Of a stretch of DNA of 64,000 nt, positions 1 to 64,000 are shown in pieces. Positions within the stretch are counted from its first letter, which is position 1; every line of letters begins with the position of its first letter. Both the position numbers and the translations under genes were made by a program. The stretch is from Candidatus Palauibacter scopulicola (lineage in GTDB: Bacteria; Gemmatimonadota; Gemmatimonadetes; Palauibacterales; Palauibacteraceae): the NCBI RefSeq assembly GCF_947581915.1, contig NZ_CANPWG010000038.1:89429-153428 (forward strand). Reading direction: 5' to 3'. The notes under the pieces were generated by a model. That model had not been told where the DNA came from. It was given only the letters and a program-made list of their open reading frames with translations, and did not search any database.

Positions 1-468
1 GCCCACGAGTTCATCCTCGACCTGCGTCCGCTCCGGCGGGGGACGGGCGTGACGGACGAGGACGTCGCGAAGCGCCTCATGGACTACGGGTTCCACGCGC
101 CCACGATGTCGTTTCCGGTCGCGGGCACGATCATGATCGAGCCCACGGAGAGCGAGTCGAAGCGGGAACTGGACCGGCTCGTCCACGCCCTCGTCTCGAT
201 CCGCGAGGAGATTCGGCGGATCGCGGAGGGGGCGCTGGATGCGAAGGACAACCCGCTGAAAAATGCGCCCCACACCGCGCAGATGGTCACGGCCGACGCG
301 TGGGACCACGCCTACACGCGGCGGGAAGCCGCGTGGCCCGCGCCTTCGACCCGGGAGTGGAAGTTCTGGCCGCCCGTGCGCCGCGTGAACAACGCGTACG
401 GGGACCGGAACCTCATCTGCGCGTGTCCACCGATCGAGAGCTACGAAAGCGAGACCGCCGGCACATAG
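1..468 (+). CDS. gcvP: Glycine dehydrogenase (decarboxylating), C-terminal portion; 5' end lies outside the window
   Basis: The frame is open from base 1 ([10 protein letters not shown]...) and the C-terminal sequence matches GcvP P-protein ([26 protein letters not shown]). Stop codon at 466-468. Confidence 0.8.
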
Positions 469-508
469 GAACCGAGGCCGCCGGCTCACAGGAACAGGAG
501 GGAAGCGG

Positions 509-1201
509 ATGGCGCGACTCGTCTTTCACGGCCAGAGCTGCTACGAGATCGAAACGGCGGATGGCACGCGGATCCTCATCGACCCGTTCCTGACCGGGAA
601 TCCCGTGGCGGTCGTCGGACCGGAGCACTTCACGGATCGCCTCGACTATCTCCTGCTCACGCACGGGCACGGCGACCACATCGCGGACGCCTGGGACATC
701 CTCGCGGCGACGGACGCGCAGCTCATCGCCACGTACGAGATCGTGTCGTACGCCGGCGAGGTGCAGGGGCACGCGAACGCCCACCCGATGCACATCGGTG
801 GCGCTCACGAGTTCCCGTTCGGGCGCGTGAAGCTCACGGCGGCCCTCCACGGCGGGAAGATCGACGCGCCGGGCGCGGAGGCGTACACGACAACGCCCGC
901 CGGCATTCTCCTCAACGTGGACGGCACGCGCGTCTACCACGCCGGAGATACGGGGCTCACGCGCGACATGGAGCTTCTCAACGGGGAGGTGGACGTGGCG
1001 CTGGTGCCGATCGGCGACAACTTCACGATGGGCCCGGAGGACGCCGCGCGCGCGATCGAGATGATCGAACCCCGCATCGCCGTTCCGAACCACTACGGCA
1101 CGTGGGAGTTGATCGATGTCGATCCGGCCCGCTTCGTGGACGCCGTGGGCGACACCGCCGAGGTCGTGATCCTCAAGCCCGGAGAGGCTCTGGAGTTGTG
1201 A
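509..1201 (+). CDS. MBL-fold metal-dependent hydrolase (UPF0173-like)
   Basis: HGHGDH metal-binding motif (LLLTHGHGDHIAD) and beta-lactamase-fold architecture, 230 aa. Confidence 0.75.
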   Translation: MARLVFHGQSCYEIETADGTRILIDPFLTGNPVAVVGPEHFTDRLDYLLLTHGHGDHIADAWDILAATDAQLIATYEIVSYAGEVQGHANAHPMHIGGAHEFPFGRVKLTAALHGGKIDAPGAEAYTTTPAGILLNVDGTRVYHAGDTGLTRDMELLNGEVDVALVPIGDNFTMGPEDAARAIEMIEPRIAVPNHYGTWELIDVDPARFVDAVGDTAEVVILKPGEALEL

Positions 1202-1260
1202 CCGCGCGGGGCGCGCGTGCCCGGCCCCGGGGATCGCCGTGCGTCGTACTCCCCTACGCC

Positions 1261-2073
1261 GTGGCGGACGGCGCGCGCAACATGGCCGTGGACGAGGCGA
1301 TGCTCGAACTCGCCGCCGCCGGTTCGACGCTGCTCCGGTTTTATGGCTGGGAGCCCTGGTGCCTGTCGCTGGGGCGGCATCAGCGGGCTCCGGACCGGCT
1401 GCTCGGGCGCTCTCCCGACGACCTCCGCCCCGGTGTGGACGCCGTCCGGCGGCCGACGGGGGGCCGATCCGTCTTTCACGGACCCGAGATCACGTACGCC
1501 TTCGCCTGTCCCGCGCGGGCCTGGGGCGGGCCCCGGGCCGTCCTGCACGCCGTGCACCGCGCCCTGGCCGAAGGGCTGCGCGCCCTGGGCGTCCCGCTCG
1601 ACGAGGTTGGGAGCGACGGTGCGGAGGCGAGTTTCGCGGAGGCGGCCCGCATCTCGGCCGCGAGCTGCTTTCGCGATCCCGCCCCGGGAGAACTCACCGC
1701 GCGCGGCCGCAAGCTCGTGGGCAGCGCCCAGTGCCGCCGCCACGGGGGCCTGCTTCAGCACGGGTCCATCCTCCTCGAAGACCGGCAGCGCCTCGGCGAC
1801 CTCGACGGACGCGAGTTCGGGCCCGATGAGCGCCCCGGGGCCGGGGTCTCCGGCAAGGGGCCCGCAATCGGCCTGAACGAGCTGCTCGACCCCGTGCCCG
1901 GCCGTCACCTCATCGTAGAGTGCCTCGCGGACACCGTGGCCCGCGCGTTCGATACGCCCGCCGTGGACGAGGCGAACGCTTCGGCCGGGATCGCGACCTC
2001 CCCGGTTCTGATCCGCCTTGCGGCCCGCCACGAGCGCGTCCACCGGTCCGGCGCCTGGCTCTGGCGCCGCTAA
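1261..2073 (+). CDS. Lipoate-protein ligase / octanoyltransferase family (BPL/LPL catalytic domain)
   Basis: N-terminus conserved as NMAVDEAMLE...LLRFYGWEP. In-frame GTG at 1261 and ATG at 1282. The long ORF beginning at 1102 overlaps the upstream gene and looks artefactual. The position next to gcvP fits lipoylation of the H-protein. Confidence 0.6.
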   Translation: MADGARNMAVDEAMLELAAAGSTLLRFYGWEPWCLSLGRHQRAPDRLLGRSPDDLRPGVDAVRRPTGGRSVFHGPEITYAFACPARAWGGPRAVLHAVHRALAEGLRALGVPLDEVGSDGAEASFAEAARISAASCFRDPAPGELTARGRKLVGSAQCRRHGGLLQHGSILLEDRQRLGDLDGREFGPDERPGAGVSGKGPAIGLNELLDPVPGRHLIVECLADTVARAFDTPAVDEANASAGIATSPVLIRLAARHERVHRSGAWLWRR

Positions 2074-2204
2074 CGGTCCCGCTCCGACGCTTGACGGTCC
2101 CGCAGACCGCTTCTAGCTTGGTTCCGCTCGTACTCGGGCGCATCCGCGCCGGACGTGGCGAGTCAGCCGATCGATGAACCTTACCGCTTACCGGGAGGAC
2201 CACC

Positions 2205-2879
2205 TTGATAGCGTCCACACTCTGGTTGCAGGAGACACTGACGCTGGGTGAGGGTCAGTCGCTCAATCTGGTGGAGATCTGGGATGCCGGGGGTTGGATG
2301 ATGTGGCCGCTGGGGGCGGCGCTCGCCATTGGGATTCTCATCATCCTCTGGAAGCTCGTCGACCTGCAGTTGAAGGGCGGCAAGAACAAGACCGTTCTCC
2401 GGGAAGCCGACGAACAGATCGCCGCCGGCAACCTCGATGAAGCGCTCGAAGTCTGCACCGAGTCCGGCGCTCCGGCGGGGAACGTCCTCAGCGCGGGGCT
2501 CTCGCGCTACAACGAAGGGACCGACCGCGCGACGCAGGCGGTGGAGAACGCCGGCGCGATCGAAGTCGCGGGGCTCGAGAAGGGCCTCGTGTGGCTGGCG
2601 ACGCTGTCGAACGTCGCTCCGCTCCTCGGCTTCCTCGGGACCGTGATCGGGATGATCATGGCTTTCCAGGCCATCGAGATCGCGGGCGAGGTGGAAGCCA
2701 CGCTGGTCGCCGGCGGGATCAAGGTCGCGCTCATCACCACCGCCACGGGTCTCACGATCGCGATTCCGATCAACATCTTCCACAACTACTTCGTGACGAA
2801 GATCGACCGCCTCGTCATCGACATGGAAGAGAGTGCCCAGCGCCTCATCGACGCGCTGCACGCGCGCGCGGTCGGCTAG
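2205..2879 (+). CDS. MotA/TolQ/ExbB family proton-channel protein
   Basis: TTG start 7 nt after GGGAGGA. C-terminal TM region is typical of ExbB/TolQ (LGFLGTVIGMIMAF...ITTATGL). No ExbD/TolR partner adjacent. Confidence 0.75.
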   Translation: MIASTLWLQETLTLGEGQSLNLVEIWDAGGWMMWPLGAALAIGILIILWKLVDLQLKGGKNKTVLREADEQIAAGNLDEALEVCTESGAPAGNVLSAGLSRYNEGTDRATQAVENAGAIEVAGLEKGLVWLATLSNVAPLLGFLGTVIGMIMAFQAIEIAGEVEATLVAGGIKVALITTATGLTIAIPINIFHNYFVTKIDRLVIDMEESAQRLIDALHARAVG

Positions 2880-2935
2880 AAGAAGGGAAGCCGGTCGCCG
2901 GGGCGTCCCCGGCGCGCACAAGGGATTCCGAACAA

Positions 2936-2966
2936 GCGGCCCGCCATCCCGGCGGGCCGTTTTTCG
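2936..2966 (+). terminator. Rho-independent terminator after the ExbB-like gene
   Basis: 9-bp GC stem (cggcccgcc / ggcgggccg) with a 5-nt loop, followed by TTTTT. Confidence 0.55.
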
Positions 2967-3089
2967 TTCGGAGGCCCGGGCCCTCGGCTTGCATCGAGGG
3001 CACCGGAGCATCGAAGTTCGGTGTCGGGCCACGGGCTGCCACGGCCCGAAGTGAATGGGGTGGGGACGACGTGGGAAGGAGGCCTTCCT

Positions 3090-5474
3090 GTGCATGTTCA
3101 GCGGCGAATCCGGCGCCTCGTGCGCATCCACGGGCTGCGCGCTCCCTGGCTGGGGTCGCTACTGACGCTGGCCTTGACGTCCGCGCTCGCCGCGCAGGCC
3201 GGGAGCGCGGCGCGCGCCCCCGGCCCCGGACAGGTCGCGGCGATGTCGGCAGACGCCGATGTGCTGGAACGGGCGCGGCGCCTTCTCGAAGCCCGGATGC
3301 CGGTCTCGGCATCGGCTCTCCTGGCGCCCGCGCTGGCCGCGGGCGAGGTGGAGGGTGACGAGGCCGTGTTGCTGGCGGCGCGGGCCTTCGCGGATCAGCG
3401 GGCATGGGCCTCCGTGCTGGACCTCCTCTCGGAGCGCGAAAGCTGGCCACCGTCCGCGCCGTCGCAGGCGACGGTCCTCCTGGCGCGGGCGTACGCGGGG
3501 CTCGACAGCCTGACCCGTTCCGCGGCGCACTACCGCGCGTATCTGAGCGGGATCGACGGGACCCCGCCGCTTCGCGCGCGCGTCGAGTTCGCCCGCGTGT
3601 CCTACCGGCGCTACCAGTGGTACGAAGCGCGGGACCAGCTCGCGCTCGCCGAGGGCGAACACCCGGAACTCGCTTCGTGGTTGCGGCTCTCGCGCCTCTA
3701 CGCCCTGGCGGAGGCCGAGGACCGGGACGCCTTCGCCCTCGCCGACTCGATCGTGCGCGAGGCCCGCGTTCCGGCGGATTCCGCGCGCCTCCCCGCAGCC
3801 CGCCTGGCCTTCAAGCTCGAGGATCCGGAACGTGGGGCCGCGCTCGCGAGCCGCGCCGGCCAAGGCGTCCGGAACGTCCTCGCCGCCCGGCACCTCGGAC
3901 CGCACTACCTGGCGGTCGGGGATTCCGCCTCGGCCGCGTCGGCCTTCGCGGATGCGATCAGGAGAGGCCTCCAGACGCCGGAGACGGGACCCGCGCTCCT
4001 CGCGCTCACCAGGTCCTGGCGGACGCTGCGCGATGTCGGGCGCTCCGACACCCGCGCAGGACGTCACTCCCGCGGCGCCGGCTATCTGGCGGAGGCGCTG
4101 GAGCTCGCACCGGCGGCCGAACGCCCGGGCATCGCCGAATCCCTCGCGTCGGCGTACATGGCGCTGGGCGCTCCCGCGCGGGCGGCCGAGGCGCTGGCCC
4201 CGTGGACCGGGGACCCCGCTTCCGTCGCCGCGCCCCGGGCGTCGCTGTGGATGCTCGCCGCCAGCATCTACCGTGCGCTCGGTCGCCACGGCGACGCCGA
4301 CGAGGCTCGCGAGACGGCCGCCCGCGGCTCCGGGGATGTCGCCGCCCGCGCCGCCTACCTCATCGCGGACCTCGAGCACGATGCCGGCCGCCCCGACATC
4401 GCCGCGGAGGGCTTCGAGCGCTCCTACCGCGCGTTCCCGGACGCGAGCTACGGGACGCGGTCGCTGGAACGGCTCGCGCTGCTCGCGTACCACGAGGGCC
4501 GTTACGAGGAGGCGCGGATGCTCCTGGCCGAATACCGTGAGCGCTACCCGGAGGGCGAGTGGGTCCAGGGAGCGATCTACTGGGGTGGCAAGGTCGCGGA
4601 GGCGCTGGGCGACACCCAGGGCGCGAGCGCGTTCTACGCCCGCGCCCTCAGGTACAGCCCGCTCGACTACTACGCGATCCTCGCGGAGCCCCGCACCGGC
4701 ACGGATCGCCTGGCCGCGGTCGGAATCGGGGACGGCGAGCCGCTGCCCGACCTCGATCCCATCCACGCCACGGCGCTCCGGCGCATGAACGTGCTGCGAG
4801 AGGTGGGATGGCCCGAGCGCGCGCGCCGGGAATACCGCCGCGCCAGCGAGCGCGGCCCGGGGACCTACGGCGCCATCCTTGCCTTCGCCCACGCCCTGAA
4901 CGACGCGGAATGGACGCGGGAGGGAATCCGCGAGGGCTGGCGCGCGCAGTCGATTCGCGGCCGCTGGACCCGCCCGCTCCTCGAAGCGATCTATCCGCTG
5001 CCCTTCCGCGAGGCCCTCGTCGCCGCGGCCGAGCGGAACGGACTCCCGCCGCACTTCGTCGCCGGACTCTCGCGTCGCGAGTCGATGTTCGACCCGGAGA
5101 TCCGTTCCGTCGCCAATGCCATCGGTCTCATGCAGCTCCTGCCCGAGACGGCCCGCAACGTCTCCTCCCGCGCCGGACTCGCAGGCTATCGGCGTCACCA
5201 GCTCACGGTCCCGCAGGTCAACCTGATGCTAGGGACCCGGTACCTGTCGGAAGTCCTCGGCCGCTTCGACGGCTTCGATATCGCGGGGATGATCTCCTAC
5301 AACGCCGGCCCCCACCGATACACGCGCTGGCGCGACTTTCCCGAGTTCGCGGACGACGAAAAACTGGTCGAGCGGATCCCCTACCGGGAGACGCGCGAGT
5401 ACGTCCGGGCGGTCACGGAACTGGCCGAAATCTACCGTTTCCTGTACCCGGACCTGGGCGTCCCGAACCCCTGA
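3090..5474 (+). CDS. Soluble lytic murein transglycosylase (Slt-like: superhelical N-domain plus C-terminal SLT domain)
   Basis: GTG at 3090 preceded by GGAAGGAGG. Signal peptide ([17 protein letters not shown]). C-terminal SLT motifs ([30 protein letters not shown]...ISYNAG). Confidence 0.75.
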
Positions 5475-5619
5475 ACCGGTCGTTCCGGACGGCGTGTTGA
5501 CGGGTCGAAATGGCCCCCGTAGCATAGCAACGTCTCGTGTCCGGCGGCGCGAAAAACGACGCACAACCAGCTGCGCGGAGCGCCCGCAACACCCATCACC
5601 GAGGTACGCAGGAGGCAGG

Positions 5620-5826
5620 ATGCCATCAGGTACGGTCAAGTGGTTCAACGACTCCAAGGGGTACGGTTTCATCGAGCAGCCCGACGGCGGCGATGACGTC
5701 TTCGTGCACTACTCGTCCATCGACATGGACGGGTACAAGACGCTCGTCGAAGGGATGGCGGTGGACTTCGAGTTCACGCAGGGCGACAAGGGCCTGCACG
5801 CGACCCGCGTCGTGCGCACCGCCTGA
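5620..5826 (+). CDS. cspA: Cold-shock protein (CspA family)
   Basis: [18 protein letters not shown]...VFVHYS, 68 aa. GGAGG 5 nt upstream of the ATG. Confidence 0.9.
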
Positions 5827-5852
5827 CCGGAGGCCGTAGCCGGAGCTTCACG

Positions 5853-5883
5853 CGCCCCGCCCCTCGCGGCGGGGCGTTTTTTT
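5853..5883 (+). terminator. Rho-independent terminator after the csp gene
   Basis: Perfect 9-bp stem (cgccccgcc / ggcggggcg) with a 6-nt loop and a T7 run. Confidence 0.7.
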
Positions 5884-5963
5884 GTCGCCGGGCTTTGCCG
5901 CGGACGGCCCCAGGGACATACTGGATGCCATGTTGACCCTCCCCGCCGGCCCGTGAACGCCGT

Positions 5964-8771
5964 GTGGCAGCGCCACGCGTGGTGAAACCCCCGCAGTCCG
6001 CCGGTCCGTCGCTGTTCCTGCTCGACGGCTACGCGCTCATCTACCGCGCGTTCTTCGCCATGATCAACCGCCCGCTCACCACCTCGAGCGGCGAAAACAC
6101 GTCCGCCCCCTACGGCATCGCCCGCTTCCTCATGCGGCTGATCGCCGATCACGCCCCCGACTATCTCGGCGTCGCGTTCGATGCCGGCGACAGCTTCCGC
6201 ACCGACATCTACCCGGAGTACAAGGCCACGCGGGAGAAGATGCCCGACGAACTCCGGGCATCCCTCCCCCGCTGCCGGGAGATCTTCGCCGCCTTTCGGG
6301 TGCCCGTCATCGAGGCGGACGGGTGGGAGGCGGACGACGTGATCGGGACCCTCGCGCAGCAAGCCGCGGGCCAGGGTCTGCGCACCGTCATCGTCTCCGG
6401 AGACAAGGACTTCCACCAGCTCGTGGACGAACGCACCGCGTTGCTCAATCCGGGCCGCGGCGGACCCGCCGGAGTCGACCAGGTGTGGGTGACGCCCGCC
6501 AACGCCGAGGAACGGTTCGGCGTGCCCCCGGAGCGCGTGACCGATTTCCTCGCGCTGCTAGGCGACTCGTCCGACAACGTCCCCGGCGTCCCCGGCATCG
6601 GAAAGAAGATCGCGCCCGCCCTCATCCGGGAGTTCGGCGATCTGGAGTCCATCCTGGCGCGGGTGGAGGAAATCACGGCGGCTCGGGCTCGAAACGCGCT
6701 TCTCAAGCACGCCGAGGACGCTCGGCGCTCCCGGCGGTTGGTGACGATCCGCACCGACGCGCCCGTGAGCCTCGATCTGGAGGGCCTCCGGTCGCGACCG
6801 CTCGACGCCGGGAAAGCCGCGTCCGTATTCCGCGACCTGGAGTTCCACAACCTGCTGAGGGAGCTGGAGGCTCCGGCGACCGAGGCCGAGCGCTTCGCCG
6901 CGGAGGTGGTCGTGGTGGCCGACGCCGATCGGCTGGCCGCCGTGCTGGCCGAGTGCTCCCGAGCTGCGCGCATCGGACTCTTCGTCGCGGGCAGCTCCGA
7001 AGATCCGCTCGCCGCGGACCTCGTCGGCCTCGCGCTCGCCGCCTCCGAGGAGCGCGCCTTCTACCTGCCCCTTGGGCACCGGGCCCCGGAAGTCCAGCAC
7101 GACGCGGCGGGGAACCCCACGCTCGCCTTCGATGCGGGAGAGCCCGTGGGCCTGCCGGAGCTGATGTCGTCCGACATGCGAGGCCTGCGCGACCTGCTGG
7201 CCTCGGACACGCCGAAACTCGGGCACGATCTCAAGTACGCCGCCCAACTCCTGCGCCGGCACGAGGTCGAGTTGGGGGGCCTCGACGACGACGGTGCGTT
7301 CGACACGCAGATCTCCTCCTACTGTCTGGATCCGGCCCGTCGCGACCGCGCCCTCGCCACCCTCGCACCCGACCGGCTCGGCGTCGGCCTCGAGACGGGC
7401 GACGCCATCACGGGCACCGGACGGAACCGTCTTCCGCTGGCATCGATCGAGCCCGAGCGGGTCGCCGAGTGGGCCGGGCCGCGCGCCGCCCTCCTGCACC
7501 GGCTCGCGAAGGTCGACGAGGCCGACCTCGTCCGCACGGGCATGGGCCGCCTCTTCCGCGAGGTGGAGATGCCGCTCGTCACGGTGCTCGCGAGCATGGA
7601 GCGGGCCGGCATTGCGATCGACCTCGACTTCTTCGACGATTTGCAGGGGCGTCTGCGCGGCGATCTCGACGCCGTGCGCTCGGAGATCCACAAGATCGCC
7701 GGGACCGAGGTCAACCTCCGTTCCGTCCCGCAGATGCGGGAGCTGCTCTTCGACCGGCTCGCGCTGCCCGTCCTCAAGAAGACGAAGACCGGCCCCTCAA
7801 CGGACGAGTCCGTGCTCGAGCAACTGGCGACCATGGGCCACGAACTCCCCCGCCTCATCCTCGAACACCGGGAGCTCGACAAGCTGGACGGCACGTACGT
7901 GAGCGTGCTCCCGCGGCTCATTGACGACCGGGGACGCATCCACACGCGCTTCAACCAGACCATCGCCGCGACCGGCCGACTCTCCTCCTCGGATCCGAAC
8001 CTCCAGAACATTCCGATCCGGCGGGCGCTGGGACGCGAGATCCGGAAGGGGTTCGTCGCCGCACCGGGCCACCTGTTCACGGGAGCGGACTACTCGCAGA
8101 TCGAACTCCGCGTCATGGCCCATCTCTCCGGGGACGAGGCGTTCGTGGAAGCGTTCCGCGCGGAGCGCGACATCCACCGCGAGACCGCGGCCCGGATCTT
8201 CGGGGTCGAGCCGGATGACGTCACGCCGACCATGCGCGAGCAGGCGAAGACGATCAACTTCGCGACCATCTACGGCCAGGGCCCGTTCGCGCTCGCGCAG
8301 CAGCTCGGCATCTCGCGGGGGCAGGCGAGCGAGTTCATCGCCGGATACTTCGAGAGGTTCGCGGGCGTCGCGGCGTACCTCGAGGAGATGAAGGAGTTGG
8401 CGCGGGAGCGGAACTACGTCGAGACGCTGTTCGGGCGCCGCCGCTACATCCCCGAGATCCGGTCGAGGAACCCCGGGATCCGCGGCTACGGCGAGCGGAC
8501 CGCGACGAACTCCCCGATCCAGGGATCGGCGGCGGACCTCATCAAGGTGTCGATGATCCGGCTGCACGAACGTCTCGCGGGGACCGGGTCCCGCATGCTG
8601 CTCCAGGTGCACGACGAGTTGCTCATCGAGGCCCCGGAGTCCGATGTTGAATCGATCGGCCGGGTCGTGCGCGAGGAGATGGAGGGGGCCATCGAGCTGA
8701 CCGTCCCCCTGCGCGTCGATCTCGGGATCGGCCGCAGCTGGTACGACTGCAAATTCGGGAAGGGACCGTGA
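5964..8771 (+). CDS. polA: DNA polymerase I
   Basis: 935 aa. 5'-3' exonuclease N-terminus (LLDGYALIYRAFFA), Klenow polymerase motifs (RRxAKTINFGxIYG, QVHDEL). Confidence 0.9.
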   Translation: MAAPRVVKPPQSAGPSLFLLDGYALIYRAFFAMINRPLTTSSGENTSAPYGIARFLMRLIADHAPDYLGVAFDAGDSFRTDIYPEYKATREKMPDELRASLPRCREIFAAFRVPVIEADGWEADDVIGTLAQQAAGQGLRTVIVSGDKDFHQLVDERTALLNPGRGGPAGVDQVWVTPANAEERFGVPPERVTDFLALLGDSSDNVPGVPGIGKKIAPALIREFGDLESILARVEEITAARARNALLKHAEDARRSRRLVTIRTDAPVSLDLEGLRSRPLDAGKAASVFRDLEFHNLLRELEAPATEAERFAAEVVVVADADRLAAVLAECSRAARIGLFVAGSSEDPLAADLVGLALAASEERAFYLPLGHRAPEVQHDAAGNPTLAFDAGEPVGLPELMSSDMRGLRDLLASDTPKLGHDLKYAAQLLRRHEVELGGLDDDGAFDTQISSYCLDPARRDRALATLAPDRLGVGLETGDAITGTGRNRLPLASIEPERVAEWAGPRAALLHRLAKVDEADLVRTGMGRLFREVEMPLVTVLASMERAGIAIDLDFFDDLQGRLRGDLDAVRSEIHKIAGTEVNLRSVPQMRELLFDRLALPVLKKTKTGPSTDESVLEQLATMGHELPRLILEHRELDKLDGTYVSVLPRLIDDRGRIHTRFNQTIAATGRLSSSDPNLQNIPIRRALGREIRKGFVAAPGHLFTGADYSQIELRVMAHLSGDEAFVEAFRAERDIHRETAARIFGVEPDDVTPTMREQAKTINFATIYGQGPFALAQQLGISRGQASEFIAGYFERFAGVAAYLEEMKELARERNYVETLFGRRRYIPEIRSRNPGIRGYGERTATNSPIQGSAADLIKVSMIRLHERLAGTGSRMLLQVHDELLIEAPESDVESIGRVVREEMEGAIELTVPLRVDLGIGRSWYDCKFGKGP

Positions 8772-10030
8772 ACGCAGCCCGGACCGTCCTCATCGCCTGG
8801 ACATTGTGTGTGCTCACGTGTGCGCTCGCGTGCGCGCCGCCGCCCACGCCCGACAGTTCCGTGCCGGAAGGGGCTGCGGACGGCTCCCCCCAGGCGATCG
8901 TGGAGTCCTCGCTGCTGCCCACCTTCACGGTTCGGGGCGAGCCGGTCGTGCGGTCCTCGCTCGCCGACCGCATGGCCGAACTGGGTGTGCCCGGCGTGAG
9001 CGTCGCCGTCCTGGTCGACGGCGAGATCGCCTGGGCTCGCGGCTACGGGCTCGCCGACGTCGAATCGGGCCGCCCCGTGACGCCGAACACGCTCTTCCAG
9101 GCGGCCTCCATCTCCAAGCCCGTGGCCGCGCTCGCCGCGCTGCGGCTTGTCGAATCGGGCCGCGTTGACCTCGATGGCGACGTCAACGCCCACCTCACGA
9201 GCTGGCAGGTGCCCGACAACGAGTTCACGGAGCAGGCGCCCGTCACCCTGCGGGGGCTCCTCACGCACCGGGCCGGCCTCACCGTGTGGGGCTTCCCGGG
9301 CTACGGGCCGGCCGAGGAGGCGCCGGACGGGCCGGGCGTCCTCGACGGGCGCGGCAACACGGACCCCGTGCGCGTCTACAAGGCGCCGGGGGAGAGCTGG
9401 CGCTACTCCGGGGGCGGCTACACCGTGATGCAGCAACTCGTGGCGGACGTCCGCGGCGCACCGTTCGCCGAGGTCATGCGCGAGGAGGTGCTCGACCCGA
9501 TCGGCATGACGCGCTCGACGTACGAGCAGCCGATTCCCCCCGAGCGCCAGGACGACATCGCGACGGGCTACCGGCCGAACGGCGACCGGGTTCCCGGCGG
9601 GTGGCATACTTATCCGGAACAGGCGGCCGCCGGACTGTGGACGACGCCGAGCGAACTCGCGCTCTACGCCCGGGAGATGCAGCGTGCCTGGAAGGGCGAG
9701 TCGACCCGCGTGCTGGGAGAAGCGCTCGCGCGAGAGATGCTGACGCCCGACGCCGACGACTGGGGACTGGGCCCGGCGATCTCGGAGGATGGCGAACGCT
9801 TTCGGCACGGCGGCTCGAACCAGGGCTTCCGCTGCACGTTCGCGGCGTACATCGACGGCGACGACGGCGTCTTCGTGATGACGAACTCCGACTCGGGGAG
9901 CGAGCTCGCGGCGGAGATCGCGATCACGGTGGCGGACGCATACGGCTGGTCCGGACCCCGCGCCGCAGAGAGGGCGCCGGGCGAGGAAGGCACAGGAGCA
10001 GGCACAGAAGCAGGCACAGAAAGGGAGTAG
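8768..10030 (+). CDS. Serine hydrolase, beta-lactamase/PBP family lipoprotein
   Basis: GTG start overlaps the polA stop (GTGA). Lipobox (ALACAPP). Active-site motif SISK (QAASISKP). Confidence 0.75.
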   Translation: MNAARTVLIAWTLCVLTCALACAPPPTPDSSVPEGAADGSPQAIVESSLLPTFTVRGEPVVRSSLADRMAELGVPGVSVAVLVDGEIAWARGYGLADVESGRPVTPNTLFQAASISKPVAALAALRLVESGRVDLDGDVNAHLTSWQVPDNEFTEQAPVTLRGLLTHRAGLTVWGFPGYGPAEEAPDGPGVLDGRGNTDPVRVYKAPGESWRYSGGGYTVMQQLVADVRGAPFAEVMREEVLDPIGMTRSTYEQPIPPERQDDIATGYRPNGDRVPGGWHTYPEQAAAGLWTTPSELALYAREMQRAWKGESTRVLGEALAREMLTPDADDWGLGPAISEDGERFRHGGSNQGFRCTFAAYIDGDDGVFVMTNSDSGSELAAEIAITVADAYGWSGPRAAERAPGEEGTGAGTEAGTERE

Positions 10031-10036
10031 ATCACG

Positions 10037-11158
10037 ATGGCGTGGAACCAGACCCGACGAGAGTTCATGAAGACATCCGCCCGGGCCGGCGGGGCGCTCG
10101 GCGTACTCGGCGCCTTCGGGTCGGCCGCCTGCGCGGGGAGCGAGGGCGGCCCGCTCCGCATCCTCATCCTCGGCGGCACCCGCTTCATCGGTCCGCACCA
10201 GGTCAAGTACGCGCTCGACCGGGGCCACGAGGTGTCGATCTTCACGCGCGGGCAGACCGAGCCGCCCTTCTACCAGGACTACTTCGCGCGCGTGGAGCAC
10301 CTGATCGGCGACCGGACGAGCGATCTGTCGGCCCTCGAGGGCCGGGAGTGGGATGCGGTGATCGACAACTCCGCCTCCTACCCGAGCTGGGTCGCATCGA
10401 CGACCGAGCTCCTGCGCGACCAGGTCGACCGCTACCTCTTCGTCTCCTCCATCTCCGCCTACGCGGACTTCGCCCAGGTCGGGATCGACGAGGACTATCA
10501 CGTCGGCCAGTTGTCGCCCGACGAGGCCGAGGACGACGGAGGCTACGGGCCCAGGAAGGCGCGCTGCGAGCAGTACGCGCGCGACGCCTTCGGCGAGAAC
10601 GCGATCAATGTGCGCCCGGGGCTCATCGTCGGGCCCGGCGATAACACGGACCGCTGGACGTATTGGCCGGTCCGCGTCGACCGCGGAGGGGAGGTGCTCG
10701 CCCCCAACACCCCCGCCGACCCGGTGCAGAACGTTGACGCGCGCGACCTCTCCGAGTGGATCGTGCGCCTCGTCGAGGGCCCCGGGAACGGAGGCACGTA
10801 CAACGCCACGGGCGAGGTGCAGCAGTTCGGCGCCATGCTGGAGGAGATCCGCGCCGCGCTCGGCTCCAACGCCACGTTCACCTGGGTGTCGACCGAGTTC
10901 ATGCAGGAGCACGAGGTGGCGCCCTGGGGCCACATGACGAACTGGACGCCGCCCGAAGGGGAAACGGTCGGCATGAACCAGGTTTCCGTCGCTGCCGCCG
11001 TGCAGGCCGGGCTCACCTTCCGCCCGCTCGCCGACACCGCCCGCGACACGGTCGAGTGGTGGAACTCGCTCCCCGAGGATCGCCGCGCCGAACCCCGGGC
11101 CGGCCTCCCCGCCGAGATGGAAGCCGAGGTCCTCGCCGCCTGGCACGCCGGCGCCTGA
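10037..11158 (+). CDS. NAD(P)-dependent epimerase/dehydratase-family oxidoreductase with Tat signal
   Basis: Tat motif TRREFMK. Rossmann motif ILILGGTRFIGPH. Confidence 0.7.
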   Translation: MAWNQTRREFMKTSARAGGALGVLGAFGSAACAGSEGGPLRILILGGTRFIGPHQVKYALDRGHEVSIFTRGQTEPPFYQDYFARVEHLIGDRTSDLSALEGREWDAVIDNSASYPSWVASTTELLRDQVDRYLFVSSISAYADFAQVGIDEDYHVGQLSPDEAEDDGGYGPRKARCEQYARDAFGENAINVRPGLIVGPGDNTDRWTYWPVRVDRGGEVLAPNTPADPVQNVDARDLSEWIVRLVEGPGNGGTYNATGEVQQFGAMLEEIRAALGSNATFTWVSTEFMQEHEVAPWGHMTNWTPPEGETVGMNQVSVAAAVQAGLTFRPLADTARDTVEWWNSLPEDRRAEPRAGLPAEMEAEVLAAWHAGA

Positions 11159-11222
11159 GTCGCCGCCGGCTTCTCGCCGGGAAACCGGAACCTTCGGCGG
11201 ACTCGATCGGATAAAAGCCACC

Positions 11223-11957
11223 ATGATTCCCACGGTTGCGGAGTGTCGACAGGCGTGGCTTCGGCCAGTGGTGGGCGCGGTCGCTCTCGCCGCGATGGCG
11301 GGGTGCGGGGGTGCCGGGACCGATCCCGGACCGGGCCCGGAGCCTCAACCGCCACCACCGCCGCCCCCGGTCGCGGCGACCACGGCGACGTACCGCGTGG
11401 TCTTCGATGCGACGTGGAGCGCGTCGACGCACCCGACGAACTTTCCGGGCGGGGCCCACTTCTCACCGCTCATCGGCGCCGTGCACAAGGCCGGTGTGAC
11501 CTTCTGGGCCCGGGACGGCATAGCCACGCCGGGGATCGAGAGCATGGCCGAAACGGGCGGCACCTCCACGCTCACCGCGGAGATCCAGGCCGAAATCCCG
11601 GGAGACGCGCTGGCGGTCGTCAACGGCTCCGGGATCCGCAGCCCCGGGAGCACGACGATTCAGGCGATCGCGCTGCGGGAGGAGTTTCCGCTCGTCACCC
11701 TCGTCACGATGATCGCCCCGAGCCCGGACTGGTTCGTGGGCGTGTCGGGACTCTCGCTACGGGACGACGAGGGAAACTGGATCGAGGAACTCGAGGTCGT
11801 CCTCTATCCCTACGACGCGGGGACGGACAGCGGCCCGGTGTACACTTCCGCCAACGACGACACCCAGCCGAAGGAACCGATCCGCAGTCTGCGGGGCGAG
11901 AGCCCCTTCTCGGACGAGCCCATCGGCACCTTCACCTTCACGCGCACGGACGGCTAA
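11223..11957 (+). CDS. Spondin_N domain lipoprotein
   Basis: Lipobox (AMAGCGG) and Pro-rich linker. Spondin-N-like core (YRVVFDATWSASTHP...FSPLIGAVH...DWFVGVSGL). Confidence 0.5.
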   Translation: MIPTVAECRQAWLRPVVGAVALAAMAGCGGAGTDPGPGPEPQPPPPPPPVAATTATYRVVFDATWSASTHPTNFPGGAHFSPLIGAVHKAGVTFWARDGIATPGIESMAETGGTSTLTAEIQAEIPGDALAVVNGSGIRSPGSTTIQAIALREEFPLVTLVTMIAPSPDWFVGVSGLSLRDDEGNWIEELEVVLYPYDAGTDSGPVYTSANDDTQPKEPIRSLRGESPFSDEPIGTFTFTRTDG

Positions 11958-11980
11958 CGCCGTCGCCCCTCACGAGAGAC

Positions 11981-12367
11981 TCAGACGACGTCGTCGAGGA
12001 GGAAGAGGTCGGTGAGGAGTGCCCTCAGGTGGGACGAGGCGTTGAGGTTGTCGATCAACTGCGAACTGATCGTCTCCTGGGTGAGGACGATCCGGACCGC
12101 CGCCCCGGCCCGCGCGGCATCGGCCGAAGTCACGTCGATCATCTCGCCGTAGGCGCCCGCCGGTTCCAGCCCCTCCGCCGCCACCAGGCCGCCGAGGTCG
12201 TCCGCCAGCGCCCGGAGCGCGGCATCCGCCCGGCTCAGGTACTCCCGCAACTGGCCGCCGACCTTCGAGGCTTCCTCACGCTCGGCGCCGAGCGCGGCGT
12301 AGGAGAGGAAGAACTCGTACGCCTTTTCGAGCACCTCGATGTGAGCCTTCAGCTCCTCGCGGCTCAA
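11981..12367 (-). CDS. Hypothetical protein, last gene of the molybdoenzyme operon
   Basis: 128-aa ORF overlapping the cytochrome b gene by 4 nt (operon coupling). No recognisable domain. Confidence 0.4.
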   Translation of the reverse strand: MSREELKAHIEVLEKAYEFFLSYAALGAEREEASKVGGQLREYLSRADAALRALADDLGGLVAAEGLEPAGAYGEMIDVTSADAARAGAAVRIVLTQETISSQLIDNLNASSHLRALLTDLFLLDDVV

Positions 12368-13239
12368 GCGGGCACGACCCCGTCGGCGTCCGCGGACGAC
12401 GCGCTCCCCCCCGCCATCTCGGCCCCGGCCGGCTCCGTCCCCAGCTTCCAGAGGTCGGGATCATAGTGCTCGAGGTACTCCTCGCGCGTGATCCAGCCCT
12501 TGATCATGGAGCGGGTCATCCAGCGCTTCTCGGGCCGGATGGCGAAGTAGACGTGGGCGATGACCATCGTGACGAGCCCGACGCCGCACAGCCCGTGCAG
12601 GACGAACACGAGCCCCCACGTGGAGTCGGAGAGGAAATACGGATTGCTCGCCCAGAACCAGGTGTCGACCCCGAACATCATGAGGATTCCCGTGACGATG
12701 ACCCCGAGCGAGACGAGCGTCACGGCGTTGTGGTAGGCCCGCTGGTCGAGCGGGTATTTTCCGGACCGCTCCTCCTTGGCCGGCTGGCGGCGCAGGAACT
12801 TCCCGGCCGCCTGGAACGCCTGTCCGATCTCCTTCGCCCCGGTCCACACGGACCAGAAATCCTGCTTCGTCGAGGCGTGGATGATGTGCCAGATGATGAG
12901 GAGCGTCAGGACGATCCCCGCGATCCAGTGAATCGTGACCCAGGCGAACTGGACGCCGATCACGGGGAAGAACGCCGTGACCAGCAGCGTGAGCATCGTC
13001 GCCGCCATGAGCCAGTGGAAGGTCCGGGACGCCTGTGAGTGGCGCTCGACCCGCTCGGGCACGTCGGGCGCCGCCTCCGGCGCGGTCTTCGGAGCCTTGG
13101 GCGCCATGATCCAGACGTACAGATGGTGCCCGACCACGAACAGGAAACCGGCGATGGCGGCGGCCCAGAGCAGATCCCAGGCGACGCCGACGAGTACCTC
13201 CTGGCCCCAGGGATTCGGCGCCGTTCTGAGGATCTCCAT
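12364..13239 (-). CDS. b-type di-heme cytochrome membrane subunit (FdnI / Ni-Fe-hydrogenase cytochrome b family)
   Basis: About 4-5 TM helices with conserved His pairs (HHLYVW, FHWLMA, HWIAG...WHIIH, LHGLCG...AHVYF). Confidence 0.65.
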   Translation of the reverse strand: MEILRTAPNPWGQEVLVGVAWDLLWAAAIAGFLFVVGHHLYVWIMAPKAPKTAPEAAPDVPERVERHSQASRTFHWLMAATMLTLLVTAFFPVIGVQFAWVTIHWIAGIVLTLLIIWHIIHASTKQDFWSVWTGAKEIGQAFQAAGKFLRRQPAKEERSGKYPLDQRAYHNAVTLVSLGVIVTGILMMFGVDTWFWASNPYFLSDSTWGLVFVLHGLCGVGLVTMVIAHVYFAIRPEKRWMTRSMIKGWITREEYLEHYDPDLWKLGTEPAGAEMAGGSASSADADGVVPA

Positions 13240-14238
13240 TTAGGCCATGTCTCCTCGCACCGCGCGCCGGACGAGATTCCGCGCGAGCGGCACCTTGTAG
13301 TCGTTGTGGCGCAGCGGCTTGAAGCCGCGCGTAGCGAGTTCGCCGGCCGCCATGCCGGTGTCGTCGTTCGCCGGCATGCCCTGGATGAGGTCCTCGACGT
13401 CGGTCAGCCGCACCGGCGTCGGGGCCACGCCGTTGAGCGCGATCCGGGCGCGCTCGATCGTGCCGTTCGACTCGACGATCGCGGCGGCCACGCTGGCCAG
13501 CGCCCAGTCCCACGACTTCCGGTCGCGGACCTTCTCCCAGTAGAAGCGCGCGTCCGCCCAGTCGCCGGGGATGCGCACGTGCGTCAGGAGATCTCCCGGT
13601 TCCAGCACGGTCATACGCTCGATGTCGATCTCCGGGCCGACGAAGAAGTCCTCGGCCTCGTAGACGCGCTCGCCGCCTTGGCTCCGCACCATCATCTGCG
13701 CGCCGAGCGCGACCAGCGCCCCGGCCGTGTCGGCCCCGTTCACCGCCACGCAGCGGCTCTGTCCGGTCACGGCGTGCTCGCGGTTCATGGAGCGGGGCGT
13801 CCCCGCGTAGCAGATGTTTCCGCCCGCGCGGTAGCACGGCCACCCGCCACGGTAGTACCAGCAGCGCGTGTCCTGGATGAGGTTGCCGCCCAGCGTCCCC
13901 TGGTTGCGGATCTGCGGCGTCGCCACCTCGACGGCGGCGTCGGCGAGGAGTCCGAAGCGGGACCGCACGTCCTCGCTCGCCGCCACGTCGCGCAGCGAAG
14001 TCATGGCGCCGATCTCAAGCCCGTCCCCGCTCGCGCGGATTCCGGTCAGCTCGCTCACGGAGCCCAGCTCGACGACGACGTCGGGCCGCTTGATGCGGTC
14101 CTTGAACCAGTCCATCGAGTCGAGGCCGCCGGCCAGAACCCAGGTGTTGTCGTGGCGCTCGAGCACGTCCAGCGCCTCGTCCACGCTCGTCGGCTGGAAG
14201 AGCTCGAACGCGGGCATCATGTCGCGAATCACGGCCAT
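13240..14238 (-). CDS. FAD-binding subunit of xanthine dehydrogenase / aldehyde oxidoreductase family (CoxM/PaoB-like)
   Basis: FAD-binding motifs VLAGGLDSMDW, GTLGGNL. 332 aa. Confidence 0.8.
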   Translation of the reverse strand: MAVIRDMMPAFELFQPTSVDEALDVLERHDNTWVLAGGLDSMDWFKDRIKRPDVVVELGSVSELTGIRASGDGLEIGAMTSLRDVAASEDVRSRFGLLADAAVEVATPQIRNQGTLGGNLIQDTRCWYYRGGWPCYRAGGNICYAGTPRSMNREHAVTGQSRCVAVNGADTAGALVALGAQMMVRSQGGERVYEAEDFFVGPEIDIERMTVLEPGDLLTHVRIPGDWADARFYWEKVRDRKSWDWALASVAAAIVESNGTIERARIALNGVAPTPVRLTDVEDLIQGMPANDDTGMAAGELATRGFKPLRHNDYKVPLARNLVRRAVRGDMA

Positions 14239-14251
14239 CGTCCTATCTCCC

Positions 14252-16693
14252 CTAGCTGTGGATCTCGGTGAGTGCGTGCGGCTGCGCCCGGCCCTCGAGC
14301 TCGGCCAGGATCACGTCCGTCGTCAGCGGGATCCGGCACAGGCAGCGCCCGCCGAGCGCGTCCGCGATCGCGGAGGTGACCGCCGCGGATCCGGCTCCGA
14401 CCGGGGGCTCCCCGATTCCCTTGGCGCCGATCGGCGTCTGCGGGTCCGGCTCGCCCGCCGCCGCCCAGTCCATGCTGAGCGGCACGTCGAGGATGCCGGG
14501 AGGTCTCGCGGTATAGAGTCGGTGGGCGAACGGCACGCCCCACTTCGGGTCGTACACCCACTTCTGGCTGCGCGCCTGGCCGAAGCCCTGCACGCTGCCG
14601 CCGTGGATCTGCGCCGCGAGGCTGCGCGGGTGCACGACGACCCCGCAGTCGGCGGAGCCCGTGTAGTCGACGAGTACCACGTCGCCGGTCTCGGTATCGA
14701 GTTCGACGACCGCGAAGCCCACGACCCACGACCACGTCGAGCCCTCGTGCGAGAAGTTGTCCCGCGCGACGCCCATCAGGCCCTGGCCCGCCAGCTGAGT
14801 GGCGGACCCCCGGGTGTAGTCGTTGATGTCCTCCGGCAACTCCTGGCCGGAGTACTCGCCGCCCATGGCGATGGCGCGCTCCGCGGCCTGCGCGAAGCTC
14901 ATCGAGCCTCCCGGTCCGGTCACGCGGGCGCCCTCGACCCGGTAGCCGCTCGCCGCGCCGCCCAGCGCGGCGGCCGCGACCTCCTGCAGCTTCCGCTTCA
15001 TGTCGAGTGCGGCGGCGTAGTTGGCGCGCGTGTGCGCGTGGATCGTCTGGCTCCCCGCCTGCACCGAGCTGTACGGGTGGTGCTGCGAGCTGTCGCCCCA
15101 GATGACCGCGCAGTCGTCCCACTCGAGGCCGAGTTCATCCGCCGCGGCCCGGGCCGTGTCCGCCATCGAGTGCGTACCGAGGTTCCCGATCCCCTGGTGG
15201 ATGTAGAGCTTCCCGTCCGGGCGGATGAGGAGGAGCCCGTCGAACCCCGACGAACCGCCGACGTACGGGCTCAGCCCGACCCCGACCCCCGTGACCTTCG
15301 TCCCGTTCCGCTGTCCGCTGAGCGCCTGCTTGCCAGCCCAGTCGAACTGTTCCGCGCCCACGTCGATCGCCTCGCGCACGAAGGCGCTCGTCGTCGTGGC
15401 CCGCCCCGGCCCGAACTCCGAGTCGTGCGTGGGGGCGTTGATCTTCCGGATATCCACCCGGTCGATCCCAAGTTCGCGCGCCGCCTTGTCGACGAGCGGC
15501 TCCAGCATGGCGACGATCTGCGCGCCGCCCGGCGCCCGCTGCGCCGCCCGCGGCGGCGTGTTCGTGTAGAGCGTGAGGCCGCGGAAGCGCATCGCGTCGG
15601 GCTGGTACATGAGGTCCGTCACCGCGCCCGCGGTGTTGTAGTCGCCCGACCGTCCGTACGGCCCGTGGTCCTGGATGATGTAGAGGTCGATCCCCGTGAT
15701 CTTCCCGTCGCTGCGGAAGCCCATCTTCGTCCAGGCCTGGAAGCCGGGACGCGCACGCCCGATGTAGTTCTCCTCGTAACGGTTGATCCGCATCATCACC
15801 GGTCGCTGGATCTTCCTCGCGAGGAGCGCGGTGACCTGGTAGATCGTGGCGCCGGCGATCTTGGAGCCGAAGCCGCCGCCGCAGTACTGGCCCACGAATA
15901 CGACGTCCTCCGGCTCGAGGCCCAGCTGCCCCGCCAGCGCCTGGTGGGTGCGCTGGGTGCTCTGCGTGGATCCGTACAGGTAGCAGCGCCCGTCCTCCCA
16001 GTACGCCATGGAGCTGCGCGGCTCCATCGGGTGGTGGGTGAGCGACTGGTGCACGATGGTGTCCTCGAGCACGTAGTCCGCGTCGGCGAACGCCGCGTCG
16101 AGGTCTCCGTGCGACCACTCGTCCGTCGGATCGCCCATCGGCAGCCGATTCTCGGCCTCCGCCGCGTCGAACTCCGCCTGCGGCCACTTCAGGGACACCC
16201 ATTCCGGCCCGTCCTCGCCGAAGCGTCTGACGTTGCCTTCAACCCGGGCGTCCGGTCCGCCTGGCCGCAGGCTGTCGAGCGGGTCGATCGCGAACGGGAG
16301 CGGCTCGAGGTCGATGTCGATCAGCTCGATGGCGTCCGCCGCCGTCGTCTCGTCGACCGCCGCCAGCGCCAGGATGGGCTCGCCCACGTACTTCGGCTCA
16401 TCCGTGAGCGCGGCCTCGCCCGGTGCGTCGGGCTGGTTGACCTCGCTCGCCCGCAGGATCCCGAGCACGCCGGGCATGGCGAGCGCGCGGCTCGCGTCCA
16501 GGCTGCGCACGCGGGCGTGCGGCATGGGGCTGAGGAGGAGCTTCGCGAAGACCATGCCTTCGGCCCTGAAGTCCTCCGCGTACCTGGCTCGTCCCGTGAC
16601 TTTCGCGCGCAGATCCGGCGGCGAAATGTCCTGTCCGATTAGCGCCATGATCGTCCTCCCCTCACACCATGCGCCGCGCGTACTCGGCGGCAC
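14252..16693 (-). CDS. Molybdopterin-binding large subunit, xanthine dehydrogenase family (PaoC/CoxL-like)
   Basis: 813 aa with XDH-family aldehyde-oxidase a/b hammerhead and Moco-binding regions (GGGFG, AGEPP). Confidence 0.85.
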   Translation of the reverse strand: MPPSTRGAWCEGRTIMALIGQDISPPDLRAKVTGRARYAEDFRAEGMVFAKLLLSPMPHARVRSLDASRALAMPGVLGILRASEVNQPDAPGEAALTDEPKYVGEPILALAAVDETTAADAIELIDIDLEPLPFAIDPLDSLRPGGPDARVEGNVRRFGEDGPEWVSLKWPQAEFDAAEAENRLPMGDPTDEWSHGDLDAAFADADYVLEDTIVHQSLTHHPMEPRSSMAYWEDGRCYLYGSTQSTQRTHQALAGQLGLEPEDVVFVGQYCGGGFGSKIAGATIYQVTALLARKIQRPVMMRINRYEENYIGRARPGFQAWTKMGFRSDGKITGIDLYIIQDHGPYGRSGDYNTAGAVTDLMYQPDAMRFRGLTLYTNTPPRAAQRAPGGAQIVAMLEPLVDKAARELGIDRVDIRKINAPTHDSEFGPGRATTTSAFVREAIDVGAEQFDWAGKQALSGQRNGTKVTGVGVGLSPYVGGSSGFDGLLLIRPDGKLYIHQGIGNLGTHSMADTARAAADELGLEWDDCAVIWGDSSQHHPYSSVQAGSQTIHAHTRANYAAALDMKRKLQEVAAAALGGAASGYRVEGARVTGPGGSMSFAQAAERAIAMGGEYSGQELPEDINDYTRGSATQLAGQGLMGVARDNFSHEGSTWSWVVGFAVVELDTETGDVVLVDYTGSADCGVVVHPRSLAAQIHGGSVQGFGQARSQKWVYDPKWGVPFAHRLYTARPPGILDVPLSMDWAAAGEPDPQTPIGAKGIGEPPVGAGSAAVTSAIADALGGRCLCRIPLTTDVILAELEGRAQPHALTEIHS

Positions 16694-17294
16694 GCATGGC
16701 GGAGTTCAGGATTTTGTTGTAGTCCCCGCAGCGGCAGAGGTTGCCGGAGAGGGCCTCGGCCGCCTCCTCGCGCGTGGGCTCCGGATTCTCGTTCGTGAGC
16801 GCGACCATGCTCATGATGAAGCCGGGCGCGCAGAAGGCGCACTGGAAGCCGCCCTCGTCGATCACCGCCTGCTGCACCGGGTGCAGCGTGCCGTCCGCGC
16901 TCTCGAGCCCCTCGATCGACGTCACCGACCGGTCGCGCACCGCGTTCGTCAGCATCGAGCACGCGTAGTGCGAGACCCCGTCGATGAGCACCGTGCAGGC
17001 GCCGCACTCCGCGCGGTCGCACCCGAGCTTCGTGCCTGTGAGCCCCAGCTTGTAGCGGAGCGTCATGGCCAGCGTCTCCTGCGGCATGACATCGACCGAA
17101 CGCGACACCCCGTTCACGTTCAGCGAGATCATGCGGGGCATCGACGCCCGCACGGCCGCGCTGGCCGACAGGCTCCGGGCCCGGAAGAGGTGGCTGGAGG
17201 AGGAGACCACCGCGCCGGTCGCGATGACCCCCTTGATGAACGTCCTGCGGGAATGACCGGTTGGGGTCTCGGTCGTGATCTCGGCGTCACTCAT
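16662..17294 (-). CDS. (2Fe-2S)-binding small subunit with Tat signal (PaoA-like)
   Basis: Tat motif SRRTFIKG. Two 2Fe-2S cysteine clusters (CDRAECGACTV; CAFCAPG...CRCGDY). Confidence 0.85.
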   Translation of the reverse strand: MSDAEITTETPTGHSRRTFIKGVIATGAVVSSSSHLFRARSLSASAAVRASMPRMISLNVNGVSRSVDVMPQETLAMTLRYKLGLTGTKLGCDRAECGACTVLIDGVSHYACSMLTNAVRDRSVTSIEGLESADGTLHPVQQAVIDEGGFQCAFCAPGFIMSMVALTNENPEPTREEAAEALSGNLCRCGDYNKILNSAMRAAEYARRMV

Positions 17295-17437
17295 GTGCGA
17301 ACCTCAAGCGGGAGACCTTCTTGCGCGTTTGCGTCGCGCTCACCGCGTTCCCGCGGGAGACGCAACGATCCACGGTGAATCCTTACATCGCCCGCCCCGG
17401 GAAACAAGACTGCCGGCCACGCTCCCGGCGGGGGTTG

Positions 17438-19555
17438 TTACAGGATCCTGAGGAATCGGGGGTCCACGGAGAGGAGGACGATCCAGTCCTCTCCGCGCAT
17501 GACGTCGAGGCGCAGGATGTCGTAGAAAAGGCCCGCGCCGAGGCCGGCCGAGGCCCGCAGCCCCTCGCTTCCGCCCACGCCGAAGCGGCGGGCGGCGCTC
17601 TCGCCGGCGCGGCCGATGTCAGCCCGGCCGACGGCACCGATGGCGCGCAACCGCAGCCAGGGGGACGCGATCGCGCGCGACACCTCGGCACGCCACAGCG
17701 CCATGCGGTCCCCGCCCCAGCCGCGAAACTCGTAGCCGGGCAGCGAACCGCGCCCCCCGAGCAGGAAGAGGCGCTGGGCCGGCAGCGTGCCGCCCGCGGC
17801 CCCGAACTCGATCCCGCTCGCCCAGGTCCACGCGCCACCGGGATACCCCCGGGCCCGCAGCGCGGCCGTGGCGCGCGTGTAGCCGAAGTCCCCGATGCCA
17901 GGCGCCGCTGCTTCTCCCGCGAGTTCCAGCGTCCACCGCGTCCCCGGCCCGCCCTGGAGCTCCACAGTCAGTCCGGCATCGACCCGGGCCAGCTCCCCGT
18001 CGTCGACCGGGCGCACGGGGCGAAGCGGCCGGTCTCCGAACGGCGCGGTCCCGACGACCAGTCCGGCGCTCCGGTGACGCTCGAAGGAAGCGCCGACCTG
18101 CCAGCGCACGGGACCCTCGCGGCGCGCGATCCCGATCCGTCCGCCGGTCGTGAGGTAGGGGTCCTCGTAGTCCTCTCCCCCGGCGAGGAGGGCAAGCGTC
18201 CGCAACGCCCCGACGCCAGCCGGCGGCCCCACATCGCGGTGAGCCCGCAGCCAGCCGTCGACCTCCACCTCGACCGCCCCCACCCGTCGGCGCAGCCCAA
18301 GGCTCGCCTGGGGCCGCGCCTCCCCGATCGCATGGCCGCCCCCGAACGACACCCGCGTGAGGTCGTTCGGCCGGTAGGTGCCTCCCGCCCCGACGAACAG
18401 GCCCTCGGAACGCCGCGCCCGGATCCCCCCGGAGGCGTTCGGAAGCGCCAACTGCCAGCGTCGCCCCCCGAGCAGGGTCCGCCGCAGCAGGAGTCCGCGT
18501 GCGTCCGCGACGGCCGCCCCCAGATCGCCGTCGGCGCTTCCTCCCTCGAGCGGTCCCGCAAACAGCGGGTCTTCCCATGCGTCGAAGCGGGCCAGCTCCT
18601 CGTCCCGATAGCTGTAGATGAGGTCTCCCGGCCCGAGCCCGAAGAGCGCCTCCTCGCCAAAGTCGTAGTCGAGGACGCGGAGGCGGGTCCGGACGAGCGT
18701 CTCGAGCGGGAAGTCGAACCACGGAAGGGAGCGCACGATCTCGAGTTCCTGCTCGTCGGGCAGCCAGTAGCGGCCCTCCTGCAGGGCCGAGCGCAGGTCG
18801 ACGACGAGCCGCACGATCTGCGGGTCGCGATAGGCGGCGGGGGTGAACGTGACCCGCATCCGCGCGATGGCCCCCGTCTCCCGCTCGACGAAGAGCGACC
18901 CCACGGCGCCCGCGTCCGTCCCGTCCAGCGGACGGACCTCGAGTTCGAAGACCCGCGCCGTTCGGTCGCGGACCCGGATCTCGAGCGAGTCCGCGAGCCG
19001 GTATTCGTAGAACTCGCGCGCGCCGGCCGCCGCGGGATGAAGCACGTCACGGATCTCCTGGCCGTGGCCGTCTCCGATCCGGATCCGGTCCCCGAAGTTG
19101 TCGAGGACGAGAAAGAGGTGGTCGAGGTGATAGTGGATGGTGGTGGGCAGCCGGAGTTCGTGCCGGCGCCCGACGATCGTCTGCATCGAGCGGTCCGGGC
19201 GCTGCCAGCGCACATCCACCGCGACCTGGTCCGCCCGGATGACGTGCCGCTCCCCGAGGATGTCGCCGAGGTAGTACACGTGCCCCTGCACGTCGGCCCG
19301 AAATCGTTCGAGGGAGCTGTCGGCCCAGGCGTACCGCCGCGCATCGATCGCGTGCCCGATGAGCAGAAGCGCCGCTTCGGAGTTCCAGCCATCCGAGCCC
19401 CCGGCCCGCGGAGCCTCGGCCGGCGCTGCCGGGATCTCCTGGGCTCCGGCGCCGGAGGCGAAACAGAGCACGGCCAGGGCGACCGCCGCCGCGGTGGCCA
19501 CCGTGGAGGCGGCCACGCGCCTCCCGTCAGCCGAAGAGGTCCTCCTGGCCGTCAT
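17438..19555 (-). CDS. Hypothetical secreted / outer-membrane protein with signal peptide
   Basis: 705 aa. N-terminal signal peptide (AVALAVLCFASGAGAQE). Gly-rich C-terminal half that could form a beta-barrel. No confident family assignment. Confidence 0.5.
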   Translation of the reverse strand: MTARRTSSADGRRVAASTVATAAAVALAVLCFASGAGAQEIPAAPAEAPRAGGSDGWNSEAALLLIGHAIDARRYAWADSSLERFRADVQGHVYYLGDILGERHVIRADQVAVDVRWQRPDRSMQTIVGRRHELRLPTTIHYHLDHLFLVLDNFGDRIRIGDGHGQEIRDVLHPAAAGAREFYEYRLADSLEIRVRDRTARVFELEVRPLDGTDAGAVGSLFVERETGAIARMRVTFTPAAYRDPQIVRLVVDLRSALQEGRYWLPDEQELEIVRSLPWFDFPLETLVRTRLRVLDYDFGEEALFGLGPGDLIYSYRDEELARFDAWEDPLFAGPLEGGSADGDLGAAVADARGLLLRRTLLGGRRWQLALPNASGGIRARRSEGLFVGAGGTYRPNDLTRVSFGGGHAIGEARPQASLGLRRRVGAVEVEVDGWLRAHRDVGPPAGVGALRTLALLAGGEDYEDPYLTTGGRIGIARREGPVRWQVGASFERHRSAGLVVGTAPFGDRPLRPVRPVDDGELARVDAGLTVELQGGPGTRWTLELAGEAAAPGIGDFGYTRATAALRARGYPGGAWTWASGIEFGAAGGTLPAQRLFLLGGRGSLPGYEFRGWGGDRMALWRAEVSRAIASPWLRLRAIGAVGRADIGRAGESAARRFGVGGSEGLRASAGLGAGLFYDILRLDVMRGEDWIVLLSVDPRFLRIL

Positions 19556-19889
19556 CGTCCGACTCCATGACCCGCCGCAGTCTGCCGGCCCAGTACTCGA
19601 CGTCGAAACCCTCTTCGTTCTTCAGCATCCGCTTGAGCACCGGCGACAGGTCGCGCAGCGCGCCCACGAGGTCCTCGGCGATGGAGCCGGCCTCGGCCAC
19701 CCGGGCCTCGTCCGGGAGCGACGCCATGTCCCGGAGGATCGAAGCTTCGGATCGCGAGGCCGTAACGGGTTCGGAACGGCTGGCGACGAAGACCTCCGTG
19801 CGCCGGCCGGGTCCACGATCTTCCTCGATCGGGAGCAGTCCGACGATCTGGTCGGAGCGCCAGTACTTCGCGTACCCGAGGTGCACCAT
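19527..19889 (-). CDS. Hypothetical protein, possibly DUF370-like
   Basis: MVHLGYAKYWRSDQIVGLLP resembles the DUF370 N-terminus (LINIGFGNxVxxxRIVAIVSP). Start assigned to the internal ATG at 19889. Confidence 0.35.
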   Translation of the reverse strand: MVHLGYAKYWRSDQIVGLLPIEEDRGPGRRTEVFVASRSEPVTASRSEASILRDMASLPDEARVAEAGSIAEDLVGALRDLSPVLKRMLKNEEGFDVEYWAGRLRRVMESDDDGQEDLFG

Positions 19890-20104
19890 CCGGTCGCGTT
19901 TGATCTCCACGCCGCCTCCGTTCCGCCTGCTCGTGCTCCCGTGGGAAAGCCCCTGCCGAAGCCCTGACGGGTCCAAGCTCGCGAACGTCCCGACCGCGCC
20001 GCAACACCGCCAGCACCTCCAACTGGCCGTATGCCGCGGGCCACATGCCGCCGCCCCGGTTGATTGGCCGTTGAACGCCGCGCGGATCATGTTCAGCGAC
20101 GCCC

Positions 20105-21457
20105 ATGGCCAGAATACGAACCATCCGTGATCCCCTGTGGGGGAACGTCCGCGTGGAGGGGGACGCGGCCGAGATTCTCGACGCGCCGCAGTTCCAGCGC
20201 CTGCGGCGGGTCAAGCAACTCGGCTTCGCGCACCTCGTGTATCCCGGCGGCGTGCACAACCGCTTCCTGCACGCCCTCGGCGTCTACCATCTCGTCTCGC
20301 GGGCCATCTCCCGTCTGGAGCGCGACGGACACCTCGAGGCGCTGGATGCGGAAGACATGGGCGAACTGCCGGTCGTCCGTCTCGGCGCGCTCCTCCACGA
20401 CGTGGGGCACTACGCCTTCTCGCACGCGGTGGAGGAACTCGGTCCGAGCGCGATCCCGGGAGACCACGAGGAGATCGCGGCGCGCTTCATGGCGGCGGAC
20501 CCCATCCGGCGCGTCCTCGAGCGGTACGGCCCGGATGCCCCGGCGCGCATCGGTGCCCTCATCCGCGGGAGGTCCGGCCACCCGCTGCAGGGACTGATCT
20601 CCGGATCGCTGGACCTCGACAAGATCGACTACCTCCGGCGCGACTCCCTCTTCTGCGGCGTGCCGTACGGGGCCGTGGACGTCGACCGCCTGCTCCCCGC
20701 GCTCACCGTCGCCCGGGAGGGAGAGGGACGCCGGCTCGAACTCGCGGTCAGCGAGAAGGGGCTCAGCGCGCTGGAGACGCTCCTCTTCTCCAAGTACCAG
20801 ATGTTCCGCAACGTCTACTGGCACCACGCCGTGCGCGCCGCGACGCTGACCTTCGTGCGCCTCGTGCAGACGGCGCTCGGCAGCGGACTGCTCGCGTCCG
20901 AGGACTTGGCGGGCCCCAGCGACGAGGAACTGCTCGCGCTCATCGGCCGGCGCATCGAACGATCGTCGGCGGGCGCGGGTTACGACGGCGCGTCCGCCGT
21001 CGGCCGGGCGGCGAAGCTGCTGCGGGCGCTCGTCGACCGGCGCCTTCCGAAGCGGCTCGTGGAGCTGACGGGCGATCAGCTTCCGGACGCGTTGTCGTCG
21101 TGGCCGTCGCGGCGCCCGGACCTCGTCGCCGCGCTCGAACGGCGCATGGCGCTCGAGTGGGGACTCGCCGAGGGCGCGGTCATGCTCGACTACCCGAGCT
21201 ACCCGGGCATGCTCGAGCTCAACCTGCTCCTCGTGCGGAACGACGGCGAAGTTCGCCGGCTGACGGCGCTGGGCGAGCGCGGCCTCATCGACATCCCGCG
21301 GCTCGGGCGTTCCCTGCACCACTCGGCGCGGGTTCTGCGCATCTTCTCCTTCGAACCTTCCGCTCCGCGCGATCCGAAGCCGGTGCTGGCGCTGATCGAA
21401 GCCGCGGAGGAGGAAGTGGAGGCGCGGCTCGGCTCGGGAGTGCCGCTCCTGGCCTGA
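20105..21457 (+). CDS. HD-domain dNTP triphosphohydrolase (dGTPase / SAMHD1 family)
   Basis: NRFLHALGVYHLV and LLHDVGHYAFSH match the dGTPase HD motifs. 450 aa. Confidence 0.75.
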   Translation: MARIRTIRDPLWGNVRVEGDAAEILDAPQFQRLRRVKQLGFAHLVYPGGVHNRFLHALGVYHLVSRAISRLERDGHLEALDAEDMGELPVVRLGALLHDVGHYAFSHAVEELGPSAIPGDHEEIAARFMAADPIRRVLERYGPDAPARIGALIRGRSGHPLQGLISGSLDLDKIDYLRRDSLFCGVPYGAVDVDRLLPALTVAREGEGRRLELAVSEKGLSALETLLFSKYQMFRNVYWHHAVRAATLTFVRLVQTALGSGLLASEDLAGPSDEELLALIGRRIERSSAGAGYDGASAVGRAAKLLRALVDRRLPKRLVELTGDQLPDALSSWPSRRPDLVAALERRMALEWGLAEGAVMLDYPSYPGMLELNLLLVRNDGEVRRLTALGERGLIDIPRLGRSLHHSARVLRIFSFEPSAPRDPKPVLALIEAAEEEVEARLGSGVPLLA

Positions 21458-21586
21458 AGACCTTGCACGACCTGCCTGTTGGCATGCGCCACGGGCGCTT
21501 GGCTCCTGAGCGCCCCGGCGCTCGTTCGCGCGTGCCCCGGCGCGCGCGGTAGGATCAACAGCCTGCGGTAAGGAAAGGTTTGTCCG

Positions 21587-22585
21587 ATGCCTGGATCGGC
21601 GCTGCCGATCGAACCACAGCGAGACAGCGCGAGAGCGCGGAAGATCCACTCGCCCGCGCCCGCGTCGAACGGCGCGGGTCCGGCTGCGGAGCCGCGCGCG
21701 GATGCGCCCCTCGTGCGGCTGGACCACCTGGACACGCTCTGGTTTCAGGTGACCGGGACGATCTGCAACCTGCGCTGCGTCCACTGCTTCATCAGCTGTG
21801 CCCCGGACAACGACAGCTTCGAGTTTCTCTCCCTCGCCGAGGTCGAGGACTGGCTCGGGCGCTCCGAGAAGTGGGGCGTCAAGGAGTACTACTTCACCGG
21901 CGGCGAGCCCTTCATGCATCCCGACCTCCCCGCCATGCTGGAACGGACCCTGGAGCGGGGGCCCGCTTCCGTGCTGACGAACGGGACTCTGCTCCCCGCG
22001 CGGGCCCTGAAGCCCATCGCCCGGACCGCCCGCGCGGCGAGCTACTCGCTCGAGATGCGCGTTTCCCTCGACGGGCCGTCGCCCGAGACGAACGACCCCA
22101 TCCGGGGCGCGGGCACCTTCGATCGCGCGATGGACGGCGTCCGGAAGCTGCTCGCCGAGGGATTCCTTCCGATCATCACCGCGACGCAGGTATGGGAACC
22201 GGAACGGGATGAAGAGGTTCGACAAGCCTTCGTCGCACGGCTTCGGTCGCTCGGGTACGAGAACCCGCGGCTCAAGATTCTCCCGTCGCTCCGCATCGGA
22301 CGCGAAGCCGACCGGGTGCGCCCCTATGCGGATGAGGAGCGCGTGACGGAGGCGATGCTGGAGGGATACGACGAGAACCAGCTGCTCTGCGCGTCGAGCC
22401 GGGTAGTGACGAACCGCGGCATCTACGCCTGTCCCATCCTCATCGAGACGCCCGCGGCGCGCATGGGTTCGACGCTCGAAGAGGCGTCCCGCCCGGTGCG
22501 GCTCGGCGAGTCCGCGTGCCACACGTGCTGGCTGCACGGCGCGATCTGCTCCAACTACGGGGGCATCGGGCAGGATGTCTCCTGA
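21587..22585 (+). CDS. Radical SAM protein with C-terminal auxiliary Cys-rich (SPASM/twitch-like) domain; MoaA-like
   Basis: CNLRCVHC (CX3CX2C), GGEP motif (YYFTGGEPFMH). C-terminal cysteines: CASSRVVTNRGIYAC and CHTCWLHGAIC. GG near the C-terminus. AAGGAAAGG RBS upstream of the ATG. Confidence 0.75.
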   Translation: MPGSALPIEPQRDSARARKIHSPAPASNGAGPAAEPRADAPLVRLDHLDTLWFQVTGTICNLRCVHCFISCAPDNDSFEFLSLAEVEDWLGRSEKWGVKEYYFTGGEPFMHPDLPAMLERTLERGPASVLTNGTLLPARALKPIARTARAASYSLEMRVSLDGPSPETNDPIRGAGTFDRAMDGVRKLLAEGFLPIITATQVWEPERDEEVRQAFVARLRSLGYENPRLKILPSLRIGREADRVRPYADEERVTEAMLEGYDENQLLCASSRVVTNRGIYACPILIETPAARMGSTLEEASRPVRLGESACHTCWLHGAICSNYGGIGQDVS

Positions 22586-23378
22586 ACCGCGACGGATCGC
22601 CGTCTTCGGCGGCGTCTACAGCAATCACCTGGCGCTGGCGGCGGCAATTGAGGACGCGGCCTCCCGGGGGGCGGAAGCGATCTACTGCCTGGGCGACCTC
22701 GGGGCGTTCGGCCCCCACCCGGACCGGGTCTTTCCGCTCCTCATCGACCACGACGTTCGCGTTCTGCGCGGGAACTACGACGATTCGATCGCGCGCGGCC
22801 TCGATGATTGCCAGTGCGGCTACACCGACCCGCGCGACAACTACTTCGCCCGGCTCTCGTACCGCTACACGTTCCGGAACACGGACGAGCGGTGGCGCCG
22901 CTGGATGGGCCGCCTCCCCGGCGAGATCCGCCTCGAGGCGAACGGGACGCGGGTGCTCATGTGCCACGGCAGCCCCCGGCGCATGAACGAGTTCCTCTGG
23001 GAATCCGCGACCTCAACACAGTTTCTGGCCTGGCTCGCCGGCGAGTACGAGGCGGACATCGTGCTCGCGACCCATACCGGGATCCCTTGGCATCGCCCGC
23101 TGCCCGGCGGCGGATTCTTCGCCAACGTCGGCGTCCTGGGCAGGCCCGCGAACGACGGGCGGCCGGAGGTGTGGTACGCACTGCTCGATTTCGGCGCCGA
23201 CACGGGGGCGCCGCCGAGTCTCGAGTTCGTGCCGGTGAGCTACGATCACGAGCGCCTCGCCGGCGAGATGCGCGACGAAGGACTGCCGGAGGAGTTCGTG
23301 GAGACGATCGTCACGGGGTGGTGGACCACCTGCCTCGAGGTCCTCCCGGCCCGCGAACGCGCCCGCGGCCGGTTCTGA
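22575..23378 (+). CDS. Metallophosphoesterase (calcineurin-like; YfcE/MJ0936-like)
   Basis: Metal-binding motifs GDLGAFGP, GNYD, MCHGSP. Overlaps the radical-SAM gene by 11 nt. Confidence 0.75.
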   Translation: MSPEPRRIAVFGGVYSNHLALAAAIEDAASRGAEAIYCLGDLGAFGPHPDRVFPLLIDHDVRVLRGNYDDSIARGLDDCQCGYTDPRDNYFARLSYRYTFRNTDERWRRWMGRLPGEIRLEANGTRVLMCHGSPRRMNEFLWESATSTQFLAWLAGEYEADIVLATHTGIPWHRPLPGGGFFANVGVLGRPANDGRPEVWYALLDFGADTGAPPSLEFVPVSYDHERLAGEMRDEGLPEEFVETIVTGWWTTCLEVLPARERARGRF

Positions 23379-23510
23379 CGCACTCACCCGACCATATCTT
23401 TTGCGGCGCGGGCGATCCGCGTTATTTTCAATTCAGCGTCGGATGGTCCGCGCGCGACGGAGCCGGAATCGGGAGCCTGACCGGGTCGACGTCAGAGAGA
23501 GGAAGTTGCG

Positions 23511-24350
23511 ATGGATCGCGAGGGTTTGTCGCCGAACATCCTGGAACGTTACCTCGAGGAGCTGGGTCGTTATCCACTCCTGAGCCCCAGCGAGGAACGT
23601 GAGACCGCGCGCTCGGCTCGCAGCGGCGACTCCTCCGCCCTCGACCGCCTCATCCGCGCGAATCTCCGCTTCGTCATTTCCATCGCCCGACGATACCGCA
23701 ACAAGGGGCTGAGCTTCCTCGACCTGATTCAGGAGGGGAACGTCGGCCTGGTCATCGCTGCCCGGAAGTTCGACCCGGACCACGGCGTGAAGTTCATCAG
23801 CTACGCCGTGTGGTGGATCCGCCAGGCGATCCTGTCCGCCATCGCGAAGCAGGGCCGGCCGGTGCGGGTGCCTCTCAATCGGGCGAACGAGCTGGCGCGT
23901 ATGATCCGCGCGCGGGGTGAACTGCGTCAGACCCTCGACCGTGAGCCCAGCGATCGGGAGCTCGCCGAGGAGACGGGGTTGACGATGCCCACGGTCGCGC
24001 TGCTGCGGAGACTGAACGCGCGCGAGGTTCGACTCGACGCGCGGGTCGGGGCCGCCGACGACAGCGATCTCGCGGAGCGGTTCCTCGCGGACGAGACGGA
24101 TGTCGAGGAAGTCGTCGAGCAGCGCCTGCTGAAGCGGCACATCGCCGAGGGTCTGCGCCGGCTGCGGCCACGCGACGCGCGCGTGGTGCGGCTGTACTAC
24201 GGACTGCAGGGCGAAGACCCGCACACGCTGGAGCAGATCGGCCGCTTGCTGGGCGTGACGCGCGAACGCGTCCGGCAGCTCCGGGACCGGGCGCTCCGGG
24301 AGCTGCGGGAGGGCCCCGAGGGACAGAGCCTCGCCACCTTCGCGACCTAG
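23511..24350 (+). CDS. RNA polymerase sigma factor, sigma-70 family (group 2/3-like)
   Basis: Region 2 (DLIQEGNVGLVIAARKFD, ISYAVWWIRQAI) and region 4 (LEQIGRLLGVTRERVRQL). RBS GAGAGAGGAAG. Confidence 0.85.
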   Translation: MDREGLSPNILERYLEELGRYPLLSPSEERETARSARSGDSSALDRLIRANLRFVISIARRYRNKGLSFLDLIQEGNVGLVIAARKFDPDHGVKFISYAVWWIRQAILSAIAKQGRPVRVPLNRANELARMIRARGELRQTLDREPSDRELAEETGLTMPTVALLRRLNAREVRLDARVGAADDSDLAERFLADETDVEEVVEQRLLKRHIAEGLRRLRPRDARVVRLYYGLQGEDPHTLEQIGRLLGVTRERVRQLRDRALRELREGPEGQSLATFAT

Positions 24351-24484
24351 CAACCCGTGGCAAGACCCCGCGCGGCCGGCTTGAGGCGGCGGCGCTGACG
24401 CCGGTCGGGCTGGTTCAGCATCCCGACTGCAGCCGGCACGACACGGGCTGGGGTCACCCGGAGCACCAGGGACGGCTCCGCGCG

Positions 24485-25363
24485 GTGATGACCGCGCTCG
24501 AGCGGGCGCTGCCCGAGCTTCACGAGGATGTCCTCCCCGTCATGCCGTCGCCGGCCGAAGTCGCCGCACTGGAACGGGCCCACGCGCCGGGACATGTGGA
24601 ACGGGTGCGGGCGGTCTGCGACCGGTCCGTCGAGAGCGGAGGGATCGTGCGGATCGATCCCGATACGCCGGTCTCGCCGGGAAGCTGGGACGCCGCCGTC
24701 GCCGCGTCCGGGTGCGGAATCGCGGCGGTGGACGCGGTCCTCGACGGAACGTGCCGCGCGGCCTTCTGCGCCGTGCGCCCGCCGGGCCACCACGCGACCC
24801 CGGATCGGGCGATGGGCTTCTGCCTCTTCAACCACATCGCCGTGGCCGCCCGTCACGCCCTGACGCGGCCGGGAGTCGAGCGGGTTCTGATCGTGGACTG
24901 GGACGTGCACCACGGAAACGGGACCCAGGACATCTTCTACGACGACCCTTCCGTGTTCTTTCTCTCGATGCACCAGCACCCGCTCTTCCCCGGCACCGGA
25001 GCCGCCGGCGAACGGGGACGGGGAGCGGGAGAGGGGACGACGCTGAACCTGCCCATGCCCGCAGGGCTTCCGCCCGAACGCTACGTGCAGACGCTGCTCG
25101 ACGGCGTCGATCGCGCGCTGGCCCGCTTCGAGCCCGACCTCACGCTCATCTCCGCCGGGTTCGACGCGGGGGCGGAGGATCCGCTGGGAGGCTTCACCCT
25201 CACCCCGGCGCACTTCGACACGCTGACGCACGAGGTCGTCGGGCGGACGCGGGCCACGGCCCGAAACCGCGTGGTCTCCTTCCTCGAGGGCGGTTACAAT
25301 CCCGACGAACTGGGACGCAACGTCGTCTCGCACCTGACCGCCCTTCGCGACGCCACGGGCTGA
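24485..25363 (+). CDS. Histone deacetylase-family protein (AcuC/HDAC-like amidohydrolase); real N-terminus lies upstream
   Basis: Motifs RPPGHHA, DWDVHHGNGTQ, GGYN. Conserved N-terminal residues (GLVQHPDCSRHDTGWGHPE) are encoded in-frame upstream of the first GTG/ATG, back to about 24362. Confidence 0.75.
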   Translation: MMTALERALPELHEDVLPVMPSPAEVAALERAHAPGHVERVRAVCDRSVESGGIVRIDPDTPVSPGSWDAAVAASGCGIAAVDAVLDGTCRAAFCAVRPPGHHATPDRAMGFCLFNHIAVAARHALTRPGVERVLIVDWDVHHGNGTQDIFYDDPSVFFLSMHQHPLFPGTGAAGERGRGAGEGTTLNLPMPAGLPPERYVQTLLDGVDRALARFEPDLTLISAGFDAGAEDPLGGFTLTPAHFDTLTHEVVGRTRATARNRVVSFLEGGYNPDELGRNVVSHLTALRDATG

Positions 25364-25413
25364 CCGCCACGGACTGACCGCCACGGCGCGCCCCGCAGAA
25401 CAGGAGTCCGGCC

Positions 25414-26649
25414 TTGCCCGACCTCGATGCCACCTTCCTGGAGACCGCTTCCAGCGAACTCGAACGACAGGAAATCGACGCTTGGCTGCTGTACGACTTC
25501 CGGGCCCTCAATCCGCTGGCGGCGCACCTCGTCGGCCTGCCCGAAGGCCAGAAGCGCCGTTACTTCGTACTCGTCGAACCGGGGAAAACGCCGCACGCGC
25601 TCGTCCAGAAGATCGAGGTCTCCGGATGGGACGGTTGGCCGCACCGGCTCACGAGTTACGTCGGCTGGGACGAGATGGAGGCGGCGCTGCGCGAGATGCT
25701 GCGGGGCATGGATACGGTCGCGATGGAGGTGAGCCCGCGCGACTCGATCCCGTACGTGGACCACGTCCCCGCCGGCGTCGTCGAACTCGTCGAGTCGCTT
25801 GGCCCCCGGGTCGTGAGTTCGGTGGACCTGATCTCGGGGACGGCGGCCCAGTGGGGTGCCCACGGGCAAGCGCTGCACCACGCCGCGGCCGAGATCCTGG
25901 CCCGCACCGCGCGGACGGCGTTCGAACTGGCGGCGCGCGCGGCGGGGCTGACGCCCGAGGCGGACCCCGGGACGGCCGCCGCCTTCGAAACCTCCGGCGA
26001 GCCGACCCCGGCCACGGAGTACGATCTCGCCGAGTGGATCCGGGCGCGGCTGCGCGCCGAGGGCCTGACGGAGACGGACACGATCGTCGCGGTGGGGCCC
26101 AACGCCGCCAAGCCGCACTACGGACCTCCCGCCGAGGGATCGTCGGTCCTCGCGGCGGACCAGGTGTTCATGGTGGACCTGTGGGGGCGCGTGGCGGGGG
26201 AGCCCGACGCGGTCTTCGCCGACCAGACATGGATGGGTTTCCTGGGCCCGGAGCCGCCGGCCGAGGTGACCGCCGCCTGGGATGCGGTCGTCGCGGCCCG
26301 CGACGCGGCGGTCGAGGTCATCCGGCAGAACCCGGGCGCCACCGGCGCGGACGCGGACCGGGCGGCGCGAGAGACGCTGATCGAGCGCGGTTACGAGGAC
26401 GCCATCTTCCATCGCACGGGGCACGGGATCGACCGCGAACTCCACGGCGTCGGTCCCACCCTCGACAGCATCGAGATGCGCGACGACCGGCGGCTCGTGG
26501 CGGGCGTCGGCTTCTCCGTCGAGCCCGGCGTCTACCTGGAGGGACGCTTCGGCCACCGGACGGAGATCGATGTCTACATGCGCGAGGACGGGCCCGAGGT
26601 CACTCCGTCCCGCATCCAGTACGATCTCTGGCGGACGACCGGCGGATGA
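25414..26649 (+). CDS. M24-family metallopeptidase (Xaa-Pro aminopeptidase / creatinase-like)
   Basis: TTG start after CAGGAG. C-terminal pita-bread-fold motifs (HRTGHGIDRELHG, GFSVEPGVY). Confidence 0.75.
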   Translation: MPDLDATFLETASSELERQEIDAWLLYDFRALNPLAAHLVGLPEGQKRRYFVLVEPGKTPHALVQKIEVSGWDGWPHRLTSYVGWDEMEAALREMLRGMDTVAMEVSPRDSIPYVDHVPAGVVELVESLGPRVVSSVDLISGTAAQWGAHGQALHHAAAEILARTARTAFELAARAAGLTPEADPGTAAAFETSGEPTPATEYDLAEWIRARLRAEGLTETDTIVAVGPNAAKPHYGPPAEGSSVLAADQVFMVDLWGRVAGEPDAVFADQTWMGFLGPEPPAEVTAAWDAVVAARDAAVEVIRQNPGATGADADRAARETLIERGYEDAIFHRTGHGIDRELHGVGPTLDSIEMRDDRRLVAGVGFSVEPGVYLEGRFGHRTEIDVYMREDGPEVTPSRIQYDLWRTTGG

Positions 26650-27683
26650 GAATCTCGTGGGAGCCGTTCCACGTCGAGACGGCGCACCCCTTCGGCATCA
26701 GCCGCGGCGTGAAGACGGGCGACGACCTCGTGTGGGTGCGGCTGGAGCACGAGGGGATCGAGGGCTGGGGCGAGGCGGATCCGTCCGGGTACTACGGGGA
26801 GACCGCGGACACGGTGGAAGCCGCGCTGAGAAAGCTGGCCCCGCGGATCGAGGAGGTCGAAGACCCGTTCCGGCTCGAGAACATCGAGCGGGAACTCGCG
26901 AGCCTCCTCGGCCGCAACGGGTCGGCCCGCTGCGCCATCTCGTCGGCGCTCCACGACTGGGTCGGAAAGCGCGCCGGGCTTCCGCTCTGGAAGCTCTGGG
27001 GCCTGGACCCGGCCGACGCGCCGCTCAGTTCGTTCACGATCGGCATCGACGCCCCGGACGTCATGGCCCGGAAGACGCGCGAGGCCGAAGCGTGGCCCAT
27101 CCTCAAGATCAAGCTCGGGAGCAACGACGACGAAGCGCGACTGAGCGCCGTCCGCGGCGCGGCGCCCGACAAGACTCTGCGCGTGGACGCGAACGCGGCC
27201 TGGACGCCGGCGGAAGCCATCGAGGGGATCGCGATGTGCGCCGAGTACGGGGTGGAGTTCGTGGAGCAGCCGCTCCCGCCGACGGAGAACGACGAGTTGG
27301 CCTTCGTCCGCTCGCGCGCGGTTCTCCCCATCGTCGTGGACGAGTCGAGCATCGTGGCGAGCGACATCCCGCGACTCGACGGGCTCGTCGATGGCATCAA
27401 CATCAAGCTCGCCAAGTGCGGCGGTCCGCGAGAGGCGCTGCGCATGATCCACACCGCCCGCGCGTGCGGCCTTTCGGTGATGCTCGGGTGCATGCTCGAG
27501 ACGAGCCTCGGGATCGCGCCCGCGGCGCACCTGGCCTCGCTCGTGGACTACGCCGACCTGGATGGCGCCGCGCTCCTCCGGTCCGATCCGTTCACGGGCC
27601 CGCGCCTGGAGGAGGGTCGCATCGTCCTGACCGACGGTCCGGGGCTCGGTGTCGAGCGCGCCGCCGCGGGGGCGCCCGCCTGA
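26646..27683 (+). CDS. Dipeptide epimerase (enolase superfamily, L-Ala-D/L-Glu epimerase-like)
   Basis: ATG overlaps the M24 stop (ATGA). MR/MLE-family motifs (KIKLG, LRVDANAAW, VEQPL, DES, KLAKCGG). Confidence 0.75.
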   Translation: MRISWEPFHVETAHPFGISRGVKTGDDLVWVRLEHEGIEGWGEADPSGYYGETADTVEAALRKLAPRIEEVEDPFRLENIERELASLLGRNGSARCAISSALHDWVGKRAGLPLWKLWGLDPADAPLSSFTIGIDAPDVMARKTREAEAWPILKIKLGSNDDEARLSAVRGAAPDKTLRVDANAAWTPAEAIEGIAMCAEYGVEFVEQPLPPTENDELAFVRSRAVLPIVVDESSIVASDIPRLDGLVDGINIKLAKCGGPREALRMIHTARACGLSVMLGCMLETSLGIAPAAHLASLVDYADLDGAALLRSDPFTGPRLEEGRIVLTDGPGLGVERAAAGAPA

Positions 27684-27700
27684 ACGATCGAACGCCCGCG

Positions 27701-28351
27701 GTCAAGATCTGCTGCATCGAGAGCCCCGGGGAGGCCGAGCTCGCCGCCCGGTGCGGGGCGACGGCGATCGGGCTCGTGTCGGCGATGCCGAGCGGGCCGG
27801 GGGTCATCGAGGAAGCCGCGATCCGCCGCATCGTGGCCGGGGCCCCGCCCGGCGTCGCGACCTTCCTGCTCACGTCGCGGACGGACCTCGGGGAGATCGT
27901 GGATCAGCAGCGCCGGACCCGGGCCGACACGCTCCAGCTCGTGGACCGGGTGGCGCCCGACGCGCTCCGCGGCCTGCGCCGCCGGCTGCCGGGCGTCTCG
28001 CTCGTTCAGGTCGTCCACGTCCGGGGAGAGCACTCCGTGGAAGAGGCGGTCGCGGTGGCGCCGCTCGTCGACGCGGTCCTGCTCGACTCGGGGGACCCGG
28101 ACCTCCCCGTGCGGCAACTCGGGGGCACGGGTCGCGTCCACGACTGGAGCCACAGCCGCGCCATCGTCGAGCGGGCCGGCTGCCCGGTCTACCTCGCGGG
28201 CGGCCTCCGTCCAACCAACGTGGCCGCGGCCGTGCGCGCGGTCCGTCCCTTCGGCGTGGACGTCTGCTCGGGGGTGAGAACGGACGGGCGGCTCGACGAG
28301 AGGCTGCTGCGACGCTTCATGCGCGCCGCGCGAGGCGGCCGGGACGGGTAG
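27701..28351 (+). CDS. trpF: Phosphoribosylanthranilate isomerase; start codon uncertain
   Basis: VKICCIESPGEA...LAGGL matches TrpF. No ATG/GTG/TTG at the conserved N-terminus. The first canonical in-frame starts are GTG 27776 and ATG 27785. Confidence 0.65.
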   Translation, partial: VKICCIESPGEAELAARCGATAIGLVSAMPSGPGVIEEAAIRRIVAGAPPGVATFLLTSRTDLGEIVDQQRRTRADTLQLVDRVAPDALRGLRRRLPGVSLVQVVHVRGEHSVEEAVAVAPLVDAVLLDSGDPDLPVRQLGGTGRVHDWSHSRAIVERAGCPVYLAGGLRPTNVAAAVRAVRPFGVDVCSGVRTDGRLDERLLRRFMRAARGGRDG

Positions 28352-28381
28352 CCGGTCGGGGCGCCGCCGCCGGCGGGTGGC

Positions 28382-29794
28382 TTAGTCCGTCCGCACCAGG
28401 GCGCCGCGCCGGCACGCGAGGGCGAGTTCCTCCGTCTCCGACGCCTCGCACGCCTCGCGCCGCGCGGCTTCGTCCGCGTAGAGCGAGTACAGCGCCTCTC
28501 CCATCGCCTGGTGACACCGCGGCTTGGCCGACTCTTCGAGCGCGCGGCAGAACGAGAACCCGGCGTCCGTCGTCGCGGTCACGTCCACGAAGTTCCTGAC
28601 GGCGCCCACGTAGCACCACACGCGCCACTCCTCCGGCGACTTCCGGCACTCGCGGCGTGCATCGTCCTCGTCCTGCAGCGTGCGGCCGCTGATGTCGCGG
28701 CCGAGGCTCATGAAGCAGTCGTCTCGCCAGCCGTCGGGCGCGTCGAGGCAGGAGGAGGCCGCGTCCGCGACGTCCCAGTCGTTGTGCCAGAGCATGGCGG
28801 ATGTCTGCATCTGGTAACAGGACATCAGGTACTTCTCGTCCAGAATCGAGCAGGGATAATGCGGGTCGTCGGCACGCAGCGGCTCGAAGGCTTCGAAGCC
28901 CTCGGCCAGCGCCATCACGCCGTGGTCGTGCGCGCCCGCGCCATGGGCCGAGGCCTCGGCCCCTTCGCCCGCCCCGTCCTCCGAGGCGCTTCCGGCGGAC
29001 ACGAGCGTGGCGGCCGGATGGTGAGGAGCGACCGCGTTAACCACGTTCTCCATGAACGCCCCGCCGTAGCACGAATTCCGGTTCCACTCGTTCGTCAGCA
29101 GGTCGCAGCCGTCGAGGGCCGTGAGAAGGTGGTGGCCGTAGTACATCGTGAGACCGTGTCCGAGCCCGTGCAGGCACTGGAAGAGCAGCCAGCGGTCGGC
29201 AGGGTCCGTTTCGTAGGGCGCGCAGAGCGCGGCGACCATCTCCGCGTTCGGTTCGCCCATCGCGATGAAGTAGGCCTGGACGACGCCGTGGTAGCACCCG
29301 GACTGGAAGGCCTCCGTACACTCCTCGAAGACGTCTGTGAAGGTCTCTCCGGGCGCGTAGGCGTTGATGCCGATCGCATGAGTGAGGACGTGGGCCTGTG
29401 CCTGAGCCGTCCTGTCCGCGGCGGCCAGCGACTCGAGCATCTCCAGCGCCGCGCCCGCCCCGACCGCGGCGAGTTCGTCGAGAAGCCGGGCTTCATAGCA
29501 CTCCTGCTTCTCCTCCCACGCCAAATCGCGGCACGCCTCGAACGCGGCCGCAGCCTCGGCCGAAGCGATGGGTGGCAGCGATGCCCCCCCGCAGCTCGTC
29601 GCCGCGATCCCGATCGCCATGACAAGCCCCGGCAGCCCCCGGCTCCGGGCGTGACGGCGCCGGTGGACTCCCGCGGACACGGCGGTCCGCGATCCTGGTT
29701 CCCTCATTTCCTCTCCCTCGTCTTGCACCGGCCCCGGCGGGTGGAATGCGGGGCACAACTTGACGGAGCGCGATCCTCCCAACAAGCGAAGCAC
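28382..29794 (-). CDS. Hypothetical Cys- and His-rich repeat lipoprotein
   Basis: Lipobox (IAATSCGG). About 8 degenerate repeats built around C-[YFH]-x-G or C-x-x-[AM]. His-rich segment (HGAGAHDHG). About 24 Cys. Confidence 0.5.
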   Translation of the reverse strand: MLRLLGGSRSVKLCPAFHPPGPVQDEGEEMREPGSRTAVSAGVHRRRHARSRGLPGLVMAIGIAATSCGGASLPPIASAEAAAAFEACRDLAWEEKQECYEARLLDELAAVGAGAALEMLESLAAADRTAQAQAHVLTHAIGINAYAPGETFTDVFEECTEAFQSGCYHGVVQAYFIAMGEPNAEMVAALCAPYETDPADRWLLFQCLHGLGHGLTMYYGHHLLTALDGCDLLTNEWNRNSCYGGAFMENVVNAVAPHHPAATLVSAGSASEDGAGEGAEASAHGAGAHDHGVMALAEGFEAFEPLRADDPHYPCSILDEKYLMSCYQMQTSAMLWHNDWDVADAASSCLDAPDGWRDDCFMSLGRDISGRTLQDEDDARRECRKSPEEWRVWCYVGAVRNFVDVTATTDAGFSFCRALEESAKPRCHQAMGEALYSLYADEAARREACEASETEELALACRRGALVRTD

Positions 29795-29810
29795 GAGTTC
29801 GATGGCCCGC

Positions 29811-32180
29811 TCAGAGGAGCGCCTCTGGATCGCGGTCGATCTCGAGGCGGAGGCCCGAACCGGGCTGGCCCCGCTGCTCTCCGAGAAAGCGCAGCACGCC
29901 GCCGAGCGTGGCGGCGCGATCCGCCTTGATCAGGAAGTGCCACCTCCACCGCTCCCGGAGTCGGTCGATCGGGCAGGGAGCCGGACCGATGACCTCGATC
30001 CCGGCGAGCCTGCGATCCCTGATCAGCCGCCGCGTCCACTCGGACAGCTCTTCGGTGACGTCGATCACCCGGGACTCCGTCTTCCCGGAGACGACGAGGT
30101 TGGCGAGCCGGCGGTGCGGCGGATAGCCGGGTTCCTCCCGGTCCCCGAGTTCCCGTTCCGCAAAGCCGACGTAGTCATGCTCCGCGGCCGCGGCGAGCGC
30201 GTAGTGCCGCGGACGCGAGGTCTGGACGAGCACCTCCCCCGGCTCCTCGCCCCGCCCGGCCCGTCCGGCGACCTGCTCGAGGAGTTGGAAGGTGCGTTCG
30301 CTGGCGCGGAAGTCCGGGAGATGGAGACCGACATCCGCGTTGATCACTCCCACGAGCGTGACCTGCGGGAAGTCGAGGCCCTTGGCGATCATCTGCGTGC
30401 CGAGCAGGATGTCGACCTCCCGCCTCCGGAACGCGTCCAGAATCTCGACGTGCGCCCACTTGGAGCCCGTCGTGTCGAGGTCCATGCGGGCGATGCCGGC
30501 CGCCGGAAACAGCTCGCCCACGCGGCGTTCGACCTGTTCGGTGCCGATCCCGGTGTAGCGCGGCGCGGGACCACCGCACTCGCCGCACCCGGACGGTGGA
30601 GGGCTCGTCGCGCCGCAGTGATGACACACGAGTTGCCGGCGCCGGCGATGATACGTGAGGGTCACGGAGCAGGCGTCGCAACTCCACACGTGCCCGCAGG
30701 CCGCGCACTCGGCGTAGGAGGCGTATCCGCGGCGGTTGAGGAAGAGGATCGTCTGCTCGTCCCGTTCCAGGCGGGCGGCGATCGCCTTCCGCAGCCGTTC
30801 GGAGAAGACCCGGGGTCCGCCGCCCGGAGGGGGGTCCTCCGCGTCCCGTCCCGGGCCCTCGCCGGCGTCGGCGCGCAGGTCGACGAGTTCCACGGACGGG
30901 AGCCCGTGGCCCGTCACCCGTTCCTCGAGTTCGAGCAGGCGATAGAGCCCGGTTCGCGCATTCTCCCAGCTCTCGAGGGCCGGAGTCGCGGACCCGAGCA
31001 CGCACAACGCCCCTTCCAGGCGCGCGCGCACGATCGCGACCGAACGGGCGTGGTAGCGCGGCACGTCGGACTGCTTGTAGCTGCTCTCGTGTTCCTCGTC
31101 GACGATGATCGCGCCCAGGTTCCGGACCGGCGCGAACACCGCCGAACGCGGGCCGATCGCGATCCGCTTCCTGCCCTCGCGCAGACTCCGCCAGGCGTCG
31201 AAGCGTTCCCCGTCCGAGAGCCCCGAGTGCAGCACGGTGACCTCGTCGCCGAAGCGGGCCCGGAAGCGCTGCACGGTCTGGGGGGTGAGCGCGATCTCCG
31301 GCACGAGGAAGATGCCGGAGCGGCCCAGCGCGAGTTGGCGCTCCAGCACCTCGAGGTAGACGGCGGTCTTACCCGAGCCCGTCACGCCGCGCAGGAGTGC
31401 GACGCGGCCCGGCGCGTCGAGCCGTTCGAGGTCGCTGACGACCCGAACCTGGTCCGGAGTCAACGTGAACCGGACCTCAGGCTCGACCGGGCCGGCGAAC
31501 GGATCCCGCTCCACCTCGCGCTCGACGAACTCCGCGAGCCGCCGCTCCACGAGCCCGTCGAGCACGCCCCGGCTGAAGCCGAGTTGCTTCGTCAGGTGCC
31601 CGACGTCCGCCTGCCCGCCGACCGACTCGAGCGTCTCGTACAGCTCGCGCTGCCGATTCGCCCGCCCGAATGCGTGCTCCCGCTCGTTCAGCGTTCGCAG
31701 CTCCCGCACGAGCCGCAGCACGCGCTCGGTGCGCGGTCTTCCGGGACTCCCGCCCCCACCGGCCCGGGACCCGAGCGCACCCGGGGGGAGGGCTGCTCGG
31801 AGGACCACGCCGAGCGGCGCCACGTAGTAGTCCGAGACCCACCGGCAGAGCTCGAGGAGGGGCGCGTCAAGCACCGGCGCATCGTCGAGGACGCCCCGCA
31901 GCTCCCGCAGTCGCGGTTTCCGTTCCCGGTCCGCCCTCAGCCCGAGGCGGTCCACGACGCCGACCGCCGTCCCGCCGCCTAGCGGGACGCGAACGCGCAT
32001 GCCCGGCTCCACGGCGCCGACGAGCGAGGCGGGGATCGAGTACGCGAGCGTGCCGAGGAACGTCCGCGCGACGGCGACCTCGCACACGCCGGCGGAGCAC
32101 GCCTCCCGCGGCGCCTTCACGCGGGGGCCTTCGCTTGACACGTCGCGGCCGGATTGCTTGTTTTCCGCCACCGAATCCAA
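29811..32180 (-). CDS. priA: Primosomal protein N' (replication-restart helicase)
   Basis: Walker A (GVTGSGKT), DEEH box, Cys4 zinc-binding region (CAACGHVWSCDAC...CHHCG...CGEC). The true start is probably GTG at about 32120 or 32087. Confidence 0.85.
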   Translation of the reverse strand: MDSVAENKQSGRDVSSEGPRVKAPREACSAGVCEVAVARTFLGTLAYSIPASLVGAVEPGMRVRVPLGGGTAVGVVDRLGLRADRERKPRLRELRGVLDDAPVLDAPLLELCRWVSDYYVAPLGVVLRAALPPGALGSRAGGGGSPGRPRTERVLRLVRELRTLNEREHAFGRANRQRELYETLESVGGQADVGHLTKQLGFSRGVLDGLVERRLAEFVEREVERDPFAGPVEPEVRFTLTPDQVRVVSDLERLDAPGRVALLRGVTGSGKTAVYLEVLERQLALGRSGIFLVPEIALTPQTVQRFRARFGDEVTVLHSGLSDGERFDAWRSLREGRKRIAIGPRSAVFAPVRNLGAIIVDEEHESSYKQSDVPRYHARSVAIVRARLEGALCVLGSATPALESWENARTGLYRLLELEERVTGHGLPSVELVDLRADAGEGPGRDAEDPPPGGGPRVFSERLRKAIAARLERDEQTILFLNRRGYASYAECAACGHVWSCDACSVTLTYHRRRRQLVCHHCGATSPPPSGCGECGGPAPRYTGIGTEQVERRVGELFPAAGIARMDLDTTGSKWAHVEILDAFRRREVDILLGTQMIAKGLDFPQVTLVGVINADVGLHLPDFRASERTFQLLEQVAGRAGRGEEPGEVLVQTSRPRHYALAAAAEHDYVGFAERELGDREEPGYPPHRRLANLVVSGKTESRVIDVTEELSEWTRRLIRDRRLAGIEVIGPAPCPIDRLRERWRWHFLIKADRAATLGGVLRFLGEQRGQPGSGLRLEIDRDPEALL

Positions 32181-32192
32181 GGGGGGTCGCTC

Positions 32193-32741
32193 ATGGGCTG
32201 TCTGGCCCTGAACGCTTCATACGAGCCGTTGACGATCATTCCGGTCCGGCGCGCCGTTCGCCTGCTCATCGACCGGAAGGCCGACGCGCTGGAGGTGGAT
32301 TCGGAACGTCCGATCCGATCCGAGCGCGTCCGGATGGATACGCCCGTCGTCATCCGCCTCGTCCGGTTCATCCAGATTCCCCGCCGTTTCCGCCGCCAGG
32401 TCACGAACACCTTCCTGTTCGCGCGCGACGCCTATCGCTGTCAGTACTGCGGCCGTCACCGGCGGGAGCTGGGGTATCGCGAGTCGCTGACCCGCGACCA
32501 CGTGACGCCGATCTCGCGTGGCGGAGACAACGGGTGGTCGAACGTGGTCACGGCCTGCAGCAAGTGCAACCTGAAGAAGGCGGACCGTCTGCTGGAGGAG
32601 TGCGGGTTCTCGCTTCCGGTGGAACCCCGCGAACCCAACCACGTCGAGCTGATCTGGGCCGTCCGCAGCGTCACGCCGGTGCAGGCGCGGTACATCGGCA
32701 TGTTCTATGGTGAGGACGTGCTGCGCGCGCTGACGCCCTGA
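32193..32741 (+). CDS. HNH endonuclease
   Basis: CQYCG...H, DHVTPISRGG and CSKCNLKK motifs. ATG at 32193 preceded by AAGGGGGG. Confidence 0.75.
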   Translation: MGCLALNASYEPLTIIPVRRAVRLLIDRKADALEVDSERPIRSERVRMDTPVVIRLVRFIQIPRRFRRQVTNTFLFARDAYRCQYCGRHRRELGYRESLTRDHVTPISRGGDNGWSNVVTACSKCNLKKADRLLEECGFSLPVEPREPNHVELIWAVRSVTPVQARYIGMFYGEDVLRALTP

Positions 32742-32774
32742 GTTCGGCCCGGCCGGCCGGCTGATCGCACCGTC

Positions 32775-33338
32775 ATGAATATGACCGGGTTCGGAATCGG
32801 CGAGATCCTCCTCATCGCGATGCTCGTGCTCATCGTGTTCGGGCCCCGCCGCCTCCCGGAGATCACCCGCACCATCGGCAAGGGGATCCGCGAGTTCCGG
32901 AAGGGGATGAACGAGATCCAGCGCGAACTCGAGGCCGCCGGCCGGGAGACGCAGTGGAAGTCGCCGCCCGCGCCTCCGAAACCGCCGGCCGCGAACCGCG
33001 CGACGATCGCCGGAACCGCCACCGCGGCCGGAACCGCCGCGGCCGCCGGAGCGTCCAGCGCCGCCGCGGACGAGACGGGCGACGAGGAGGACGCCGCCGA
33101 GGCGGCTGCGGGGCCGGTCGTGGAGGAACAGGAACCGCCCACGCCGCGCGATGAAGTGGATCCGGCTCAGGAGTTCATCGATCCCTGGTCCACGGATTCC
33201 TCGCGCCCGACGTTCGGCCCCAAACCCCCCTCGGAGCCCGTTATCGCCCCGCCGACGACGGAGCCCGCGCCGACGGCCGATTCGGCCGAGCCGACTGAAC
33301 CGCCTGAAGGAGAGGATCCGGCGACGGACCCTCGATGA
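32775..33338 (+). CDS. tatA: Twin-arginine translocase TatA/TatB-family protein
   Basis: GIGEILLIAMLVLIVFGPRRLPEI..GKGIREFRK, followed by a long acidic / Pro-rich tail. Confidence 0.8.
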   Translation: MNMTGFGIGEILLIAMLVLIVFGPRRLPEITRTIGKGIREFRKGMNEIQRELEAAGRETQWKSPPAPPKPPAANRATIAGTATAAGTAAAAGASSAAADETGDEEDAAEAAAGPVVEEQEPPTPRDEVDPAQEFIDPWSTDSSRPTFGPKPPSEPVIAPPTTEPAPTADSAEPTEPPEGEDPATDPR

Positions 33339-34845
33339 GAGCGCGGTAACGGCGGTTATCCCCTTCCAGCGCCCGGAGCAACTCGACCGCCGAGGGCACT
33401 CCGGTTTCAGGCAGATCCGGGAACCCGGGACCCGCGATGCGCGCGCGCGGCGGCTCCGCATCGGCGCCGGCGGTCCCTCGGAACTCGATTTCCAGCCGGC
33501 GGCCGCGCTCGCACGGGTCGCACAGGAGGCCGTCCTCCGCCGCGGTGCCGTCAACGGTCCACGATCCCTCCTCACCTCGCAGCGTGAAGCCGGCCAGGGC
33601 CTCGGGAACCCGAAGCCTGCCGCGCCACACGCCGTCCGTCCCGGCATCGAGCGCCAGGTCCAGCGCCCCGTGGAGCGCCCTCAGCACGGGCGCCGCGGGC
33701 ATGCGGCCCTCGCCATCTCCGTCTCCGCCGTCCCAGCGGAACTCGCCCTTCATGCCGTCGTCGCGCAGCGCGGCCTCACGGAGCTTCCGGAACGGGATGA
33801 CACCCTCGAAGGAGACGGGCACGCCCGGCTCGAGGTCGTTGGAGGCGGCGACGAACGACTCGTCCGCGAGGCGCAACTCCACGGAACCCTGTCTCGGCGC
33901 CGGGGCACGGGGTTCCGGCCGGCCCAGCAGTTGCGCGACCATCCGCGCCCGCATTCCCTCCGGGTCGGTCGGACCGGTTTCGTCTTCCCCCTCACCGGCC
34001 TCACCCGCTTCGCCCGCCTCGCCCGCCCCGCCCGGGGCGCCGCCGCTCCGGCGGGGAAGATCGAAGGGGCTCCGGAATCCGAGCGGGGGACGCTGGATCC
34101 CCGGGGCGCCGGTGCCCTCCATGCGGGCTTCGAACTCGCCCCCCCAACTCGCGAGTTCGTAGCGGATGGCGGCTTGCAGGTCGTCGTCGTCCGGGTGCCA
34201 GGCGAGCCCGGTGATGCGGGGGGTGGAGACCGTCACGACGCCCGCGGGCCAGGTCGGCCGTACGCCGGGAGGCCGGGAGGCCTGAACGGTCAACCGGTCG
34301 CCGGACGGGTCGTCGCGCCTCGCCCGCACGTTCGGACCCGTTTGCCCGGAGAGCCGCGCGGCGAGCGTGCGCGCACATCCGGGTTCGCCGTCGAGCACGA
34401 CGAGGAGCGTGTTCCAGCCCGCCGCCAGCCGCACCTCGTGCGCGGTTCCGGGGTCCGCGATGGACTGCGCGTTCAACCACGCCTCGAGCCGCGCGCAGGG
34501 CTCGGCGGTAAGTTCGAGCCGCACGCTCGCGTCCGCCGGTGACTTCAGGTACACGTGGGCGAGCGTCGCCTGCCCGGTTTCCGAGAACTCCGAGAAATCC
34601 AGCGTCGCCTGTCCGTCACGGCGAAAGAGGGACCACGTGCCGGCGGCGGTCTCGAGGTTCCGGTCCGGGAAGCGGTCCGCCCCCGCCACGGGAAGCGGGT
34701 GGTCCCCCGCCGCGTGCTCCGCCCCCGTGACCAGCCAGCGGTCGACCGGGACCTCCTGGGCCCACGCGGCTTCGGGGACGAGCGCGCACACTCCCGAAGC
34801 GCAGAGCAGGAGCGAAAGCAGAGTTCGTCGAACAGGGCGCTGCAT
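33241..34845 (-). CDS. Hypothetical secreted protein
   Basis: Signal peptide (LLSLLLCASGVCALVPEAAWAQE). GEAGEAGEAGEGE acidic repeat. No recognisable domain. 3' end overlaps tatA by 98 nt. Confidence 0.45.
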   Translation of the reverse strand: MQRPVRRTLLSLLLCASGVCALVPEAAWAQEVPVDRWLVTGAEHAAGDHPLPVAGADRFPDRNLETAAGTWSLFRRDGQATLDFSEFSETGQATLAHVYLKSPADASVRLELTAEPCARLEAWLNAQSIADPGTAHEVRLAAGWNTLLVVLDGEPGCARTLAARLSGQTGPNVRARRDDPSGDRLTVQASRPPGVRPTWPAGVVTVSTPRITGLAWHPDDDDLQAAIRYELASWGGEFEARMEGTGAPGIQRPPLGFRSPFDLPRRSGGAPGGAGEAGEAGEAGEGEDETGPTDPEGMRARMVAQLLGRPEPRAPAPRQGSVELRLADESFVAASNDLEPGVPVSFEGVIPFRKLREAALRDDGMKGEFRWDGGDGDGEGRMPAAPVLRALHGALDLALDAGTDGVWRGRLRVPEALAGFTLRGEEGSWTVDGTAAEDGLLCDPCERGRRLEIEFRGTAGADAEPPRARIAGPGFPDLPETGVPSAVELLRALEGDNRRYRALIEGPSPDPLLQAVQSARPNRPSARAPSSAGR

Positions 34846-35028
34846 TGTGTATTCCCTCATGTGGCCGTGATCCGTGTGGCCGTGCGGCCGTCCGCTGCGG
34901 GCGGACAATCTCCAGACGGCTCAACATGGGGCTTTCGTCACACGATGCGCACCCGACCTGTCCCGCGGACTTCGCCCGCCGCCCGATTTCGGTTGCCGCC
35001 GGCGAGCCCCCGGAACAACTTGGTCATC

Positions 35029-35553
35029 ATGCACAAAGTGGTGGAACTGCGGGTGAACGGAGACCGGCGCCGGGTCGGAGTACCGTCCCACTACACCCTC
35101 CTCGAGACCCTCCGCTACGGGCTCGGTCTCACCGGATCGAAGCAGGGGTGCGACAAGGGGGATTGCGGGGCGTGCACGGTGCTCCGCGATGGCGAGGCGG
35201 TGCTCTCCTGCATCATGCCGGTGCACGAGGCCACGGGTCACGAGATCACGACCGTCGAAGGACTCGCCGACGCGTCCGGCCCCCACCCGCTTCAGGACGC
35301 CTTCGATCTCACGGGAGGGGCGCAATGCGGCTTCTGCACACCGGGCATTCTCTGCTCGGCCCACGGACTGCTGGCTCGCGATCCGGACCCCGCCCGCGAG
35401 GACATCGCGCGGGCGCTCTCCGGCAATCTCTGCCGCTGCACCGGCTATACGAAGATCTTCGAGGCCGTGGACATCGCGGCCGAGGCGATCCGCACCGGCG
35501 AGACCCCCGAGGAGATCGTCACACGGCGGCGCGATCCGGCGGGGACCGCATGA
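35029..35553 (+). CDS. (2Fe-2S)-binding protein (XDH-family small subunit, CoxS/IorA-like), orphan
   Basis: CDKGDCGACTV and CGFCTPG...CRCTGY motifs. Confidence 0.8.
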   Translation: MHKVVELRVNGDRRRVGVPSHYTLLETLRYGLGLTGSKQGCDKGDCGACTVLRDGEAVLSCIMPVHEATGHEITTVEGLADASGPHPLQDAFDLTGGAQCGFCTPGILCSAHGLLARDPDPAREDIARALSGNLCRCTGYTKIFEAVDIAAEAIRTGETPEEIVTRRRDPAGTA

Positions 35554-36119
35554 CTTCGCCCCCGTCGCGATCCGGGCCCGCGCCGCGCCCCGTCGTCGGT
35601 GCGCTCGCGGGACTCTTCCTTCTCCTGCCCCTGGCCGCCGGAGCCGCCGCCCAGACTCCGGAAGAGCGCCTCGCCGAACTCGGGATCGAACTCCCGACAC
35701 CGGACGCCCCGACCGCCAACTTCGTGAAGGCCGTGACGACCGGGAATCTCGTCTTCCTCGCCGGGCACGGCCCGTGCGGCGGCCTCGACGAGACCAACAC
35801 CGGGAAGGTCGGCCTCGACCACACAGTCGAGGAGGGCTACGCGATTGCGCGCTGGGTCGGCGTTTGCCTCCTCGCGTCGCTCGCCCGCGAGATCGGCGAC
35901 CTCTCCCGCGTGAAGCGCATCGTGCGCGTGCTCGGGATGGTGAACACGCCGCCCGACTTCACGCAGCACTCACAGGTCATCAACGGCTACTCCGACCTGA
36001 TGGAACAGGTGTTCGGCCCCGCGATCTCGAAGCACGCCCGCGCGGCCGTGGGCATGGCGTCGCTCCCGCGCGACCAGTCGGTCGAGATCGAGATGCTGGT
36101 CGAACTCCACGATCCCTGA
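35550..36119 (+). CDS. RidA/YjgF (Rid) family protein with signal peptide
   Basis: ATG overlaps the upstream stop (ATGA). Signal peptide plus Rid-family core (GNLVFLAGHG...AR...VEIEMLVEL). Confidence 0.65.
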   Translation: MTSPPSRSGPAPRPVVGALAGLFLLLPLAAGAAAQTPEERLAELGIELPTPDAPTANFVKAVTTGNLVFLAGHGPCGGLDETNTGKVGLDHTVEEGYAIARWVGVCLLASLAREIGDLSRVKRIVRVLGMVNTPPDFTQHSQVINGYSDLMEQVFGPAISKHARAAVGMASLPRDQSVEIEMLVELHDP

Positions 36120-36135
36120 TCGCACGGCCACCCGC

Positions 36136-37638
36136 ATGCGTCCCGTAGTCCCCGCCCCCGCCCCCGCCGCGCTCCTCGCGCTCGTCGGCGTCGCCCTGCT
36201 CGCCGGGTGCGGAGGCGCCGGAGATCCGGCTACGTCCTCCGACCTCGCGCGCGGGATCGACGCCGTGTTCGCCGACCTGGACCGCCCGGGCTCGCCGGGC
36301 GCCGCCGTATCGGTCATCCGCGACGGTGAGATCATCCACTCGCGCGGCTACGGCTACGCGCAGATCGAGCATGGCGTCCCCGTCACCCCGCGCACGGTCT
36401 TCCACGTCGCCTCCGTGTCGAAGCAGTTCACGGCCATGGCGGTGACGATGCTCGCGGCCGAAGGGGCGCTCTCGCTGGACGACCGCGTGCAGGCGCACCT
36501 TGGGTTCGTCCCCGAGTTCGAGCATCCGGTCACCGTCCGCCAGATGATCCACCACACGAGCGGGATCCGGGACCAGTGGCAGCTTCTCGGGATCTCCGGC
36601 TGGCGCCTCGACGACGTGATCACGACCGAGCAGATCCTCGGCCTCATGTCGCGCCAGCGGGAACTCAACTTCGTGCCCGGCTCGGAGTACCTCTACTCCA
36701 ACATGGGCTACACCCTCCTCGCCCGGACGGCGGCGGCGGTCAGCGGGATGTCCTTCCCGGAGTTCACCGCCGCGAGGATCTTCCGGCCGCTCGGCATGGA
36801 CCGCACCCACTCCCACGACGACCACGAACACATCGTCCCCGACCGGGCGTATTCCTACCGGCCGGCAGCCGCGGACGAGGATGAGGGAGACGGCGGGGGG
36901 CCGGGCGCGGAGTACACCAAGGCGGTCCTCAGCTACGCGAACGCGGGGGCGACGAGCCTCTTTACGACCGCGGACGACCTCGCCCGCTGGCTCGACAACT
37001 TCCGGCACGAGACGGTCGGCGGCCCGGAGGTGATGGAGATGATGACGACGCGCGGGGTCCTGAACAGCGGAGATACGATCCCCTACGCGCACGGCATCAG
37101 CATCGGCGACCACCGGGGGCTGCGCACGGTGGGGCACGGGGGGGCCGACGCGGGGTTCCGGACGCAGGCGACCTGGTATCCCGAGGCGAACGTCGGGGTC
37201 GTCGTCCTCACGAACGTCGCCAACGGCAACCCGGGTGGCCGGGCGCGGCAGGTGGCGGAGGTCGTCCTCGCCGAGGTCTTCCCCGAGGCGGAGCCGGAGG
37301 AGGAAGAGGATCCGCCGTCTCCGCCCGCCGATTCCGTCGCGCCCCCGACGCCCGACGCCGCGACGCTCGCCGGTTACGCGGGCAGCTACTACAGTCCGGA
37401 ACTCGACGCCCTGTACCACCTCGAGGCAACGGGCGAGGGGCTCGTCGCGCGCCACATACGCCACGGCGACATCGCCCTCGAGCCGCGCGCCCGCGACGAA
37501 TTCGCCACGGACCGCTGGTTCATGCGCGAGGTGCGCTTCGAGCGCGCGCCCGACGGCTCCGTCTCGGCGATGCGCGTGGGCGGCGGCCGGGTCCGAAACC
37601 TGCTCTTCATCAAGCTCGCCCGCCCACTCCCCAGGTAG
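36136..37638 (+). CDS. Serine hydrolase, beta-lactamase family lipoprotein (paralogue of 8768-10030)
   Basis: Lipobox (LLAGCGG). SVSK active-site motif. YSN motif (LYSNMGY). Confidence 0.75.
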   Translation: MRPVVPAPAPAALLALVGVALLAGCGGAGDPATSSDLARGIDAVFADLDRPGSPGAAVSVIRDGEIIHSRGYGYAQIEHGVPVTPRTVFHVASVSKQFTAMAVTMLAAEGALSLDDRVQAHLGFVPEFEHPVTVRQMIHHTSGIRDQWQLLGISGWRLDDVITTEQILGLMSRQRELNFVPGSEYLYSNMGYTLLARTAAAVSGMSFPEFTAARIFRPLGMDRTHSHDDHEHIVPDRAYSYRPAAADEDEGDGGGPGAEYTKAVLSYANAGATSLFTTADDLARWLDNFRHETVGGPEVMEMMTTRGVLNSGDTIPYAHGISIGDHRGLRTVGHGGADAGFRTQATWYPEANVGVVVLTNVANGNPGGRARQVAEVVLAEVFPEAEPEEEEDPPSPPADSVAPPTPDAATLAGYAGSYYSPELDALYHLEATGEGLVARHIRHGDIALEPRARDEFATDRWFMREVRFERAPDGSVSAMRVGGGRVRNLLFIKLARPLPR

Positions 37639-37738
37639 GGGACTCCCCCCTTCCCCCCTCCCGCTCCCAAACGGAGTCAGGTGACACCGTGACGCTCTAA
37701 TCGTTGCACGTACTTGCTGATTAGCGCACATTTCCTGC

Positions 37739-38386
37739 ATGAAATTCATGCAGTTGCTGGAAATCGTCGCGGATGAGCCCGTGTTCGAGACCGGATTCCT
37801 TCGCAGCGGGCGCGCCCGGGAGCCGGGTCTGGAGGCGCAGCTCAGCCGTTGGTGCGCCGCCGGCAAGCTGCTGCGGCTCCGGCGCGGCTTGTTCGCGCTG
37901 GCGCCGCCGTACCGGAAGGTGATTCCGCATCCCTTCCTCCTCGCCAACCGGCTCTCGCCCGGCTCGTACGTGAGCGGGCTGTCGGCGCTCGCCTTCGCGA
38001 ACGCGATCCCGGAGTACGTCCCGGAGGTCACCAGTTGCGGGCCCGCGCGTCCCCACGTGCGGGAGACGCCGCTGGGGCGGTTCTCCTTCCGCTACGTGAA
38101 GCCGGAGTTGCGGACCGGCTATCGGCTCGTGAGCCTGGTCGACGGACAGAGCGCGTTCGTCGCCCGCCCCGAGAAGGCCTTCCTCGACCTCGCGCACCTG
38201 CAGCCGGGCGGAGATGCTCCGGCCTGGATCGACGCACTGCGGCTGGACTTCGAGGCACTCTCGTCCACGCGCCTGCGAGCGGCTGCGGCCGCCACGGGGA
38301 GTCCGAAGCTGGTCCGCGCCGCGGCGCACGTCATTCGCCGCGCGAGCAATCCGGCGTCCGCTTACGAACCCCTGCCCGTCACGTGA
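37739..38386 (+). CDS. AbiEi-family antitoxin / transcriptional regulator (type IV TA)
   Basis: AbiEi_4-like N-terminal winged helix and C-terminal domain. Precedes and overlaps AbiEii (GTGA). Confidence 0.65.
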   Translation: MKFMQLLEIVADEPVFETGFLRSGRAREPGLEAQLSRWCAAGKLLRLRRGLFALAPPYRKVIPHPFLLANRLSPGSYVSGLSALAFANAIPEYVPEVTSCGPARPHVRETPLGRFSFRYVKPELRTGYRLVSLVDGQSAFVARPEKAFLDLAHLQPGGDAPAWIDALRLDFEALSSTRLRAAAAATGSPKLVRAAAHVIRRASNPASAYEPLPVT

Positions 38387-39186
38387 AGGACCATCTCCGG
38401 GAACTGATCCGGGATCTCGATCCGCATGCCGCACGCAACGCGATGCGGGAGTACCTTCAGGCCCGAATCCTGGAGGGCCTGCAGCGGGCGGGCGCCATGT
38501 CGCCGCTGGCGTTCCAGGGTGGGACGGCGCTGCGTTTCCTGTACCGGTTGCCGAGGTACTCCGAGGATCTCGACTTCGCCCTCGAGGGGCCGCGCGAGAG
38601 CTACGATCTGCGAAGCTGGCTGGCGGCCATCGACGCGCAGTTCCGGCGGGAGGGCTACGACGCGGTCGCTTCGCTACGCGATGCCGGCACTGTCCACGCC
38701 GCGTGGCTCCGTTTCGAGGGACTCCCCCACGAGTTCGGTCTGTCGAGCCACCGCGACGAAACGCTCCGGATCAAGCTCGAGGTCGACACCCGCCCGCCCG
38801 CGGGCGCCGTGACCGAGACGCGCCTCGTGCGGCGGCACGTGTCACTGCGGATCCATCACCACGACCGGGCCTCGCTGCTGGCCGGCAAACTCCACGCCGT
38901 ACTCCACCGGCCCTGGCTGAAGGGGAGGGACATCTACGATCTGGTCTGGTACCTGAGCGACCCCGCGTGGCCGCCCCCGAATCTGGATCTCCTCAACGCG
39001 GCCCGCCGCCAGACGGACCCCGCCGCGTCGGCGCTCACGGAGGACACGTGGCGCCAGGCCGTCGCGGCGAGAGTCGCGGACGTGGAACGGAAAGCGGTCG
39101 AAGCCGACATCCGCCCGTTTCTGGAGAGCGGCGACGACGTGCCCGCACGGGCCGACGCGCTGGACCTGCTACGCCTCCGCCGCTGA
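38383..39186 (+). CDS. AbiEii/AbiGii-family nucleotidyltransferase toxin (DUF1814)
   Basis: Nucleotidyltransferase motif (GGTALRFLYRLPRYSEDLDFAL) and conserved C-terminal region. GTG start overlaps the AbiEi stop. Confidence 0.7.
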   Translation: MKDHLRELIRDLDPHAARNAMREYLQARILEGLQRAGAMSPLAFQGGTALRFLYRLPRYSEDLDFALEGPRESYDLRSWLAAIDAQFRREGYDAVASLRDAGTVHAAWLRFEGLPHEFGLSSHRDETLRIKLEVDTRPPAGAVTETRLVRRHVSLRIHHHDRASLLAGKLHAVLHRPWLKGRDIYDLVWYLSDPAWPPPNLDLLNAARRQTDPAASALTEDTWRQAVAARVADVERKAVEADIRPFLESGDDVPARADALDLLRLRR

Positions 39187-39232
39187 CGTCTTCAGAGGCG
39201 GGGGGGCTCGACCCGGAACGGAGGAGGCTTGC

Positions 39233-39442
39233 TCAGCCCGCCTCTCTCGAGCGGGCGGTGTAGCCTTCGAGGAGGCCTTCGATGCGGGCGATGCGCTCGC
39301 CGAGGGCGGAGATGTCCTTCCGAACTTCCTGCTGCTCGTCGTGGATCGCACGGATCTCGGGCACGGTGAATGCCCAGAGCGCAACCCCGATTCCCAGGAT
39401 CGAGAGAATGATGTACAACGTGTCCGCAGCCGGCTTCTTCAT
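39233..39442 (-). CDS. Small membrane protein (hypothetical)
   Basis: 69 aa, one TM helix. Strong RBS (GGGAGGGGGG, 6 nt, then ATG). Confidence 0.5.
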   Translation of the reverse strand: MKKPAADTLYIILSILGIGVALWAFTVPEIRAIHDEQQEVRKDISALGERIARIEGLLEGYTARSREAG

Positions 39443-39533
39443 CGCGGTCCCCCCTCCCTTGTTACGGTAGGCCCGCGGGCTGTACCGATCAAAGGGTAGG
39501 GGTTTGCGTCACCGGCGTATCAACGCGCGTTTC

Positions 39534-40091
39534 CTACGCGCCGCCGGGATCCTCCGCAGCGAGGCGGTCGATGACGAGGGGGGTGATGTCGACGCGTTCG
39601 CTGAACAGGATGATGATGGGGCTCGTCGCGTTCAGGATCAGGTCGTACCCGAGTTCCGCCTGGATCGCCTCGATCACCGGCGCGAGTTCCGCTCGGATCC
39701 GCTCGCGCCCGTCGGTCTGCAGCGCGGCCGCTTCCTCCTGCTTGTCCTGCTGGTAGCGCTGGAAGGCCGTGAGGGCGTCCTGATACTCGCGTTCGAGCAC
39801 CCGGCGTTCGTCCACGGTCAGGCTGTCCGCCTCGGCCACGCGTAGCTCGACGGCGCGCACCGCGTCCTGGCGCGCCTGTAGCTCCGCGGCGAGTTCCTGC
39901 TGGAAGTCGGTGAGCTGCTGGGCGAGCGCCTGTCCCGCGGGCGAGCCGAACGCGGCGGCGTCCAGATCGATGACGCCGATGCTGAGCGGCGCGTCCGCGG
40001 CCTGGCCCTCGGTCTGGCCCGCCAGCGTCGCAGGCGCCAGCGCCAGGAGCAGGGTGGCGGACGAAAGCGGAAGACGTGCGTATCTTTTCAT
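39534..40091 (-). CDS. skp: OmpH/Skp-family periplasmic chaperone
   Basis: Signal peptide followed by a coiled-coil-rich, Gln/Glu/Ala-rich sequence typical of Skp. ATG at 40091. Confidence 0.7.
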   Translation of the reverse strand: MKRYARLPLSSATLLLALAPATLAGQTEGQAADAPLSIGVIDLDAAAFGSPAGQALAQQLTDFQQELAAELQARQDAVRAVELRVAEADSLTVDERRVLEREYQDALTAFQRYQQDKQEEAAALQTDGRERIRAELAPVIEAIQAELGYDLILNATSPIIILFSERVDITPLVIDRLAAEDPGGA

Positions 40092-40214
40092 CAGTTGTAC
40101 CTCTAGTTGTACCTCTATTGGAACCTGCCGACGTCCGAGCTGGTCCAATCATGGGGGACCGCGCCCGGGTCAGCTTCACGGGTTGATCGTCACGGAAACA
40201 CGAAGGTACGCGAT

Positions 40215-41783
40215 ATGTCCGAACGAACGAAACGCGCACGCCAAGGCGGCCGCGGCCTCCGCCTCCTGGCGGCGCCGATCCTGACGATCGCAGTCGGCGC
40301 CGGCGCTCCGGAACGGGTCGCCGCGCAGGCGGCCATGGGCGCGGCGGAAGAGCCGGCCACCGTCCTGTTCACGAACGCGACGCTCGTCGACGGGACGGGT
40401 GCGCCCGGATATGTCGGGGACCTGCTCATCGAGGGGGGGGCCATCGCGGCGCTCGGCGCCCCGGGTTCCATCGAGGCTCCGCCCGACGCGGAACGGCGCG
40501 ACCTCACGGGTCTCGTCCTCGCCCCGGGCTTCATCGACATCCACAACCACTCCACGAACCGCCTGTTCGACTTCCCGCTGGCCACGACCCAGCTCGCGCA
40601 GGGGATCACGACGATCGTGGTCGGGGCCGACGGCTCCTCGCCGTGGCCGGTCGCGGACTACCTCGGGCGCATCGATGAACTCCGGCCCACGGTGGATGTC
40701 GCGACGCTCGTCGGGCACGGGACCGTGCGCAGTCTCGTGCTGGATGAGGATTTCCGGCGCACGGCGACCGACGCCGAGATCGCGGACATGACGGTTCGCG
40801 TCGAGCGCGGGATGGCGGAAGGTGCGTTCGGCCTCTCGAGCGGCCTCGAGTACGACCCCGGCTTCTACTCCACGACGGGCGAACTCATCGCCCTCGCGCG
40901 GGCCGCGGCGGACCACGGCGGCTTCTATATGACCCACATGCGCGACGAGGAAGAGGGGCTCCTCGAAGCCGTCGACGAGGCCATCCGCATCGGGCGCGAG
41001 GCGGGCCTCCCCGTGCAGATGTCGCACATCAAGGCGGGGAACGCCTCCGTGTGGGGACGGGCGCCCGACGTGCTGGAGCGGATCCGGCGGGCGAACGAGG
41101 AGGGACTGGACGTGACGGCGGACCAGTACCCGTACCAGGCCTGGCAATCCGGGCTCGCGATCGTGGTCCGTTCGAGGATGTTCACGAACCCGGACTCCGT
41201 GGCGAAGGGGATCGCCGCGGCGGGCGGCGGGAACCGGCTGCAGATCGTCGCCTTCTGGTCCGAACCCGAACTGAACGGACTGAGGCTGGACGAGATCGCC
41301 CGGCGCCGGGGGATGACGGACGTCGAAGCCTACATTTGGATCATGGAGAACGGGGGCTCGGGGCTCATCGGCCACACGATGAACGAGGAGGACGTCGATA
41401 CGTTCATGGCCTCGGAGTGGGTGATGACGGCGAGCGACGGCGGGGTGCGGAGCGCGCACCCGCGCGGGGCGGGGACCTTCCCGCGCGTGCTGGGCCACTA
41501 CGTGCGGGAGCGCGGCATCCTGACGCTGGAGCGTGCGGTGCGGCGCGCGACCTCGCTGCCGGCGCGGCGGCTGGGGCTGGACGACCGGGGCGTGCTGCGC
41601 GCCGGAGCCCGGGCCGACCTCGTGATCTTCGACCCGGAGCGCGTGGTGGACCGGTCGACGTTCGACAACGGGACCCGGCAGGCGGAGGGCGTGGAGAGCG
41701 TGTGGCTCGGCGGCATCGAGACCTGGTCCGCCGGGGAGCCGACCGGCGCCCGCCCCGGCCGCGCCATCCGGCACGCGCGCTGA
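40215..41783 (+). CDS. N-acyl-D-amino-acid deacylase (D-aminoacylase) family amidohydrolase
   Basis: Signal-like N-terminus. GFIDIHNHS metal motif. D-aminoacylase C-terminal region. Confidence 0.75.
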   Translation: MSERTKRARQGGRGLRLLAAPILTIAVGAGAPERVAAQAAMGAAEEPATVLFTNATLVDGTGAPGYVGDLLIEGGAIAALGAPGSIEAPPDAERRDLTGLVLAPGFIDIHNHSTNRLFDFPLATTQLAQGITTIVVGADGSSPWPVADYLGRIDELRPTVDVATLVGHGTVRSLVLDEDFRRTATDAEIADMTVRVERGMAEGAFGLSSGLEYDPGFYSTTGELIALARAAADHGGFYMTHMRDEEEGLLEAVDEAIRIGREAGLPVQMSHIKAGNASVWGRAPDVLERIRRANEEGLDVTADQYPYQAWQSGLAIVVRSRMFTNPDSVAKGIAAAGGGNRLQIVAFWSEPELNGLRLDEIARRRGMTDVEAYIWIMENGGSGLIGHTMNEEDVDTFMASEWVMTASDGGVRSAHPRGAGTFPRVLGHYVRERGILTLERAVRRATSLPARRLGLDDRGVLRAGARADLVIFDPERVVDRSTFDNGTRQAEGVESVWLGGIETWSAGEPTGARPGRAIRHAR

Positions 41784-41835
41784 GCCCCCCGGCTGACGTG
41801 CGCCCGCGCCCGCACTCGCGGAGAGGGCGGAAACT

Positions 41836-42240
41836 TCAGTCGGCGGCCGCCTCCCCGCGCTCGGCGGTCGCGACGATCTCGATGCCGCCGCGCACGTTCT
41901 GCTCCACCTCGACGCGCACCCGGCGCGGCGCCACGGCGTAGACCACGTCGTCGGCGATCCGGGCCGCGAGCGTCTCGCAGAACTCCCCCTCGTCCCGGAA
42001 CGACCACAGGTAGAACTTGAGCGCCTTCGACTCCAGGCAGCGGTCGCGCGGCTCGTAGTCGATCGTCACCCGTCCGAAGTCCGGCTGTCCCGTCTTGGGG
42101 CACAGCGAGGTGAACTCCAGCGCCCGCAGCCGGACGCGCTGGATGTCGGCCGCCGGGATCGCCTCCGCGCGCAGCGTCTCGCGTCCCTCCTCCGGATCCC
42201 GGGGCCGCGGCAGCGGACCCGCGGCGGGGAGTCTCGTCAT
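41836..42240 (-). CDS. queF: NADPH-dependent 7-cyano-7-deazaguanine reductase
   Basis: Unimodular QueF motifs (EFTSLCPKTGQPDF; E(S/L)K-type motif ESKALKFYLWSFR). Confidence 0.85.
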   Translation of the reverse strand: MTRLPAAGPLPRPRDPEEGRETLRAEAIPAADIQRVRLRALEFTSLCPKTGQPDFGRVTIDYEPRDRCLESKALKFYLWSFRDEGEFCETLAARIADDVVYAVAPRRVRVEVEQNVRGGIEIVATAERGEAAAD

Positions 42241-43481
42241 CCGTCCTCCGTCCCTTCGTCCATCTCTTCATCGTCATCGTTATCGTTCTGCGTCATCGCA
42301 TCGACGGTCGTGGCGGCGGCCATGTGGCCGATGACGTTCGTCGCCGAGCGGAAGACGTCGGGCACGCGGTCGATCCCGAGCAGGATCCCGAGTCCGGCCA
42401 GCGGCACGCCCACGACATCGAGCGCCGGCACCATCGACACGATGCTCGCGCTCGGCACCGGTGCCACCGTCATGGCGGCGAGGAAGATCGCGAGGACCGC
42501 CGCGGCGATCAGTCCCGCGTCGAGCGGCACCCCGTACATGGCCGCGAGGAAGACGAGCGACGCGCTCTGGAAGAGGGCGCTCCCCGGCCGGTTGATCGAG
42601 GCCGCCAGTGGGAGGATCAGCCGGTAGCGGTCCTGCCGGAGCCCCAGCTTCTCCGCCTCCTGCAGCATCATCGGCAGCGTGCCCACCGACGTCGTCGTGG
42701 AGAAGCCCACGGTGTACGTCCCCACCGTGCCGCGGATGAAGCGCCCCGCCGGCATGCCGCCCACGAAGCGGACCATCGGCAGCAGGATGAGACCCTTGAG
42801 GATGAAGAGGCCCACGACGACCGCGAGGATGAAGACGGCGAGGTTCTGGAGCAGCGCCAGCCCCGTGCGCGCGACCACCGGCGCCGCGAGGCCGAACACG
42901 CCAACGGGCGCCGTCCACAGGACCCAGTTCATGAGCTTGATAAGCGCGTCGCCGAGCGACTCCGCGAATCCCGTGAGCGTCTCCCGCTTCTCCCGCGGCA
43001 GCGTCGTTGTGGCCGCCGCGAGAAGGACGGTGAAGATGAGGATCGAGAGCAGCGACCCATCCGCCGCCGCCTGTACCGGGTTCCTGGGCACGAGGTTCAC
43101 GAGGAAGTCGATCACGCCCGGGTTCGCCGTGTTCAGTTCCGTCGTCGGCGTCGGGGGCGGCACCGGCGCCGTGAAGGTGAGCGCGAAACCCATCACGCCC
43201 ATCCCGATGAGGATCGCCGGCAGCGTCGTGACCCAGAAGAAGCCGACCGAGAGGCCGCCGATCCGCCCCAGCTTGCGGAGGTTTCCGATCCGCGCCACGC
43301 CGACGAACACGACCGCGGCCACGAGCGGAATCACGACCATCTGGATCGCGCGCAGGAAGACCTGTCCGAGCGGCGCGACGGCCTCGGCCGCCCGCAGGAG
43401 CGCGGGAGATCCGGTGGCGGAGGCCGCGACGCCGAGCCCCAGCCCGAGCACGAGGCCGATGAGAATGGCGCGCGTGTTCAC
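42237..43481 (-). CDS. Dicarboxylate / amino acid:cation symporter (DAACS, GltP/DctA-like)
   Basis: 414 aa, multi-TM. Overlaps queF by 4 nt. Confidence 0.7.
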   Translation of the reverse strand: MNTRAILIGLVLGLGLGVAASATGSPALLRAAEAVAPLGQVFLRAIQMVVIPLVAAVVFVGVARIGNLRKLGRIGGLSVGFFWVTTLPAILIGMGVMGFALTFTAPVPPPTPTTELNTANPGVIDFLVNLVPRNPVQAAADGSLLSILIFTVLLAAATTTLPREKRETLTGFAESLGDALIKLMNWVLWTAPVGVFGLAAPVVARTGLALLQNLAVFILAVVVGLFILKGLILLPMVRFVGGMPAGRFIRGTVGTYTVGFSTTTSVGTLPMMLQEAEKLGLRQDRYRLILPLAASINRPGSALFQSASLVFLAAMYGVPLDAGLIAAAVLAIFLAAMTVAPVPSASIVSMVPALDVVGVPLAGLGILLGIDRVPDVFRSATNVIGHMAAATTVDAMTQNDNDDDEEMDEGTEDG

Positions 43482-44605
43482 GTCCCCTCGCTCCCTTCGG
43501 TTGTCCCGGCGGTTCCCGCTTCTCGCCGCTTACGGAACGCGAGCCACGCGCCGACGGTGAGGACGGGCAGGACGTAGTAGACGATGAACCCCCACGTGAT
43601 CGTCCCGTATCCCTGGCGGATGAGGTCGATGAGGCCGAGAGGAGTGAGGGAGAGCGCGACCCCGAGGAAGACCGCCGCGACCGCCGGCCGCGCCCAGCTC
43701 GGCATCCCGGCCCCCCGCTCGCGCCGCGTGACGGCGAGCCGCTCGTTCACCGCGTGGATCATCCCCGTCCCGGTCTCGATCAGGGTGCCGAAGAGGATGA
43801 CCTGGTAGGCGATCTGGAACGTCCTCGACCCGAGCGTCTCGAGGATGAAGTTCGAGGGAACGGTCGCGTCGACGATCGCGGGGTAGTGCGGCACCATCGC
43901 GAGGTAGAAGAAGAACGCCGGCAGCATCCCGATGACGCCGGCCAGCAGTCCGGCCCACACGGCCTGGTTCCGGGTCCGGATGTGGCGCACGGTGAACAGG
44001 GCCACGGCGGCGGCGGAGAGGTTGTAGCCGCCGTACTGGACCCCCTTCACGAGCCAGTCGCCGTCGAGGCTGCTGGCGGCGAAGCTCGGGCCCAGCGTGG
44101 ACCCGAAGCGCACCAGCGACCACACGACGAGCGCCACGAACACGGCATAGAGGGCGAACGACCAGCCGGCGAAGAAGCGCTCGATCGCGGCGCTGCCGTA
44201 GAAGAGGAGCAGCGCGACCGCGCCCAGGGCCACGATCACGCCCAGCCAGTAGGGGAGTCCGAAGGTCTCGTCCGCGATCGAGCCCGCCGCCGCCCCGATG
44301 ACGGCCAGCACGAGCAGCGTCAGCAGCACGTACGTGACCTCGAACAGGGCCCAGGACGGCCCGAGCAGCCGCTTGAAGAAGGTGCGGTACTCGTAGCTGC
44401 GGGACTGCCGCGCGAGTTCGAACGTGACCGCGCACACCGCGCTCCAGATCGCGGTCGAGAGCGCCATCGCCCACAGGCCGGGCGTGGGGCCGATCGAGAG
44501 GAAGAACTCGACGTTCTCCCGCCCGGTGCCGTATCCGCCGGCGATGACGGCCGACTGGAAGACGAGCCCCGGCAGCAGATAGCGGCGGAACCAGGGAGCT
44601 TTCAC
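43478..44605 (-). CDS. YkvI-family membrane protein (putative permease)
   Basis: 375 aa, multi-TM. GTG start after AAAGGGA. Overlaps the DAACS gene by 4 nt. Confidence 0.55.
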   Translation of the reverse strand: MKAPWFRRYLLPGLVFQSAVIAGGYGTGRENVEFFLSIGPTPGLWAMALSTAIWSAVCAVTFELARQSRSYEYRTFFKRLLGPSWALFEVTYVLLTLLVLAVIGAAAGSIADETFGLPYWLGVIVALGAVALLLFYGSAAIERFFAGWSFALYAVFVALVVWSLVRFGSTLGPSFAASSLDGDWLVKGVQYGGYNLSAAAVALFTVRHIRTRNQAVWAGLLAGVIGMLPAFFFYLAMVPHYPAIVDATVPSNFILETLGSRTFQIAYQVILFGTLIETGTGMIHAVNERLAVTRRERGAGMPSWARPAVAAVFLGVALSLTPLGLIDLIRQGYGTITWGFIVYYVLPVLTVGAWLAFRKRREAGTAGTTEGSEGT

Positions 44606-44738
44606 GCTGGCGTCCCTTTCTCTCGGCCGGCCCCTGCCCCAAGGTTTCGCCCGTCAGCGAGGGGCGAGTGCACCGGGGCGCCGGGCGCCGGCGGCCACAT
44701 GCGACCCGCCAAGCTACTCTCGACACCGAGGGCCGGCG

Positions 44739-47414
44739 ATGGAACGAGACAGCCGAGAGACGTTCGGCTCACGCTTCGGGCTCGTGGCCACGATGATCGG
44801 CGTCGCCGTCGGTCTCGGGAACGTGTGGCGCTTCCCGTACATGGTCGGCGAGTTCGGCGGGGCTCCCTTCGTGGCCTTCTACGTCCTCGCCGTGGTGCTG
44901 ATCGGCGTTCCCGCGCTCATGGCGGAATGGACGCTGGGCCGGCACACCCGCCGCGGCCCGGTCGGCGCGTTCGAGTCGGCCGGTCTCCCCTTCGGCCGCG
45001 CCCTCGGCTGGATCTTCTTCGTCGGCGTCACCGCGGCCACCGGCTACTACTCGAACGCGCTCGGCTGGGTACTGTACCACGCCCTGGCCGGGCTGCTCTC
45101 CGGCGTCGGGATCGAGATCGCCGCCGCCGCGATCCTGCCCCCGGACGAGGGGTTTTCGCTGCGCTCCTTCCTCCTGCAGTGCGTCTGCACCGGCGCGGTG
45201 CTCCTCACCTGCGCCGCGGTGCTGCGGCGCGGCCTCCGGGGCGGGATCGAGAAGGCGAGCCGCTTCATCGTGCCGGCGCTCCTCGGCGGCCTCCTCATCC
45301 TCATCATCCGCTCGCTCACGCTGCCCGGCGCGGGCGAGGGCCTCCGCTGGTACCTCGGCGCCTTCGATCCCGGCGCGCTCACGCCGCCCGTCATGCTGGG
45401 GGCGCTGGGCCAGGCGATCTTCAGCCTCTCGCTGGGCGGCACGTTCATGGTCGTGTACGGCTCCTACCTGAACCGCGGCGACCCTCTGCGCGGCAACGCC
45501 GTCTTCACCGCGGGCGGCGACCTGTGCGCCGGACTCCTGGCGGGGCTCGCCATCTTCCCCGCCGTGTTCGCCTTCGGGCTCGAACCGGCGAGCGGTCCCG
45601 GTCTCCTCTTCGTCACGCTGCCCGACGTGTTCGGGCAGATCCCGGCCGGGGCCGTGTTCGGGACGCTCTTCTTCCTGGCGCTGTTCGGGGGCGCCTACCT
45701 GTCGGACGTGGCGGCGCTGGAGGTGCTGGTGGCCGGGGTCACCGACAACACCGGGATCGGGCGCTCGCGCGCCGTCACGCTGACGACCGTGGTCGTGTTC
45801 GCGTTTGCGCTGCCCCCGATGATCAACATGAACGTGTTCACGCCCTGGGATCTGACCTTCGGATCGGGTTTCCAGACGCTCGGCGCGCTGCTCTCGGTTG
45901 TCGCCGTGGGGTGGGCGCTGGACCGCTCCGAAGTGCTGCGGCAACTGGCGGCGGGCGAGGATGGGCCCCGCGGGCGGCGGGTGCCCACGCTCTGGCTCTA
46001 CTACTGGCTCCGCTTCGTCATCCCCGCCGCGATCCTCGCCGTCGGAGCCTGGTGGCTGCTGCGGGACGTGCTGGGCAATGCGGGCGCCGGCCCGCCGCCC
46101 GCTGCCCGGGCCACTCTGGCCATCGAGGAGGTCTCGGTCCTTCCGATGGATGGCGAGCGCGTGCTCGCCGGCGTGACGGTGCTCATCGGCGACGGCCGCG
46201 TGCTCGCCGTGAGTCCGTCGGCCGAAGCGGAGGTCCCGGACGGCGCCGAGCGGGTCGACGGCCGCGGCCGCTTCCTCATCCCGGGCCTCCACGACATGCA
46301 CGTCCACTTCGGGGAGGAGTCGGCGCTCGGGCGGTTCCTGGCCACCGGAGTCACCGGCGTGCGCATCCTGTCGGGCGGGCCGCACACGCTCGACTTTCGC
46401 GACCGCGTCCGGAGCGGCGCACTGGCCGGCCCGGACATCCACACGGCGGGGCCGATCATCGAGGGGTTGCCGCCGCCGGGGTTCGCCGCCGTCATCGACA
46501 CGGCGGGACGCGCGATCGTCCACGACAGCCTCGACGGCGCCCGCACTGTGCGGGAGCAGCATGCCGCCGGGTACGACTTCATCAAGGTGTACAACAACGT
46601 GCCCGCGGCGGCCTACCGGGGCGTCGTCGCCGAGGCGCGCGGGCTCGGGATCCCGGTGGCGGGACACGTGCCCTTCGAGGTGGGACTCGATGGCGTCCTC
46701 GCGGCGGGCCAGGCCAGCATCGAACACCTGCGCGGGTACATCTGGCACCTCGTGCCCGAGGAGGCGCCGGCCCAGCCCGGCCCTGATTTGCGGTCGCGCA
46801 CGCTCGCCTGGGCTCACGGAGATCCCGCGCGGATCGGAGCGCTCGCCGAGCGGACCCGCCGGGCCGGCTCGTGGAACGTGCCCACGCTCTCGGTCCGCAT
46901 GATTCACAAGCCGGACCGCCTCCTCGATGCGTACCTCGCCACGGAGGAGGCGTCGCACATGACCGCCGCCATGCGCCGCTTCTACACCGAGCGCATGTCG
47001 ATCCCCTGGATGAGCAACTTCTCGCCGGATGACTTCGAGGCCGCGCTGGATGGTTTCGCGGTGGCGGATTCCCTCATCCGCGCCCTCGTGGCCGCCGGCG
47101 CTCCCGTGATGGCCGGCACGGATACGCCGCCCCTCGGCTTCGCCCTCCATCGCGAACTGGAGGAACTCGTCGCGGCGGGTCTGTCACCGTACGAGGCGCT
47201 GCGGAGCGCCACGGTCAACCCGGCCCGCTTCCTCGGACGGGAGGGGGGCGCCGGCATGGTGGTCGACGGGAGCCCCGCCGACCTCGTGCTGCTGGAGGGC
47301 AATCCGCTGGAAGCGATCGGCAACACGCGCCGCATCGCCGGCGTCGCGAGGCGCGGCGAATGGCTCGACCGCGCGACACTGGACGCGATGCTGCGGGAGG
47401 CCGCAGGCCGCTGA
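44739..47414 (+). CDS. Fusion protein: N-terminal Na+-dependent NSS-family transporter plus C-terminal amidohydrolase domain
   Basis: NSS signature GLGNVWRFPY with about 12 TM helices. Extra hydrophobic segment (WLRFVIPAAILAVGAWWLL). C-terminal metal-dependent hydrolase domain (LIPGLHDMHVHF...AGTD). Confidence 0.75.
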   Translation: MERDSRETFGSRFGLVATMIGVAVGLGNVWRFPYMVGEFGGAPFVAFYVLAVVLIGVPALMAEWTLGRHTRRGPVGAFESAGLPFGRALGWIFFVGVTAATGYYSNALGWVLYHALAGLLSGVGIEIAAAAILPPDEGFSLRSFLLQCVCTGAVLLTCAAVLRRGLRGGIEKASRFIVPALLGGLLILIIRSLTLPGAGEGLRWYLGAFDPGALTPPVMLGALGQAIFSLSLGGTFMVVYGSYLNRGDPLRGNAVFTAGGDLCAGLLAGLAIFPAVFAFGLEPASGPGLLFVTLPDVFGQIPAGAVFGTLFFLALFGGAYLSDVAALEVLVAGVTDNTGIGRSRAVTLTTVVVFAFALPPMINMNVFTPWDLTFGSGFQTLGALLSVVAVGWALDRSEVLRQLAAGEDGPRGRRVPTLWLYYWLRFVIPAAILAVGAWWLLRDVLGNAGAGPPPAARATLAIEEVSVLPMDGERVLAGVTVLIGDGRVLAVSPSAEAEVPDGAERVDGRGRFLIPGLHDMHVHFGEESALGRFLATGVTGVRILSGGPHTLDFRDRVRSGALAGPDIHTAGPIIEGLPPPGFAAVIDTAGRAIVHDSLDGARTVREQHAAGYDFIKVYNNVPAAAYRGVVAEARGLGIPVAGHVPFEVGLDGVLAAGQASIEHLRGYIWHLVPEEAPAQPGPDLRSRTLAWAHGDPARIGALAERTRRAGSWNVPTLSVRMIHKPDRLLDAYLATEEASHMTAAMRRFYTERMSIPWMSNFSPDDFEAALDGFAVADSLIRALVAAGAPVMAGTDTPPLGFALHRELEELVAAGLSPYEALRSATVNPARFLGREGGAGMVVDGSPADLVLLEGNPLEAIGNTRRIAGVARRGEWLDRATLDAMLREAAGR

Positions 47415-47429
47415 CCCCCGCCCGCGGGC

Positions 47430-48548
47430 CTACTTCGTCCAGATCGCGACCACGCCGCACCGGGAACTGGATCCGCCGAACTCGGCCGGCAGCGATGCCG
47501 GACCCTTGTACACCTCGACGCCTCCGATTTCGACGGGCGACACCCACAGGTCAGCCTCGCCGAGGCTGCTGATGTGAACGCCATCGAGGTAAATCTGCAT
47601 GTGGCAACGCGAACCGGAACCGCTGGCCAGCCGCGTCGAGTACAGCCTGCAGGTGCGCGAACCCACACGACAATAGCGTCGGATCGACGCTTCCTCCATG
47701 ACCATGTCGGATATGACCCCAGGGTGGCGGCGCTCGATATCGGCCGCGGTGTAGAAGGTGCCGAGGCCGAGCAGTTCGCCCCAGCGCTTCCGCTCGTAGA
47801 AGCCCTTGATCTCCAGCCGGCGCAGGCGCACCGCCGTCGCCACGAGCGGTTCCATCTCGAGCGGAGCGGGGACCAGACCGATCTGGATGTCCGTGGTGGC
47901 TCCGCGGGCCACGTTGACCATGTGTCGCAGCGGAGCATACCCGAGATGCCGCACGGACAGTTCGTACACCCCCACCGGCACGTCGCTGAGGATGAATCCG
48001 CCCTGCCGGTTCGTCTGAACCGCCTGGGGACGGCCCCTGAGGGACACGGCGGCCGCGCTCACCGGAGCGTCGCTGAGGGCGTCCGTCACGGTGCCCAGCA
48101 GACGCCCATTCTCCACTGAAGCGACGCGAAGTCGGAGGACCACGTCCTGCACCGCCCCAGGCTGGAGCGGGACCTCCGTCTCGTCGCTGGCGGCGTCGCC
48201 GAACTCCGCCCACAGCGTAGCGCGCCCGACGCCGACGGGGACGCAGAGGACGAGTCGACCATCGGCCCCGGCCTGACCCCGCAGCGGCCCGTCCAACGCC
48301 CCCTCGTCTTCCGACGTCAGACGCACGGTCGCGAATGGAATCGGGATCGAGCCGGACTCATCCAGGACCGCGACCCCCAGGGGAACATCAGCGCCGCAGT
48401 CCTCCGTCTCCTGTCCCGCCAGCCCGGCGGCACCCGTCGCGAACGGCAGCGCGCCGAACAGGAGGCCGGTTCGCAGCGTCGCCCCACCCGTTTGCGCCGC
48501 GACGACGCAGCGGGACCGCTGCCGCGAGCATTCGCCCCGTTGATTCAT
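47430..48548 (-). CDS. TonB-dependent receptor N-terminal fragment: CarboxypepD_reg-like plus plug domains, no beta-barrel
   Basis: GGAGG upstream of the ATG. Plug motifs (IYLDGVHISS...VEIGGVEVYKGPAS...GVVAIWTK). ORF stops 16 nt from the convergent neighbour. Confidence 0.6.
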   Translation of the reverse strand: MNQRGECSRQRSRCVVAAQTGGATLRTGLLFGALPFATGAAGLAGQETEDCGADVPLGVAVLDESGSIPIPFATVRLTSEDEGALDGPLRGQAGADGRLVLCVPVGVGRATLWAEFGDAASDETEVPLQPGAVQDVVLRLRVASVENGRLLGTVTDALSDAPVSAAAVSLRGRPQAVQTNRQGGFILSDVPVGVYELSVRHLGYAPLRHMVNVARGATTDIQIGLVPAPLEMEPLVATAVRLRRLEIKGFYERKRWGELLGLGTFYTAADIERRHPGVISDMVMEEASIRRYCRVGSRTCRLYSTRLASGSGSRCHMQIYLDGVHISSLGEADLWVSPVEIGGVEVYKGPASLPAEFGGSSSRCGVVAIWTK

Positions 48549-48796
48549 GGCGCCTCCGAAGTACGTCCGTAAACGAGTTTCTCCGCGGAAGACCTGGCCG
48601 CTGACCGGCTTCGGTTGCGGCGGCACGATAGTCTGACGGCCAAATGTCGGGCGGCGTCACTCGTCACGCGGGCCCGCACTTGCAACGCGGCGCGGAGGTT
48701 GGTGAGGTTGGCCGTGAGATCCGGGTGCGCCGCCGGTCGAGGCGCCGGCCGCGTCGAGAGCCCATTTGGACCGCATCGGGCCATCGCAACGAGGAT

Positions 48797-50044
48797 TTGA
48801 ACATCCGCTACCGCACGCTTCCGGCGCTCTGCGCCCTTCTCCTTCTCCCGCAAGCTGCCGTCGGTCAGGAAGCTGTGCGCCGGGTCTCGCTCGCGCGGGC
48901 CCTGGAGGCGTTCGCGGAGAACAGCCTCGCGCTCAGGATCGCGCGCTCCGAGGCCGCCGAAGTCGCCGGAATCGCGCGCCAATCTCGTGTCTGGTTCAAC
49001 CCGTCGCTTTCGGTCAGGCGCGACGACCTCGACCGCAACGGCGACGAGTACTGGGAGGAGAATCTGCTCCTCTCTCAACCCCTGGAGTGGCCGGGTCGAA
49101 CCGCGGCCCGTCACCGGGCGGCCACCCACACGATCGAAGCGAGCGCCGCCCGTTTCCGCGGCGACTCGATGCGGCTCGCCTTCGACGTTCGCGAGGCCTG
49201 GGCGCTCGCGTGGTTCGCGGAAGCGGCGGAACGCACGGCGCGGCAGGCCGCGGCGGTGATCCGGGAGGTGGCGGAGGACGCGGAAATCCGCCTGGAGGAG
49301 GGGGACATCTCCGCCTACGAAACGAGGCGGTTACGACTGGCACGAGTGCGGGCCGAACAGGATGTGGCGGAGGCCGAACTCCGCGCCCGTGACGCGCGCC
49401 GGCGCCTCGCGGCGCTGACCTTTCCCGGCACGGGAATCGAGGAGGTCGGACCGTCCACGGGGCTTGAAGGGTTGCCGCCCCTGGTGACTCGAGATGACGC
49501 GCTGGGCGCGTTGCTCGAGCGGCCGGACCTGGAGGCCGCGGGCCGAGATCTGGACGCCGCGCAAGCCGAACTCGCCGTCGCGAGGTCCCGTTGGATGCCC
49601 GACCCGACCGTCAGCCTGGGATATCGCCGGCAGGAGGGCGGATTCGAGGGACTCAGCCTCGGTCTCGACCTTCCGTTACCGCTGTTCGACCGGGGAGCGG
49701 GAACCCGGCAGGCATCCGACGCCCGCAGCGCCGCGGCCGCCCATCGTCTCGACCTCCGGAGACGGCTGGCGGAGAACGATCTCCTGACGACCTCGGACCG
49801 CTACGCCTCCAGCCGCGCCCGTCTCGAAACAGCGGCCGATGGCTTGTCGGCGGATGCCGAGGCGCTGCTCGCCTCCGCGATGGCGGCCTACGGTGAGGAC
49901 GAAATGTCGCTCCTGGAGTTGCTCGACGCGGCGAACGCCTTCCGGGGCGCCCGGCTCAGCGCCCTCTCCATGCGATCCGCGGCGTGGATCGACTACTGGG
50001 ACCTCCTGCGCGCCATGGGAAGGGCCCCGGAACGCGAGCCGTGA
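48797..50044 (+). CDS. TolC-family outer-membrane efflux protein
   Basis: TTG start after GAGGA. Signal peptide (LPALCALLLLPQAAVGQEA). Two OEP repeats. Confidence 0.7.
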   Translation: MNIRYRTLPALCALLLLPQAAVGQEAVRRVSLARALEAFAENSLALRIARSEAAEVAGIARQSRVWFNPSLSVRRDDLDRNGDEYWEENLLLSQPLEWPGRTAARHRAATHTIEASAARFRGDSMRLAFDVREAWALAWFAEAAERTARQAAAVIREVAEDAEIRLEEGDISAYETRRLRLARVRAEQDVAEAELRARDARRRLAALTFPGTGIEEVGPSTGLEGLPPLVTRDDALGALLERPDLEAAGRDLDAAQAELAVARSRWMPDPTVSLGYRRQEGGFEGLSLGLDLPLPLFDRGAGTRQASDARSAAAAHRLDLRRRLAENDLLTTSDRYASSRARLETAADGLSADAEALLASAMAAYGEDEMSLLELLDAANAFRGARLSALSMRSAAWIDYWDLLRAMGRAPEREP

Positions 50045-50102
50045 GCCGGAAGCCCCGTCCACGGCTCATGCCCGGTCTGCGGGTCGAACGTAGATTGGAC
50101 GC

Positions 50103-52517
50103 ATGCACCCGAACGAACTGACGCCCGCACAGCAGGCCGCCGCGGAGGATCCGGATCGGCTCCCCGGGCTCGCCGACGCCGAGTTCACGGCGCTGGGCCG
50201 CCGCGCGCGCCGGGTCGAGGGGCTGCGCAAGTCGACCGGCCGCGAGATCTACACGGACGACATCGTCCTGCCGGGCATGCTGCACGGGAAGATCCTCCGC
50301 TCCACCGAGGCGCACGCGCGGATCGTCTCCATCGACACGTCCGAAGCCGAGGCCCTCGACGGCGTGTACGGCGTCATCACCGGACGGGACCTGCCGACGC
50401 CGTACGGGATCATCCCCTGGACGCGCGACGAGCACGCCCTCTGCTTCGACAAGGTGCGCTTCATCGGAGATGCGGTGGCTGCCGTGGCCGCGGTCGACGA
50501 GGACACGGCGAACGCGGCGCTCGGGCGCATCCACGTCGAGTACGAGCCGCTTCCCGTCTATCTCTCGCCCGAGGAGTCGCTGACGCCCGAGGCCGCCGCG
50601 GAGCCCATCCACGCGCCGCGCAAGCCGGGGGCGAACGGCAACGTCCTCAAGCACGTCCACCTCGAGTTCGGGGACGTGGACGCGCGGATGGCGGAAGCGG
50701 ACGTCACGATCGAGGGGGAGTACTTCTTCCACGGGACGACGCACACGCCGATCGAGCCGCACTGCGCGATCTCCCGCCTCAACCCGGATGGCGCCCTCGA
50801 GGTGTGGTCCTCGACGCAGGTCCCGCACTACCTGCAGCGCGAACTCGCGCGGGTGCTCGACCACGACGTGGCGAAGGTGCGGGTCGTACAGCCGGCCGTC
50901 GGCGGGGCCTTCGGCGGCAAGTCCGAGCCGTTCGATCTCGAGTTCTGCGTGGCGCTCCTCGCGATGCGCACGGGCCGTCCGGTGAAGATCCTCTACACGC
51001 GCGAGGAGCTTTTCTACTCGCACCGCGGCCGCCACCCCATGCACATGAAGTATCGGCTCGGCGCCTCGCGCGACGGGAAGCTCCGGGCGCTCGACGCGCA
51101 CACGACGCTGGACGGGGGCGCCTACGCCTCGTTCGGTCTCGTGACGACGTACTACTCGGGGCAGCTCCTCACCTCGCCCTGCCACATCGAGTCCTACCGC
51201 TTCGACTCGACCCGGGTCTACACGAACGTGGCCCCGTGCGGCCCCAAGCGCGGCCACGGCTCGGTACAGCCGCGCTTCGCGTACGAGATCTCGCTGGACA
51301 AGATGGCCGAGAAGCTCGGCCTCGACCCGTTCGAACTCCGCCGCCGCAACTTCATGGGCACGGGTCGGACGGTGAACGAGTTCAAGGTCCAATCCAACGG
51401 CTTCCTGGAGTGCCTCGAGGCGGTGGAACGCGCCAGCGACTGGAAGAAGCGCCACCGGCGGCTGCCGAGGGGTCGCGGTCTCGGGATGGCGGCCTCCTCG
51501 TACATCTCCGGCACGAACTACCCGATCTACCCGAACGCGATGCCCCAGGCGGCGGTGCAGGTGCAGATCGAGCGCTCCGGCCGGGTCGCGATCCTGCACG
51601 GCGCCTCGGAGATCGGGCAGGGGTCCGACTCCACGATGGCCTACATCGCGTGCGAGGAACTCGGCGTCCCGCTCGAATACGTGCGCGTCTTCTCCGCCGA
51701 CACGGACCTCACGCCGGTGGACCTGGGCGCCTACTCCTCGCGCGAGACCGTCATGGTGGGGAACGCCTGCGTCGAGGCCTGCCGTACGCTGCGCGCGCAG
51801 GTCGAGGAAGCCGTCGGGGAGCAGTGGGGCGTGCCGGCGCCGCGGGTCCGTCTGGCCCGCGGCTGGGCTTTCGACGCGGAGGCTCCCGAAGACGCCGGCC
51901 GCCGGATCCCGATCTCCGAGGCGTTCAACGTCGCCGAGACGAAGTTCGGACTGCTCGGCGCCGTCGGCTCCTACGACACGCCGAAGGATGTCCACGGCGA
52001 GTACCGCGGCGGCACGATCGGATCCTCGCCCGCCTACTCGTTCACCGCGCACGTGGCCGAAGTCGAGGTCGAGGAGGACACGGGCGTCGTCGGCGTGAAG
52101 AACATCTGGGTGGCGCACGACTGCGGCCGCGCGCTCAACCCGGTGCTCGTCGAAGGCCAGATCGAGGGCTCCGCCTACATGGGCTTCGCTGAGGCGATCT
52201 TCGAGGAGCAACTCTTCCGCGAAGGAGAGGTGGAGGGCGGCCTGCATACGTCGCCGTCGCTCCTCGACTACCGGATCCCCACCTCCATGGACTGCCCGGA
52301 GTTCGAGGCGCTCATCGTCGAGTCAGTGGATCCGGAAGGCCCGTACGGCGCCAAGGAGGCGGGCGAGGGGCCGCTGCACCCGTCGCTCCCGGCGATCGCG
52401 AACGCGATCCACGACGCGGTCGGCGTCCGCCTCGATGCGCTCCCCTTCACGCCGCAACGCGTGTGGAGAGCCCTGCGCGCCCACGCCGCCGGGGCCGCGC
52501 GCGAGGACGTCGCCTGA
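50103..52517 (+). CDS. Molybdopterin-binding large subunit of XDH-family oxidoreductase (orphan)
   Basis: 804 aa. Aldehyde-oxidase / XDH a/b hammerhead and Moco-binding domains (GGAFGGK, AGEGP). Confidence 0.8.
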   Translation: MHPNELTPAQQAAAEDPDRLPGLADAEFTALGRRARRVEGLRKSTGREIYTDDIVLPGMLHGKILRSTEAHARIVSIDTSEAEALDGVYGVITGRDLPTPYGIIPWTRDEHALCFDKVRFIGDAVAAVAAVDEDTANAALGRIHVEYEPLPVYLSPEESLTPEAAAEPIHAPRKPGANGNVLKHVHLEFGDVDARMAEADVTIEGEYFFHGTTHTPIEPHCAISRLNPDGALEVWSSTQVPHYLQRELARVLDHDVAKVRVVQPAVGGAFGGKSEPFDLEFCVALLAMRTGRPVKILYTREELFYSHRGRHPMHMKYRLGASRDGKLRALDAHTTLDGGAYASFGLVTTYYSGQLLTSPCHIESYRFDSTRVYTNVAPCGPKRGHGSVQPRFAYEISLDKMAEKLGLDPFELRRRNFMGTGRTVNEFKVQSNGFLECLEAVERASDWKKRHRRLPRGRGLGMAASSYISGTNYPIYPNAMPQAAVQVQIERSGRVAILHGASEIGQGSDSTMAYIACEELGVPLEYVRVFSADTDLTPVDLGAYSSRETVMVGNACVEACRTLRAQVEEAVGEQWGVPAPRVRLARGWAFDAEAPEDAGRRIPISEAFNVAETKFGLLGAVGSYDTPKDVHGEYRGGTIGSSPAYSFTAHVAEVEVEEDTGVVGVKNIWVAHDCGRALNPVLVEGQIEGSAYMGFAEAIFEEQLFREGEVEGGLHTSPSLLDYRIPTSMDCPEFEALIVESVDPEGPYGAKEAGEGPLHPSLPAIANAIHDAVGVRLDALPFTPQRVWRALRAHAAGAAREDVA

Positions 52518-52570
52518 CAGCCCATGGCGCAAGCCCCGCTGCGTTCGAGCGGCGAGCGCATCCCGCCGGA

Positions 52571-52990
52571 ATGAAGCAGTTCGTCCGACAACTCGGGGTC
52601 GAGACGCGGGGGAAGGGTCTGTACGAGATCACCGGCCCGATTCTCGAGTGGGTCGCCACCCTTGAGATCGAGACGGGCATGCTCACCGTCTACATCCGCC
52701 ACACGTCGGCGTCTCTGACGATCCAGGAGAACGCGGATCCGGACGTCCTCCACGACCTCTCGAACTTCTTCGCCCGCCTCGTTCCGGAGGGCGACCCCCG
52801 CTACCGGCACACGATGGAGGGGCCGGATGACATGCCGGCCCACATCCGGTCGGCCCTGACCCAGACGCACTTGGCCATCCCGGTGCTCGACGGAGCGCCG
52901 GCACTGGGTACCTGGCAGGGGATCTTCCTCTTCGAGCACCGCCGCCGCCCCCACCGGCGAACGGTCGTGCTGCACGCCGTCGGCGAATAG
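52571..52990 (+). CDS. YjbQ / UPF0047-family protein (secondary thiamine-phosphate synthase-like)
   Basis: LTVYIRHTSASLTIQENADPDV...VVLHAVGE matches the YjbQ family. Confidence 0.7.
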   Translation: MKQFVRQLGVETRGKGLYEITGPILEWVATLEIETGMLTVYIRHTSASLTIQENADPDVLHDLSNFFARLVPEGDPRYRHTMEGPDDMPAHIRSALTQTHLAIPVLDGAPALGTWQGIFLFEHRRRPHRRTVVLHAVGE

Positions 52991-52997
52991 GGAGTTC

Positions 52998-54206
52998 CTA
53001 GCGAAGGTGTGGCTCGAGCTGTCCGGTGGGGCCGTATCTGCCGATCGCTCCGAAGTCGAGACCAACGACAGATTCACCTGCGACCGAATCCTGCTCGAAG
53101 ACGATGAAGCCAAGTTCCGCAAGGCGCGTGAGTTCTCGAACGAAAGTCCTGGGAGTAACGACGCGATACACCGTGCGGACGAAGGGTGAATCCACCAGCT
53201 CGCGGAGCAACACTCGTCTGGAGGGGTCTTCCGAGAACGGGTCGATCGGCTCGGTTTCCTCAAGGAGAAAAACCAGAAGACCATGCTCCCGCTCGTTGAT
53301 GAGACGGCGACGTTTGCTGATTCGTTCTCCGAGCGCCCAAGTCAGCGTCGAACGATAGACCAAGCGATTCAGCTTCGACTTAATGAAGGAGTTGATCCCC
53401 TTCAACTCGGCGTCAAACCCCTGAAGCCCGAACTCCACGAAGGGATCCACGCTGACCGGTTGCTCCCTGCGGCATTCCTGCAGGCGCCTCTTGTAGAGGT
53501 CCCCGTTGCGGTAGAAGTAGTTCGAGAGCCCGTAGAAACCATGGACGTTGTATCCTCCTTCGAAGAGGATGGCTGCCTCGACCAGTCTCGACACACGTCC
53601 GTTGCCGTCTCCGAACGGATGGATGGTCGCCAGGAAGAAATGGGCAAGCAGCGCTCTGACCACCGGATGTTCATCCCGCACGCGCCGAGGATTAACGAAA
53701 GCCACGAAGCCGTCGAGCAGATTCGAGAGGTTCTCGTGAGGCGCCCCCAGGTGAACTCCCCCCAGTGCCGGCGTACCGACCTGCACGCCGTGTGCTCGCA
53801 AGCGGCCGGGAACGTTGTTGACCTCGTCGGACCCCCGCGTCATCAGCCTATGCATGTGGAGGATATCCGCAACGCTTAGCGGCGGCTTACCGGGCCCGAA
53901 TCTCTCGCGAACCCAGTCTTGGGCGGCGTTCGCATTCTCGACCTGAAGGGCTTCCTTTGTTGTCGAATCGGCACGCGTATCGCGTTCCAGCAGTTCACGC
54001 ACCTGAGCCTCCGACAGCGGGTTTCCCTCGAGGGCAGTCGTACCGCGAATGGTTCTGATGCGGTTCAGTCGGTCGAGTTGGTCCTTCCAGTCCGGCGGCA
54101 GCAGAAGATTCTCTACCGCCTTCTTGCTTGCCTCGATTTCTACCAGGAGGCTCTGCAGGTGCCGTCCGTCAAGGTGATATTCGAAGCTGAACTCTCGCCA
54201 ATCCAT
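52998..54206 (-). CDS. Fic-family protein (AMPylase) with N-terminal inhibitory motif
   Basis: Fic motif HPFGDGNGRVSR. TTALEGN matches the (S/T)xxxE(G/N) inhibitory helix. Confidence 0.8.
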   Translation of the reverse strand: MDWREFSFEYHLDGRHLQSLLVEIEASKKAVENLLLPPDWKDQLDRLNRIRTIRGTTALEGNPLSEAQVRELLERDTRADSTTKEALQVENANAAQDWVRERFGPGKPPLSVADILHMHRLMTRGSDEVNNVPGRLRAHGVQVGTPALGGVHLGAPHENLSNLLDGFVAFVNPRRVRDEHPVVRALLAHFFLATIHPFGDGNGRVSRLVEAAILFEGGYNVHGFYGLSNYFYRNGDLYKRRLQECRREQPVSVDPFVEFGLQGFDAELKGINSFIKSKLNRLVYRSTLTWALGERISKRRRLINEREHGLLVFLLEETEPIDPFSEDPSRRVLLRELVDSPFVRTVYRVVTPRTFVRELTRLAELGFIVFEQDSVAGESVVGLDFGAIGRYGPTGQLEPHLR

Positions 54207-54247
54207 AGGTCATGACACCTCATGTGACTTCTTATTTGACATCTTGT

Positions 54248-54275
54248 TTGACACGATAAGATACCATATTATAAC
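54248..54275 (+). promoter_or_regulatory. Near-consensus sigma70-type promoter (TTGACA-16-TATAAC) reading toward the M8 protease gene
   Basis: TTGACA at 54248-54253 and TATAAC at 54270-54275 inside an AT-rich island. A second TTGACA lies at 54236-54241. Confidence 0.35.
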
Positions 54276-54422
54276 TAGATACGCAGTTTATGGCAACAGC
54301 CACGACCACTTACATGACAGCTTGCATGACAAGATGCTTGTATGCTCGTCCGAACGCCCCTCCGCAATCTTGTTACCTTCGCTTGAGCCAACGGGAGGAT
54401 GAATGACCGATGTTGAAAGCGC

Positions 54423-55706
54423 TTGAGAGTGGAGGACGTTCGGGCCAGCCACGCGTGCGGGCGGGATAGTTCGGGCGCTCGGCTGCGCCGGACGGTTTCC
54501 GGAAGGCCCGGTTTCAGGGCGTTCGTGGTGCTGGTTGCCGCCTGGGCGGCGGCGTGCGGGGACGGGAGCACGGACCTTCCTCTGACGCACGCGCCGAGGG
54601 CCATCGGCGTGCTTCCCGACCTGGAACTTCCCCGGGGTGAGTCCGCGCTGGTGGAGGTGTCGGGCCTCTTCAGCGACGCGGACGGGGATGTGCTTTCCTA
54701 CGAGGTCCGGTCTTCGGCCCCCGGGGTGGTCGCGGCGGAGGTGTCGGGCGGCACGGTGCGGCTGGTCGCCCTGGCGCACGGGATGGCCACGGTGGCGATC
54801 ACGGCACGCGATCCCCAGGGCCGGGCCGCCGCCCTCCGCTTCGAGGTCACCGTACCGAACAGGTTCGACATCGAGGTCCGCTTCGACAGTACGGCTACCG
54901 AGCCGCGGCGGGCGGTAGTCCTCGCGGCGGCGGAACTCTGGATGTCGGTGCTGGCGGATACGGAGCTGCCGGAGGTGCCGGTCGATGACCGCATCGAATG
55001 TTACGGCGCGCACACGGCGGAACCGGTGGGGAGCGTCGATGACCTGATGATCCTCGTCGAGTTTCGGGACATCGACGGTCCGGGCCGCACGCTCGCCCAG
55101 GCCGGCGTGTGCCGCCTGCGCGAAGGGTCGATGCTGCCGTTCGCGAGCGTGGCGTTCTTCGACGTGTCGGACTTCGGCGGCCTCATCGACTCCGGCGACG
55201 CGACCGAACTCGCCGTTCACGAGATCGCGCACGCGCTCGGATTCGGCCTGCTGTGGCGCCCGCTCGGTCTACTCCGGGATCCTGCCCTCGGCGTGGGGGC
55301 GATCGACGCGCACTTCGTCGGTCCCGAGGCCGTCGCCGCCTTCGACGCGGCGGGCGGCACGGAGTACACCGGCGGGGCGAAGGTCCCGGTCGAGAACCTC
55401 GGCGGAGCCGGGAGCGCGAACCTCCATTGGCGGGGCGCCGTGCTGCGCGGGGAACTCATGAGGCCGCTCAACAGGATCGGAGTCCGGGAGACCCTGAGCG
55501 CGATCACGATCCGGTCGCTGGCCGATCTGGGTTACGTGGTCGACGCGAGCCTGGCGGAGCCGTACCTGCTCCCCGGCGTCGGCGCCGCGGACGAGGAACC
55601 CGGCCGCGTGGTCGATCTGGGCGACGATGTTCTCAGGGGTCCGGTGCAGGTCGTCGATGCGCAAGGACGCGTCGTGCGCGTGCTCCGCGACCGTTCGCCG
55701 GGGTAG
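54423..55706 (+). CDS. Leishmanolysin-like (M8) zinc metalloprotease lipoprotein with N-terminal Ig-like domain
   Basis: HEIAHALGFG (HExxH). Lipobox (LVAAWAAACG). TTG at 54423 or GTG at 54429; start uncertain. Confidence 0.6.
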   Translation: MRVEDVRASHACGRDSSGARLRRTVSGRPGFRAFVVLVAAWAAACGDGSTDLPLTHAPRAIGVLPDLELPRGESALVEVSGLFSDADGDVLSYEVRSSAPGVVAAEVSGGTVRLVALAHGMATVAITARDPQGRAAALRFEVTVPNRFDIEVRFDSTATEPRRAVVLAAAELWMSVLADTELPEVPVDDRIECYGAHTAEPVGSVDDLMILVEFRDIDGPGRTLAQAGVCRLREGSMLPFASVAFFDVSDFGGLIDSGDATELAVHEIAHALGFGLLWRPLGLLRDPALGVGAIDAHFVGPEAVAAFDAAGGTEYTGGAKVPVENLGGAGSANLHWRGAVLRGELMRPLNRIGVRETLSAITIRSLADLGYVVDASLAEPYLLPGVGAADEEPGRVVDLGDDVLRGPVQVVDAQGRVVRVLRDRSPG

Positions 55707-55783
55707 TCCATCCCGTTGACCGAATAAACCGTACATTCCTATGCTCAGGCCGGCGTCCCTCGACCTCCATGGGGTAAGGCACA

Positions 55784-57004
55784 ATGCTGCGCAGACTGCT
55801 GTTCGGATCCAGCCTCAGGATCATCGCCGTGATCACGGTCGGTACGATTGCGGTCGTGGCACTCATGCTCTCGCTGGCCCCCGAACCGGGAAGCCAGGAA
55901 CCGCCCCCCCAGATCCCGTTTGCGCAAACGGCCAACGTTGTGGCCGGATCGGGTGCCATACCCGTGTTCGGATCCGGCACCGTGCGGCCAAGCGAGGAGA
56001 TCGACGTCGCACCGCAGGTGGGCGGCAAGGTCGTCCGGGTGAGTCCGCGATTCCAGAGTGGAGGGCGCGTGGAGGCGGGCGAGACGCTCTTCCGCATCGA
56101 AGAAGCCGATTACGCCTACCGCGTGCAGGTAGCGGAAGCGAACGTCGCGGCCAGCCGCGTCGCCTTCCTCGAGGAACAGGAACGGGCAACGATCGCCAGC
56201 GCCCAGTATGAACTGTACGTGGAGCGGCGCGAGACGGGGCCTCCGCCGGCCGAGGCGAGTCCGCTCACGCTGAGGGAGCCTCAGCTGGAAGCGGCCAGCG
56301 CCGCGCTGAGCCGGGATCAGGCCCGGCTTGAGGAGGCGAAACTCGCGTTCTCCAGGACCCGGGTCACCGCGCCGTTCGATGGCTTCGTGCGCGAGGAATC
56401 CGTCGATGCGGGGCAGGTCGTGAACCCCGGGCAGCCCGTCGGACGCCTCTTCGCTTCGGGGGCGGTGGAGGTCGTCGTTCCCCTCTCCGACGCCGACGCC
56501 GCCCTGGTCCCCGGATTGTGGGGGCTTGAGGCGGGGGACGGGGCACGGGACGTAGCGGCTCGTGTGGTCGCCCACTACGGGGATGCCACGTACGCCTGGG
56601 AGGGCTACGTGGATCGGGGTGAGACTTCCGTTGACGCGCAGACACGCACCATCGACGTGATCGTGCGCGTGCCGGACCCGTTCGACCCAAGCGCGCCGGC
56701 GGGCCCGTCCGCCGCCGTCGGGGGCGATCCTCCGTTGCTGGTCGGCAAGTTCGTGGAGGTGGAGATCGAGGGAATCTCACCGGAGGACTACTTCCGGATC
56801 CCGCGAGCTGCGCTGCAACCCGGCAACGAAGTCTGGACGGTGGACGGCGACGGCGTCGTGAGCATCGTTCCGGTTCAGGTGCTGCAACGCGCCAACGATG
56901 CGGTGTTCGTCACCGGCGCCCTGCGGGGCGGCCAGGCGGTAGTCACCGGTGGACTTCAGTTCGCCACCGAAGGGATGCGCGTCCAGACCGACCCGGCGCG
57001 ATGA
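55784..57004 (+). CDS. Efflux RND transporter periplasmic adaptor subunit (HlyD/MFP family)
   Basis: N-terminal TM, coiled-coil, and beta-barrel/MP domains. Confidence 0.8.
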   Translation: MLRRLLFGSSLRIIAVITVGTIAVVALMLSLAPEPGSQEPPPQIPFAQTANVVAGSGAIPVFGSGTVRPSEEIDVAPQVGGKVVRVSPRFQSGGRVEAGETLFRIEEADYAYRVQVAEANVAASRVAFLEEQERATIASAQYELYVERRETGPPPAEASPLTLREPQLEAASAALSRDQARLEEAKLAFSRTRVTAPFDGFVREESVDAGQVVNPGQPVGRLFASGAVEVVVPLSDADAALVPGLWGLEAGDGARDVAARVVAHYGDATYAWEGYVDRGETSVDAQTRTIDVIVRVPDPFDPSAPAGPSAAVGGDPPLLVGKFVEVEIEGISPEDYFRIPRAALQPGNEVWTVDGDGVVSIVPVQVLQRANDAVFVTGALRGGQAVVTGGLQFATEGMRVQTDPAR

Positions 57005-60000
57005 ATCCCGACGCGGGTCCCGAGCCGGACGACCGCCGCGAGCGGTCCGGCCCGCTCGCCTACATGGCCAGCAACGGCATCGCGGCCAATCTCCTGATGA
57101 TGGGCATCGTCGCGGCCGGACTCGTGGCCCTGACCGGCCTCGAGCGGGAAGCCTGGCCCATCACCCCCTTCTACCACATCGAAGTCTCGATGGCCTATCC
57201 CGGCGCCACGCCGGAGGAGATCGAGGAGTCGATCGTCGTCAAGATCGAGGACCAGGTCAGCGGGCTCGATGACGTGAGGGCCGTCAAGTCCCTGGCGGCT
57301 CCGGGCATTGCCTCCGTGCGGATCCAGATGGATTCCCGTACGGACATGGATCGGGCCCTGGACGACATCGAATCTGCCGTCAATCGCATCCAGTCCTTCC
57401 CGGCCGGAGCCGAACGTCCGCGCTTCCAGGAGATGGACAACCGCTTCAGCATGATGCGGCTCATCGTCCACGGCGACGTCTCCGAGCGCTCGCTGAAGGA
57501 ACTGGCGCATCGGATCGAGGATGACCTCGCCGCGCTACCCTCCGTCTCCCAGGTCGAGGTCAGCGGGGTCCGGAACTACGAGATCTCCATCGAGGTATCG
57601 CTTCACCGCCTCAGAGCCCTGGGACTCTCCCTCACCGACGTTGCCGGGGCGATCCGCCGCAGTTCGCTCGACTTGTCGGCCGGCAGCATCGACACGCGGG
57701 AATCCCAGGTTCGGGTGCGGACCCTCGGGCAGAACTACGACCAGCAGGACTTCGAGGAGATCGTCCTTCTCAGCGGCCGCGACGGCACGGTCGTGCGCCT
57801 CGGCGACATTGCCGAGGTCCGCGACGGGTTCCAGGAGGCAGACCTGATCGTCCGCCATCAGGACCGGCCCGCCGTATTCGTCGAGGTCTATCGGGCCGGT
57901 GGCGAGCAGGTGATGGATGTGGCCACGACGGTTCGCGAGCACCTGGCGAACGAGGTGATCCCGGCCTTGCCGGACGGCGTGGGCATCACCCTGTGGAACG
58001 ACGAATCCCAGGCCTACGAGGAACGCGCCGATCTTCTTCTGAAGAACGGATTTCTGGGTTTGTTGCTGGTGCTGGTCGCACTGAGCCTGTTTTCTCCAGG
58101 TTCGGCTCGCCCTGTGGGTCGCCGTGGGCCTCGCCGTTTCGGGTGTAGGCGCGCTCGCCGCCATGATGGCATTCGACGTGGCGATCAACACCATCAGCCT
58201 CTTCTCCTTTGTCCTCGCCATTGGGATCGTCGTTGACGACGCCATCGTTGTGGCCGAGCACATTCAACACGAACGCAATCAGGGGACCCCGGGGGTCGCG
58301 GCCGCGATCCGGGGCGTCCGGCGGATCAAGGTGCCGTTGACGTTCGCGGTTCTCACTTCGGTGGTGGCCTTCGTCCCCTTGCTGTTCATCCCCGGCGGCG
58401 TCGGTGACGTATGGCGGGCTCTGCCGATCATCATGATCGCCATGCTGCTGTTTTCGCTGGTGGAATCGCTGTTCGTTCTGCCGAACCACCTGTCCCACCT
58501 GCCCGGTCCGGACTGGGTGCCGGCCAACGCGTTCGACCGATTCTTCTCGCGACTCCAGAGTCGTGTCGACGCCCAACTGCAGCGGTTCATCCAGGGGCCC
58601 CTGGACCGGGCCCTGCGGTTCGCCACGGCCCGGCCCGGGGTGACGATGACGGGGGCCGTTGCACTGCTCGTGCTGAGCATTTCCCTGCTGCCCGCGGGAA
58701 TCGTCCCCACCACGCTGGCCGACGACGTGGAGGGCGATATCGTGACGGTCGTGTTGGAGATGCCCGATGGGGCCACCGCTCCGCGAACGTACGAAGTCGC
58801 GCTGGAGCTGGAGGCCGCGGGCCACCGGGTCATCGAACAACTCTCTCGAAGCCGCCCCGCGGACGCGCCGCCGCTGCTGACCGGTGTCACCGTGACCGTC
58901 GGACTGGGATCGAGAATCGAGGGCGGACTCAACCCGCAGCCCACCCTCAATCCGCAGGCCAATATCGCCACCATCGAGTTCAAACTCCTCGGTGCGCAGC
59001 AGAGGCGGATCTCCACCGGAGACGTCGTGCAGGCGTGGCGGGAGGAGGTGGGTGTGCTGCCCTACGTCCGCGGCATCACCTTCAGCGGCGAGATCTTCAC
59101 CCTGGGGAACCCGGTCGAGGTCGTACTGTCACACCCGGACCCGGAGCGCCTCGCCGGGATCGCCGGCTCGGTGGTCGACGGACTCCGCAGCGTGAGGGGC
59201 GTCTACGACATACGGTCGGATCACGCCCCGGGCATCCCGGAGGTTCAGCTCGAGTTGCGGCCCGAAGCGCGCACGCTCGGTCTCACCGTGCAGGAGTTGG
59301 CGGGACAGGCGAGGGCCGCGTTCTTCGGCGCGGAAGCCGTCCGGGTGCAGCGCGGCCGGGAAGAGGTACGAGTCTACGTCCGGCTGCCCGCCGAAGAGCG
59401 AAACTCGATTACCGATATCGAGGGCTACCTGCTCCGGACGCCGGGCGGGGACGAGGTGCCGATGGTCAGTGTGGCGTCGCTGATCCCGGGCGTATCGCCC
59501 TCGGCCCTCCGGCGCAGGGATGGCCAGCGCGTCGTCACCGTCACCGCCGATGTGGACGCCTCGGTGATTTCCGGCGACGAAGCCAACGAGATCCTGGCCG
59601 GTTCGATCCTCGCGGACCTGGCCGCGGCGTACCCGGGCCTGACATACACGTTCGGGGGCGAGCAGCAGCAGCAGCTGGAGTCCATCGACGCGCTGTACCG
59701 CGGTTTCGCGGTCGCGCTGATCCTGATTTTCGCGCTCCTCGCCATCCCCCTCCGTTCATACACCAAGCCGTTCATCATCATGGCCGTCATCCCCTTCGGG
59801 TTCATCGGCGTGATCCTGGGCCACTGGATCCTGGGAGTAGCCCTGAGCGCCGTCTCCTTCATGGGGATCTTCGGTCTGAGCGGCGTGGTGGTGAACGATT
59901 CCCTGGTCATGATCGATTTCATCGATCAGAAACTCCGGGAAGGCGTCCCGCCGAGAACCGCGATCATGGAGGGGGCAAAGGGGCGTTTTCGTCCGATCAT

Positions 60001-60208
60001 GCTCACTTCCCTGACCACGTTCCTCGGCTTCACGCCCCTGATCCTCGAGCGCGCGATCCAGGCCCAGTTCCTGATACCGTTTGCCGCTTCGCTCGGTTGC
60101 GGCATTCTCTTCATAACGGCCATACTTATGATGGTGGTTCCGGCGCTATGCACTCTACATCTGCGCTTGATGCCGTCGCGGCGTCCTTCGATTCCGAGCG
60201 CCGCATAG
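57001..60208 (+). CDS. RND efflux permease (AcrB/CzcA family), interrupted by a +1 frameshift at 58090-58093
   Basis: Two adjacent ORFs (57001-58236 and 58124-60208) together align with one RND permease. The frame changes within a T4 run (LVALSLF | LQVRLALWVAV). Confidence 0.75.
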
Positions 60209-60242
60209 TGCACGTCGACCGCGGCGAGGCGAGAACCGACAA

Positions 60243-62270
60243 ATGACGGTGCAGAGTCTGAAGGTCGAATCCCTGAGCCTCGTCGACGAACTCATCCTGA
60301 TGCTTCTCGACGAGAAGGGAGGCTACTTCCATCAGGTCCCCGGCTGGCAGCTGAACTGCGCCGTGGTCGGCGGGGTGCTGGCGGAACTCTCCTTCCGGTC
60401 GCGGCTCGACTCGGACCTGACATCCCTGTACGTGGTGGACCGGGCCGAGACGGGCGATCCCGTCCTGGATCCCATCCTGAAGGAGATTGCGGACGAACCG
60501 GTCCAACACACGGCCCGGTACTGGGTCGAACGGCTCGCCCCCCGCGCCGAATCGGTTGTCGACCTGACCCTGGATCGCCTGGTTGAACGGGGGATCCTCC
60601 AACACCACGAGGGCGAATTCTGGACGCTGGCTCCCCCCGTCATGCATCGGCAGCAGTACGGGATGTTCGAGGAAGACGCGACTGACCAGTTCATCAAGGC
60701 GCGCATCGGCAACGTCATCTTCGCCGACGAGGTTCCCGAACCGAGAGACGCCGTCATCGTGTGCCTCGTCAACACCTGCGATGTGTTTCGCCTGATCTTC
60801 GAACTCGATGAAGCGGCGGAGGAGCGCATCAAGTGGATCTGTCAGTTGGACCTGATCGGCCGGTCCATCGCCGCTGTGGTCTCCGAGAACCTCGTCGGTC
60901 CGATCCGGAGACATACTGCTCTCGCCAAGAAGATTCCGACGGTTCCGCTGACCAGGCTGATGCGCAACCCGCATGTTCGCGACGGCAACCTGAACGCGCT
61001 CTTCGGCAGTCTCGCGGAGGAGTACGGCCCGGTGTTCCAGATCCGCCCGCCCTTCTCGAAGCGCATGATCTTCCTGGCCGGACTCGAGACGAATGAATGG
61101 ATGCAAAAGCGCGGGCGCATGTACCTGAGGACCAGGGACTACTTCGCCGACTTCGAGAAGGTCTACGGCGCGGCCGGCGTTCTGCCCGCTCTGGACGGGG
61201 CCGACCACTTCCGGCTTCGCAAGTTCCTGTCGCCGGCCTATTCCCGCACGAGACTTGCAGGGCAGCTGGACGACCTCTACGGCAGGGGGCGCGCGTACAT
61301 GTCGACCCTGACGGTCGGGGACTCCTACCGCGCCACGTCCATGGGCCGGGCCATGGTGAACGCCCAGCTGTCGCCGCTGTTCATCGGCGTCGACACGCAG
61401 GATCTCATGGACGACCTGATGGTCTACAAGGAGCGGGCCCTCAGCGTGCACATCGCCAGGATCCTGCCCAGGTTCACGCTGCATACCCCGGGCATGAGGC
61501 GTCGGGCGGCCGTCCTGGACACGCTGATGAAGCGGATCTTGAGCGTCCATACTCCCGCCCAACGCGTGGACAGCCCGCGGAACCTGGTGGACGACTATCT
61601 CAGCCTGCATGCCAGCGACCCGCAGTTTCTCCCGGAGTCCAACCTGCTCTTCGCTTTTTCCGCGGCTCTGATTGCCAGCGTGTACCTCGGCGACACGTTC
61701 AGCCTCGCAGTCTACGCCATGGTATCGCAGCCGGCGCTCTACGAGAGGATCCGCGCCGAAGCGGATGCGCTGTTTGCCAACGGTGACCCCGAAAAAGAGG
61801 ATTTCACCCCCGCCAACATCGACGTGACGCATCGCTTCCTCATGGAGTGCATGCGCATGTACCCGATCGTGTCCATGTCCGTTCGGAACGTGATGAATAC
61901 CTGCACGGTCGAGAACTACGAGTTGCCCCTGGGGGAACGGGTCCACATCGCCATGACCGCCACGCATTACATGAGCGACATCTTTCCCGAACCCCACAGG
62001 TTCGACATCGACCGCTTCCTGCCGTCGCGTCGTGAGCATCACAGTCTCGGGTTCGCCCCGTACGGGCTGGGTACGCACAAATGTCTCGGCACCCGCTGGA
62101 TGGAGATGCACCTGGCGGCCAACCTGTTGATGCTGGCGCACTATTTCACGATCGAGGTGTCGCCGGCGAAATACGCCCGGAAGCTCCGCTTCAATCCGCT
62201 TCCATCGCTGAAGCCGAGCAAGAAGGTCAGGTTCCGCATCGCCGAGCAGAGGCGGGAGCTGCCCGCCTGA
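60243..62270 (+). CDS. Fusion protein: N-terminal GPP34 (GOLPH3/Vps74-like) domain plus C-terminal cytochrome P450
   Basis: N-terminal LSLVDELILMLLDEKGG is typical of the GPP34 family. C-terminal P450 signatures: ExxR (ECMRMYP), PxRF (PEPHRF), heme loop FAPYGLGTHKCLG. Confidence 0.75.
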   Translation: MTVQSLKVESLSLVDELILMLLDEKGGYFHQVPGWQLNCAVVGGVLAELSFRSRLDSDLTSLYVVDRAETGDPVLDPILKEIADEPVQHTARYWVERLAPRAESVVDLTLDRLVERGILQHHEGEFWTLAPPVMHRQQYGMFEEDATDQFIKARIGNVIFADEVPEPRDAVIVCLVNTCDVFRLIFELDEAAEERIKWICQLDLIGRSIAAVVSENLVGPIRRHTALAKKIPTVPLTRLMRNPHVRDGNLNALFGSLAEEYGPVFQIRPPFSKRMIFLAGLETNEWMQKRGRMYLRTRDYFADFEKVYGAAGVLPALDGADHFRLRKFLSPAYSRTRLAGQLDDLYGRGRAYMSTLTVGDSYRATSMGRAMVNAQLSPLFIGVDTQDLMDDLMVYKERALSVHIARILPRFTLHTPGMRRRAAVLDTLMKRILSVHTPAQRVDSPRNLVDDYLSLHASDPQFLPESNLLFAFSAALIASVYLGDTFSLAVYAMVSQPALYERIRAEADALFANGDPEKEDFTPANIDVTHRFLMECMRMYPIVSMSVRNVMNTCTVENYELPLGERVHIAMTATHYMSDIFPEPHRFDIDRFLPSRREHHSLGFAPYGLGTHKCLGTRWMEMHLAANLLMLAHYFTIEVSPAKYARKLRFNPLPSLKPSKKVRFRIAEQRRELPA

Positions 62271-62281
62271 GCCCCCCCACA

Positions 62282-63313
62282 ATGCGACTCGGCAAACTGT
62301 CGAAAGCGCTGAGAGCTGCGCACGCGGGATCGGGCGTCGCGCGTCGAGTCCGGCACCTCGAAGGCTGGCTTGATCGAGCGGCATCGGAGGCTGCGGGCGC
62401 GGGCACCTACGACCACGCGGAAACGGTCAGGGACTACTACGAGCTGTGCAACGGCTTCATGGTGTACGGCTGGGGCGAATCCCTGCACTTCGCGCCCCTC
62501 ACGCCCAGTGAAAGCCTGGAGGAGTCCAAGCTCCGGCACCAGCGGGCGATGATCTCCATGTTGGAGCTGCAACAGGGCATGGAGGTGATCGACGTCGGGT
62601 GTGGAATCGGCGGCCCCATGCGCCGAGTCGTCCGCGAGGCGGGTGTCAGGGTCGTGGGCATCAACATCAATGAGATCCAGCTGGGGGAGGCGAAGAAGCT
62701 GAACGCCGAGGCGGGGCTGGAGCACATGACCGATTTCAGGAAGCGCAGCTTCGAGGACATGAGCGCCATCGAGGACGACACCTTCGACGCGGGTTACGCG
62801 ATCGAGTCGACGTGCCATGCGCAGGACAAGCAACGCGCGTTCGCGGAGGTATTCCGCGTACTGAAGCCGGGCGCCCTGTTCTGGGGCCAGGAAATGTGCC
62901 TGACGGACCGGTTCGATCCGCGGGACGGCCGGCACCGGACCATCAAGCGGGAGCTCATGCGCGGTATCGCGCTGCACGACATCGCCACGTTCGGAGAAGT
63001 GAATCGCGCTCTCGAAGGGGCGGGATTCCAGGTCATCGAGGGGAGTGACTGGGAGGTCCGGGAAGGACCCGCTACGCCCTGGTATCAACCCATGGAGAGT
63101 CGGCACGGGACGTTGGGGAACGCGGTGCGCAGGCTCCCCTGGGGCCGCAAGGCGTTCATCGCGGGGTCGAAGTTGGCCGAGGTGCTGCGGTTCTTTCCGA
63201 AGGGCTCGGCGGAGGTGGTTCGACTCCTTGACCGAACCGCGGAGGCTTACGTCGCAGGCGGCAAGACGGGCATCTTCACGCCCCTGTATTGTTTCCTGGC
63301 GCGCAAGCCCTAG
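62282..63313 (+). CDS. SAM-dependent methyltransferase of the sterol 24-C-methyltransferase (ERG6/SMT) family
   Basis: SMT region I YYELCNGFMVYGWGESLHFA. SAM motif I VIDVGCGIGGP. Sterol_MT_C-like C-terminal region. Confidence 0.7.
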   Translation: MRLGKLSKALRAAHAGSGVARRVRHLEGWLDRAASEAAGAGTYDHAETVRDYYELCNGFMVYGWGESLHFAPLTPSESLEESKLRHQRAMISMLELQQGMEVIDVGCGIGGPMRRVVREAGVRVVGININEIQLGEAKKLNAEAGLEHMTDFRKRSFEDMSAIEDDTFDAGYAIESTCHAQDKQRAFAEVFRVLKPGALFWGQEMCLTDRFDPRDGRHRTIKRELMRGIALHDIATFGEVNRALEGAGFQVIEGSDWEVREGPATPWYQPMESRHGTLGNAVRRLPWGRKAFIAGSKLAEVLRFFPKGSAEVVRLLDRTAEAYVAGGKTGIFTPLYCFLARKP

Positions 63314-63999
63314 TCGGCGCTGCGGTCAGGGCTTCGAGGCGCCATCGCCGGGTCCGGATAGAACTGTCGGCAGTGTCGGCGGTACTTCCCGATGGGGCCG
63401 TCCGTCCGGCAAAGCCGCGGGGGAGACCGGTAGCGCTTCCTGTCCCAGATCACGATGTCCTGCAGGACGAACCGCCTCTCCTCGCGGAGGATGAAGTAAT
63501 TCAGCACCCGGTGGCGCAGCGGCACGGGCAGGAAGCCCAGGCCCGAGATGAACCGCCCCGGTTTCCGGATCTCCCGCACCTGATTGACCATCGTCAACTC
63601 CACGAATTCGCCGTCGACGGGCGTCGTAAGCACCCACATGCGCGACCTTATGCCGACCGACTTCTCGTGAATCTCGACGAAGGAGTAGCCGAGTCCGTGG
63701 ACGTGCGTGATGACCGAGACTTCGGAATGAATGTCCACCAGACCCAGGATCCGGCGCACCGCCTTGAAGTCGAAACAACTCTTCAGGTAGGCGCCGTCGA
63801 CGGAAAAGTCGGTCGGCTCCACGTCGTGGTAGCCATGTGTGTACTCGAGGTGCTCCACGTCCACGGAGTTTTCCGTCGTCTCCTGGGGATGGCCTCGAAA
63901 CCGCAGCTTGCAGGATCGGAGCCCGGTCCACTGGGCGCCGGTGGGTGGTTCGTCCGGCAGGTGCCACTGGGGGGCTCGGCCGCCGCTCCCCCACCAGGC
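63310..63999 (-). CDS. Rieske-type non-heme iron oxygenase, catalytic domain (partial; N-terminal Rieske domain lies beyond the window edge)
   Basis: Frame open to the window end. Mononuclear-iron motif ENSVDVEHLEYTH (E-N-x2-D-x2-H-x4-H). C-terminal LQDIVIWDRK resembles the oxygenase QDxxI motif. Confidence 0.55.
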   Translation of the reverse strand, partial: AWWGSGGRAPQWHLPDEPPTGAQWTGLRSCKLRFRGHPQETTENSVDVEHLEYTHGYHDVEPTDFSVDGAYLKSCFDFKAVRRILGLVDIHSEVSVITHVHGLGYSFVEIHEKSVGIRSRMWVLTTPVDGEFVELTMVNQVREIRKPGRFISGLGFLPVPLRHRVLNYFILREERRFVLQDIVIWDRKRYRSPPRLCRTDGPIGKYRRHCRQFYPDPAMAPRSPDRSAD

Positions 64000-64000
64000 G

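What the first reader, a model, noticed from the sequence alone, without database searches (positions are those of the whole stretch)
20105..23378. Candidate nucleotide-modifying system: dGTPase-like HD hydrolase, MoaA-like radical SAM protein and metallophosphoesterase
Three same-strand genes lie together. The first is a dNTP triphosphohydrolase-family HD protein. The second is a 332-aa radical SAM protein. Its N-terminal cluster (CNLRCVHC), GGEP motif, C-terminal Cys pattern (RVVTNRGIYAC, like MoaA RLRLTADGKLYLC) and near-terminal GG resemble the GTP-utilising enzyme MoaA, but it carries extra cysteines and has no moa gene context. The third is a YfcE-like phosphoesterase that overlaps the radical SAM gene by 11 nt. 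Radical SAM enzymes paired with nucleotide hydrolases are reminiscent of viperin-like and dNTP-depletion antiviral systems and of modified-nucleoside pathways. A sigma factor and an HDAC-like amidohydrolase follow. I found no precursor-peptide ORF nearby, which argues against a RiPP maturase.
Basis: inference. Interest (0 to 1): 0.7.

Follow-up and report, generated by a model that had tools for sequence, protein, structure and literature searches.

The report
Radical SAM enzyme with phosphoesterase-like partner
The three genes exist, but only the radical SAM enzyme and the phosphoesterase-like protein form a conserved, uncharacterised unit; in other bacteria that pair sits among arsenic-methylation, "arsenosugar" and phosphonate-transport genes, so arsenic- or phosphorus-type small-molecule chemistry is more likely than nucleotide modification or phage defence.

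Summary

- **Radical SAM protein:** it is not MoaA (48.6 bits against a cut-off of 284) and not a viperin. Its best curated match is the uncharacterised Rv1681 family, also below cut-off.
- **The conserved unit:** this is radical SAM plus phosphoesterase-like protein. They overlap by 11 nt here. They are adjacent in 47 of 55 assessable metagenome loci and in several phyla, and are fused into one protein in Actinomycetota.
- **HD hydrolase:** it is a neighbour only within Gemmatimonadota, often with an opposite-strand PP2C gene in between.
- **Partner protein:** it has the SapH-like fold but has lost three ligands of one metal site. It carries five family-invariant cysteines.
- **Context elsewhere:** the pair recurs with a flavoprotein, ArsM-family methyltransferases (also fused), TIGR04282/TIGR04283 "arsenosugar" transferases, DedA, DUF547 and phosphonate-type importers.
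- **Context here:** none of these partners lies in this window.

My best reading is a self-contained module for radical chemistry on an arsenic-type or phosphorus-type anion, by analogy with ArsS and ArsL. The chemistry is inferred, not shown. No defence signal was found.

The parts
21587..22585 (+). Radical SAM enzyme, twitch/SPASM-like, in a family close to but outside the Rv1681 family. The first ~35 residues are variable and poorly modelled, so the true start may lie further downstream.
   Evidence: Pfam Radical_SAM 77 bits. The best NCBIfam hit is NF049973 (Rv1681 family) at 100.7 bits against a cut-off of 380. MoaA scores 48.6/284 and ArsS 49.5/300. Family-invariant residues are C60/C64/C67, GGEP105-108, C268, R272, C282, C311 and C314, with C321 invariant among close relatives. 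The AlphaFold2 model has pLDDT 77; its nearest solved folds are BlsE, SkfB, SuiB and anSME at TM about 0.5.
22575..23378 (+). Phosphoesterase-fold partner protein (SapH/PF1291-like) with a remodelled active site.
   Evidence: Pfam Metallophos_2 34.2 bits against 27. The model has pLDDT 86; nearest folds are SapH 3qfm (TM 0.77-0.80), 1nnw, 2gju and 3rqz. The profile alignment to SapH shows three ligands of one metal site replaced (D to G13, H to Y15, second H of GHxH to G169). D41, N67, H131 and H167 are kept. C38, C79, C81, C130 and C253 are invariant in the close family, and the GGxYxN and CxCG motifs survive at 35% identity. No NCBIfam model matches.
22575..22585 (+). 11-nt overlap of the radical SAM stop with the partner's start, suggesting translational coupling.
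   Evidence: Coordinates. A comparable overlap is kept in Palauibacter relatives, where the phosphoesterase-like match starts a few bases before the radical SAM match ends.
23405..23432 (+). Terminator-like GC hairpin followed by ATTTTCAATT, the probable end of the two-gene transcript.
   Evidence: This is a single consensus match (2 found in the region against 1.8 expected), so it is weak on its own. Its position 27 nt after the stop codon is suggestive.
21515..21586 (+). Conserved 3' half of the HD-radical SAM intergenic gap, probably the radical SAM gene's own promoter or 5' leader.
   Evidence: It is 82-96% identical at the DNA level in 12 of 13 matching Palauibacter-type loci (75% over a longer stretch in the other), while the 5' half of the gap is not matched. 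There is no Rfam match, so no Moco or SAM riboswitch. No sigma-70 consensus was found.
20105..21457 (+). SAMHD1/EF1143-type HD phosphohydrolase. It is a lineage-specific neighbour and probably not part of the module.
   Evidence: Pfam HD plus HD_assoc_2. PDB sequence matches are 2hek (8e-41), 2o6i (EF1143) and SAMHD1. It is syntenic only within Gemmatimonadota, often with PP2C in between, and absent beside the pair elsewhere.

Best explanation
The functional unit is a bicistronic two-protein module. It consists of a twitch-type radical SAM enzyme (21587-22585) and a cysteine-rich, SapH-like phosphoesterase-fold partner (22575-23378) that lacks one of its two metal sites. The upstream HD hydrolase, the sigma factor and the HDAC-like gene are syntenic neighbours, not components.

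**Shown.**
- The pair is coupled by overlap, by adjacency across phyla and by fusion.
- It is not MoaA, viperin or ArsS by their curated models.
- Its relatives are embedded among ArsM-family methyltransferases, TIGR04282/TIGR04283 'arsenosugar' transferases, a dedicated flavoprotein, DedA, DUF547, MerA-like and AhpD-like genes.
- Phosphonate-type importers also recur in those neighbourhoods.

**Inferred.**
- The enzyme reductively cleaves SAM and uses the resulting carbon radical on a small anionic arsenic-type substrate, or possibly a phosphorus- or selenium-type one. This would make a carbon-heteroatom bond, as ArsS and ArsL do on trivalent arsenic.
- The partner protein, through its conserved cysteines and its remaining metal site, binds, presents or further processes that substrate or product.
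- The Palauibacter copy is a stripped-down, stand-alone version of the module.
For: **Coupling of the pair.**
- The genes overlap by 11 nt.
- The phosphoesterase-like gene lies directly downstream in 47 of 55 metagenome loci with enough sequence, and elsewhere in the locus in 3 more.
- The pair is kept in Gemmatimonadota, Acidobacteriota (L028, L031), Verrucomicrobiota (L030) and Alphaproteobacteria (L122). In Actinomycetota the order is reversed.
- Single-protein fusions exist: P0269, L034 (663 aa), P0423, P0479 and P0494.

**Gene company of relatives.**
- ArsM-like methyltransferase genes lie in 10 of 80 loci, and three representative proteins are fusions.
- These methyltransferases keep the CC, GCGDP, SNCVLNL and CISGA cysteine motifs. 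One scores 332 bits on the arsinothricin ArsM model.
- TIGR04283 is above its cut-off in L028, L030 and L090. TIGR04282 is above its cut-off in L090 and in the Roseomonas plasmid annotation.
- DUF2064 fusion P0211 exists, and the flavoprotein is fused in P0123 and P0128.
- The flavoprotein sits directly upstream in 23 of 52 assessable loci.
- Importers and a porin for phosphonate- or phosphate-type anions lie beside the pair.

**Remodelled partner protein.**

**Separate transcription.** The pair has a conserved upstream leader and a terminator-like site.
Against: - None of the arsenic-associated partners lies in this 64-kb window or within 6 kb in any Palauibacter-type locus.
- In Gemmatimonadota the pair sits in a housekeeping syntenic block. 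That fits a constitutive role better than arsenic handling.
- The names 'arsenosugar glycosyltransferase' rest on co-occurrence with ArsS, not on experiment.
- The radical SAM protein scores only 49.5 bits on the ArsS model.
- No biochemical datum exists for any member of the family.
- Phosphonate-type transporters and fusions to nucleotidase-type HD_3 fit other chemistries equally well.
Confidence: 0.42

Rival explanations
1. The module breaks carbon-phosphorus or carbon-arsenic bonds rather than making them. An imported phosphonate- or arsonate-type compound would be cleaved by the radical SAM enzyme, following the logic of PhnJ. The phosphoesterase-like partner would then hydrolyse the resulting phospho product.
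For: - A PhnD/PhnE/ATPase transporter is inserted between the two genes on the Roseomonas plasmid.
- A 2-aminoethylphosphonate-type ABC importer lies directly upstream in L107; its ATPase homologue abuts the radical SAM gene in L087 and L119.
- An OprO/P-type porin and a solute symporter lie upstream in L090.
- A glycerophosphodiester phosphodiesterase lies near the pair in L120.
- PhnD-like binding proteins sit beside more distant relatives.
- A constitutive scavenging role would suit the housekeeping context in Gemmatimonadota.
Against: - There is no similarity to PhnJ or to any other C-P lyase subunit.
- The recurring ArsM-family methyltransferases and glycosyltransferases look biosynthetic.
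- The partner has lost one metal site, which argues against a standard phosphodiesterase.
- No transporter lies beside the pair in this window.
Confidence: 0.15
2. The radical SAM enzyme acts on an unrelated substrate such as a lipid, cofactor or sugar. The flavoprotein and the cysteine-rich partner would form its private electron-delivery chain (NAD(P)H to FAD to a metal or iron-sulfur site to the radical SAM cluster). The arsenic-type neighbours would then be a lineage-specific add-on.
For: - The flavoprotein is the commonest third gene and is fused to the enzyme in P0123 and P0128. A thioredoxin fusion, P0187, also exists.
- Four of the five invariant cysteines of the partner flank former metal-binding motifs.
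- The closest solved relative, BlsE, acts on a sugar acid nucleoside.
- The pair lies in a housekeeping context in Gemmatimonadota.
- GT2, DedA/UptA-like and CDP-alcohol transferase neighbours hint at lipid-linked sugars.
Against: - No phosphoesterase-fold iron-sulfur protein is known to me (own knowledge).
- The flavoprotein is missing beside the pair in this window and its relatives, whereas the partner never is.
- ArsM-enzyme fusions are hard to explain without a metalloid substrate.
Confidence: 0.2
3. One reading: HD dNTPase, radical SAM enzyme and phosphoesterase form one three-gene system that modifies or depletes nucleotides, possibly as an antiviral defence like viperin.
For: - The three genes are on the same strand and close together.
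- The HD protein belongs to the SAMHD1/EF1143 group.
- One distant relative is fused to a YfbR-like 5'-deoxynucleotidase domain (P0239).
- A nucleoside phosphorylase gene lies upstream in L035.
- Viperins appear among distant structural matches.
Against: - HD is not co-conserved outside one phylum, and PP2C on the opposite strand often separates it from the pair.
- The pair has its own conserved leader.
- PADLOC gives only weak hits to the radical SAM core, and nothing for the partner.
- The viperin model scores 37 bits against a cut-off of 180.
- The locus lies in a phylum-wide syntenic housekeeping block with no mobile or defence genes.
Confidence: 0.05
4. The enzyme is a divergent MoaA that makes the first intermediate of molybdenum cofactor from GTP.
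For: - The CX3CX2C and GGEP motifs, the C-x13-C hairpin and the terminal GG are all present in the window protein.
- The organism encodes a xanthine-dehydrogenase-type molybdoenzyme nearby and so needs the cofactor.
Against: - The three MoaA models score 48.6/284, 51/231 and 58/325.
- The C-terminal cysteine order differs from the MoaA pattern as I recall it (the MoaA pattern is own knowledge).
- The terminal GG is not conserved in the family.
- No moaB, moaC, moaD or moaE genes turned up among the gene neighbours examined in the window or related loci.
- There is no Moco riboswitch.
- The obligatory partner is a phosphoesterase-fold protein, not MoaC.
Confidence: 0.02
5. The enzyme is a SPASM/twitch-type peptide maturase (RiPP).
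For: Second-tier NCBIfam hits are peptide maturases such as ScmE/F, mycofactocin MftC and StsB at 60-64 bits. Structural neighbours include SkfB and SuiB.
Against: - All these hits cover only the radical SAM core and lie far below cut-off.
- There is no Pfam SPASM match.
- No conserved small ORF lies beside the pair.
- No peptidase or exporter partner recurs.
- The recurrent partners are small-molecule enzymes.
Confidence: 0.03

Closest known systems
Rv1681 family radical SAM protein (NCBIfam NF049973; Rv1681 is annotated 'MoeX' in Mycobacterium tuberculosis, function untested)
   Same: It is the best curated match of the window protein (100.7 bits). Actinobacterial relatives that score 252 bits on this model are fused or adjacent to the same phosphoesterase-like family, which is 42-51% identical to the window's. 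They share flavoprotein, GT2, AhpD-like and DUF427 neighbours.
   Different: The window protein is far below the 380-bit cut-off and only its N-terminal core matches the model. The gene order is reversed (enzyme first). Whether Rv1680 itself is the phosphoesterase-like partner could not be tested here.
ArsS (TIGR04167), the radical SAM enzyme that adenosylates dimethylarsenite in arsenosugar biosynthesis. ArsL, which transfers the aminocarboxypropyl group of SAM to arsenite in arsinothricin biosynthesis, is a second comparator (PMC12159101; bioRxiv 10.1101/2024.02.01.577332).
   Same: The proteins are of similar size, with a cysteine-rich C-terminal part. Relatives of the window gene keep the same company that NCBI annotates for ArsS: ArsM, TIGR04282, TIGR04283, DUF547, DedA and AhpD-like genes. 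ArsM-enzyme fusions mirror the ArsM-plus-ArsS logic.
   Different: The ArsS model scores only 49.5 bits against 300. The obligatory phosphoesterase-fold partner is not described for ArsS or ArsL, to my knowledge. None of the arsenic genes is near the window copy.
BlsE, cytosylglucuronate decarboxylase (PDB 7vob), and the twitch/SPASM radical SAM group
   Same: It is the closest solved structure by sequence (5e-15) and by fold. Both share a partial TIM barrel plus a C-terminal beta-hairpin domain.
   Different: The two are 21% identical, with TM about 0.5. The BlsE model scores 54 bits against 400. The substrate, partners and gene context all differ.
MoaA, GTP 3',8-cyclase
   Same: The CX3CX2C and GGEP motifs and a C-x13-C hairpin with an arginine four residues after the first cysteine are shared. 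MoaA is a distant structural match (1tv7).
   Different: All three MoaA models score far below cut-off. The C-terminal cysteine arrangement is different (the MoaA pattern is from my own knowledge). No moa genes, MoaC partner or Moco riboswitch are present.
SapH (Spr1479, PDB 3qfm), an Ap4A hydrolase/phosphodiesterase, and the uncharacterised PF1291/PH1004 proteins (1nnw, 2gju)
   Same: They are the best fold matches of the partner protein (TM up to 0.80). The overall length, the C-terminal helical extension and an aromatic residue in place of histidine in the GNH motif are shared.
   Different: The window family has lost three ligands of one metal site (G13, Y15, G169). It has gained invariant cysteines C38, C79, C81, C130 and C253 that SapH lacks.

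Membership tests
MoaA (GTP 3',8-cyclase) | Score above the curated cut-off of TIGR02666, NF001199 or TIGR02668 | tested here: not met
   48.6/284, 51/231 and 58/325 bits, covering the core region only.
MoaA (GTP 3',8-cyclase) | C-terminal three-cysteine cluster CX2CX13C and conserved terminal Gly-Gly (pattern recalled from own knowledge) | tested here: not met
   The family pattern is C268-x13-C282 ... C311-x2-C314(-x6-C321). The terminal GG is present in the window protein but not conserved across the family.
MoaA (GTP 3',8-cyclase) | moa gene context or a Moco riboswitch | tested here: not met
   The neighbours are HD, a phosphoesterase-like gene and a sigma factor. There is no Rfam match in 19400-24600. 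Whether another moaA exists in the genome could not be tested.
Prokaryotic viperin / PADLOC defence systems | Match to viperin models at family level, and a defence-island context | tested here: not met
   NF038283 scores 37.4/180. PADLOC pVip scores 46 bits over residues 59-175 only, dGTPase 18 bits, and the partner has no hit. The locus is a conserved housekeeping synteny.
ArsS (arsenosugar radical SAM) | Score above the TIGR04167 cut-off | tested here: not met
   49.5 bits against 300, covering residues 46-193 only.
ArsS (arsenosugar radical SAM) | Neighbourhood with ArsM and TIGR04282/TIGR04283 | tested here: inconclusive
   Met for many relatives at 37-55% identity. Not met in this window or its close relatives.
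Rv1681 family (NF049973) | Score above the 380-bit cut-off | tested here: not met
   100.7 bits over residues 51-214. The actinobacterial fused relatives reach 251.8 bits.
Twitch/SPASM radical SAM subgroup | C-terminal beta-hairpin domain with cysteines for an auxiliary iron-sulfur cluster | tested here: inconclusive
   There is no Pfam SPASM hit. However, C268, C282, C311 and C314 are invariant, and the nearest folds are BlsE, SkfB, SuiB and anSME. Cluster binding itself cannot be tested with these tools.
Calcineurin-like metallophosphoesterase | Pfam model above its gathering score, and the fold | tested here: met
   PF12850 scores 34.2 against 27. TM is 0.77-0.80 to SapH.
Calcineurin-like metallophosphoesterase | Full set of two-metal ligands (DxH, GD, GNH/GNx, H, GHxH) | tested here: not met
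   Three ligands are replaced: D to G13, H to Y15 and the second H of GHxH to G169. D41, N67, H131 and H167 are kept. The same pattern holds family-wide.
dNTP triphosphohydrolase (dGTPase TIGR01353; SAMHD1/EF1143 group) | Family-level model match for the HD protein | tested here: inconclusive
   TIGR01353 scores 17.8/152, so that model is not met. HD plus HD_assoc_2 are met, and there are strong PDB matches to 2hek, EF1143 and SAMHD1. Activity was not tested.

The most novel reading that the evidence does not exclude
The pair defines a third, very widespread class of radical SAM enzymes that form carbon-arsenic bonds, or the first that forms a carbon-phosphorus bond from a reduced phosphorus anion. 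Unlike ArsS and ArsL, it would work only together with a cysteine-rich pseudo-phosphoesterase that holds the substrate. The class would include the relatives of Mycobacterium tuberculosis Rv1681 ('MoeX'), whose molybdopterin annotation would then be wrong.
Probability: 0.22. Interest if true: 0.8.

Novelty: new variant of a known kind. Interest (0 to 1): 0.55.

Why it matters
- **Scale.** The radical SAM-partner pair is large: thousands of sequences, spread over at least five phyla (Gemmatimonadota, Acidobacteriota, Verrucomicrobiota, Pseudomonadota and Actinomycetota). It has no curated name for the partner, and I found no paper on it in the searchable library.
- **Testable lead.** Its fusions and neighbours suggest a new enzyme of organoarsenic or organophosphorus metabolism. 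Only two radical SAM enzymes, ArsS and ArsL, are known in that field.
- **Unusual protein chemistry.** A phosphoesterase fold that has traded one metal site for cysteines, and that always travels with a radical SAM enzyme, is unusual in itself.
- **Annotation.** The result corrects a tempting mis-annotation (MoaA or viperin-like). It also casts doubt on the 'MoeX' label of the related mycobacterial family.
- **Ecology.** For this genome, a sponge symbiont, it may bear on how sponge microbiomes transform arsenic. That link is speculative.

Tried and rejected
- **MoaA, viperin, ArsS, BlsE and RiPP maturase membership.** All curated models score far below cut-off.
- **Defence catalogue.** PADLOC gave nothing convincing.
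- **Riboswitch or RNA element upstream.** There is no Rfam hit at E ≤ 1.
- **Sigma-70 promoter scan.** None found, which is uninformative for this phylum.
- **Precursor peptide.** The only small ORF is a 30-aa TTG ORF. Its conservation is explained by DNA conservation within one genus.
- **Partners inside the window.** tblastn with ArsM-like, flavoprotein, DUF2064, TIGR04283, DedA, DUF547, MerA-like, AhpD-like and PNP queries found none.
- **Literature.** Searches for Rv1681/Rv1680, DUF547, the TIGR numbers, and radical SAM plus metallophosphoesterase plus arsenic returned nothing relevant.
- **Link to M. tuberculosis.** The third homologue search used an actinobacterial relative and returned no mycobacterial entry in its top 120. 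The Rv1680 = partner idea therefore stays untested.
- **AlphaFold database fold search.** The library was unavailable.
- **L036, L037 and L123.** These were checked as possible ArsS or family members. L036 and L037 are unrelated radical SAM proteins. In L123 the matching stretch carries no annotated gene and its neighbours are uninformative.
- **Cysteine distances in the partner.** They could not be measured because model coordinates are not exposed.

Full report
**Observation.**
The window is about 70% GC. It comes from a Candidatus Palauibacter genome (Gemmatimonadota); relatives in sponge-associated genome bins are 94-95% identical. They are real genes. Third-position GC is 0.88-0.90. Pfam finds HD plus HD_assoc_2, Radical_SAM and Metallophos_2. 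Each of the two downstream proteins has thousands of homologues. A sigma-70 factor, an HDAC-like gene and an M24 peptidase follow.

**What the radical SAM protein is not.**
- The three MoaA models score 48.6/284, 51/231 and 58/325 bits, and only over the radical SAM core.
- Viperin scores 37/180, ArsS 49.5/300 and BlsE 54/400.
- The best curated match is the uncharacterised Rv1681 family, at 100.7 bits against 380.
- PADLOC returns only weak hits to the radical SAM core and nothing for the partner.
- No Moco or SAM riboswitch lies upstream.
- An alignment of 30 family members down to 28% identity has these invariant residues: C60/C64/C67, GGEP, C268, R272, C282, C311 and C314.
The terminal GG is not conserved.
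- The AlphaFold2 model (pLDDT 77) is closest to BlsE, SkfB, SuiB and anSME at TM about 0.5. Viperin and MoaA rank further down.

**Which genes belong together.**
I ran tblastn with the window proteins against 37 genome loci. In Gemmatimonadota a long block is syntenic: outer-membrane protein, a 187-aa protein, HD, radical SAM, partner, sigma factor, HDAC-like gene and M24 peptidase. In several lineages of the phylum an opposite-strand PP2C gene separates HD from the radical SAM gene. Outside the phylum HD disappears, but the radical SAM-partner pair stays. This holds in Terriglobales (L028), Chthoniobacterales (L030) and an acidobacterial Multivoradales bin (L031). In four actinobacterial loci the order is reversed.

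Among 80 metagenome loci at 45-64% identity, 55 have enough downstream sequence to judge. In 47 of them the partner gene lies directly downstream, and in 3 more it lies elsewhere in the locus. HD occurs in one locus only. Single-protein fusions of partner and enzyme exist: P0269, L034, P0423, P0479 and P0494.

In the window the two genes overlap by 11 nt, and a terminator-like hairpin follows the partner gene. The 3' half of the HD-radical SAM gap is conserved at the DNA level among Palauibacter relatives, whereas the 5' half is not. This suggests the pair has its own leader. The unit is therefore the pair, not the triad.

**The partner protein.**
It has the calcineurin-like fold, nearest to the Ap4A hydrolase SapH (TM 0.77-0.80) and to the uncharacterised PF1291/PH1004 proteins. 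A profile alignment to SapH shows that three ligands of one metal site are replaced:
- Asp to G13;
- His to Y15;
- the second His of GHxH to G169.

The ligands of the other site (D41, N67, H131, H167) are kept. Five cysteines are invariant in the close family: C38 before GD, C79 and C81 in a CQCGY loop, C130 before the motif-IV His, and C253. The GGxYxN and CxCG signatures persist even at 35% identity on a Roseomonas plasmid. No NCBIfam model covers the protein. It is therefore either a one-metal enzyme or a pseudo-enzyme with a new thiol-based site. I could not measure whether the cysteines come together in space.

**Gene company in relatives.**
A search of cluster representatives found Rosetta-stone fusions of the enzyme with each of the following:
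- Methyltransf_31 methyltransferases (P0133, P0242, P0262);
- a flavoprotein (P0123, P0128);
- DUF2064 (P0211);
- a YfbR-like HD_3 nucleotidase (P0239);
- thioredoxin (P0187);
- the phosphoesterase-like partner itself (P0269).

Separate genes for the same partners appear beside the pair:
- The flavoprotein lies directly upstream in 23 of 52 assessable loci.
- ArsM-like methyltransferases lie in 10 of 80 loci and DUF2064 in 15 of 80.
- The ArsM-like proteins keep the CC, GCGDP, SNCVLNL and CISGA cysteine motifs, which I recognise as those of arsenite methyltransferases.
- One ArsM-like protein scores 332 bits on the arsinothricin ArsM model and 209 bits on the general arsenite methyltransferase model, both below cut-off.
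- TIGR04283 'arsenosugar' glycosyltransferases pass their cut-off in L028, L030 and L090. TIGR04282 passes in L090.
- DedA/VTT, DUF547, MerA-like, SelD-N-terminal-type oxidoreductase and AhpD-like genes recur.
- A Roseomonas plasmid carries, in order: TIGR04282, DUF547, a TrsS-like radical SAM gene, this enzyme family, a PhnD/PhnE/ATPase transporter and the partner.
- Other loci place a 2-aminoethylphosphonate-type importer, or an OprO/P porin plus a solute symporter, directly upstream.
- More distant relatives sit beside selD, selA and selB, GT2, DUF2064 and PhnD-like genes.

None of these partners lies in the 64-kb window.

**Mechanism.**
- *Shown:* the pair is a conserved and sometimes fused two-protein unit. 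It is distinct from MoaA, viperin and ArsS. Its relatives are embedded in gene sets that NCBI associates with arsenosugar and arsenic methylation, together with oxyanion and phosphonate transport.
- *Inferred:* the enzyme cleaves SAM and directs a carbon radical onto a small arsenic-type anion, or possibly a phosphorus- or selenium-type one. This is by analogy with ArsS (adenosyl transfer) and ArsL (aminocarboxypropyl transfer) (PMC12159101; bioRxiv 10.1101/2024.02.01.577332). The partner's cysteines and remaining metal site would bind, present or process that species, and the flavoprotein would supply or remove electrons.
- *Confidence:* about 0.4 for this chemistry. I am much more confident (about 0.85) in the architecture, that is, the pair as the unit with HD excluded.

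**Rivals.**
In order of weight:
- a private electron-transfer role for the partner, with an unrelated substrate;
- a bond-cleaving, phosphonate- or arsonate-scavenging role;
- a MoaA paralogue;
- a RiPP maturase.

The housekeeping synteny in Gemmatimonadota and the lack of arsenic genes near the window copy are the main arguments against the arsenic reading.

**Novelty.**
No paper in the searchable library deals with this pair, with Rv1681 as a radical SAM enzyme, or with the TIGR04282/TIGR04283/DUF547 gene set. The window copy is one member of a large uncharacterised family. I rate it a new variant of a known kind: a radical SAM enzyme in the orbit of ArsS-type clusters, with an unprecedented obligatory partner.

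**Verdict.**
I score interest at 0.55.

Noticed in passing
window 12364-17294 (- strand): A run of minus-strand ORFs whose sequences resemble xanthine-dehydrogenase-type molybdoenzyme subunits: a 2Fe-2S subunit (16662-17294), a large molybdopterin subunit (14252-16693), an FAD-binding subunit (13240-14238) and a further ORF (12364-13239). The assignment rests on reading the sequences, not on an HMM search. If right, the organism needs molybdenum cofactor and must have a genuine MoaA elsewhere. The window holds only one CX3CX2C ORF.
   Followed up: partly
window 52000-64000: GC content falls from 0.70-0.72 to 0.63-0.66. This may be a horizontally acquired segment. Its genes were not examined.
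   Followed up: no
window 19527-20090 (- strand): A 187-aa protein is conserved next to HD throughout Gemmatimonadota (64-97% identity) but has no Pfam or NCBIfam match. It overlaps the end of the upstream 705-aa outer-membrane-type gene by 29 nt.
   Followed up: partly
window 21490-21560: GC-rich near-palindromic repeats (GAGCGCCCCGGCGCTC, then GCGTGCCCCGGCGCGC) lie in the HD-radical SAM gap. They overlap the start of the segment conserved among Palauibacter relatives. They could be an operator or the HD terminator stem.
   Followed up: partly
L001, L002, L021, L022, L026, L027, L041: In other Gemmatimonadota an opposite-strand PP2C phosphatase gene sits between HD and the radical SAM gene. 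Palauibacter lacks it.
   Followed up: yes
L122 (Roseomonas haemaphysalidis plasmid NZ_CP061178.1, locus 5986-18861): This is a 13-gene cluster. It combines this enzyme family with a second, TrsS-like radical SAM gene, a PhnD/PhnE/ATPase transporter, the partner protein, two DUF547 genes, DedA, a MerA-like gene, a SelD-N-terminal-type oxidoreductase, TIGR04282 and GT2. Because the host is a cultured isolate, it is a good experimental entry point.
   Followed up: partly
L090 21-9655: A low-GC (35%) operon runs as follows: a flavoprotein/NapH-like ferredoxin fusion, a TIGR04283+TIGR04282 fusion, DUF547, a TIGR04282-like gene, an OprO/P-type porin, a solute-symporter-like transporter, the radical SAM gene and the partner.
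   Followed up: partly
L034 4786-6777; P0423, P0479, P0494: The actinobacterial sister family, which scores 252 bits on the Rv1681 model, often occurs as a single fused partner-enzyme protein. The 'MoeX, molybdopterin biosynthesis' label of Rv1681 therefore looks doubtful.
   Followed up: partly
window 24485-25363: The listed GTG start of the HDAC-like ORF aligns from position 14 of the Pfam model. The true start may lie slightly upstream or be a different codon.
   Followed up: no

Follow-up and report, generated by a model that had tools for sequence, protein, structure and literature searches.

The symporter MhsT of Bacillus halodurans (PDB 4us3), a member of the NSS family, "has only 11 TMs" (PMC11459141), has its C-terminus outside and ends right past TM11. 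Most of the cog1228/M38 amidohydrolases named below as structural relatives split an amide bond and thereby free the C-terminal amino acid of their substrate (PDB titles; PMC11511702). Here we describe a gene in which relatives of these two systems are joined in a single polypeptide, located in a 64,000-nucleotide stretch of DNA (the window) from a sponge-associated, Candidatus Palauibacter-like bacterium of the Gemmatimonadota.

A single gene encodes an NSS transporter and an amidohydrolase

The fused gene spans positions 44739..47414 of the plus strand of the window and consists of 891 codons plus a stop codon, with an ATG start, as defined by the ORF call, GC3 and the recurrence of the identical protein. 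The original prediction of an 891-aa ORF fusing an NSS core to an amidohydrolase was confirmed, both Pfam domains being above cutoff: SNF (PF00209) scored 143.4 bits (cutoff 27), Amidohydro_1 (PF01979) 50 bits (cutoff 25) and Amidohydro_3 (PF07969) 42.6 bits (cutoff 29.7), with the NCBIfam model Na_transp at 87.4 bits (cutoff 50). The two motifs that it had named, GLGNVWRFPY and HDMHVHF, are also present in the protein. GC3 of the fused ORF is 0.92 overall, and frame 1 keeps values of 0.84-1.00 in each 150-nt block, including the domain junction. Two overlapping ORFs, of 1010 aa on the plus strand and 793 aa on the minus strand, are spurious, as is usual in a genome with 70% GC. A scan of positions 44450-47650 gave no promoter-like site and a single terminator-like site, which lies inside the ORF and is at chance level.

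The 891-aa fusion recurs, identical, on seven contigs from three assemblies (ERZ23500025, ERZ27276917 and Logan SRR10996929), and a second fusion of 888 aa, 92% identical to it (the L001 lineage), is present on four contigs from at least two assemblies. The search for the same architecture in other genomes thus yielded this second lineage, but no other NSS-amidohydrolase fusion covering both halves among the best 150 of 38,229 matches (1.84 billion representatives). The long matches within these 150 were tandem amidohydrolases or lactonase-amidohydrolase fusions, and P0164, whose NSS is 97% identical, was discarded as a chimeric contig. A junction-spanning DNA pattern found no match in JGI metagenome contigs, and a literature search for an NSS/amidohydrolase fusion returned nothing.

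The transporter half is predicted to have 11 TM helices

The NSS (SNF) core comprises residues 1-448 (44739..46082, plus strand) and was delimited by the Pfam SNF match, the MhsT alignment and AF2 modeling. Its best PDB match is MhsT (4us3; E 1e-55), which aligns end to end over residues 3-435, residue 435 corresponding to MhsT 445. Residue 439 aligns with LeuT 467, a position that we place in TM11. The AF2 model contains helices at residues 12-39, 42-70, 86-120, 141-163, 165-193, 216-241, 250-278, 304-337, 342-362, 364-393 and 414-448, with pLDDT mostly >90 and with breaks in TM1 (23-26) and TM6 (229-236). The "about 12 TM helices" of the original prediction, and the extra hydrophobic segment that was to follow them, had therefore to give way to 11 TM helices, the last of them at residues 414-448. 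Beyond residue 448, the sole KD-19 window reaching 1.5 is that of residues 773-791 (1.55, at threshold), inside the hydrolase barrel.

Since the last hydrophobic stretch is TM11 itself (45978..46082, plus strand; MhsT/LeuT alignment and AF2), which would run from cytoplasm to periplasm, the C-terminus of the transporter half is predicted to be periplasmic. The alignment and the model agree in pointing to the 11-TM (MhsT/TnaT/Tyt1-type) NSS subgroup, devoid of TM12 and with a C-terminus on the outer face, a type of core whose natural C-terminus would therefore be outside. For annotators, the locus is a caution that the rule "NSS = 12 TM" fails.

In addition to its 11 TMs and outer C-terminus, the protein shares with MhsT the GLGN motif of TM1, the Tyr of TM3, the F-[ST]-L-S-L-G motif of TM6 and the Asp of TM7. 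The unwound TM1 motif G25-L26-G27-N28 (44811..44822, plus strand), in the region of the substrate carboxylate and Na1, equals LeuT G24-L25-G26-N27 in an ungapped alignment shifted by +1. The residues for substrate and Na1 in LeuT/MhsT are conserved (A23, G25, G27, N28, R31, Y104, F228, S229, S231, D261 and S322): Y104 is the Tyr of TM3 to which the substrate carboxylate binds, F228, S229, L230, S231, L232 and G233 form the TM6 motif by ungapped LeuT/MhsT alignment, and A23, N28, S229 and D261 are the Na1 equivalents. At the aligned Na2 site S322 is present, and the position of LeuT T354 is Leu321, with Asp323 adjoining. The position of LeuT F259, which aligns with a Met in MhsT, is Gly234 in the fused protein, and that of LeuT I359 is Ala326, so that the side-chain pocket may be expected to be larger.

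The hydrolase half resembles cog1228/M38 amidohydrolases

The amidohydrolase (AH) domain, residues 460-891 (46116..47411, plus strand), belongs to the cog1228/M38 group and forms a (beta/alpha)8 barrel according to Pfam, AF2 and Foldseek, and is predicted to be periplasmic. Modeled alone, it reached a pLDDT of 96.3. The structural homology search that had been proposed as a follow-up returned cog1228/M38 amidohydrolases from the PDB with E values of 2e-26 to 1e-23 and probability 1.00, namely 2p9b, 2qs8, 3mtw (Cc2672), 3n2c/3feq, 3mkv, 3be7, 8ihs (ADH3) and 6i5s, most of which release a free L-amino acid. The identity of AH to its characterised structural neighbours is 19-25%, with query-normalised TM-scores of 0.64-0.74. 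Among these neighbours are Cc2672, which is a Lys/Arg carboxypeptidase, as well as ochratoxinases and Xaa-Pro/N-acyl-Pro hydrolases, enzymes that release a free amino acid; 4c5y and ADH3 (8ihs) are ochratoxinases, and 6i5s is the bottromycin amidohydrolase.

AH shares with Cc2672 (3mtw), Sgx9260b/c (3mkv and 3n2c/3feq), 3be7, 2qs8, 2p9b, 4c5y, 8ihs and 6i5s the fold and the HxH/carboxylated Lys/His/His/Asp ligands. The predicted ligands, all on the plus strand and invariant in 108 homologues, are H521-x-H523 of strand 1 (46299..46307); K616 of strand 4 (46584..46586), the predicted carboxylated bridging Lys, which in 9kov and 2p9b corresponds to the Lys of "IKI/IKV"; H643 of strand 5 (46665..46667); H663 of strand 6 (46725..46727), in a SIEH motif that aligns with 2p9b and 9kov; and D795 of strand 8 (47121..47123), in an aligned GTDT motif. 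The family-invariant residues E662, R665, H804 and E806 are also kept. AH is accordingly predicted, from its six intact putative metal ligands, to be a binuclear amidohydrolase. It differs from the cog1228/M38 structures in that a stretch of helices between strands 6 and 8, about one third of the domain, appears to have no counterpart in them, and in its anchoring by a transporter helix.

An assignment as a Caulobacter-type Xaa-Pro dipeptidase (NCBIfam equivalog NF051886) was rejected, as AH reached 84.2 bits where the cutoff is 500 and only its C-terminal ~95 residues align well; AH falls outside this equivalog, and the substrate is not transferable. This failed match, an identity of 20-25% to characterised enzymes and the Leu at the Na2 position of LeuT T354 are among the observations that count against the explanation of the locus as a whole.

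The fusion originated from adjacent genes

The two domains are connected by a linker, residues 449-459 (GAGPPPAARAT; 46083..46115, plus strand), whose junction coincides in the alignment with the first residues past the lipobox Cys of the unfused orthologues; the junction peptide of the fused protein reads ...DVLGNAGAGPPPAAR, and in comparison with L001 the linker differs by an in-frame indel of 3 codons. Unfused orthologues, such as P0044 and P0045 ("Candidatus Palauibacter sp."), are 80-87% identical over the whole AH domain and carry a lipoprotein signal peptide (e.g. ...TVLVAC/DPRGGPPPATPATLAIE) where the fused gene has the NSS. The lipobox L-x-x-C is absent from the fused gene, the junction of which (...DVLGNAGAGPPP) is devoid of Cys. 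Unfused NSS orthologues, in turn, terminate 5-9 residues past "...WWLL[RT]DVLG". In a close relative with the same synteny, L004, the NSS (451 aa) and a lipoprotein AH (473 aa) are encoded by separate genes with an 83-bp spacer. The split genes of L004 and the lipoprotein nature of the unfused orthologues therefore point to a deletion that ran from the NSS stop codon across the spacer to the signal peptide, all three being lost. Its breakpoints were narrowed to about 3 codons around the lipobox Cys and the NSS "DVLG", a precision set by the divergence of the sequences.

According to this scheme, an ancestor organised as L004, in which the gene of an 11-TM MhsT-type Na+/amino-acid symporter was followed after 83 bp by that of a lipoprotein cog1228/M38 amidohydrolase, would have suffered a deletion of about 190 bp that took out ~5 codons at the end of the NSS gene together with its stop codon, the spacer, and the signal peptide including the lipobox. 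TM11 would then have taken over from the lipid anchor in fixing the hydrolase to the membrane, with some 11 residues between the catalytic domain and the periplasmic mouth of the transporter. Because the end of TM11 lies in the periplasm, where the hydrolase natively resides, such a fusion would be topologically neutral. The comparison with relatives demonstrates an origin from adjacent genes, with the predicted catalytic and transport residues intact, and we consider a recent in-frame deletion fusion, taken as a whole, to be the probable explanation of this locus.

The neighborhood of the transporter and the hydrolase is unstable

Upstream of the fused gene, the window contains an Amidohydro_3 protein (40107..41783), an SDF (GltP/DctA-like) transporter (42237..43481, minus strand) and a multi-TM protein of 375 aa (43478..44605, minus strand), divergent and without a family match, which is syntenic in all relatives. 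A D-aminoacylase and further transporters had been predicted there; the Amidohydro_3, SDF and multi-TM proteins agree with this description, but the D-aminoacylase identity was not upheld (best NCBIfam match PRK09061, 190 bits; cutoff 340). Downstream lie a CarboxypepD_reg protein (47430..48626, minus strand) and an OEP/TolC-like protein (48644..50044, plus strand), and with the hydrolase these two genes make up a block that relatives either have in inverted orientation or lack. AH orthologues share the locus in L004, L091, L003 and L008, inverted on the other strand in the latter two, whereas L010, L012 and L013 have no AH at the locus. The NSS-XDH interval is a rearrangement hotspot of the genus, with fused, split, inverted and absent states. 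A phase-variable inversion toggling fused and lipoprotein forms was considered and rejected: the block has no flanking inverted repeats apart from weak GC-rich chance repeats, and the OEP-XDH spacer is of 58 bp, like that of L010, with no remnant of the AH 5' end or signal peptide.

NSS-hydrolase adjacency occurs in this genus alone, and within it the pairing is unstable. Within the wider NSS subfamily, an AH-like gene is nearby in 3 of 62 loci (those with at least 1.5 kb downstream), and the conserved partner is an upstream class-V PLP enzyme (43 of 73 loci). The 80%-identical AH orthologues of Longimicrobiales have as neighbors another amidohydrolase, a gene of the arginase family and an amidase, but not an NSS; L061, a more distant member of the Longimicrobiales, has a signal-peptide-bearing amidohydrolase 85 bp downstream of an NSS. 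As clues to the substrate, the arginase/amidase context and the class-V PLP partner are leads only.

Alternative explanations

An assembly or sequencing artefact, or a pseudogene, in which two separate genes were wrongly joined might be suspected from the separate genes of close relatives and from the AH of L091, whose in-frame stop indicates that the locus is able to decay. The fusion nevertheless withstood the refutation as an artefact that the original prediction had envisaged: the three assemblies, which are independent and made with different assemblers, share an identical junction, the second fused lineage differs by a 3-codon in-frame linker indel, GC3 is uniform over the junction, and dN/dS is 0.14-0.20 on either side of it. 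In the comparison of the window with L001, dN/dS was 0.135 for NSS, 0.20 for AH and 0.83 for the linker, and the two halves match their split orthologues (0.11-0.16 for NSS and 0.21-0.22 for AH). Purifying selection acts on both halves, the artefact or pseudogene explanation has next to no probability left and is effectively refuted, and the fusion is genuine, in-frame, evolutionarily recent and rare. A cytoplasmic hydrolase, arising from an even TM number or a wrong 12+1 parity and processing the imported substrate inside the cell, would be in keeping with the many NSS transporters (LeuT and the eukaryotic SLC6 family) that have 12 TMs and a cytoplasmic C-terminus. However, the alignment stops in LeuT TM11, MhsT has 11 TMs and the AF2 model 11 helices; the positive-inside bias (10 K+R in predicted cytoplasmic loops vs 2 in periplasmic loops) fits an outside C-terminus; and the AH family is exported, with N-terminal signal peptides in 97 of the 107 homologues examined and a lipobox in almost all of the closest ones (77-87% identity). 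We thus regard a cytoplasmic location as highly improbable. The hydrolase domain is predicted to be periplasmic, opposite to the N-terminus as originally proposed, on account of the 11-TM core and the signal peptides of its homologues rather than of the 12+1 TM reasoning.

As to what the two halves do, AH might cleave a peptide or N-acyl-amino acid in the periplasm, and the freed L-amino acid might be imported with Na+ by the attached symporter, a scheme of hydrolysis outside and import of the released amino acid that is topologically and chemically plausible and that we put forward tentatively. Structural relatives that mostly free an L-amino acid and a transporter that keeps the MhsT/LeuT amino-acid-binding residues speak for such a coupling; the scarcity of AH-like genes at NSS loci (just 3 of 62), an AH that is absent or inverted within the genus, and 80%-identical AH orthologues with no NSS neighbor speak against it. 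It is also possible, although we would hesitate to adopt it, that the fusion was opportunistic or neutral, i.e. that a deletion joined unrelated neighbors and was tolerated only as both are periplasmic, each keeping a separate job with no hand-over of product. The restriction of the NSS-AH neighborhood to one genus and to a hotspot between NSS and XDH, the pairing of the wider NSS subfamily with a PLP enzyme instead of an amidohydrolase, the different context of AH orthologues in Longimicrobiales and the lack of another such fusion in the best 150 matches favor neutrality, but two fused lineages ~8% apart in nucleotides with both halves under purifying selection, the independent arrangement of L061 and the complementary chemistry of the halves do not. 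AH could, alternatively, be a non-catalytic periplasmic receptor or gate of the transporter, like the substrate-binding domains fused to ABC importers. The short linker that tethers AH to the periplasmic face would suit this role, and a sister NSS clade (P0003, P0009) bears a non-enzymatic, C-terminal BNR/Ycf48-like beta-propeller in the position of AH; yet the six metal ligands and E662, R665, H804 and E806 are retained, and in dN/dS the fused AH (0.20) is on a par with the free enzymes (0.21-0.22), so we consider a receptor or gate very unlikely. The full-length AF2 model was computed from an MSA set with the 20 closest AH sequences, MAFFT having misplaced NSS-only sequences onto the AH half in other mixed sets; because its AH half has a pLDDT <50, no inter-domain geometry can be read from it.

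The window is nearer to L008 and L010 (95% nucleotide identity), in which AH is inverted or absent, respectively, than to the fused L001 (92%), and the junctions of the window and L001 differ by 3 codons; the sequence examined of the L008 locus (OZ220691.1) reaches no further than 13 nt upstream of the N-terminus of mature AH. The closeness to L008 and L010, the difference between the junctions and the exported amidohydrolase behind the NSS of L061 are compatible with a fusion that arose twice independently, in the window and L001 lineages, under a selection favoring the coupling of an amino-acid-releasing AH to an 11-TM NSS in a "cleave-and-import" unit. We consider this extension of the deletion scheme rather unlikely; if true, it would make the protein the first NSS to carry a catalytic domain outside the cytoplasm.

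Comparison with known systems

Whatever its function, the fusion represents a clean, datable case in which the last helix of an odd-TM transporter took the place of a lipoprotein signal peptide, and it illustrates why an 11-TM NSS can accept periplasmic C-terminal domains, the beta-propeller of the sister clade being in the same place. If the halves cooperate, it would be a natural outward-facing enzyme tethered to a secondary transporter, with less diffusive loss of the hydrolysis product, which is potentially useful in a crowded sponge microbiome, and of interest to the engineering of uptake pathways. Close relatives provide built-in controls for the tethering, with the genes split (L004), rearranged (L003, L008) or the enzyme missing at the locus (L010).

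MhsT ends right past TM11, and the fused protein continues for 443 residues. Substrate-binding domains are fused to the ABC importers OpuA and GlnPQ, and NSS genes lie in operons with catabolic enzymes in the pairs TnaT-tryptophanase and Tyt1-tyrosine phenol-lyase. These systems embody the same idea, a supplier or consumer of the substrate brought beside the permease, but their partners are binding proteins or separately encoded cytoplasmic enzymes, whereas here a catalytic domain would be covalently held outside a secondary transporter.

A single gene encodes the transporter and the amidohydrolase

Because the GC content of the window is about 70%, long ORFs arise by chance, and the fused gene (44739..47414, + strand, ATG start, 891 aa) is itself overlapped by two of them (+ strand, 1010 aa; - strand, 793 aa). 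In the frame of the fused gene, GC3 was 0.92 overall and 0.84-1.00 in all 150-nt blocks, including the block that spans the domain junction, and the product scored 143 bits against Pfam SNF (cutoff 27), 50 bits against Amidohydro_1 (cutoff 25) and 42.6 bits against Amidohydro_3 (cutoff 29.7). The GC3 profile and these scores identify this frame as the real one, and the two-domain 891-aa ORF of the original prediction is thereby borne out.

The original prediction had also raised the possibility of a fused assembly. Identical copies of the 891-aa protein were called on 7 contigs, among them ENA ERZ23500025, ENA ERZ27276917 (MEGAHIT) and the Logan assembly of SRR10996929, with the same junction DNA, and at least two further assemblies contributed 4 contigs with another fused version, P0001 (888 aa, 92% identical). 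Between the fused genes of the window and of the second fused locus, L001, dS was about 0.25, and dN/dS came to 0.135 in the NSS half (unfused orthologues, 0.11-0.16) and to 0.20 in the hydrolase half (unfused orthologues, 0.21-0.22), values that do not differ between fused and unfused genes. Only the 15-codon linker, which carries a 3-codon in-frame indel, was relaxed (dN/dS 0.83). The independent identical or near-identical fusions and the dN/dS values indicate that both halves are kept as coding sequence in one frame, so that an assembly artefact is unlikely.

The transporter half has 11 TM helices and a periplasmic C-terminus

The alignment of the NSS half to LeuT reaches LeuT residue 467, which we take to lie inside TM11. 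The full-length AlphaFold model (pLDDT mostly >90 across the NSS half, with the characteristic TM1 and TM6 breaks) contains 11 TM helices at aa 12-39, 42-70, 86-120, 141-163, 165-193, 216-241, 250-278, 304-337, 342-362, 364-393 and 414-448, and unfused NSS orthologues end 5-9 residues past the motif ...WWLL[R/T]DVLG. Among solved structures, MhsT (4us3; 455 aa), which has only 11 TMs (PMC11459141), was the best match to aa 1-460, with an E-value of 1e-55 and an alignment spanning aa 3-435. The protein is thus an NSS family member of the 11-TM MhsT type rather than one with 12 TM helices and an extra segment, as had been predicted, and what had been taken for an extra hydrophobic segment is the NSS core's own TM11. 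With 11 helices, the predicted location of the C-terminus outside, opposite to the N-terminus, still stands, and OmpH/Skp and TolC-like OEP genes near the fused gene mark the host as diderm, so that outside means the periplasm. A cytoplasmic location of the hydrolase is unlikely: the predicted cytoplasmic loops contain 10 K+R and the periplasmic loops 2, and the single KD-19 window of at least 1.5 past aa 448 (aa 773-791; 1.55, just at the threshold) falls within the barrel.

According to the LeuT/MhsT alignment, the NSS half retains A23, G25, G27, N28, Y104, F228, S229, S231, D261 and S322, which correspond to the LeuT/MhsT ligands of the alpha-amino group, the alpha-carboxylate and Na1. Gly234 and Ala326 occupy the positions of LeuT F259 and I359, which suggests a roomy side-chain pocket, and Leu321 is found in place of the Na2 ligand T354 of LeuT.

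The hydrolase half is a natively exported M38-like enzyme

When aa 445-891 were used as query, unfused proteins of 473-482 aa with 80-87% identity were retrieved, one of them labelled 'Candidatus Palauibacter sp.' by one source. Their 25-45 additional N-terminal residues are lipoprotein signal peptides, with lipoboxes such as ...LTVLVAC-DPRGGPPPATPATLAIE and ...LASLLAC-SPDAG.... A signal-peptide-like N-terminus was present in 97 of 107 homologues, the remaining 10 being mostly truncated, and a lipobox in almost all of the closest ones (77-87% identity). Judged from these N-termini, the hydrolase is exported in its native, unfused form.

The six ligands of the binuclear amidohydrolase site (H521, H523, K616, H643, H663 and D795) were invariant in 108 sequences, and the domain-only model was of high confidence (pLDDT 96.3, pTM 0.94). 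Foldseek against the PDB returned the cog1228/M38 group only (E 2e-26 to 1e-19; TM-score 0.62-0.74; identity 19-25%), comprising the 'prolidases' 2p9b and 2qs8, the Lys/Arg carboxypeptidase Cc2672 (3mtw), Sgx9260b/c (3mkv, 3n2c/3feq), the Arg carboxypeptidase 3be7, the ochratoxinases 4c5y and 8ihs and the bottromycin amidohydrolase 6i5s. The Sgx9260 prolidases act on Xaa-Pro dipeptides and N-acyl-prolines (PMC11511702). The fused protein is therefore a cog1228/M38-like member of the binuclear amidohydrolase superfamily. It falls outside every characterised equivalog, scoring 84 bits against the 500 of the Xaa-Pro dipeptidase equivalog, and from this structural search, originally proposed as a way to guess the substrate, the chemistry class can be transferred and the substrate cannot. 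A non-catalytic receptor role is unlikely for a domain with an invariant metal site. Taken together, these data show a single polypeptide in which TM11 of an 11-TM Na+/amino-acid-symporter-like core tethers a predicted periplasmic amidohydrolase that is equipped for catalysis.

Origin of the fusion in a rearrangement hotspot

The nearest genomes, Gemmatimonadota MAGs, include several named Candidatus Palauibacter. The L004 locus, whose contig encodes the unfused orthologue P0044, is syntenic with the window, with OmpH, Amidohydro_3, QueF, SDF and 375-aa membrane protein (U375) genes upstream and XDH downstream; there, 83 bp separate the NSS gene (451 aa; C-terminal end ...DVLGVFSGV*) from a downstream gene for a lipoprotein hydrolase of 473 aa. 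The junction reads ...DVLG-NAGAG-PPPAARATLAIEE in the window and ...DV-RGAGAPPADRVTLAIED in L001, and the part after it corresponds to the residues after the lipobox Cys of unfused proteins (e.g. C-APAGVSPPAARATLAIEG in L091), so that the fusion amounts to the loss of about 190 bp. This loss took out the NSS tail, stop codon, spacer and signal peptide, and TM11, which ends about 11 residues before the first enzyme strand, now substitutes for the lipid anchor.

The NSS and XDH genes are conserved, and the region between them is a rearrangement hotspot: the hydrolase is fused to NSS in the window and L001, split by 83 bp in L004, split by a 1-kb spacer and interrupted by an in-frame stop in L091, inverted within a hydrolase-CarboxypepD_reg-OEP block in L003 and L008, and absent from the locus in L010, L012 and L013. 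In NSS, U375 and SDF the window shares about 95% nt identity with L008 and L010, its nearest relatives, vs about 92% with L001, so the fused state is not monophyletic on these genes, and either the fusion arose twice or a single fusion was followed by rearrangement or recombination. No inverted repeats accounting for the hotspot rearrangements were found, and programmed inversion was ruled out, there being neither flanking inverted repeats nor a signal-peptide remnant.

Among the Ca. Palauibacter relatives, two genomes that are not sisters have the block of hydrolase, CarboxypepD_reg protein and TolC-like OEP genes in the opposite orientation to the window (47430-50044), and others lack some or all of its three genes. 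In L091:6449-8903, on a 3.75-Mb long-read contig, a TGA (IIEG*PPPEF) cuts the hydrolase into 159- and 300-aa ORFs, which makes it a pseudogene unless the TGA is a consensus error at 16x coverage, and the spacer has stops in all three forward frames. AbiEi-like antitoxin genes recur beside the loci (window 37739-38386, + strand; L004:1-1363; L005:8906-10590), with AbiEii in relatives. Other genes of the window include two with a beta-lactamase fold (D-aminopeptidase-like; 8768-10030 and 36136-37638), two for xanthine-dehydrogenase-family large subunits (14252-16693 and 50103-52517), and a 675-aa ORF (60243-62270, + strand) in which a GPP34/GOLPH3-like domain at the N-terminus (aa 13-213, E 1e-29) is joined to a cytochrome P450 at the C-terminus (aa 397-646, E 1e-33), an unusual pairing for a bacterium. 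An AcrB/RND pump ORF (58124-60208, + strand) covers only profile positions 367-1016 of 1021; its first third must lie in another upstream ORF or frame, whether the cause is a frameshift, gene splitting or a wrongly set start.

Functional coupling or neutral fusion

The hydrolase might act on a periplasmic substrate by releasing a C-terminal or N-acylated amino acid, which the attached symporter would then import. We hold this coupling to be possible at best, and about as probable as its main rival, a neutral fusion tolerated because the NSS C-terminus and the hydrolase were already periplasmic. The functional reading is tempered by the hotspot and by the rarity of NSS-hydrolase adjacency, an amidohydrolase-like gene being found near NSS in only 3 of 62 NSS-subfamily loci; in one of these, L061 (Longimicrobiales), it is a different, signal-peptide-bearing amidohydrolase 85 bp 3' of NSS. 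The true conserved metabolic partner of the subfamily is probably a class-V aminotransferase-fold PLP enzyme, encoded directly upstream of NSS, on the same strand and at a distance of 3-90 bp, in 43 of 73 loci (among L020-L087), and overlapping NSS in L061 (L061:2847-3980). It received no specific NCBIfam assignment, with weak matches to SufS, EgtE and kynureninase. P0008 is an apparent fusion or mis-call of this enzyme with NSS.

The 80%-identical hydrolase orthologues of Longimicrobiales sit in a neighbourhood with no NSS, next to genes for another amidohydrolase, an arginase-family protein and an amidase. In L005 and L006 (about 4500-8800), the lipoprotein hydrolase overlaps a second Amidohydro_1 gene by 4 nt and is divergent from the arginase-family gene and amidase, with an S9 peptidase near, a neighbourhood that may hint at a substrate yielding arginine or a guanidino compound. 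The fusion is young and rare, with its functional significance unproven; it is also real and neat, and natural split, inverted and absent controls make it tractable to experiment.

Comparison with other NSS proteins

The architecture, which was to be sought in other genomes, had no match covering both halves among the best 150 from 1.84 billion representative proteins, and neither a literature search nor the sequence searches (best 150 matches) gave a catalytic periplasmic domain on another NSS. In P0164, which matches aa 122-447 at 97% identity, an AcrB fragment is joined to an NSS with the unfused L008-type C-terminus (...DVLGVTVGLASP), a chimera that shows such assembly products to be present in protein collections. 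In P0003 and P0009, from a sister NSS clade with 55-59% identity to the NSS half, a BNR/PSII-Ycf48-like/sortilin-type beta-propeller of about 340 aa starts directly after TM11, at the position of the hydrolase. This second kind of periplasmic C-terminal domain suggests that 11-TM NSS transporters tolerate, and readily take, such domains.

What the first reader, a model, noticed from the sequence alone, without database searches (positions are those of the whole stretch)
60243..64000. Candidate sterol/triterpenoid lipid-tailoring cluster: GPP34-P450 fusion, ERG6-type C-methyltransferase and Rieske oxygenase
Three consecutive genes at the window edge encode the enzyme classes used in sterol tailoring. 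The first is a cytochrome P450, the class that includes CYP51-type demethylases. The second is a methyltransferase carrying the diagnostic SMT region I (YEYGWGxSFHF-like: MVYGWGESLHFA), i.e. sterol C-24 methyltransferase. The third is a Rieske-type oxygenase, the class of the bacterial C-4 demethylase SdmA and of steroid hydroxylases. Bacterial sterol side-chain methylation is rare and matters for biomarker interpretation. The cluster follows directly after an RND efflux operon and may continue past position 64000.
Basis: partly seen in the sequence, partly recalled or inferred. Interest (0 to 1): 0.8.

Follow-up and report, generated by a model that had tools for sequence, protein, structure and literature searches.

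The report
Sponge-symbiont sterol-tailoring and export gene module

Summary
The genes exist as described. They are a 675-aa GPP34–P450 fusion (60243-62270, +), a 343-aa sterol-methyltransferase-family protein (62282-63313, +), and the C-terminal two thirds of a KshA-type Rieske oxygenase on the opposite strand (63310 to beyond 64000). The exact proteins are in NCBI as Candidatus Palauibacter scopulicola (Gemmatimonadota).

In 80 related genomes from at least 12 phyla, almost all sponge or coral MAGs, the three genes stay linked in shuffled order, nearly always beside an RND transporter. Cross-phylum identity reaches 84-92%. In Nitrospirales the module abuts the canonical OSC–CYP51–ERG24–SdmA–SdmB–SMT cluster.

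The specific assignments fail:
- The P450 is not CYP51.
- The Rieske protein is not SdmA (34 bits against a 600-bit cut-off; a true SdmA scores 415).
- The methyltransferase belongs to a separate SMT clade with Met81 and Leu89 in Region I. Its Nitrospira orthologue was tested by Brown et al. 2023 and, by inference, did not methylate the standard substrates.

The SMT homologues and the GPP34–P450 fusion were each published separately. Their linkage has not been reported in the papers read. I read it as an accessory sterol-tailoring and export module whose substrate is unknown.

The parts
55716..55745 (+). Promoter-like site upstream of the adaptor gene; possible operon start
   Evidence: Consensus scan only: TTGACC, 18 nt, TATGCT, 9 of 12 matches. 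No terminator-like site lies between genes on the + strand down to the methyltransferase. Weak evidence.
55784..57004 (+). RND periplasmic adaptor (MFP), 406 aa, with an N-terminal membrane anchor
   Evidence: TIGR01730 RND_mfp, 157 bits; Pfam BSH_RND; hydrophobic segment at aa 11-32. It overlaps the RND start by 4 nt. The family is linked to the module in 21 loci.
57001..60208 (+). AcrB-type RND permease, split here by a +1 frameshift (extra T in the T-run at 58090-58093) into ORFs 57001-58236 and 58124-60208
   Evidence: ACR_tran Pfam on both halves. Intact orthologues are about 1064 aa. tblastn against the L007 orthologue switches frame, and the DNA alignment shows TTTT against TTT in L007, L013 and L022. 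L002 has the same extra T. The family is linked to the module in 45 of 80 loci, with up to 92% identity between phyla.
60243..62270 (+). GPP34–cytochrome P450 fusion, 675 aa (GPP34/GOLPH3-fold domain about aa 13-213 = 60279-60881; P450 domain about aa 235-675)
   Evidence: Pfam GPP34 104 bits and p450 117 bits. Foldseek top hit for the N-terminal domain is GOLPH3 (9qpq_B, TM 0.68). ExxR (ECMR), PxRF and the haem-Cys loop FAPYGLGTHKCLG are conserved, but the I-helix reads ASVYLGD with no acid-alcohol pair. There is no signal peptide or TM segment. The exact sequence is NCBI MDE2662833.1, Cand. Palauibacter scopulicola.
62282..63313 (+). SMT-B: sterol-methyltransferase-family C-methyltransferase of a divergent clade, 343 aa (Region I at 62459-62494)
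   Evidence: Sterol_MT_C 56.9 bits, plus Methyltransf_11 and CMAS. It is 38-43% identical to bacterial SMT-A paralogues and 44% to rice SMT1-like. It forms its own clade with M81 and L89. Its orthologues in at least 12 phyla are 72-99% identical to it. The exact sequence is MDE2662834.1.
63310..64000 (-). KshA-type Rieske non-haem iron oxygenase, 3' part only (residues about 118-347 of 347); the gene runs to about 64353, outside the window
   Evidence: KshA_C 80.5 bits. The full gene in L001 has Rieske plus KshA_C. Best PDB hit is KshA (77.9 bits). The Fe motif D164-x2-H167-x4-H172 (63838-63864) is conserved. The Rieske ligands C56, H58, C78 and H81 lie beyond the window. It scores 34 bits on the SdmA model.

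Best explanation
The finding is the right-hand end of a five-gene module in Candidatus Palauibacter scopulicola, a Gemmatimonadota species whose genus is mostly sponge-associated. The module is an operon of RND adaptor, RND permease, GPP34::P450 and SMT-B, plus a convergent KshA-type Rieske oxygenase.

The module is an accessory trait of sponge and coral symbionts that has moved between phyla. I think it most likely tailors and exports a sterol, or a closely related polycyclic triterpenoid, acting after or beside the canonical bacterial sterol pathway.

Inferred steps:
1. SMT-B transfers a methyl group from SAM to an isolated double bond of a sterol substrate that is not desmosterol or 24-methylenecholesterol. 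The SAM-binding and catalytic residues (ERG6 H90, D125, G129, P133, E195) are kept. The Region I residues thought to bind the sterol side chain (78, 81, 89) are changed to N, M and L.
2. The P450 and the Rieske oxygenase add oxygen or a double bond, using redox partners encoded elsewhere.
3. The GOLPH3-fold domain replaces a membrane anchor and brings the soluble P450 to the membrane or to its lipid substrate.
4. The RND pump moves the product out of the inner membrane to the envelope or to the host. In other lineages an MMPL-type pump with a sterol-sensing domain takes this place.

Shown here: gene content, family membership, linkage, spread between phyla, and adjacency to sterol synthesis genes. 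Inferred: the substrate, the reaction order, and the roles of the GPP34 domain and the pump.
For: Linkage. In 80 GTDB loci the three genes lie within 10 kb of each other in several different orders: SMT-B in 79, GPP34-P450 in 78, KshA-type Rieske in 68.

Transporter. An AcrB-type RND is linked in 45 loci (Gemmatimonadota, Acidobacteriota, Latescibacterota, Opitutales, Rhodothermales, Gammaproteobacteria). In Nitrospirales, Dehalococcoidia and Binatia, 9 and 11 loci instead carry one of two MMPL-type pump families that match Pfam Sterol-sensing and Patched.

Operon structure in the window. The gaps are -4, 35 and 12 nt.

Sterol link.
- In 6 of 11 Nitrospirales loci and in L075, canonical sterol genes lie within 10 kb; in L050, L064, L043 and L075 the module directly abuts squalene monooxygenase-OSC, CYP51, ERG24, SdmA (415 bits), SdmB (303 bits) and an SMT-A paralogue.
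- An ERG4/ERG24-family gene lies 2 kb from the pump in Gemmatimonadota L009.
- An ERG3/ERG25-superfamily hydroxylase lies inside the module in 5 loci.

Family membership. SMT-B has Sterol_MT_C. The labelled hits among its 150 best, from 1.84 billion representatives, are plant, fungal and bacterial SMT-family proteins. The Rieske protein carries the steroid-type KshA_C domain and its best PDB hit is KshA.

Spread between phyla. The highest between-phylum identities (SMT-B 0.91, RND 0.92) exceed the lowest within-phylum values (0.69-0.79). In L023, transposase genes flank SMT-B. GC falls from 0.71 to 0.63-0.66 over the region.

Literature. Sterol clusters occur in 10 phyla of Ircinia symbionts (PMC9531527). 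Bacterial symbiont SMTs are active in vitro (PMC10070321). GPP34-P450 is exclusive to sponge symbionts and is expressed (PMC11706023).
Against: - No OSC, CYP51, ERG24, SdmA/B or squalene-pathway gene lies in the 64-kb window or the next 10 kb. I could not show that this genome has a cyclase (one search was not decisive).
- The Nitrospira orthologue of SMT-B was tested by Brown et al. It cannot be among their functional SMTs, because all of those keep F89. A sterol substrate is therefore unproven.
- No redox partner is encoded in the module.
- The pump gene carries a frameshift in this strain.
- The P450 and Rieske substrates are guesses from family membership alone.
- The AF2 model of the P450 domain was too poor to use.
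- A published alternative role exists for the GPP34 domain (PMC11706023).
Confidence: 0.6

Rival explanations
1. Non-sterol lipid module. The methyltransferase methylates another olefinic lipid, such as squalene, a hopanoid precursor, or a membrane fatty-acyl chain (sponge symbionts are known for mid-chain methyl-branched fatty acids). The frequently linked FAD amine-oxidase-like protein then reduces the methylene, as in the BfaB/BfaA route to tuberculostearic acid. The oxygenases and an RND or MMPL pump finish and export the lipid.
For: - The SMT-B orthologue appears inactive on two standard sterols.
- A 462-aa amine-oxidase-type flavoprotein is linked in 36 loci.
- A fatty-acid desaturase lies beside the module in L043.
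- Most loci show no sterol synthesis gene within 10 kb.
- SMT-like enzymes of Botryococcus methylate squalene (own knowledge).
- MMPL pumps export lipids in mycobacteria (own knowledge).
Against: - SMT-B carries the Sterol_MT_C domain.
- By motif alignment it keeps 23 of the 25 residues conserved in functional SMTs.
- It is 44% identical to plant SMT1-like, and its best hits are all SMT-family proteins.
- The module abuts OSC clusters in Nitrospirales and L075.
- It carries a steroid-type KshA_C oxygenase, pumps with a sterol-sensing domain, and ERG3/ERG25- and ERG24-family neighbours.
Confidence: 0.17
2. Host-manipulation effector (Ferreira et al. 2025). The GPP34-P450 protein is secreted, binds host phosphatidylinositol-4-phosphate and blocks phagosome maturation. 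The neighbouring genes are functionally unrelated.
For: - The architecture is exclusive to sponge symbionts in 16 or more phyla and is expressed (PMC11706023).
- The N-terminal domain has the GOLPH3 fold.
- The family is absent from free-living relatives (PMC11706023).
Against: - There is no signal peptide or TM segment.
- A P450 needs haem and bacterial redox partners.
- The gene sits in an operon between a pump and a methyltransferase, and this linkage holds in 78 of 80 loci across phyla.
- In the HMMER alignment to GOLPH3, the PI4P ligand R90 (own knowledge) aligns with a conserved Val. That alignment is weak (E = 0.01).
- The same authors report GPP34 fused to a Rieske domain in two genomes. 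That fits an accessory domain for oxygenases better than a free effector.
Confidence: 0.1
3. Canonical sterol biosynthesis trio: a CYP51-type C-14 demethylase, a C-24 sterol methyltransferase and an SdmA-type C-4 demethylase.
For: - The best PDB relatives of the P450 are Methylococcus CYP51.
- The methyltransferase has Sterol_MT_C.
- The third gene is a Rieske-class protein.
Against: - The CYP51 match is only 70 bits, and identity to the CYP51 of a related locus is 29% over 103 aa. The GQHTS I-helix signature is absent.
- The SdmA model gives 34 bits against a 600-bit cut-off, while the genuine SdmA scores 415.
- In L050, L064 and L075 genuine CYP51 and SdmA are encoded next to the module as separate genes, and L050 and L064 also carry a separate SMT-A.
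- SMT-B lacks T78, Y81 and F89.
Confidence: 0.04
4. Steroid catabolism. The KshA-like oxygenase opens ring B of host sterols, as in the 9,10-seco pathway, and the P450 attacks the side chain, so that the bacterium can feed on sponge sterols.
For: - KshA is the best PDB match.
- Holert et al. 2018 describe sponge-exclusive, horizontally transferred KshA clusters (PMC5790920).
Against: - No KshB, KstD, HsaA-D or beta-oxidation genes lie in any of the inspected loci.
- A SAM C-methyltransferase and an efflux pump fit synthesis and export, not degradation.
- Identity to KshA is low (78 bits).
Confidence: 0.06

Closest known systems
Bacterial sterol biosynthesis gene clusters of sponge and coral symbionts (Brown et al. 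2023, PMC10070321; Kelly et al. 2022, PMC9531527)
   Same: Same organisms and habitat, and the same pattern of transfer between phyla. The Nitrospira contig of Brown et al. (70,077 bp) is my locus L050.
   Different: Those clusters are defined by OSC, CYP51, ERG24, SdmA/B and an active SMT. The window module has none of these. It consists of SMT-B, GPP34-P450, a KshA-type Rieske oxygenase and a pump. These neighbours are not named in the text or supplements of those papers that I could read.
Sterol C-24 methyltransferases (ERG6 / SMT1 / SMT2)
   Same: Sterol_MT_C domain, SAM motif DVGCGIGGP, H90, E195 and the C-terminal GIFTP motif. Identity is 33-44% to fungal and plant SMT-family proteins.
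   Different: SMT-B forms a separate clade (NJ tree, no support values) with M81 and L89. Among 93 other representative clusters, 85 have Y or F at 81 and 84 have F at 89. The orthologue is probably inactive on desmosterol and 24-methylenecholesterol.
GPP34_L, the long GPP34 + cytochrome P450 proteins of sponge symbionts (Ferreira et al. 2025, PMC11706023)
   Same: Identical architecture and length, and the same taxa. The window protein is a member.
   Different: That paper proposes a secreted PI4P-binding effector. Its main text does not contain the words sterol, methyltransferase or RND. Here the gene is shown to be operonic with SMT-B and a pump.
KshA (3-ketosteroid 9-alpha-hydroxylase oxygenase) and related KshA_C Rieske oxygenases. 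Cholesterol 7-desaturase Neverland/DAF-36 belongs here by my own recollection, which I did not test.
   Same: Rieske CxH...CxxH, the Fe motif DxxHxxxxH, and the KshA_C domain.
   Different: Only 78 bits to KshA. No KshB reductase is nearby. The context is biosynthetic rather than catabolic.
SdmA/SdmB bacterial sterol C-4 demethylase (Methylococcus capsulatus)
   Same: Both are Rieske-type oxygenases, and both are encoded near SMT genes in symbiont clusters.
   Different: The window protein scores 34 bits on the SdmA equivalog and has KshA_C instead of VanA_C. No SdmB partner is present here.
CYP51 sterol 14-alpha-demethylase
   Same: Best PDB relatives; generic P450 motifs are present.
   Different: 70 bits only. 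The I-helix reads ASVYLGD instead of AGQHTS. In some genomes a genuine CYP51 is encoded separately beside the module.
Lipid-exporting RND systems: HpnN for hopanoids and BstA for sterols (own knowledge)
   Same: An RND pump is genetically coupled to polycyclic-lipid enzymes. The MMPL-type substitutes match Sterol-sensing and Patched domains and, weakly, HpnN.
   Different: The window pump is a divergent AcrB/HAE1-type tripartite pump (420 bits on a 1250-bit model), not HpnN-type (24 bits).

Membership tests
Sterol methyltransferase (SMT/ERG6) family | C-terminal Sterol_MT_C domain (PF08498) | tested here: met
   56.9 bits against a 21.7-bit cut-off, aa 282-342 of the 343-aa protein.
Sterol methyltransferase (SMT/ERG6) family | SAM-binding Region II DxGxGxxGP and essential residues H90, D125, G129, P133, E195 (ERG6 numbering) | tested here: met
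   DVGCGIGGP, H69 (=H90) and E175 (=E195) are invariant in alignments A1 and A2. Residue roles are from bioRxiv 10.64898/2025.12.19.695621.
Sterol methyltransferase (SMT/ERG6) family | Region I sterol-binding motif YxxxT..FY(E)YGWGxxFHF, part of the 25 residues conserved in all functional SMTs | tested here: not met
   The window protein has YELCNGFMVYGWGESLHF: T78N, Y81M, F89L. M81 and L89 are fixed across the SMT-B clade. By motif alignment, 23 of the 25 residues are kept.
Sterol methyltransferase (SMT/ERG6) family | Nearest relatives are sterol SMTs rather than mycolic-acid, cyclopropane or tocopherol methyltransferases | tested here: met
   The labelled hits among the top 150 of 1.84 billion representatives are SMT-family proteins: rice SMT1-like 44%, Cladosporium ERG6 33%, and Acidimicrobiia 'sterol 24-C-methyltransferase family'. 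Cfa and mycolic-acid models score 51 bits or less.
Sterol methyltransferase (SMT/ERG6) family | Methylation of a sterol side chain at C-24 | not testable with these tools
   Literature inference only. The orthologue 'Nitrospira 2 of 2' was assayed, and it cannot be among the functional SMTs because all of those keep F89.
CYP51 sterol 14-alpha-demethylase | Family-level sequence similarity to CYP51 | tested here: not met
   70.5 bits (E = 1e-18) to M. capsulatus CYP51; 29% identity over 103 aa to the CYP51 of locus L075.
CYP51 sterol 14-alpha-demethylase | I-helix signature (A/G)GQHTS | tested here: not met
   ASVYLGD aligns with FAGHHTS.
Cytochrome P450 superfamily | Haem-thiolate loop FxxGxxxCxG, ExxR, PxRF | tested here: met
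   FAPYGLGTHKCLG, ECMR and PHRF are conserved in 76 homologues, including the paralogues at about 40% identity.
SdmA (bacterial 4-beta-methylsterol monooxygenase) | NCBIfam equivalog NF052579 at or near its cut-off; VanA_C-type catalytic domain | tested here: not met
   34.1 bits against a 600-bit cut-off. The positive control, L050 2395-3522, scores 414.7 bits and has VanA_C. The window protein has KshA_C.
KshA-type Rieske non-haem iron oxygenases | Rieske CxH-x(n)-CxxH, mononuclear Fe motif DxxHxxxxH, KshA_C domain | tested here: met
   C56-P-H58...C78-P-F-H81 (outside the window, in L001), D164/H167/H172 (in the window), KshA_C 80.5 bits, best PDB hit 4qdc.
KshA-type Rieske non-haem iron oxygenases | Dedicated KshB-type reductase partner and 3-ketosteroid 9-alpha-hydroxylase activity | tested here: inconclusive
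   No reductase or ferredoxin family recurs in the 80 loci. Activity is not testable here.
GPP34_L (GPP34 + P450) proteins of sponge symbionts | N-terminal GPP34/GOLPH3-fold domain fused to a C-terminal P450, about 675 aa, in sponge-associated bacteria | tested here: met
   Pfam domains; Foldseek hit to GOLPH3, TM 0.68; all 120 listed homologues share the architecture. The organism is Cand. Palauibacter scopulicola. The family is defined in PMC11706023.
GOLPH3/Vps74 PI4P-binding proteins | PI4P-pocket residues W81, R90, R171, R174 of human GOLPH3 (own knowledge) | tested here: inconclusive
   The HMMER alignment (E = 0.01) places R90 opposite a conserved Val, and W81 two residues from the invariant W35. 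R171 and R174 lie outside the aligned stretch.

The most novel reading that the evidence does not exclude
SMT-B may be the missing sterol methyltransferase for unconventional sponge side chains. It would methylate a position other than C-24, for example C-26 or C-27 of (epi)codisterol-type Δ25(27) sterols, giving aplysterol- or strongylosterol-type 26-methyl sterols. These are the precursors of the 26-methylstigmastane 'sponge' biomarker. In this reading the GPP34-P450 and the Rieske oxygenase prepare or finish the substrate, and the whole pathway is bacterial and spread among symbionts by gene transfer. In the Nitrospira cluster the neighbouring SMT-A makes (epi)codisterol, which is the proposed substrate of a 26-SMT (PMC10070321; bioRxiv 10.1101/2022.05.16.491679).
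Probability: 0.1. Interest if true: 0.9.

Novelty: new variant of a known kind. Interest (0 to 1): 0.66.

Why it matters
Three separate lines of work describe pieces of this locus. Brown and Welander, and Kelly and co-workers, describe bacterial SMT and sterol clusters in sponge symbionts. Ferreira and Steindler describe the sponge-exclusive GPP34–P450 fusion and propose that it is an anti-phagocytosis effector. Holert and co-workers describe sponge-specific KshA homologues, counted as steroid catabolism; whether those are the same family as this Rieske protein was not checked.

The synteny found here suggests these are parts of one conserved, mobile module, often next to the sterol pathway. 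This turns an effector hypothesis into a testable enzymatic one.

It also singles out a strongly conserved SMT clade: orthologues in at least 12 phyla are 72% or more identical to the window protein, and the Region I sterol-binding motif is altered. This clade is a prime candidate for the unusual sterol alkylations of sponges. Whether those alkylations are made by the animal or by its bacteria is still open as of 2025 (PMC12541326), and it bears on reading 24-isopropylcholestane and 26-methylstigmastane as the oldest evidence for animals.

Tried and rejected
- AlphaFold2 on the fusion with a 41-sequence alignment gave mean pLDDT 52. The P450 domain was below 50, so only the GPP34 part was used and no P450 structural conclusions were drawn.
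- A homologue search with the Nitrospira squalene monooxygenase-OSC fusion, meant to show a cyclase in Palauibacter, listed 120 hits at 72-99% identity. This is not decisive either way.
- The in vitro result for 'Nitrospira 2 of 2' could not be read directly. It is shown only in figures, and the supplementary spreadsheets I opened held raw spectra.
- The PDB sequence search for the methyltransferase returns only generic class-I enzymes, because no true SMT structure exists.
- Nothing marked the boundaries of an island. There were no tRNA genes in the window, no Rfam hits and no meaningful repeats in the 22-kb locus.
- Apparent long Rieske ORFs (424-616 aa) were checked for GPP34-Rieske fusions. 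They are start-codon artefacts.
- The OEP gene at 48644-50044 is not the module's outer-membrane factor: tblastn with the module OEP found nothing.
- The idea that the whole window might hold other sterol genes was rejected by tblastn and by Pfam scans of 20 large ORFs.

Full report
**1. Observation**

The three genes are real.
- The ORF at 60243-62270 (+) encodes 675 aa with Pfam GPP34 (aa 13-213, 104 bits) and p450 (117 bits).
- The methyltransferase ORF listed from 62081 overlaps the P450. Gene calls on the source contig, and the sequence itself, place the start at the ATG at 62282, 12 nt after the P450 stop. This gives 343 aa ending at 63313. It matches Sterol_MT_C (56.9 bits), CMAS and generic methyltransferase domains.
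- The third gene is on the minus strand, convergent with the methyltransferase and overlapping it by 4 nt. It is cut by the window edge. The window holds residues about 118-347, the KshA_C domain (80.5 bits) with the iron motif D164/H167/H172. The Rieske [2Fe-2S] ligands lie beyond 64000.
- Codon-position GC is typical of coding sequence.

**2. Provenance**

The exact protein sequences are on a 266-kb metagenome scaffold (ENA ERZ23496730, SAMN13943211). In NCBI they are consecutive entries MDE2662833-35, assigned to Candidatus Palauibacter scopulicola (Gemmatimonadota). They are annotated only as cytochrome P450, class I SAM-dependent methyltransferase and Rieske domain protein. Palauibacter is a largely sponge-associated genus (PMC10469786).

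**3. Beyond the window**

After the 347-aa Rieske gene come a GH116 glycosidase and a LysW-type amino-acid biosynthesis cluster. There is no cyclase. tblastn with OSC, CYP51, ERG24, SdmA, SdmB and other module-associated proteins found nothing in the window except the genes in question. Pfam scans of 20 further large ORFs show ordinary chromosomal genes such as Pol I, PriA and molybdoenzymes.

**4. Conservation**

The methyltransferase has more than 1,700 close homologues. A scan of one genome per GTDB species gave at least 566 matches. The best 80 loci are 72-99% identical to the window protein and come from:
- Gemmatimonadota
- Acidobacteriota
- Latescibacterota
- Nitrospirales
- Nitrospinota
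- Dehalococcoidia and other Chloroflexota
- Rhodothermales
- Opitutales
- Binatia
- Actinomycetes
- Gammaproteobacteria
- unclassified MAGs

Many isolate names belong to sponge or coral MAG series. Within 10 kb of the methyltransferase I find GPP34-P450 in 78 loci and the KshA-type Rieske gene in 68, in at least five different gene orders.

A transporter nearly always accompanies them.
- An AcrB-type RND of about 1064 aa, with adaptor and sometimes an outer-membrane factor, is present in 45 loci.
- In Nitrospirales, Dehalococcoidia and Binatia, an MMPL-type RND that matches the Pfam Sterol-sensing and Patched domains takes its place.

In the window the adaptor, pump, P450 and methyltransferase are separated by -4, 35 and 12 nt. 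A promoter-like site lies only upstream of the adaptor. The 'RND efflux operon' is therefore part of the unit.

Other recurrent neighbours:
- an amine-oxidase-type flavoprotein (36 loci)
- an ERG3/ERG25-superfamily hydroxylase (5 loci)
- GH116 (Gemmatimonadota only)

**5. Horizontal spread**

The highest between-phylum identities exceed the lowest within-phylum identities (0.69-0.79).
- SMT-B: 0.91, Acidobacteriota against Gemmatimonadota.
- RND: 0.92, Gemmatimonadota against Rhodothermales.

In Rhodothermales L023 the methyltransferase is flanked by two DDE transposase ORFs. In the window, GC falls from about 0.71 to 0.63-0.66 from roughly 52 kb onward.

**6. Link to sterols**

In Nitrospirales loci L050, L064 and L043, and in the unclassified L075, the module abuts a canonical sterol cluster:
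- a squalene monooxygenase-OSC fusion
- CYP51
- ERG24
- an SdmA (415 bits on the NCBIfam equivalog)
- an SdmB (303 bits)
- a second methyltransferase, SMT-A, with a canonical Region I

L050 is a 70,077-bp contig of a Porites lutea MAG. Its length and gene order match the 'Nitrospira sp., coral reef' contig of Brown et al. 2023. On this mapping their SMT '1 of 2' (IMG 2682229274, active, makes (epi)codisterol) is SMT-A. Their SMT '2 of 2' (2682229270, 35.6% identical to ERG6) is the orthologue of the window gene.

In Gemmatimonadota L009 an ERG4/ERG24-family gene lies 2 kb from the pump. Kelly et al. 2022 report ERG24-CYP51-LSS clusters in ten phyla of Ircinia symbionts, including Gemmatimonadetes.

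**7. The methyltransferase**

It belongs to the SMT superfamily.
- It has the Sterol_MT_C domain.
- It keeps the SAM motif and H90/E195 equivalents.
- It is 38-43% identical to SMT-A.
- In an exhaustive HMMER search of 1.84 billion representatives, the hits I labelled among the top 150 are SMT-family proteins. These include rice cycloartenol SMT1-like (44%), fungal ERG6 (33-37%) and other symbiont SMTs.

It nevertheless forms its own clade with six other representative clusters in a neighbour-joining tree (no support values). The clade is marked by Met (once Thr) at ERG6 position 81 and Leu at 89. Of 93 other clusters, 85 have Tyr or Phe at 81 and 84 have Phe at 89.

Brown and Welander (bioRxiv 10.64898/2025.12.19.695621) list T78 and the motif GWGxxFHF among 25 residues conserved in every SMT that was functional in their assays. 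The assayed 'Nitrospira 2 of 2' has S78 and L89, so it must be one of their non-functional proteins. This is an inference, because the figure itself is not readable here. The authors themselves note that such proteins may need other substrates.

**8. The P450 fusion**

The P450 part has the haem-thiolate loop, ExxR and PxRF. It aligns to Methylococcus CYP51 at only 70 bits and has ASVYLGD where CYP51 has AGQHTS. The usual I-helix threonine is absent in this orthologue group. A paralogue group at about 40% identity can take its place in the module.

The N-terminal domain is predicted confidently and matches GOLPH3 (TM 0.68). The protein has no signal peptide or membrane segment.

Ferreira et al. 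2025 described this architecture as exclusive to sponge symbionts and expressed, and proposed a secreted PI4P-binding effector. Their main text does not mention sterols, methyltransferases or RND pumps. In the HMMER alignment to GOLPH3, the PI4P ligand R90 (my own knowledge) faces a conserved valine. The alignment is weak.

**9. The Rieske protein**

Its best PDB match is KshA (78 bits), followed by SxtT/GxtA-type hydroxylases. It is not SdmA: it scores 34 bits against a 600-bit cut-off and has KshA_C instead of VanA_C. In the loci with canonical sterol clusters, a genuine SdmA is encoded separately nearby. Holert et al. 2018 noted sponge-exclusive, horizontally transferred KshA clusters. These may be the same family, but I did not check.

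**10. Interpretation**

I commit to an accessory sterol (or closely related triterpenoid) tailoring and export module (confidence 0.6).
- SMT-B methylates a sterol olefin other than the two standard substrates.
- The P450 and the Rieske oxygenase oxidise or desaturate it, using redox partners encoded elsewhere.
- The GOLPH3-fold domain tethers the soluble P450 to the membrane or to its lipid substrate.
- The pump exports the product.

The substrate may be self-made or host-derived. This cannot be decided, because the cyclase status of this genome is unknown.

Rivals:
- a non-sterol lipid pathway (0.17)
- the effector model (0.10)
- steroid catabolism (0.06)
- the canonical CYP51/SMT/SdmA reading (0.04, tested and failed)

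**11. Novelty**

The components have been published separately. The linkage of GPP34-P450 with a distinct SMT clade, a KshA-type oxygenase and a pump, and its adjacency to sterol synthesis genes, is not in the papers I could read. I rate it a new variant of a known kind. It matters because the source of unusual sponge sterol alkylations, animal or symbiont, remains open (PMC12541326). SMT-B is a concrete, testable candidate for it.

Noticed in passing
window 58090-58093 (ORFs 57001-58236 and 58124-60208): The RND permease gene is split by one extra T in a T-run (TTTT against TTT in three related Palauibacter/Gemmatimonadota loci). The same extra T is in a second assembly (L002). The pump may be a pseudogene in this population, may be made as two polypeptides, or the two assemblies may share reads.
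   Followed up: partly
window about 52000-64000: GC content drops from about 0.71 to 0.63-0.66 over the last 12 kb. The Fic-domain gene at 52998-54206 (-) has GC3 of only 0.70 and is missing from the syntenic region of L007.
   Followed up: partly
window 54423-55706 (+): A leishmanolysin-like (Peptidase_M8) protein, a mostly eukaryotic family, lies directly upstream of the pump operon. It is conserved there in 7 Gemmatimonadota loci.
   Followed up: no
L001 14215-16821 (just beyond the window, +): A GH116-family glycosidase (the family of glucosylceramidase GBA2, by my own knowledge) with a signal-like N-terminus follows the Rieske gene. It is linked to the module in 13 Gemmatimonadota loci and 1 Dehalococcoidia locus only. 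A role in steryl or lipid glycosides is conceivable but untested.
   Followed up: partly
L023 7145-9025 (-) and 11287-13374 (+): Two DDE transposase ORFs of one family flank the SMT-B gene in a Rhodothermales MAG, in a composite-transposon-like arrangement. In L075 a reverse-transcriptase ORF sits next to the GPP34-P450 gene.
   Followed up: partly
L038 11142-11864 (-), also L039, L040, L045, L071: A 240-aa FA_hydroxylase-family protein (the superfamily of ERG3 and ERG25, by my own knowledge) sits between SMT-B and GPP34-P450 in five loci.
   Followed up: no
L072 6111-7499 (+) and 35 other loci: A 462-aa amine-oxidase-type flavoprotein (weak HpnE and protoporphyrinogen-oxidase similarity) is linked to the module in 36 loci but is absent from the window. 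By analogy with BfaA/BfaB it could reduce the methylene made by the methyltransferase.
   Followed up: partly
loci L029, L038, L040, L041, L042, L045, L051, L056, L067, L071, L075, L081, L082 (and partial matches in L039, L053): A second GPP34-P450 subfamily, about 40% identical to the window protein, can replace or accompany it. Two of these paralogues (L042, L082) have an I-helix reading AGHYTGS, closer to the CYP51 signature.
   Followed up: partly
window 37849-39186 (+) and 44739-47414 (+): An AbiEii-type toxin gene, and an 891-aa ORF that combines a sodium:neurotransmitter symporter domain with an amidohydrolase domain.
   Followed up: no
L043 2181-5621 and one search hits: The squalene monooxygenase-OSC fusion (about 1130 aa) is itself found at 72-89% identity in many symbiont genomes (Nitrospira, Acidimicrobiia, Rhodospirillales). 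This repeats the high cross-phylum conservation seen for the module.
   Followed up: partly
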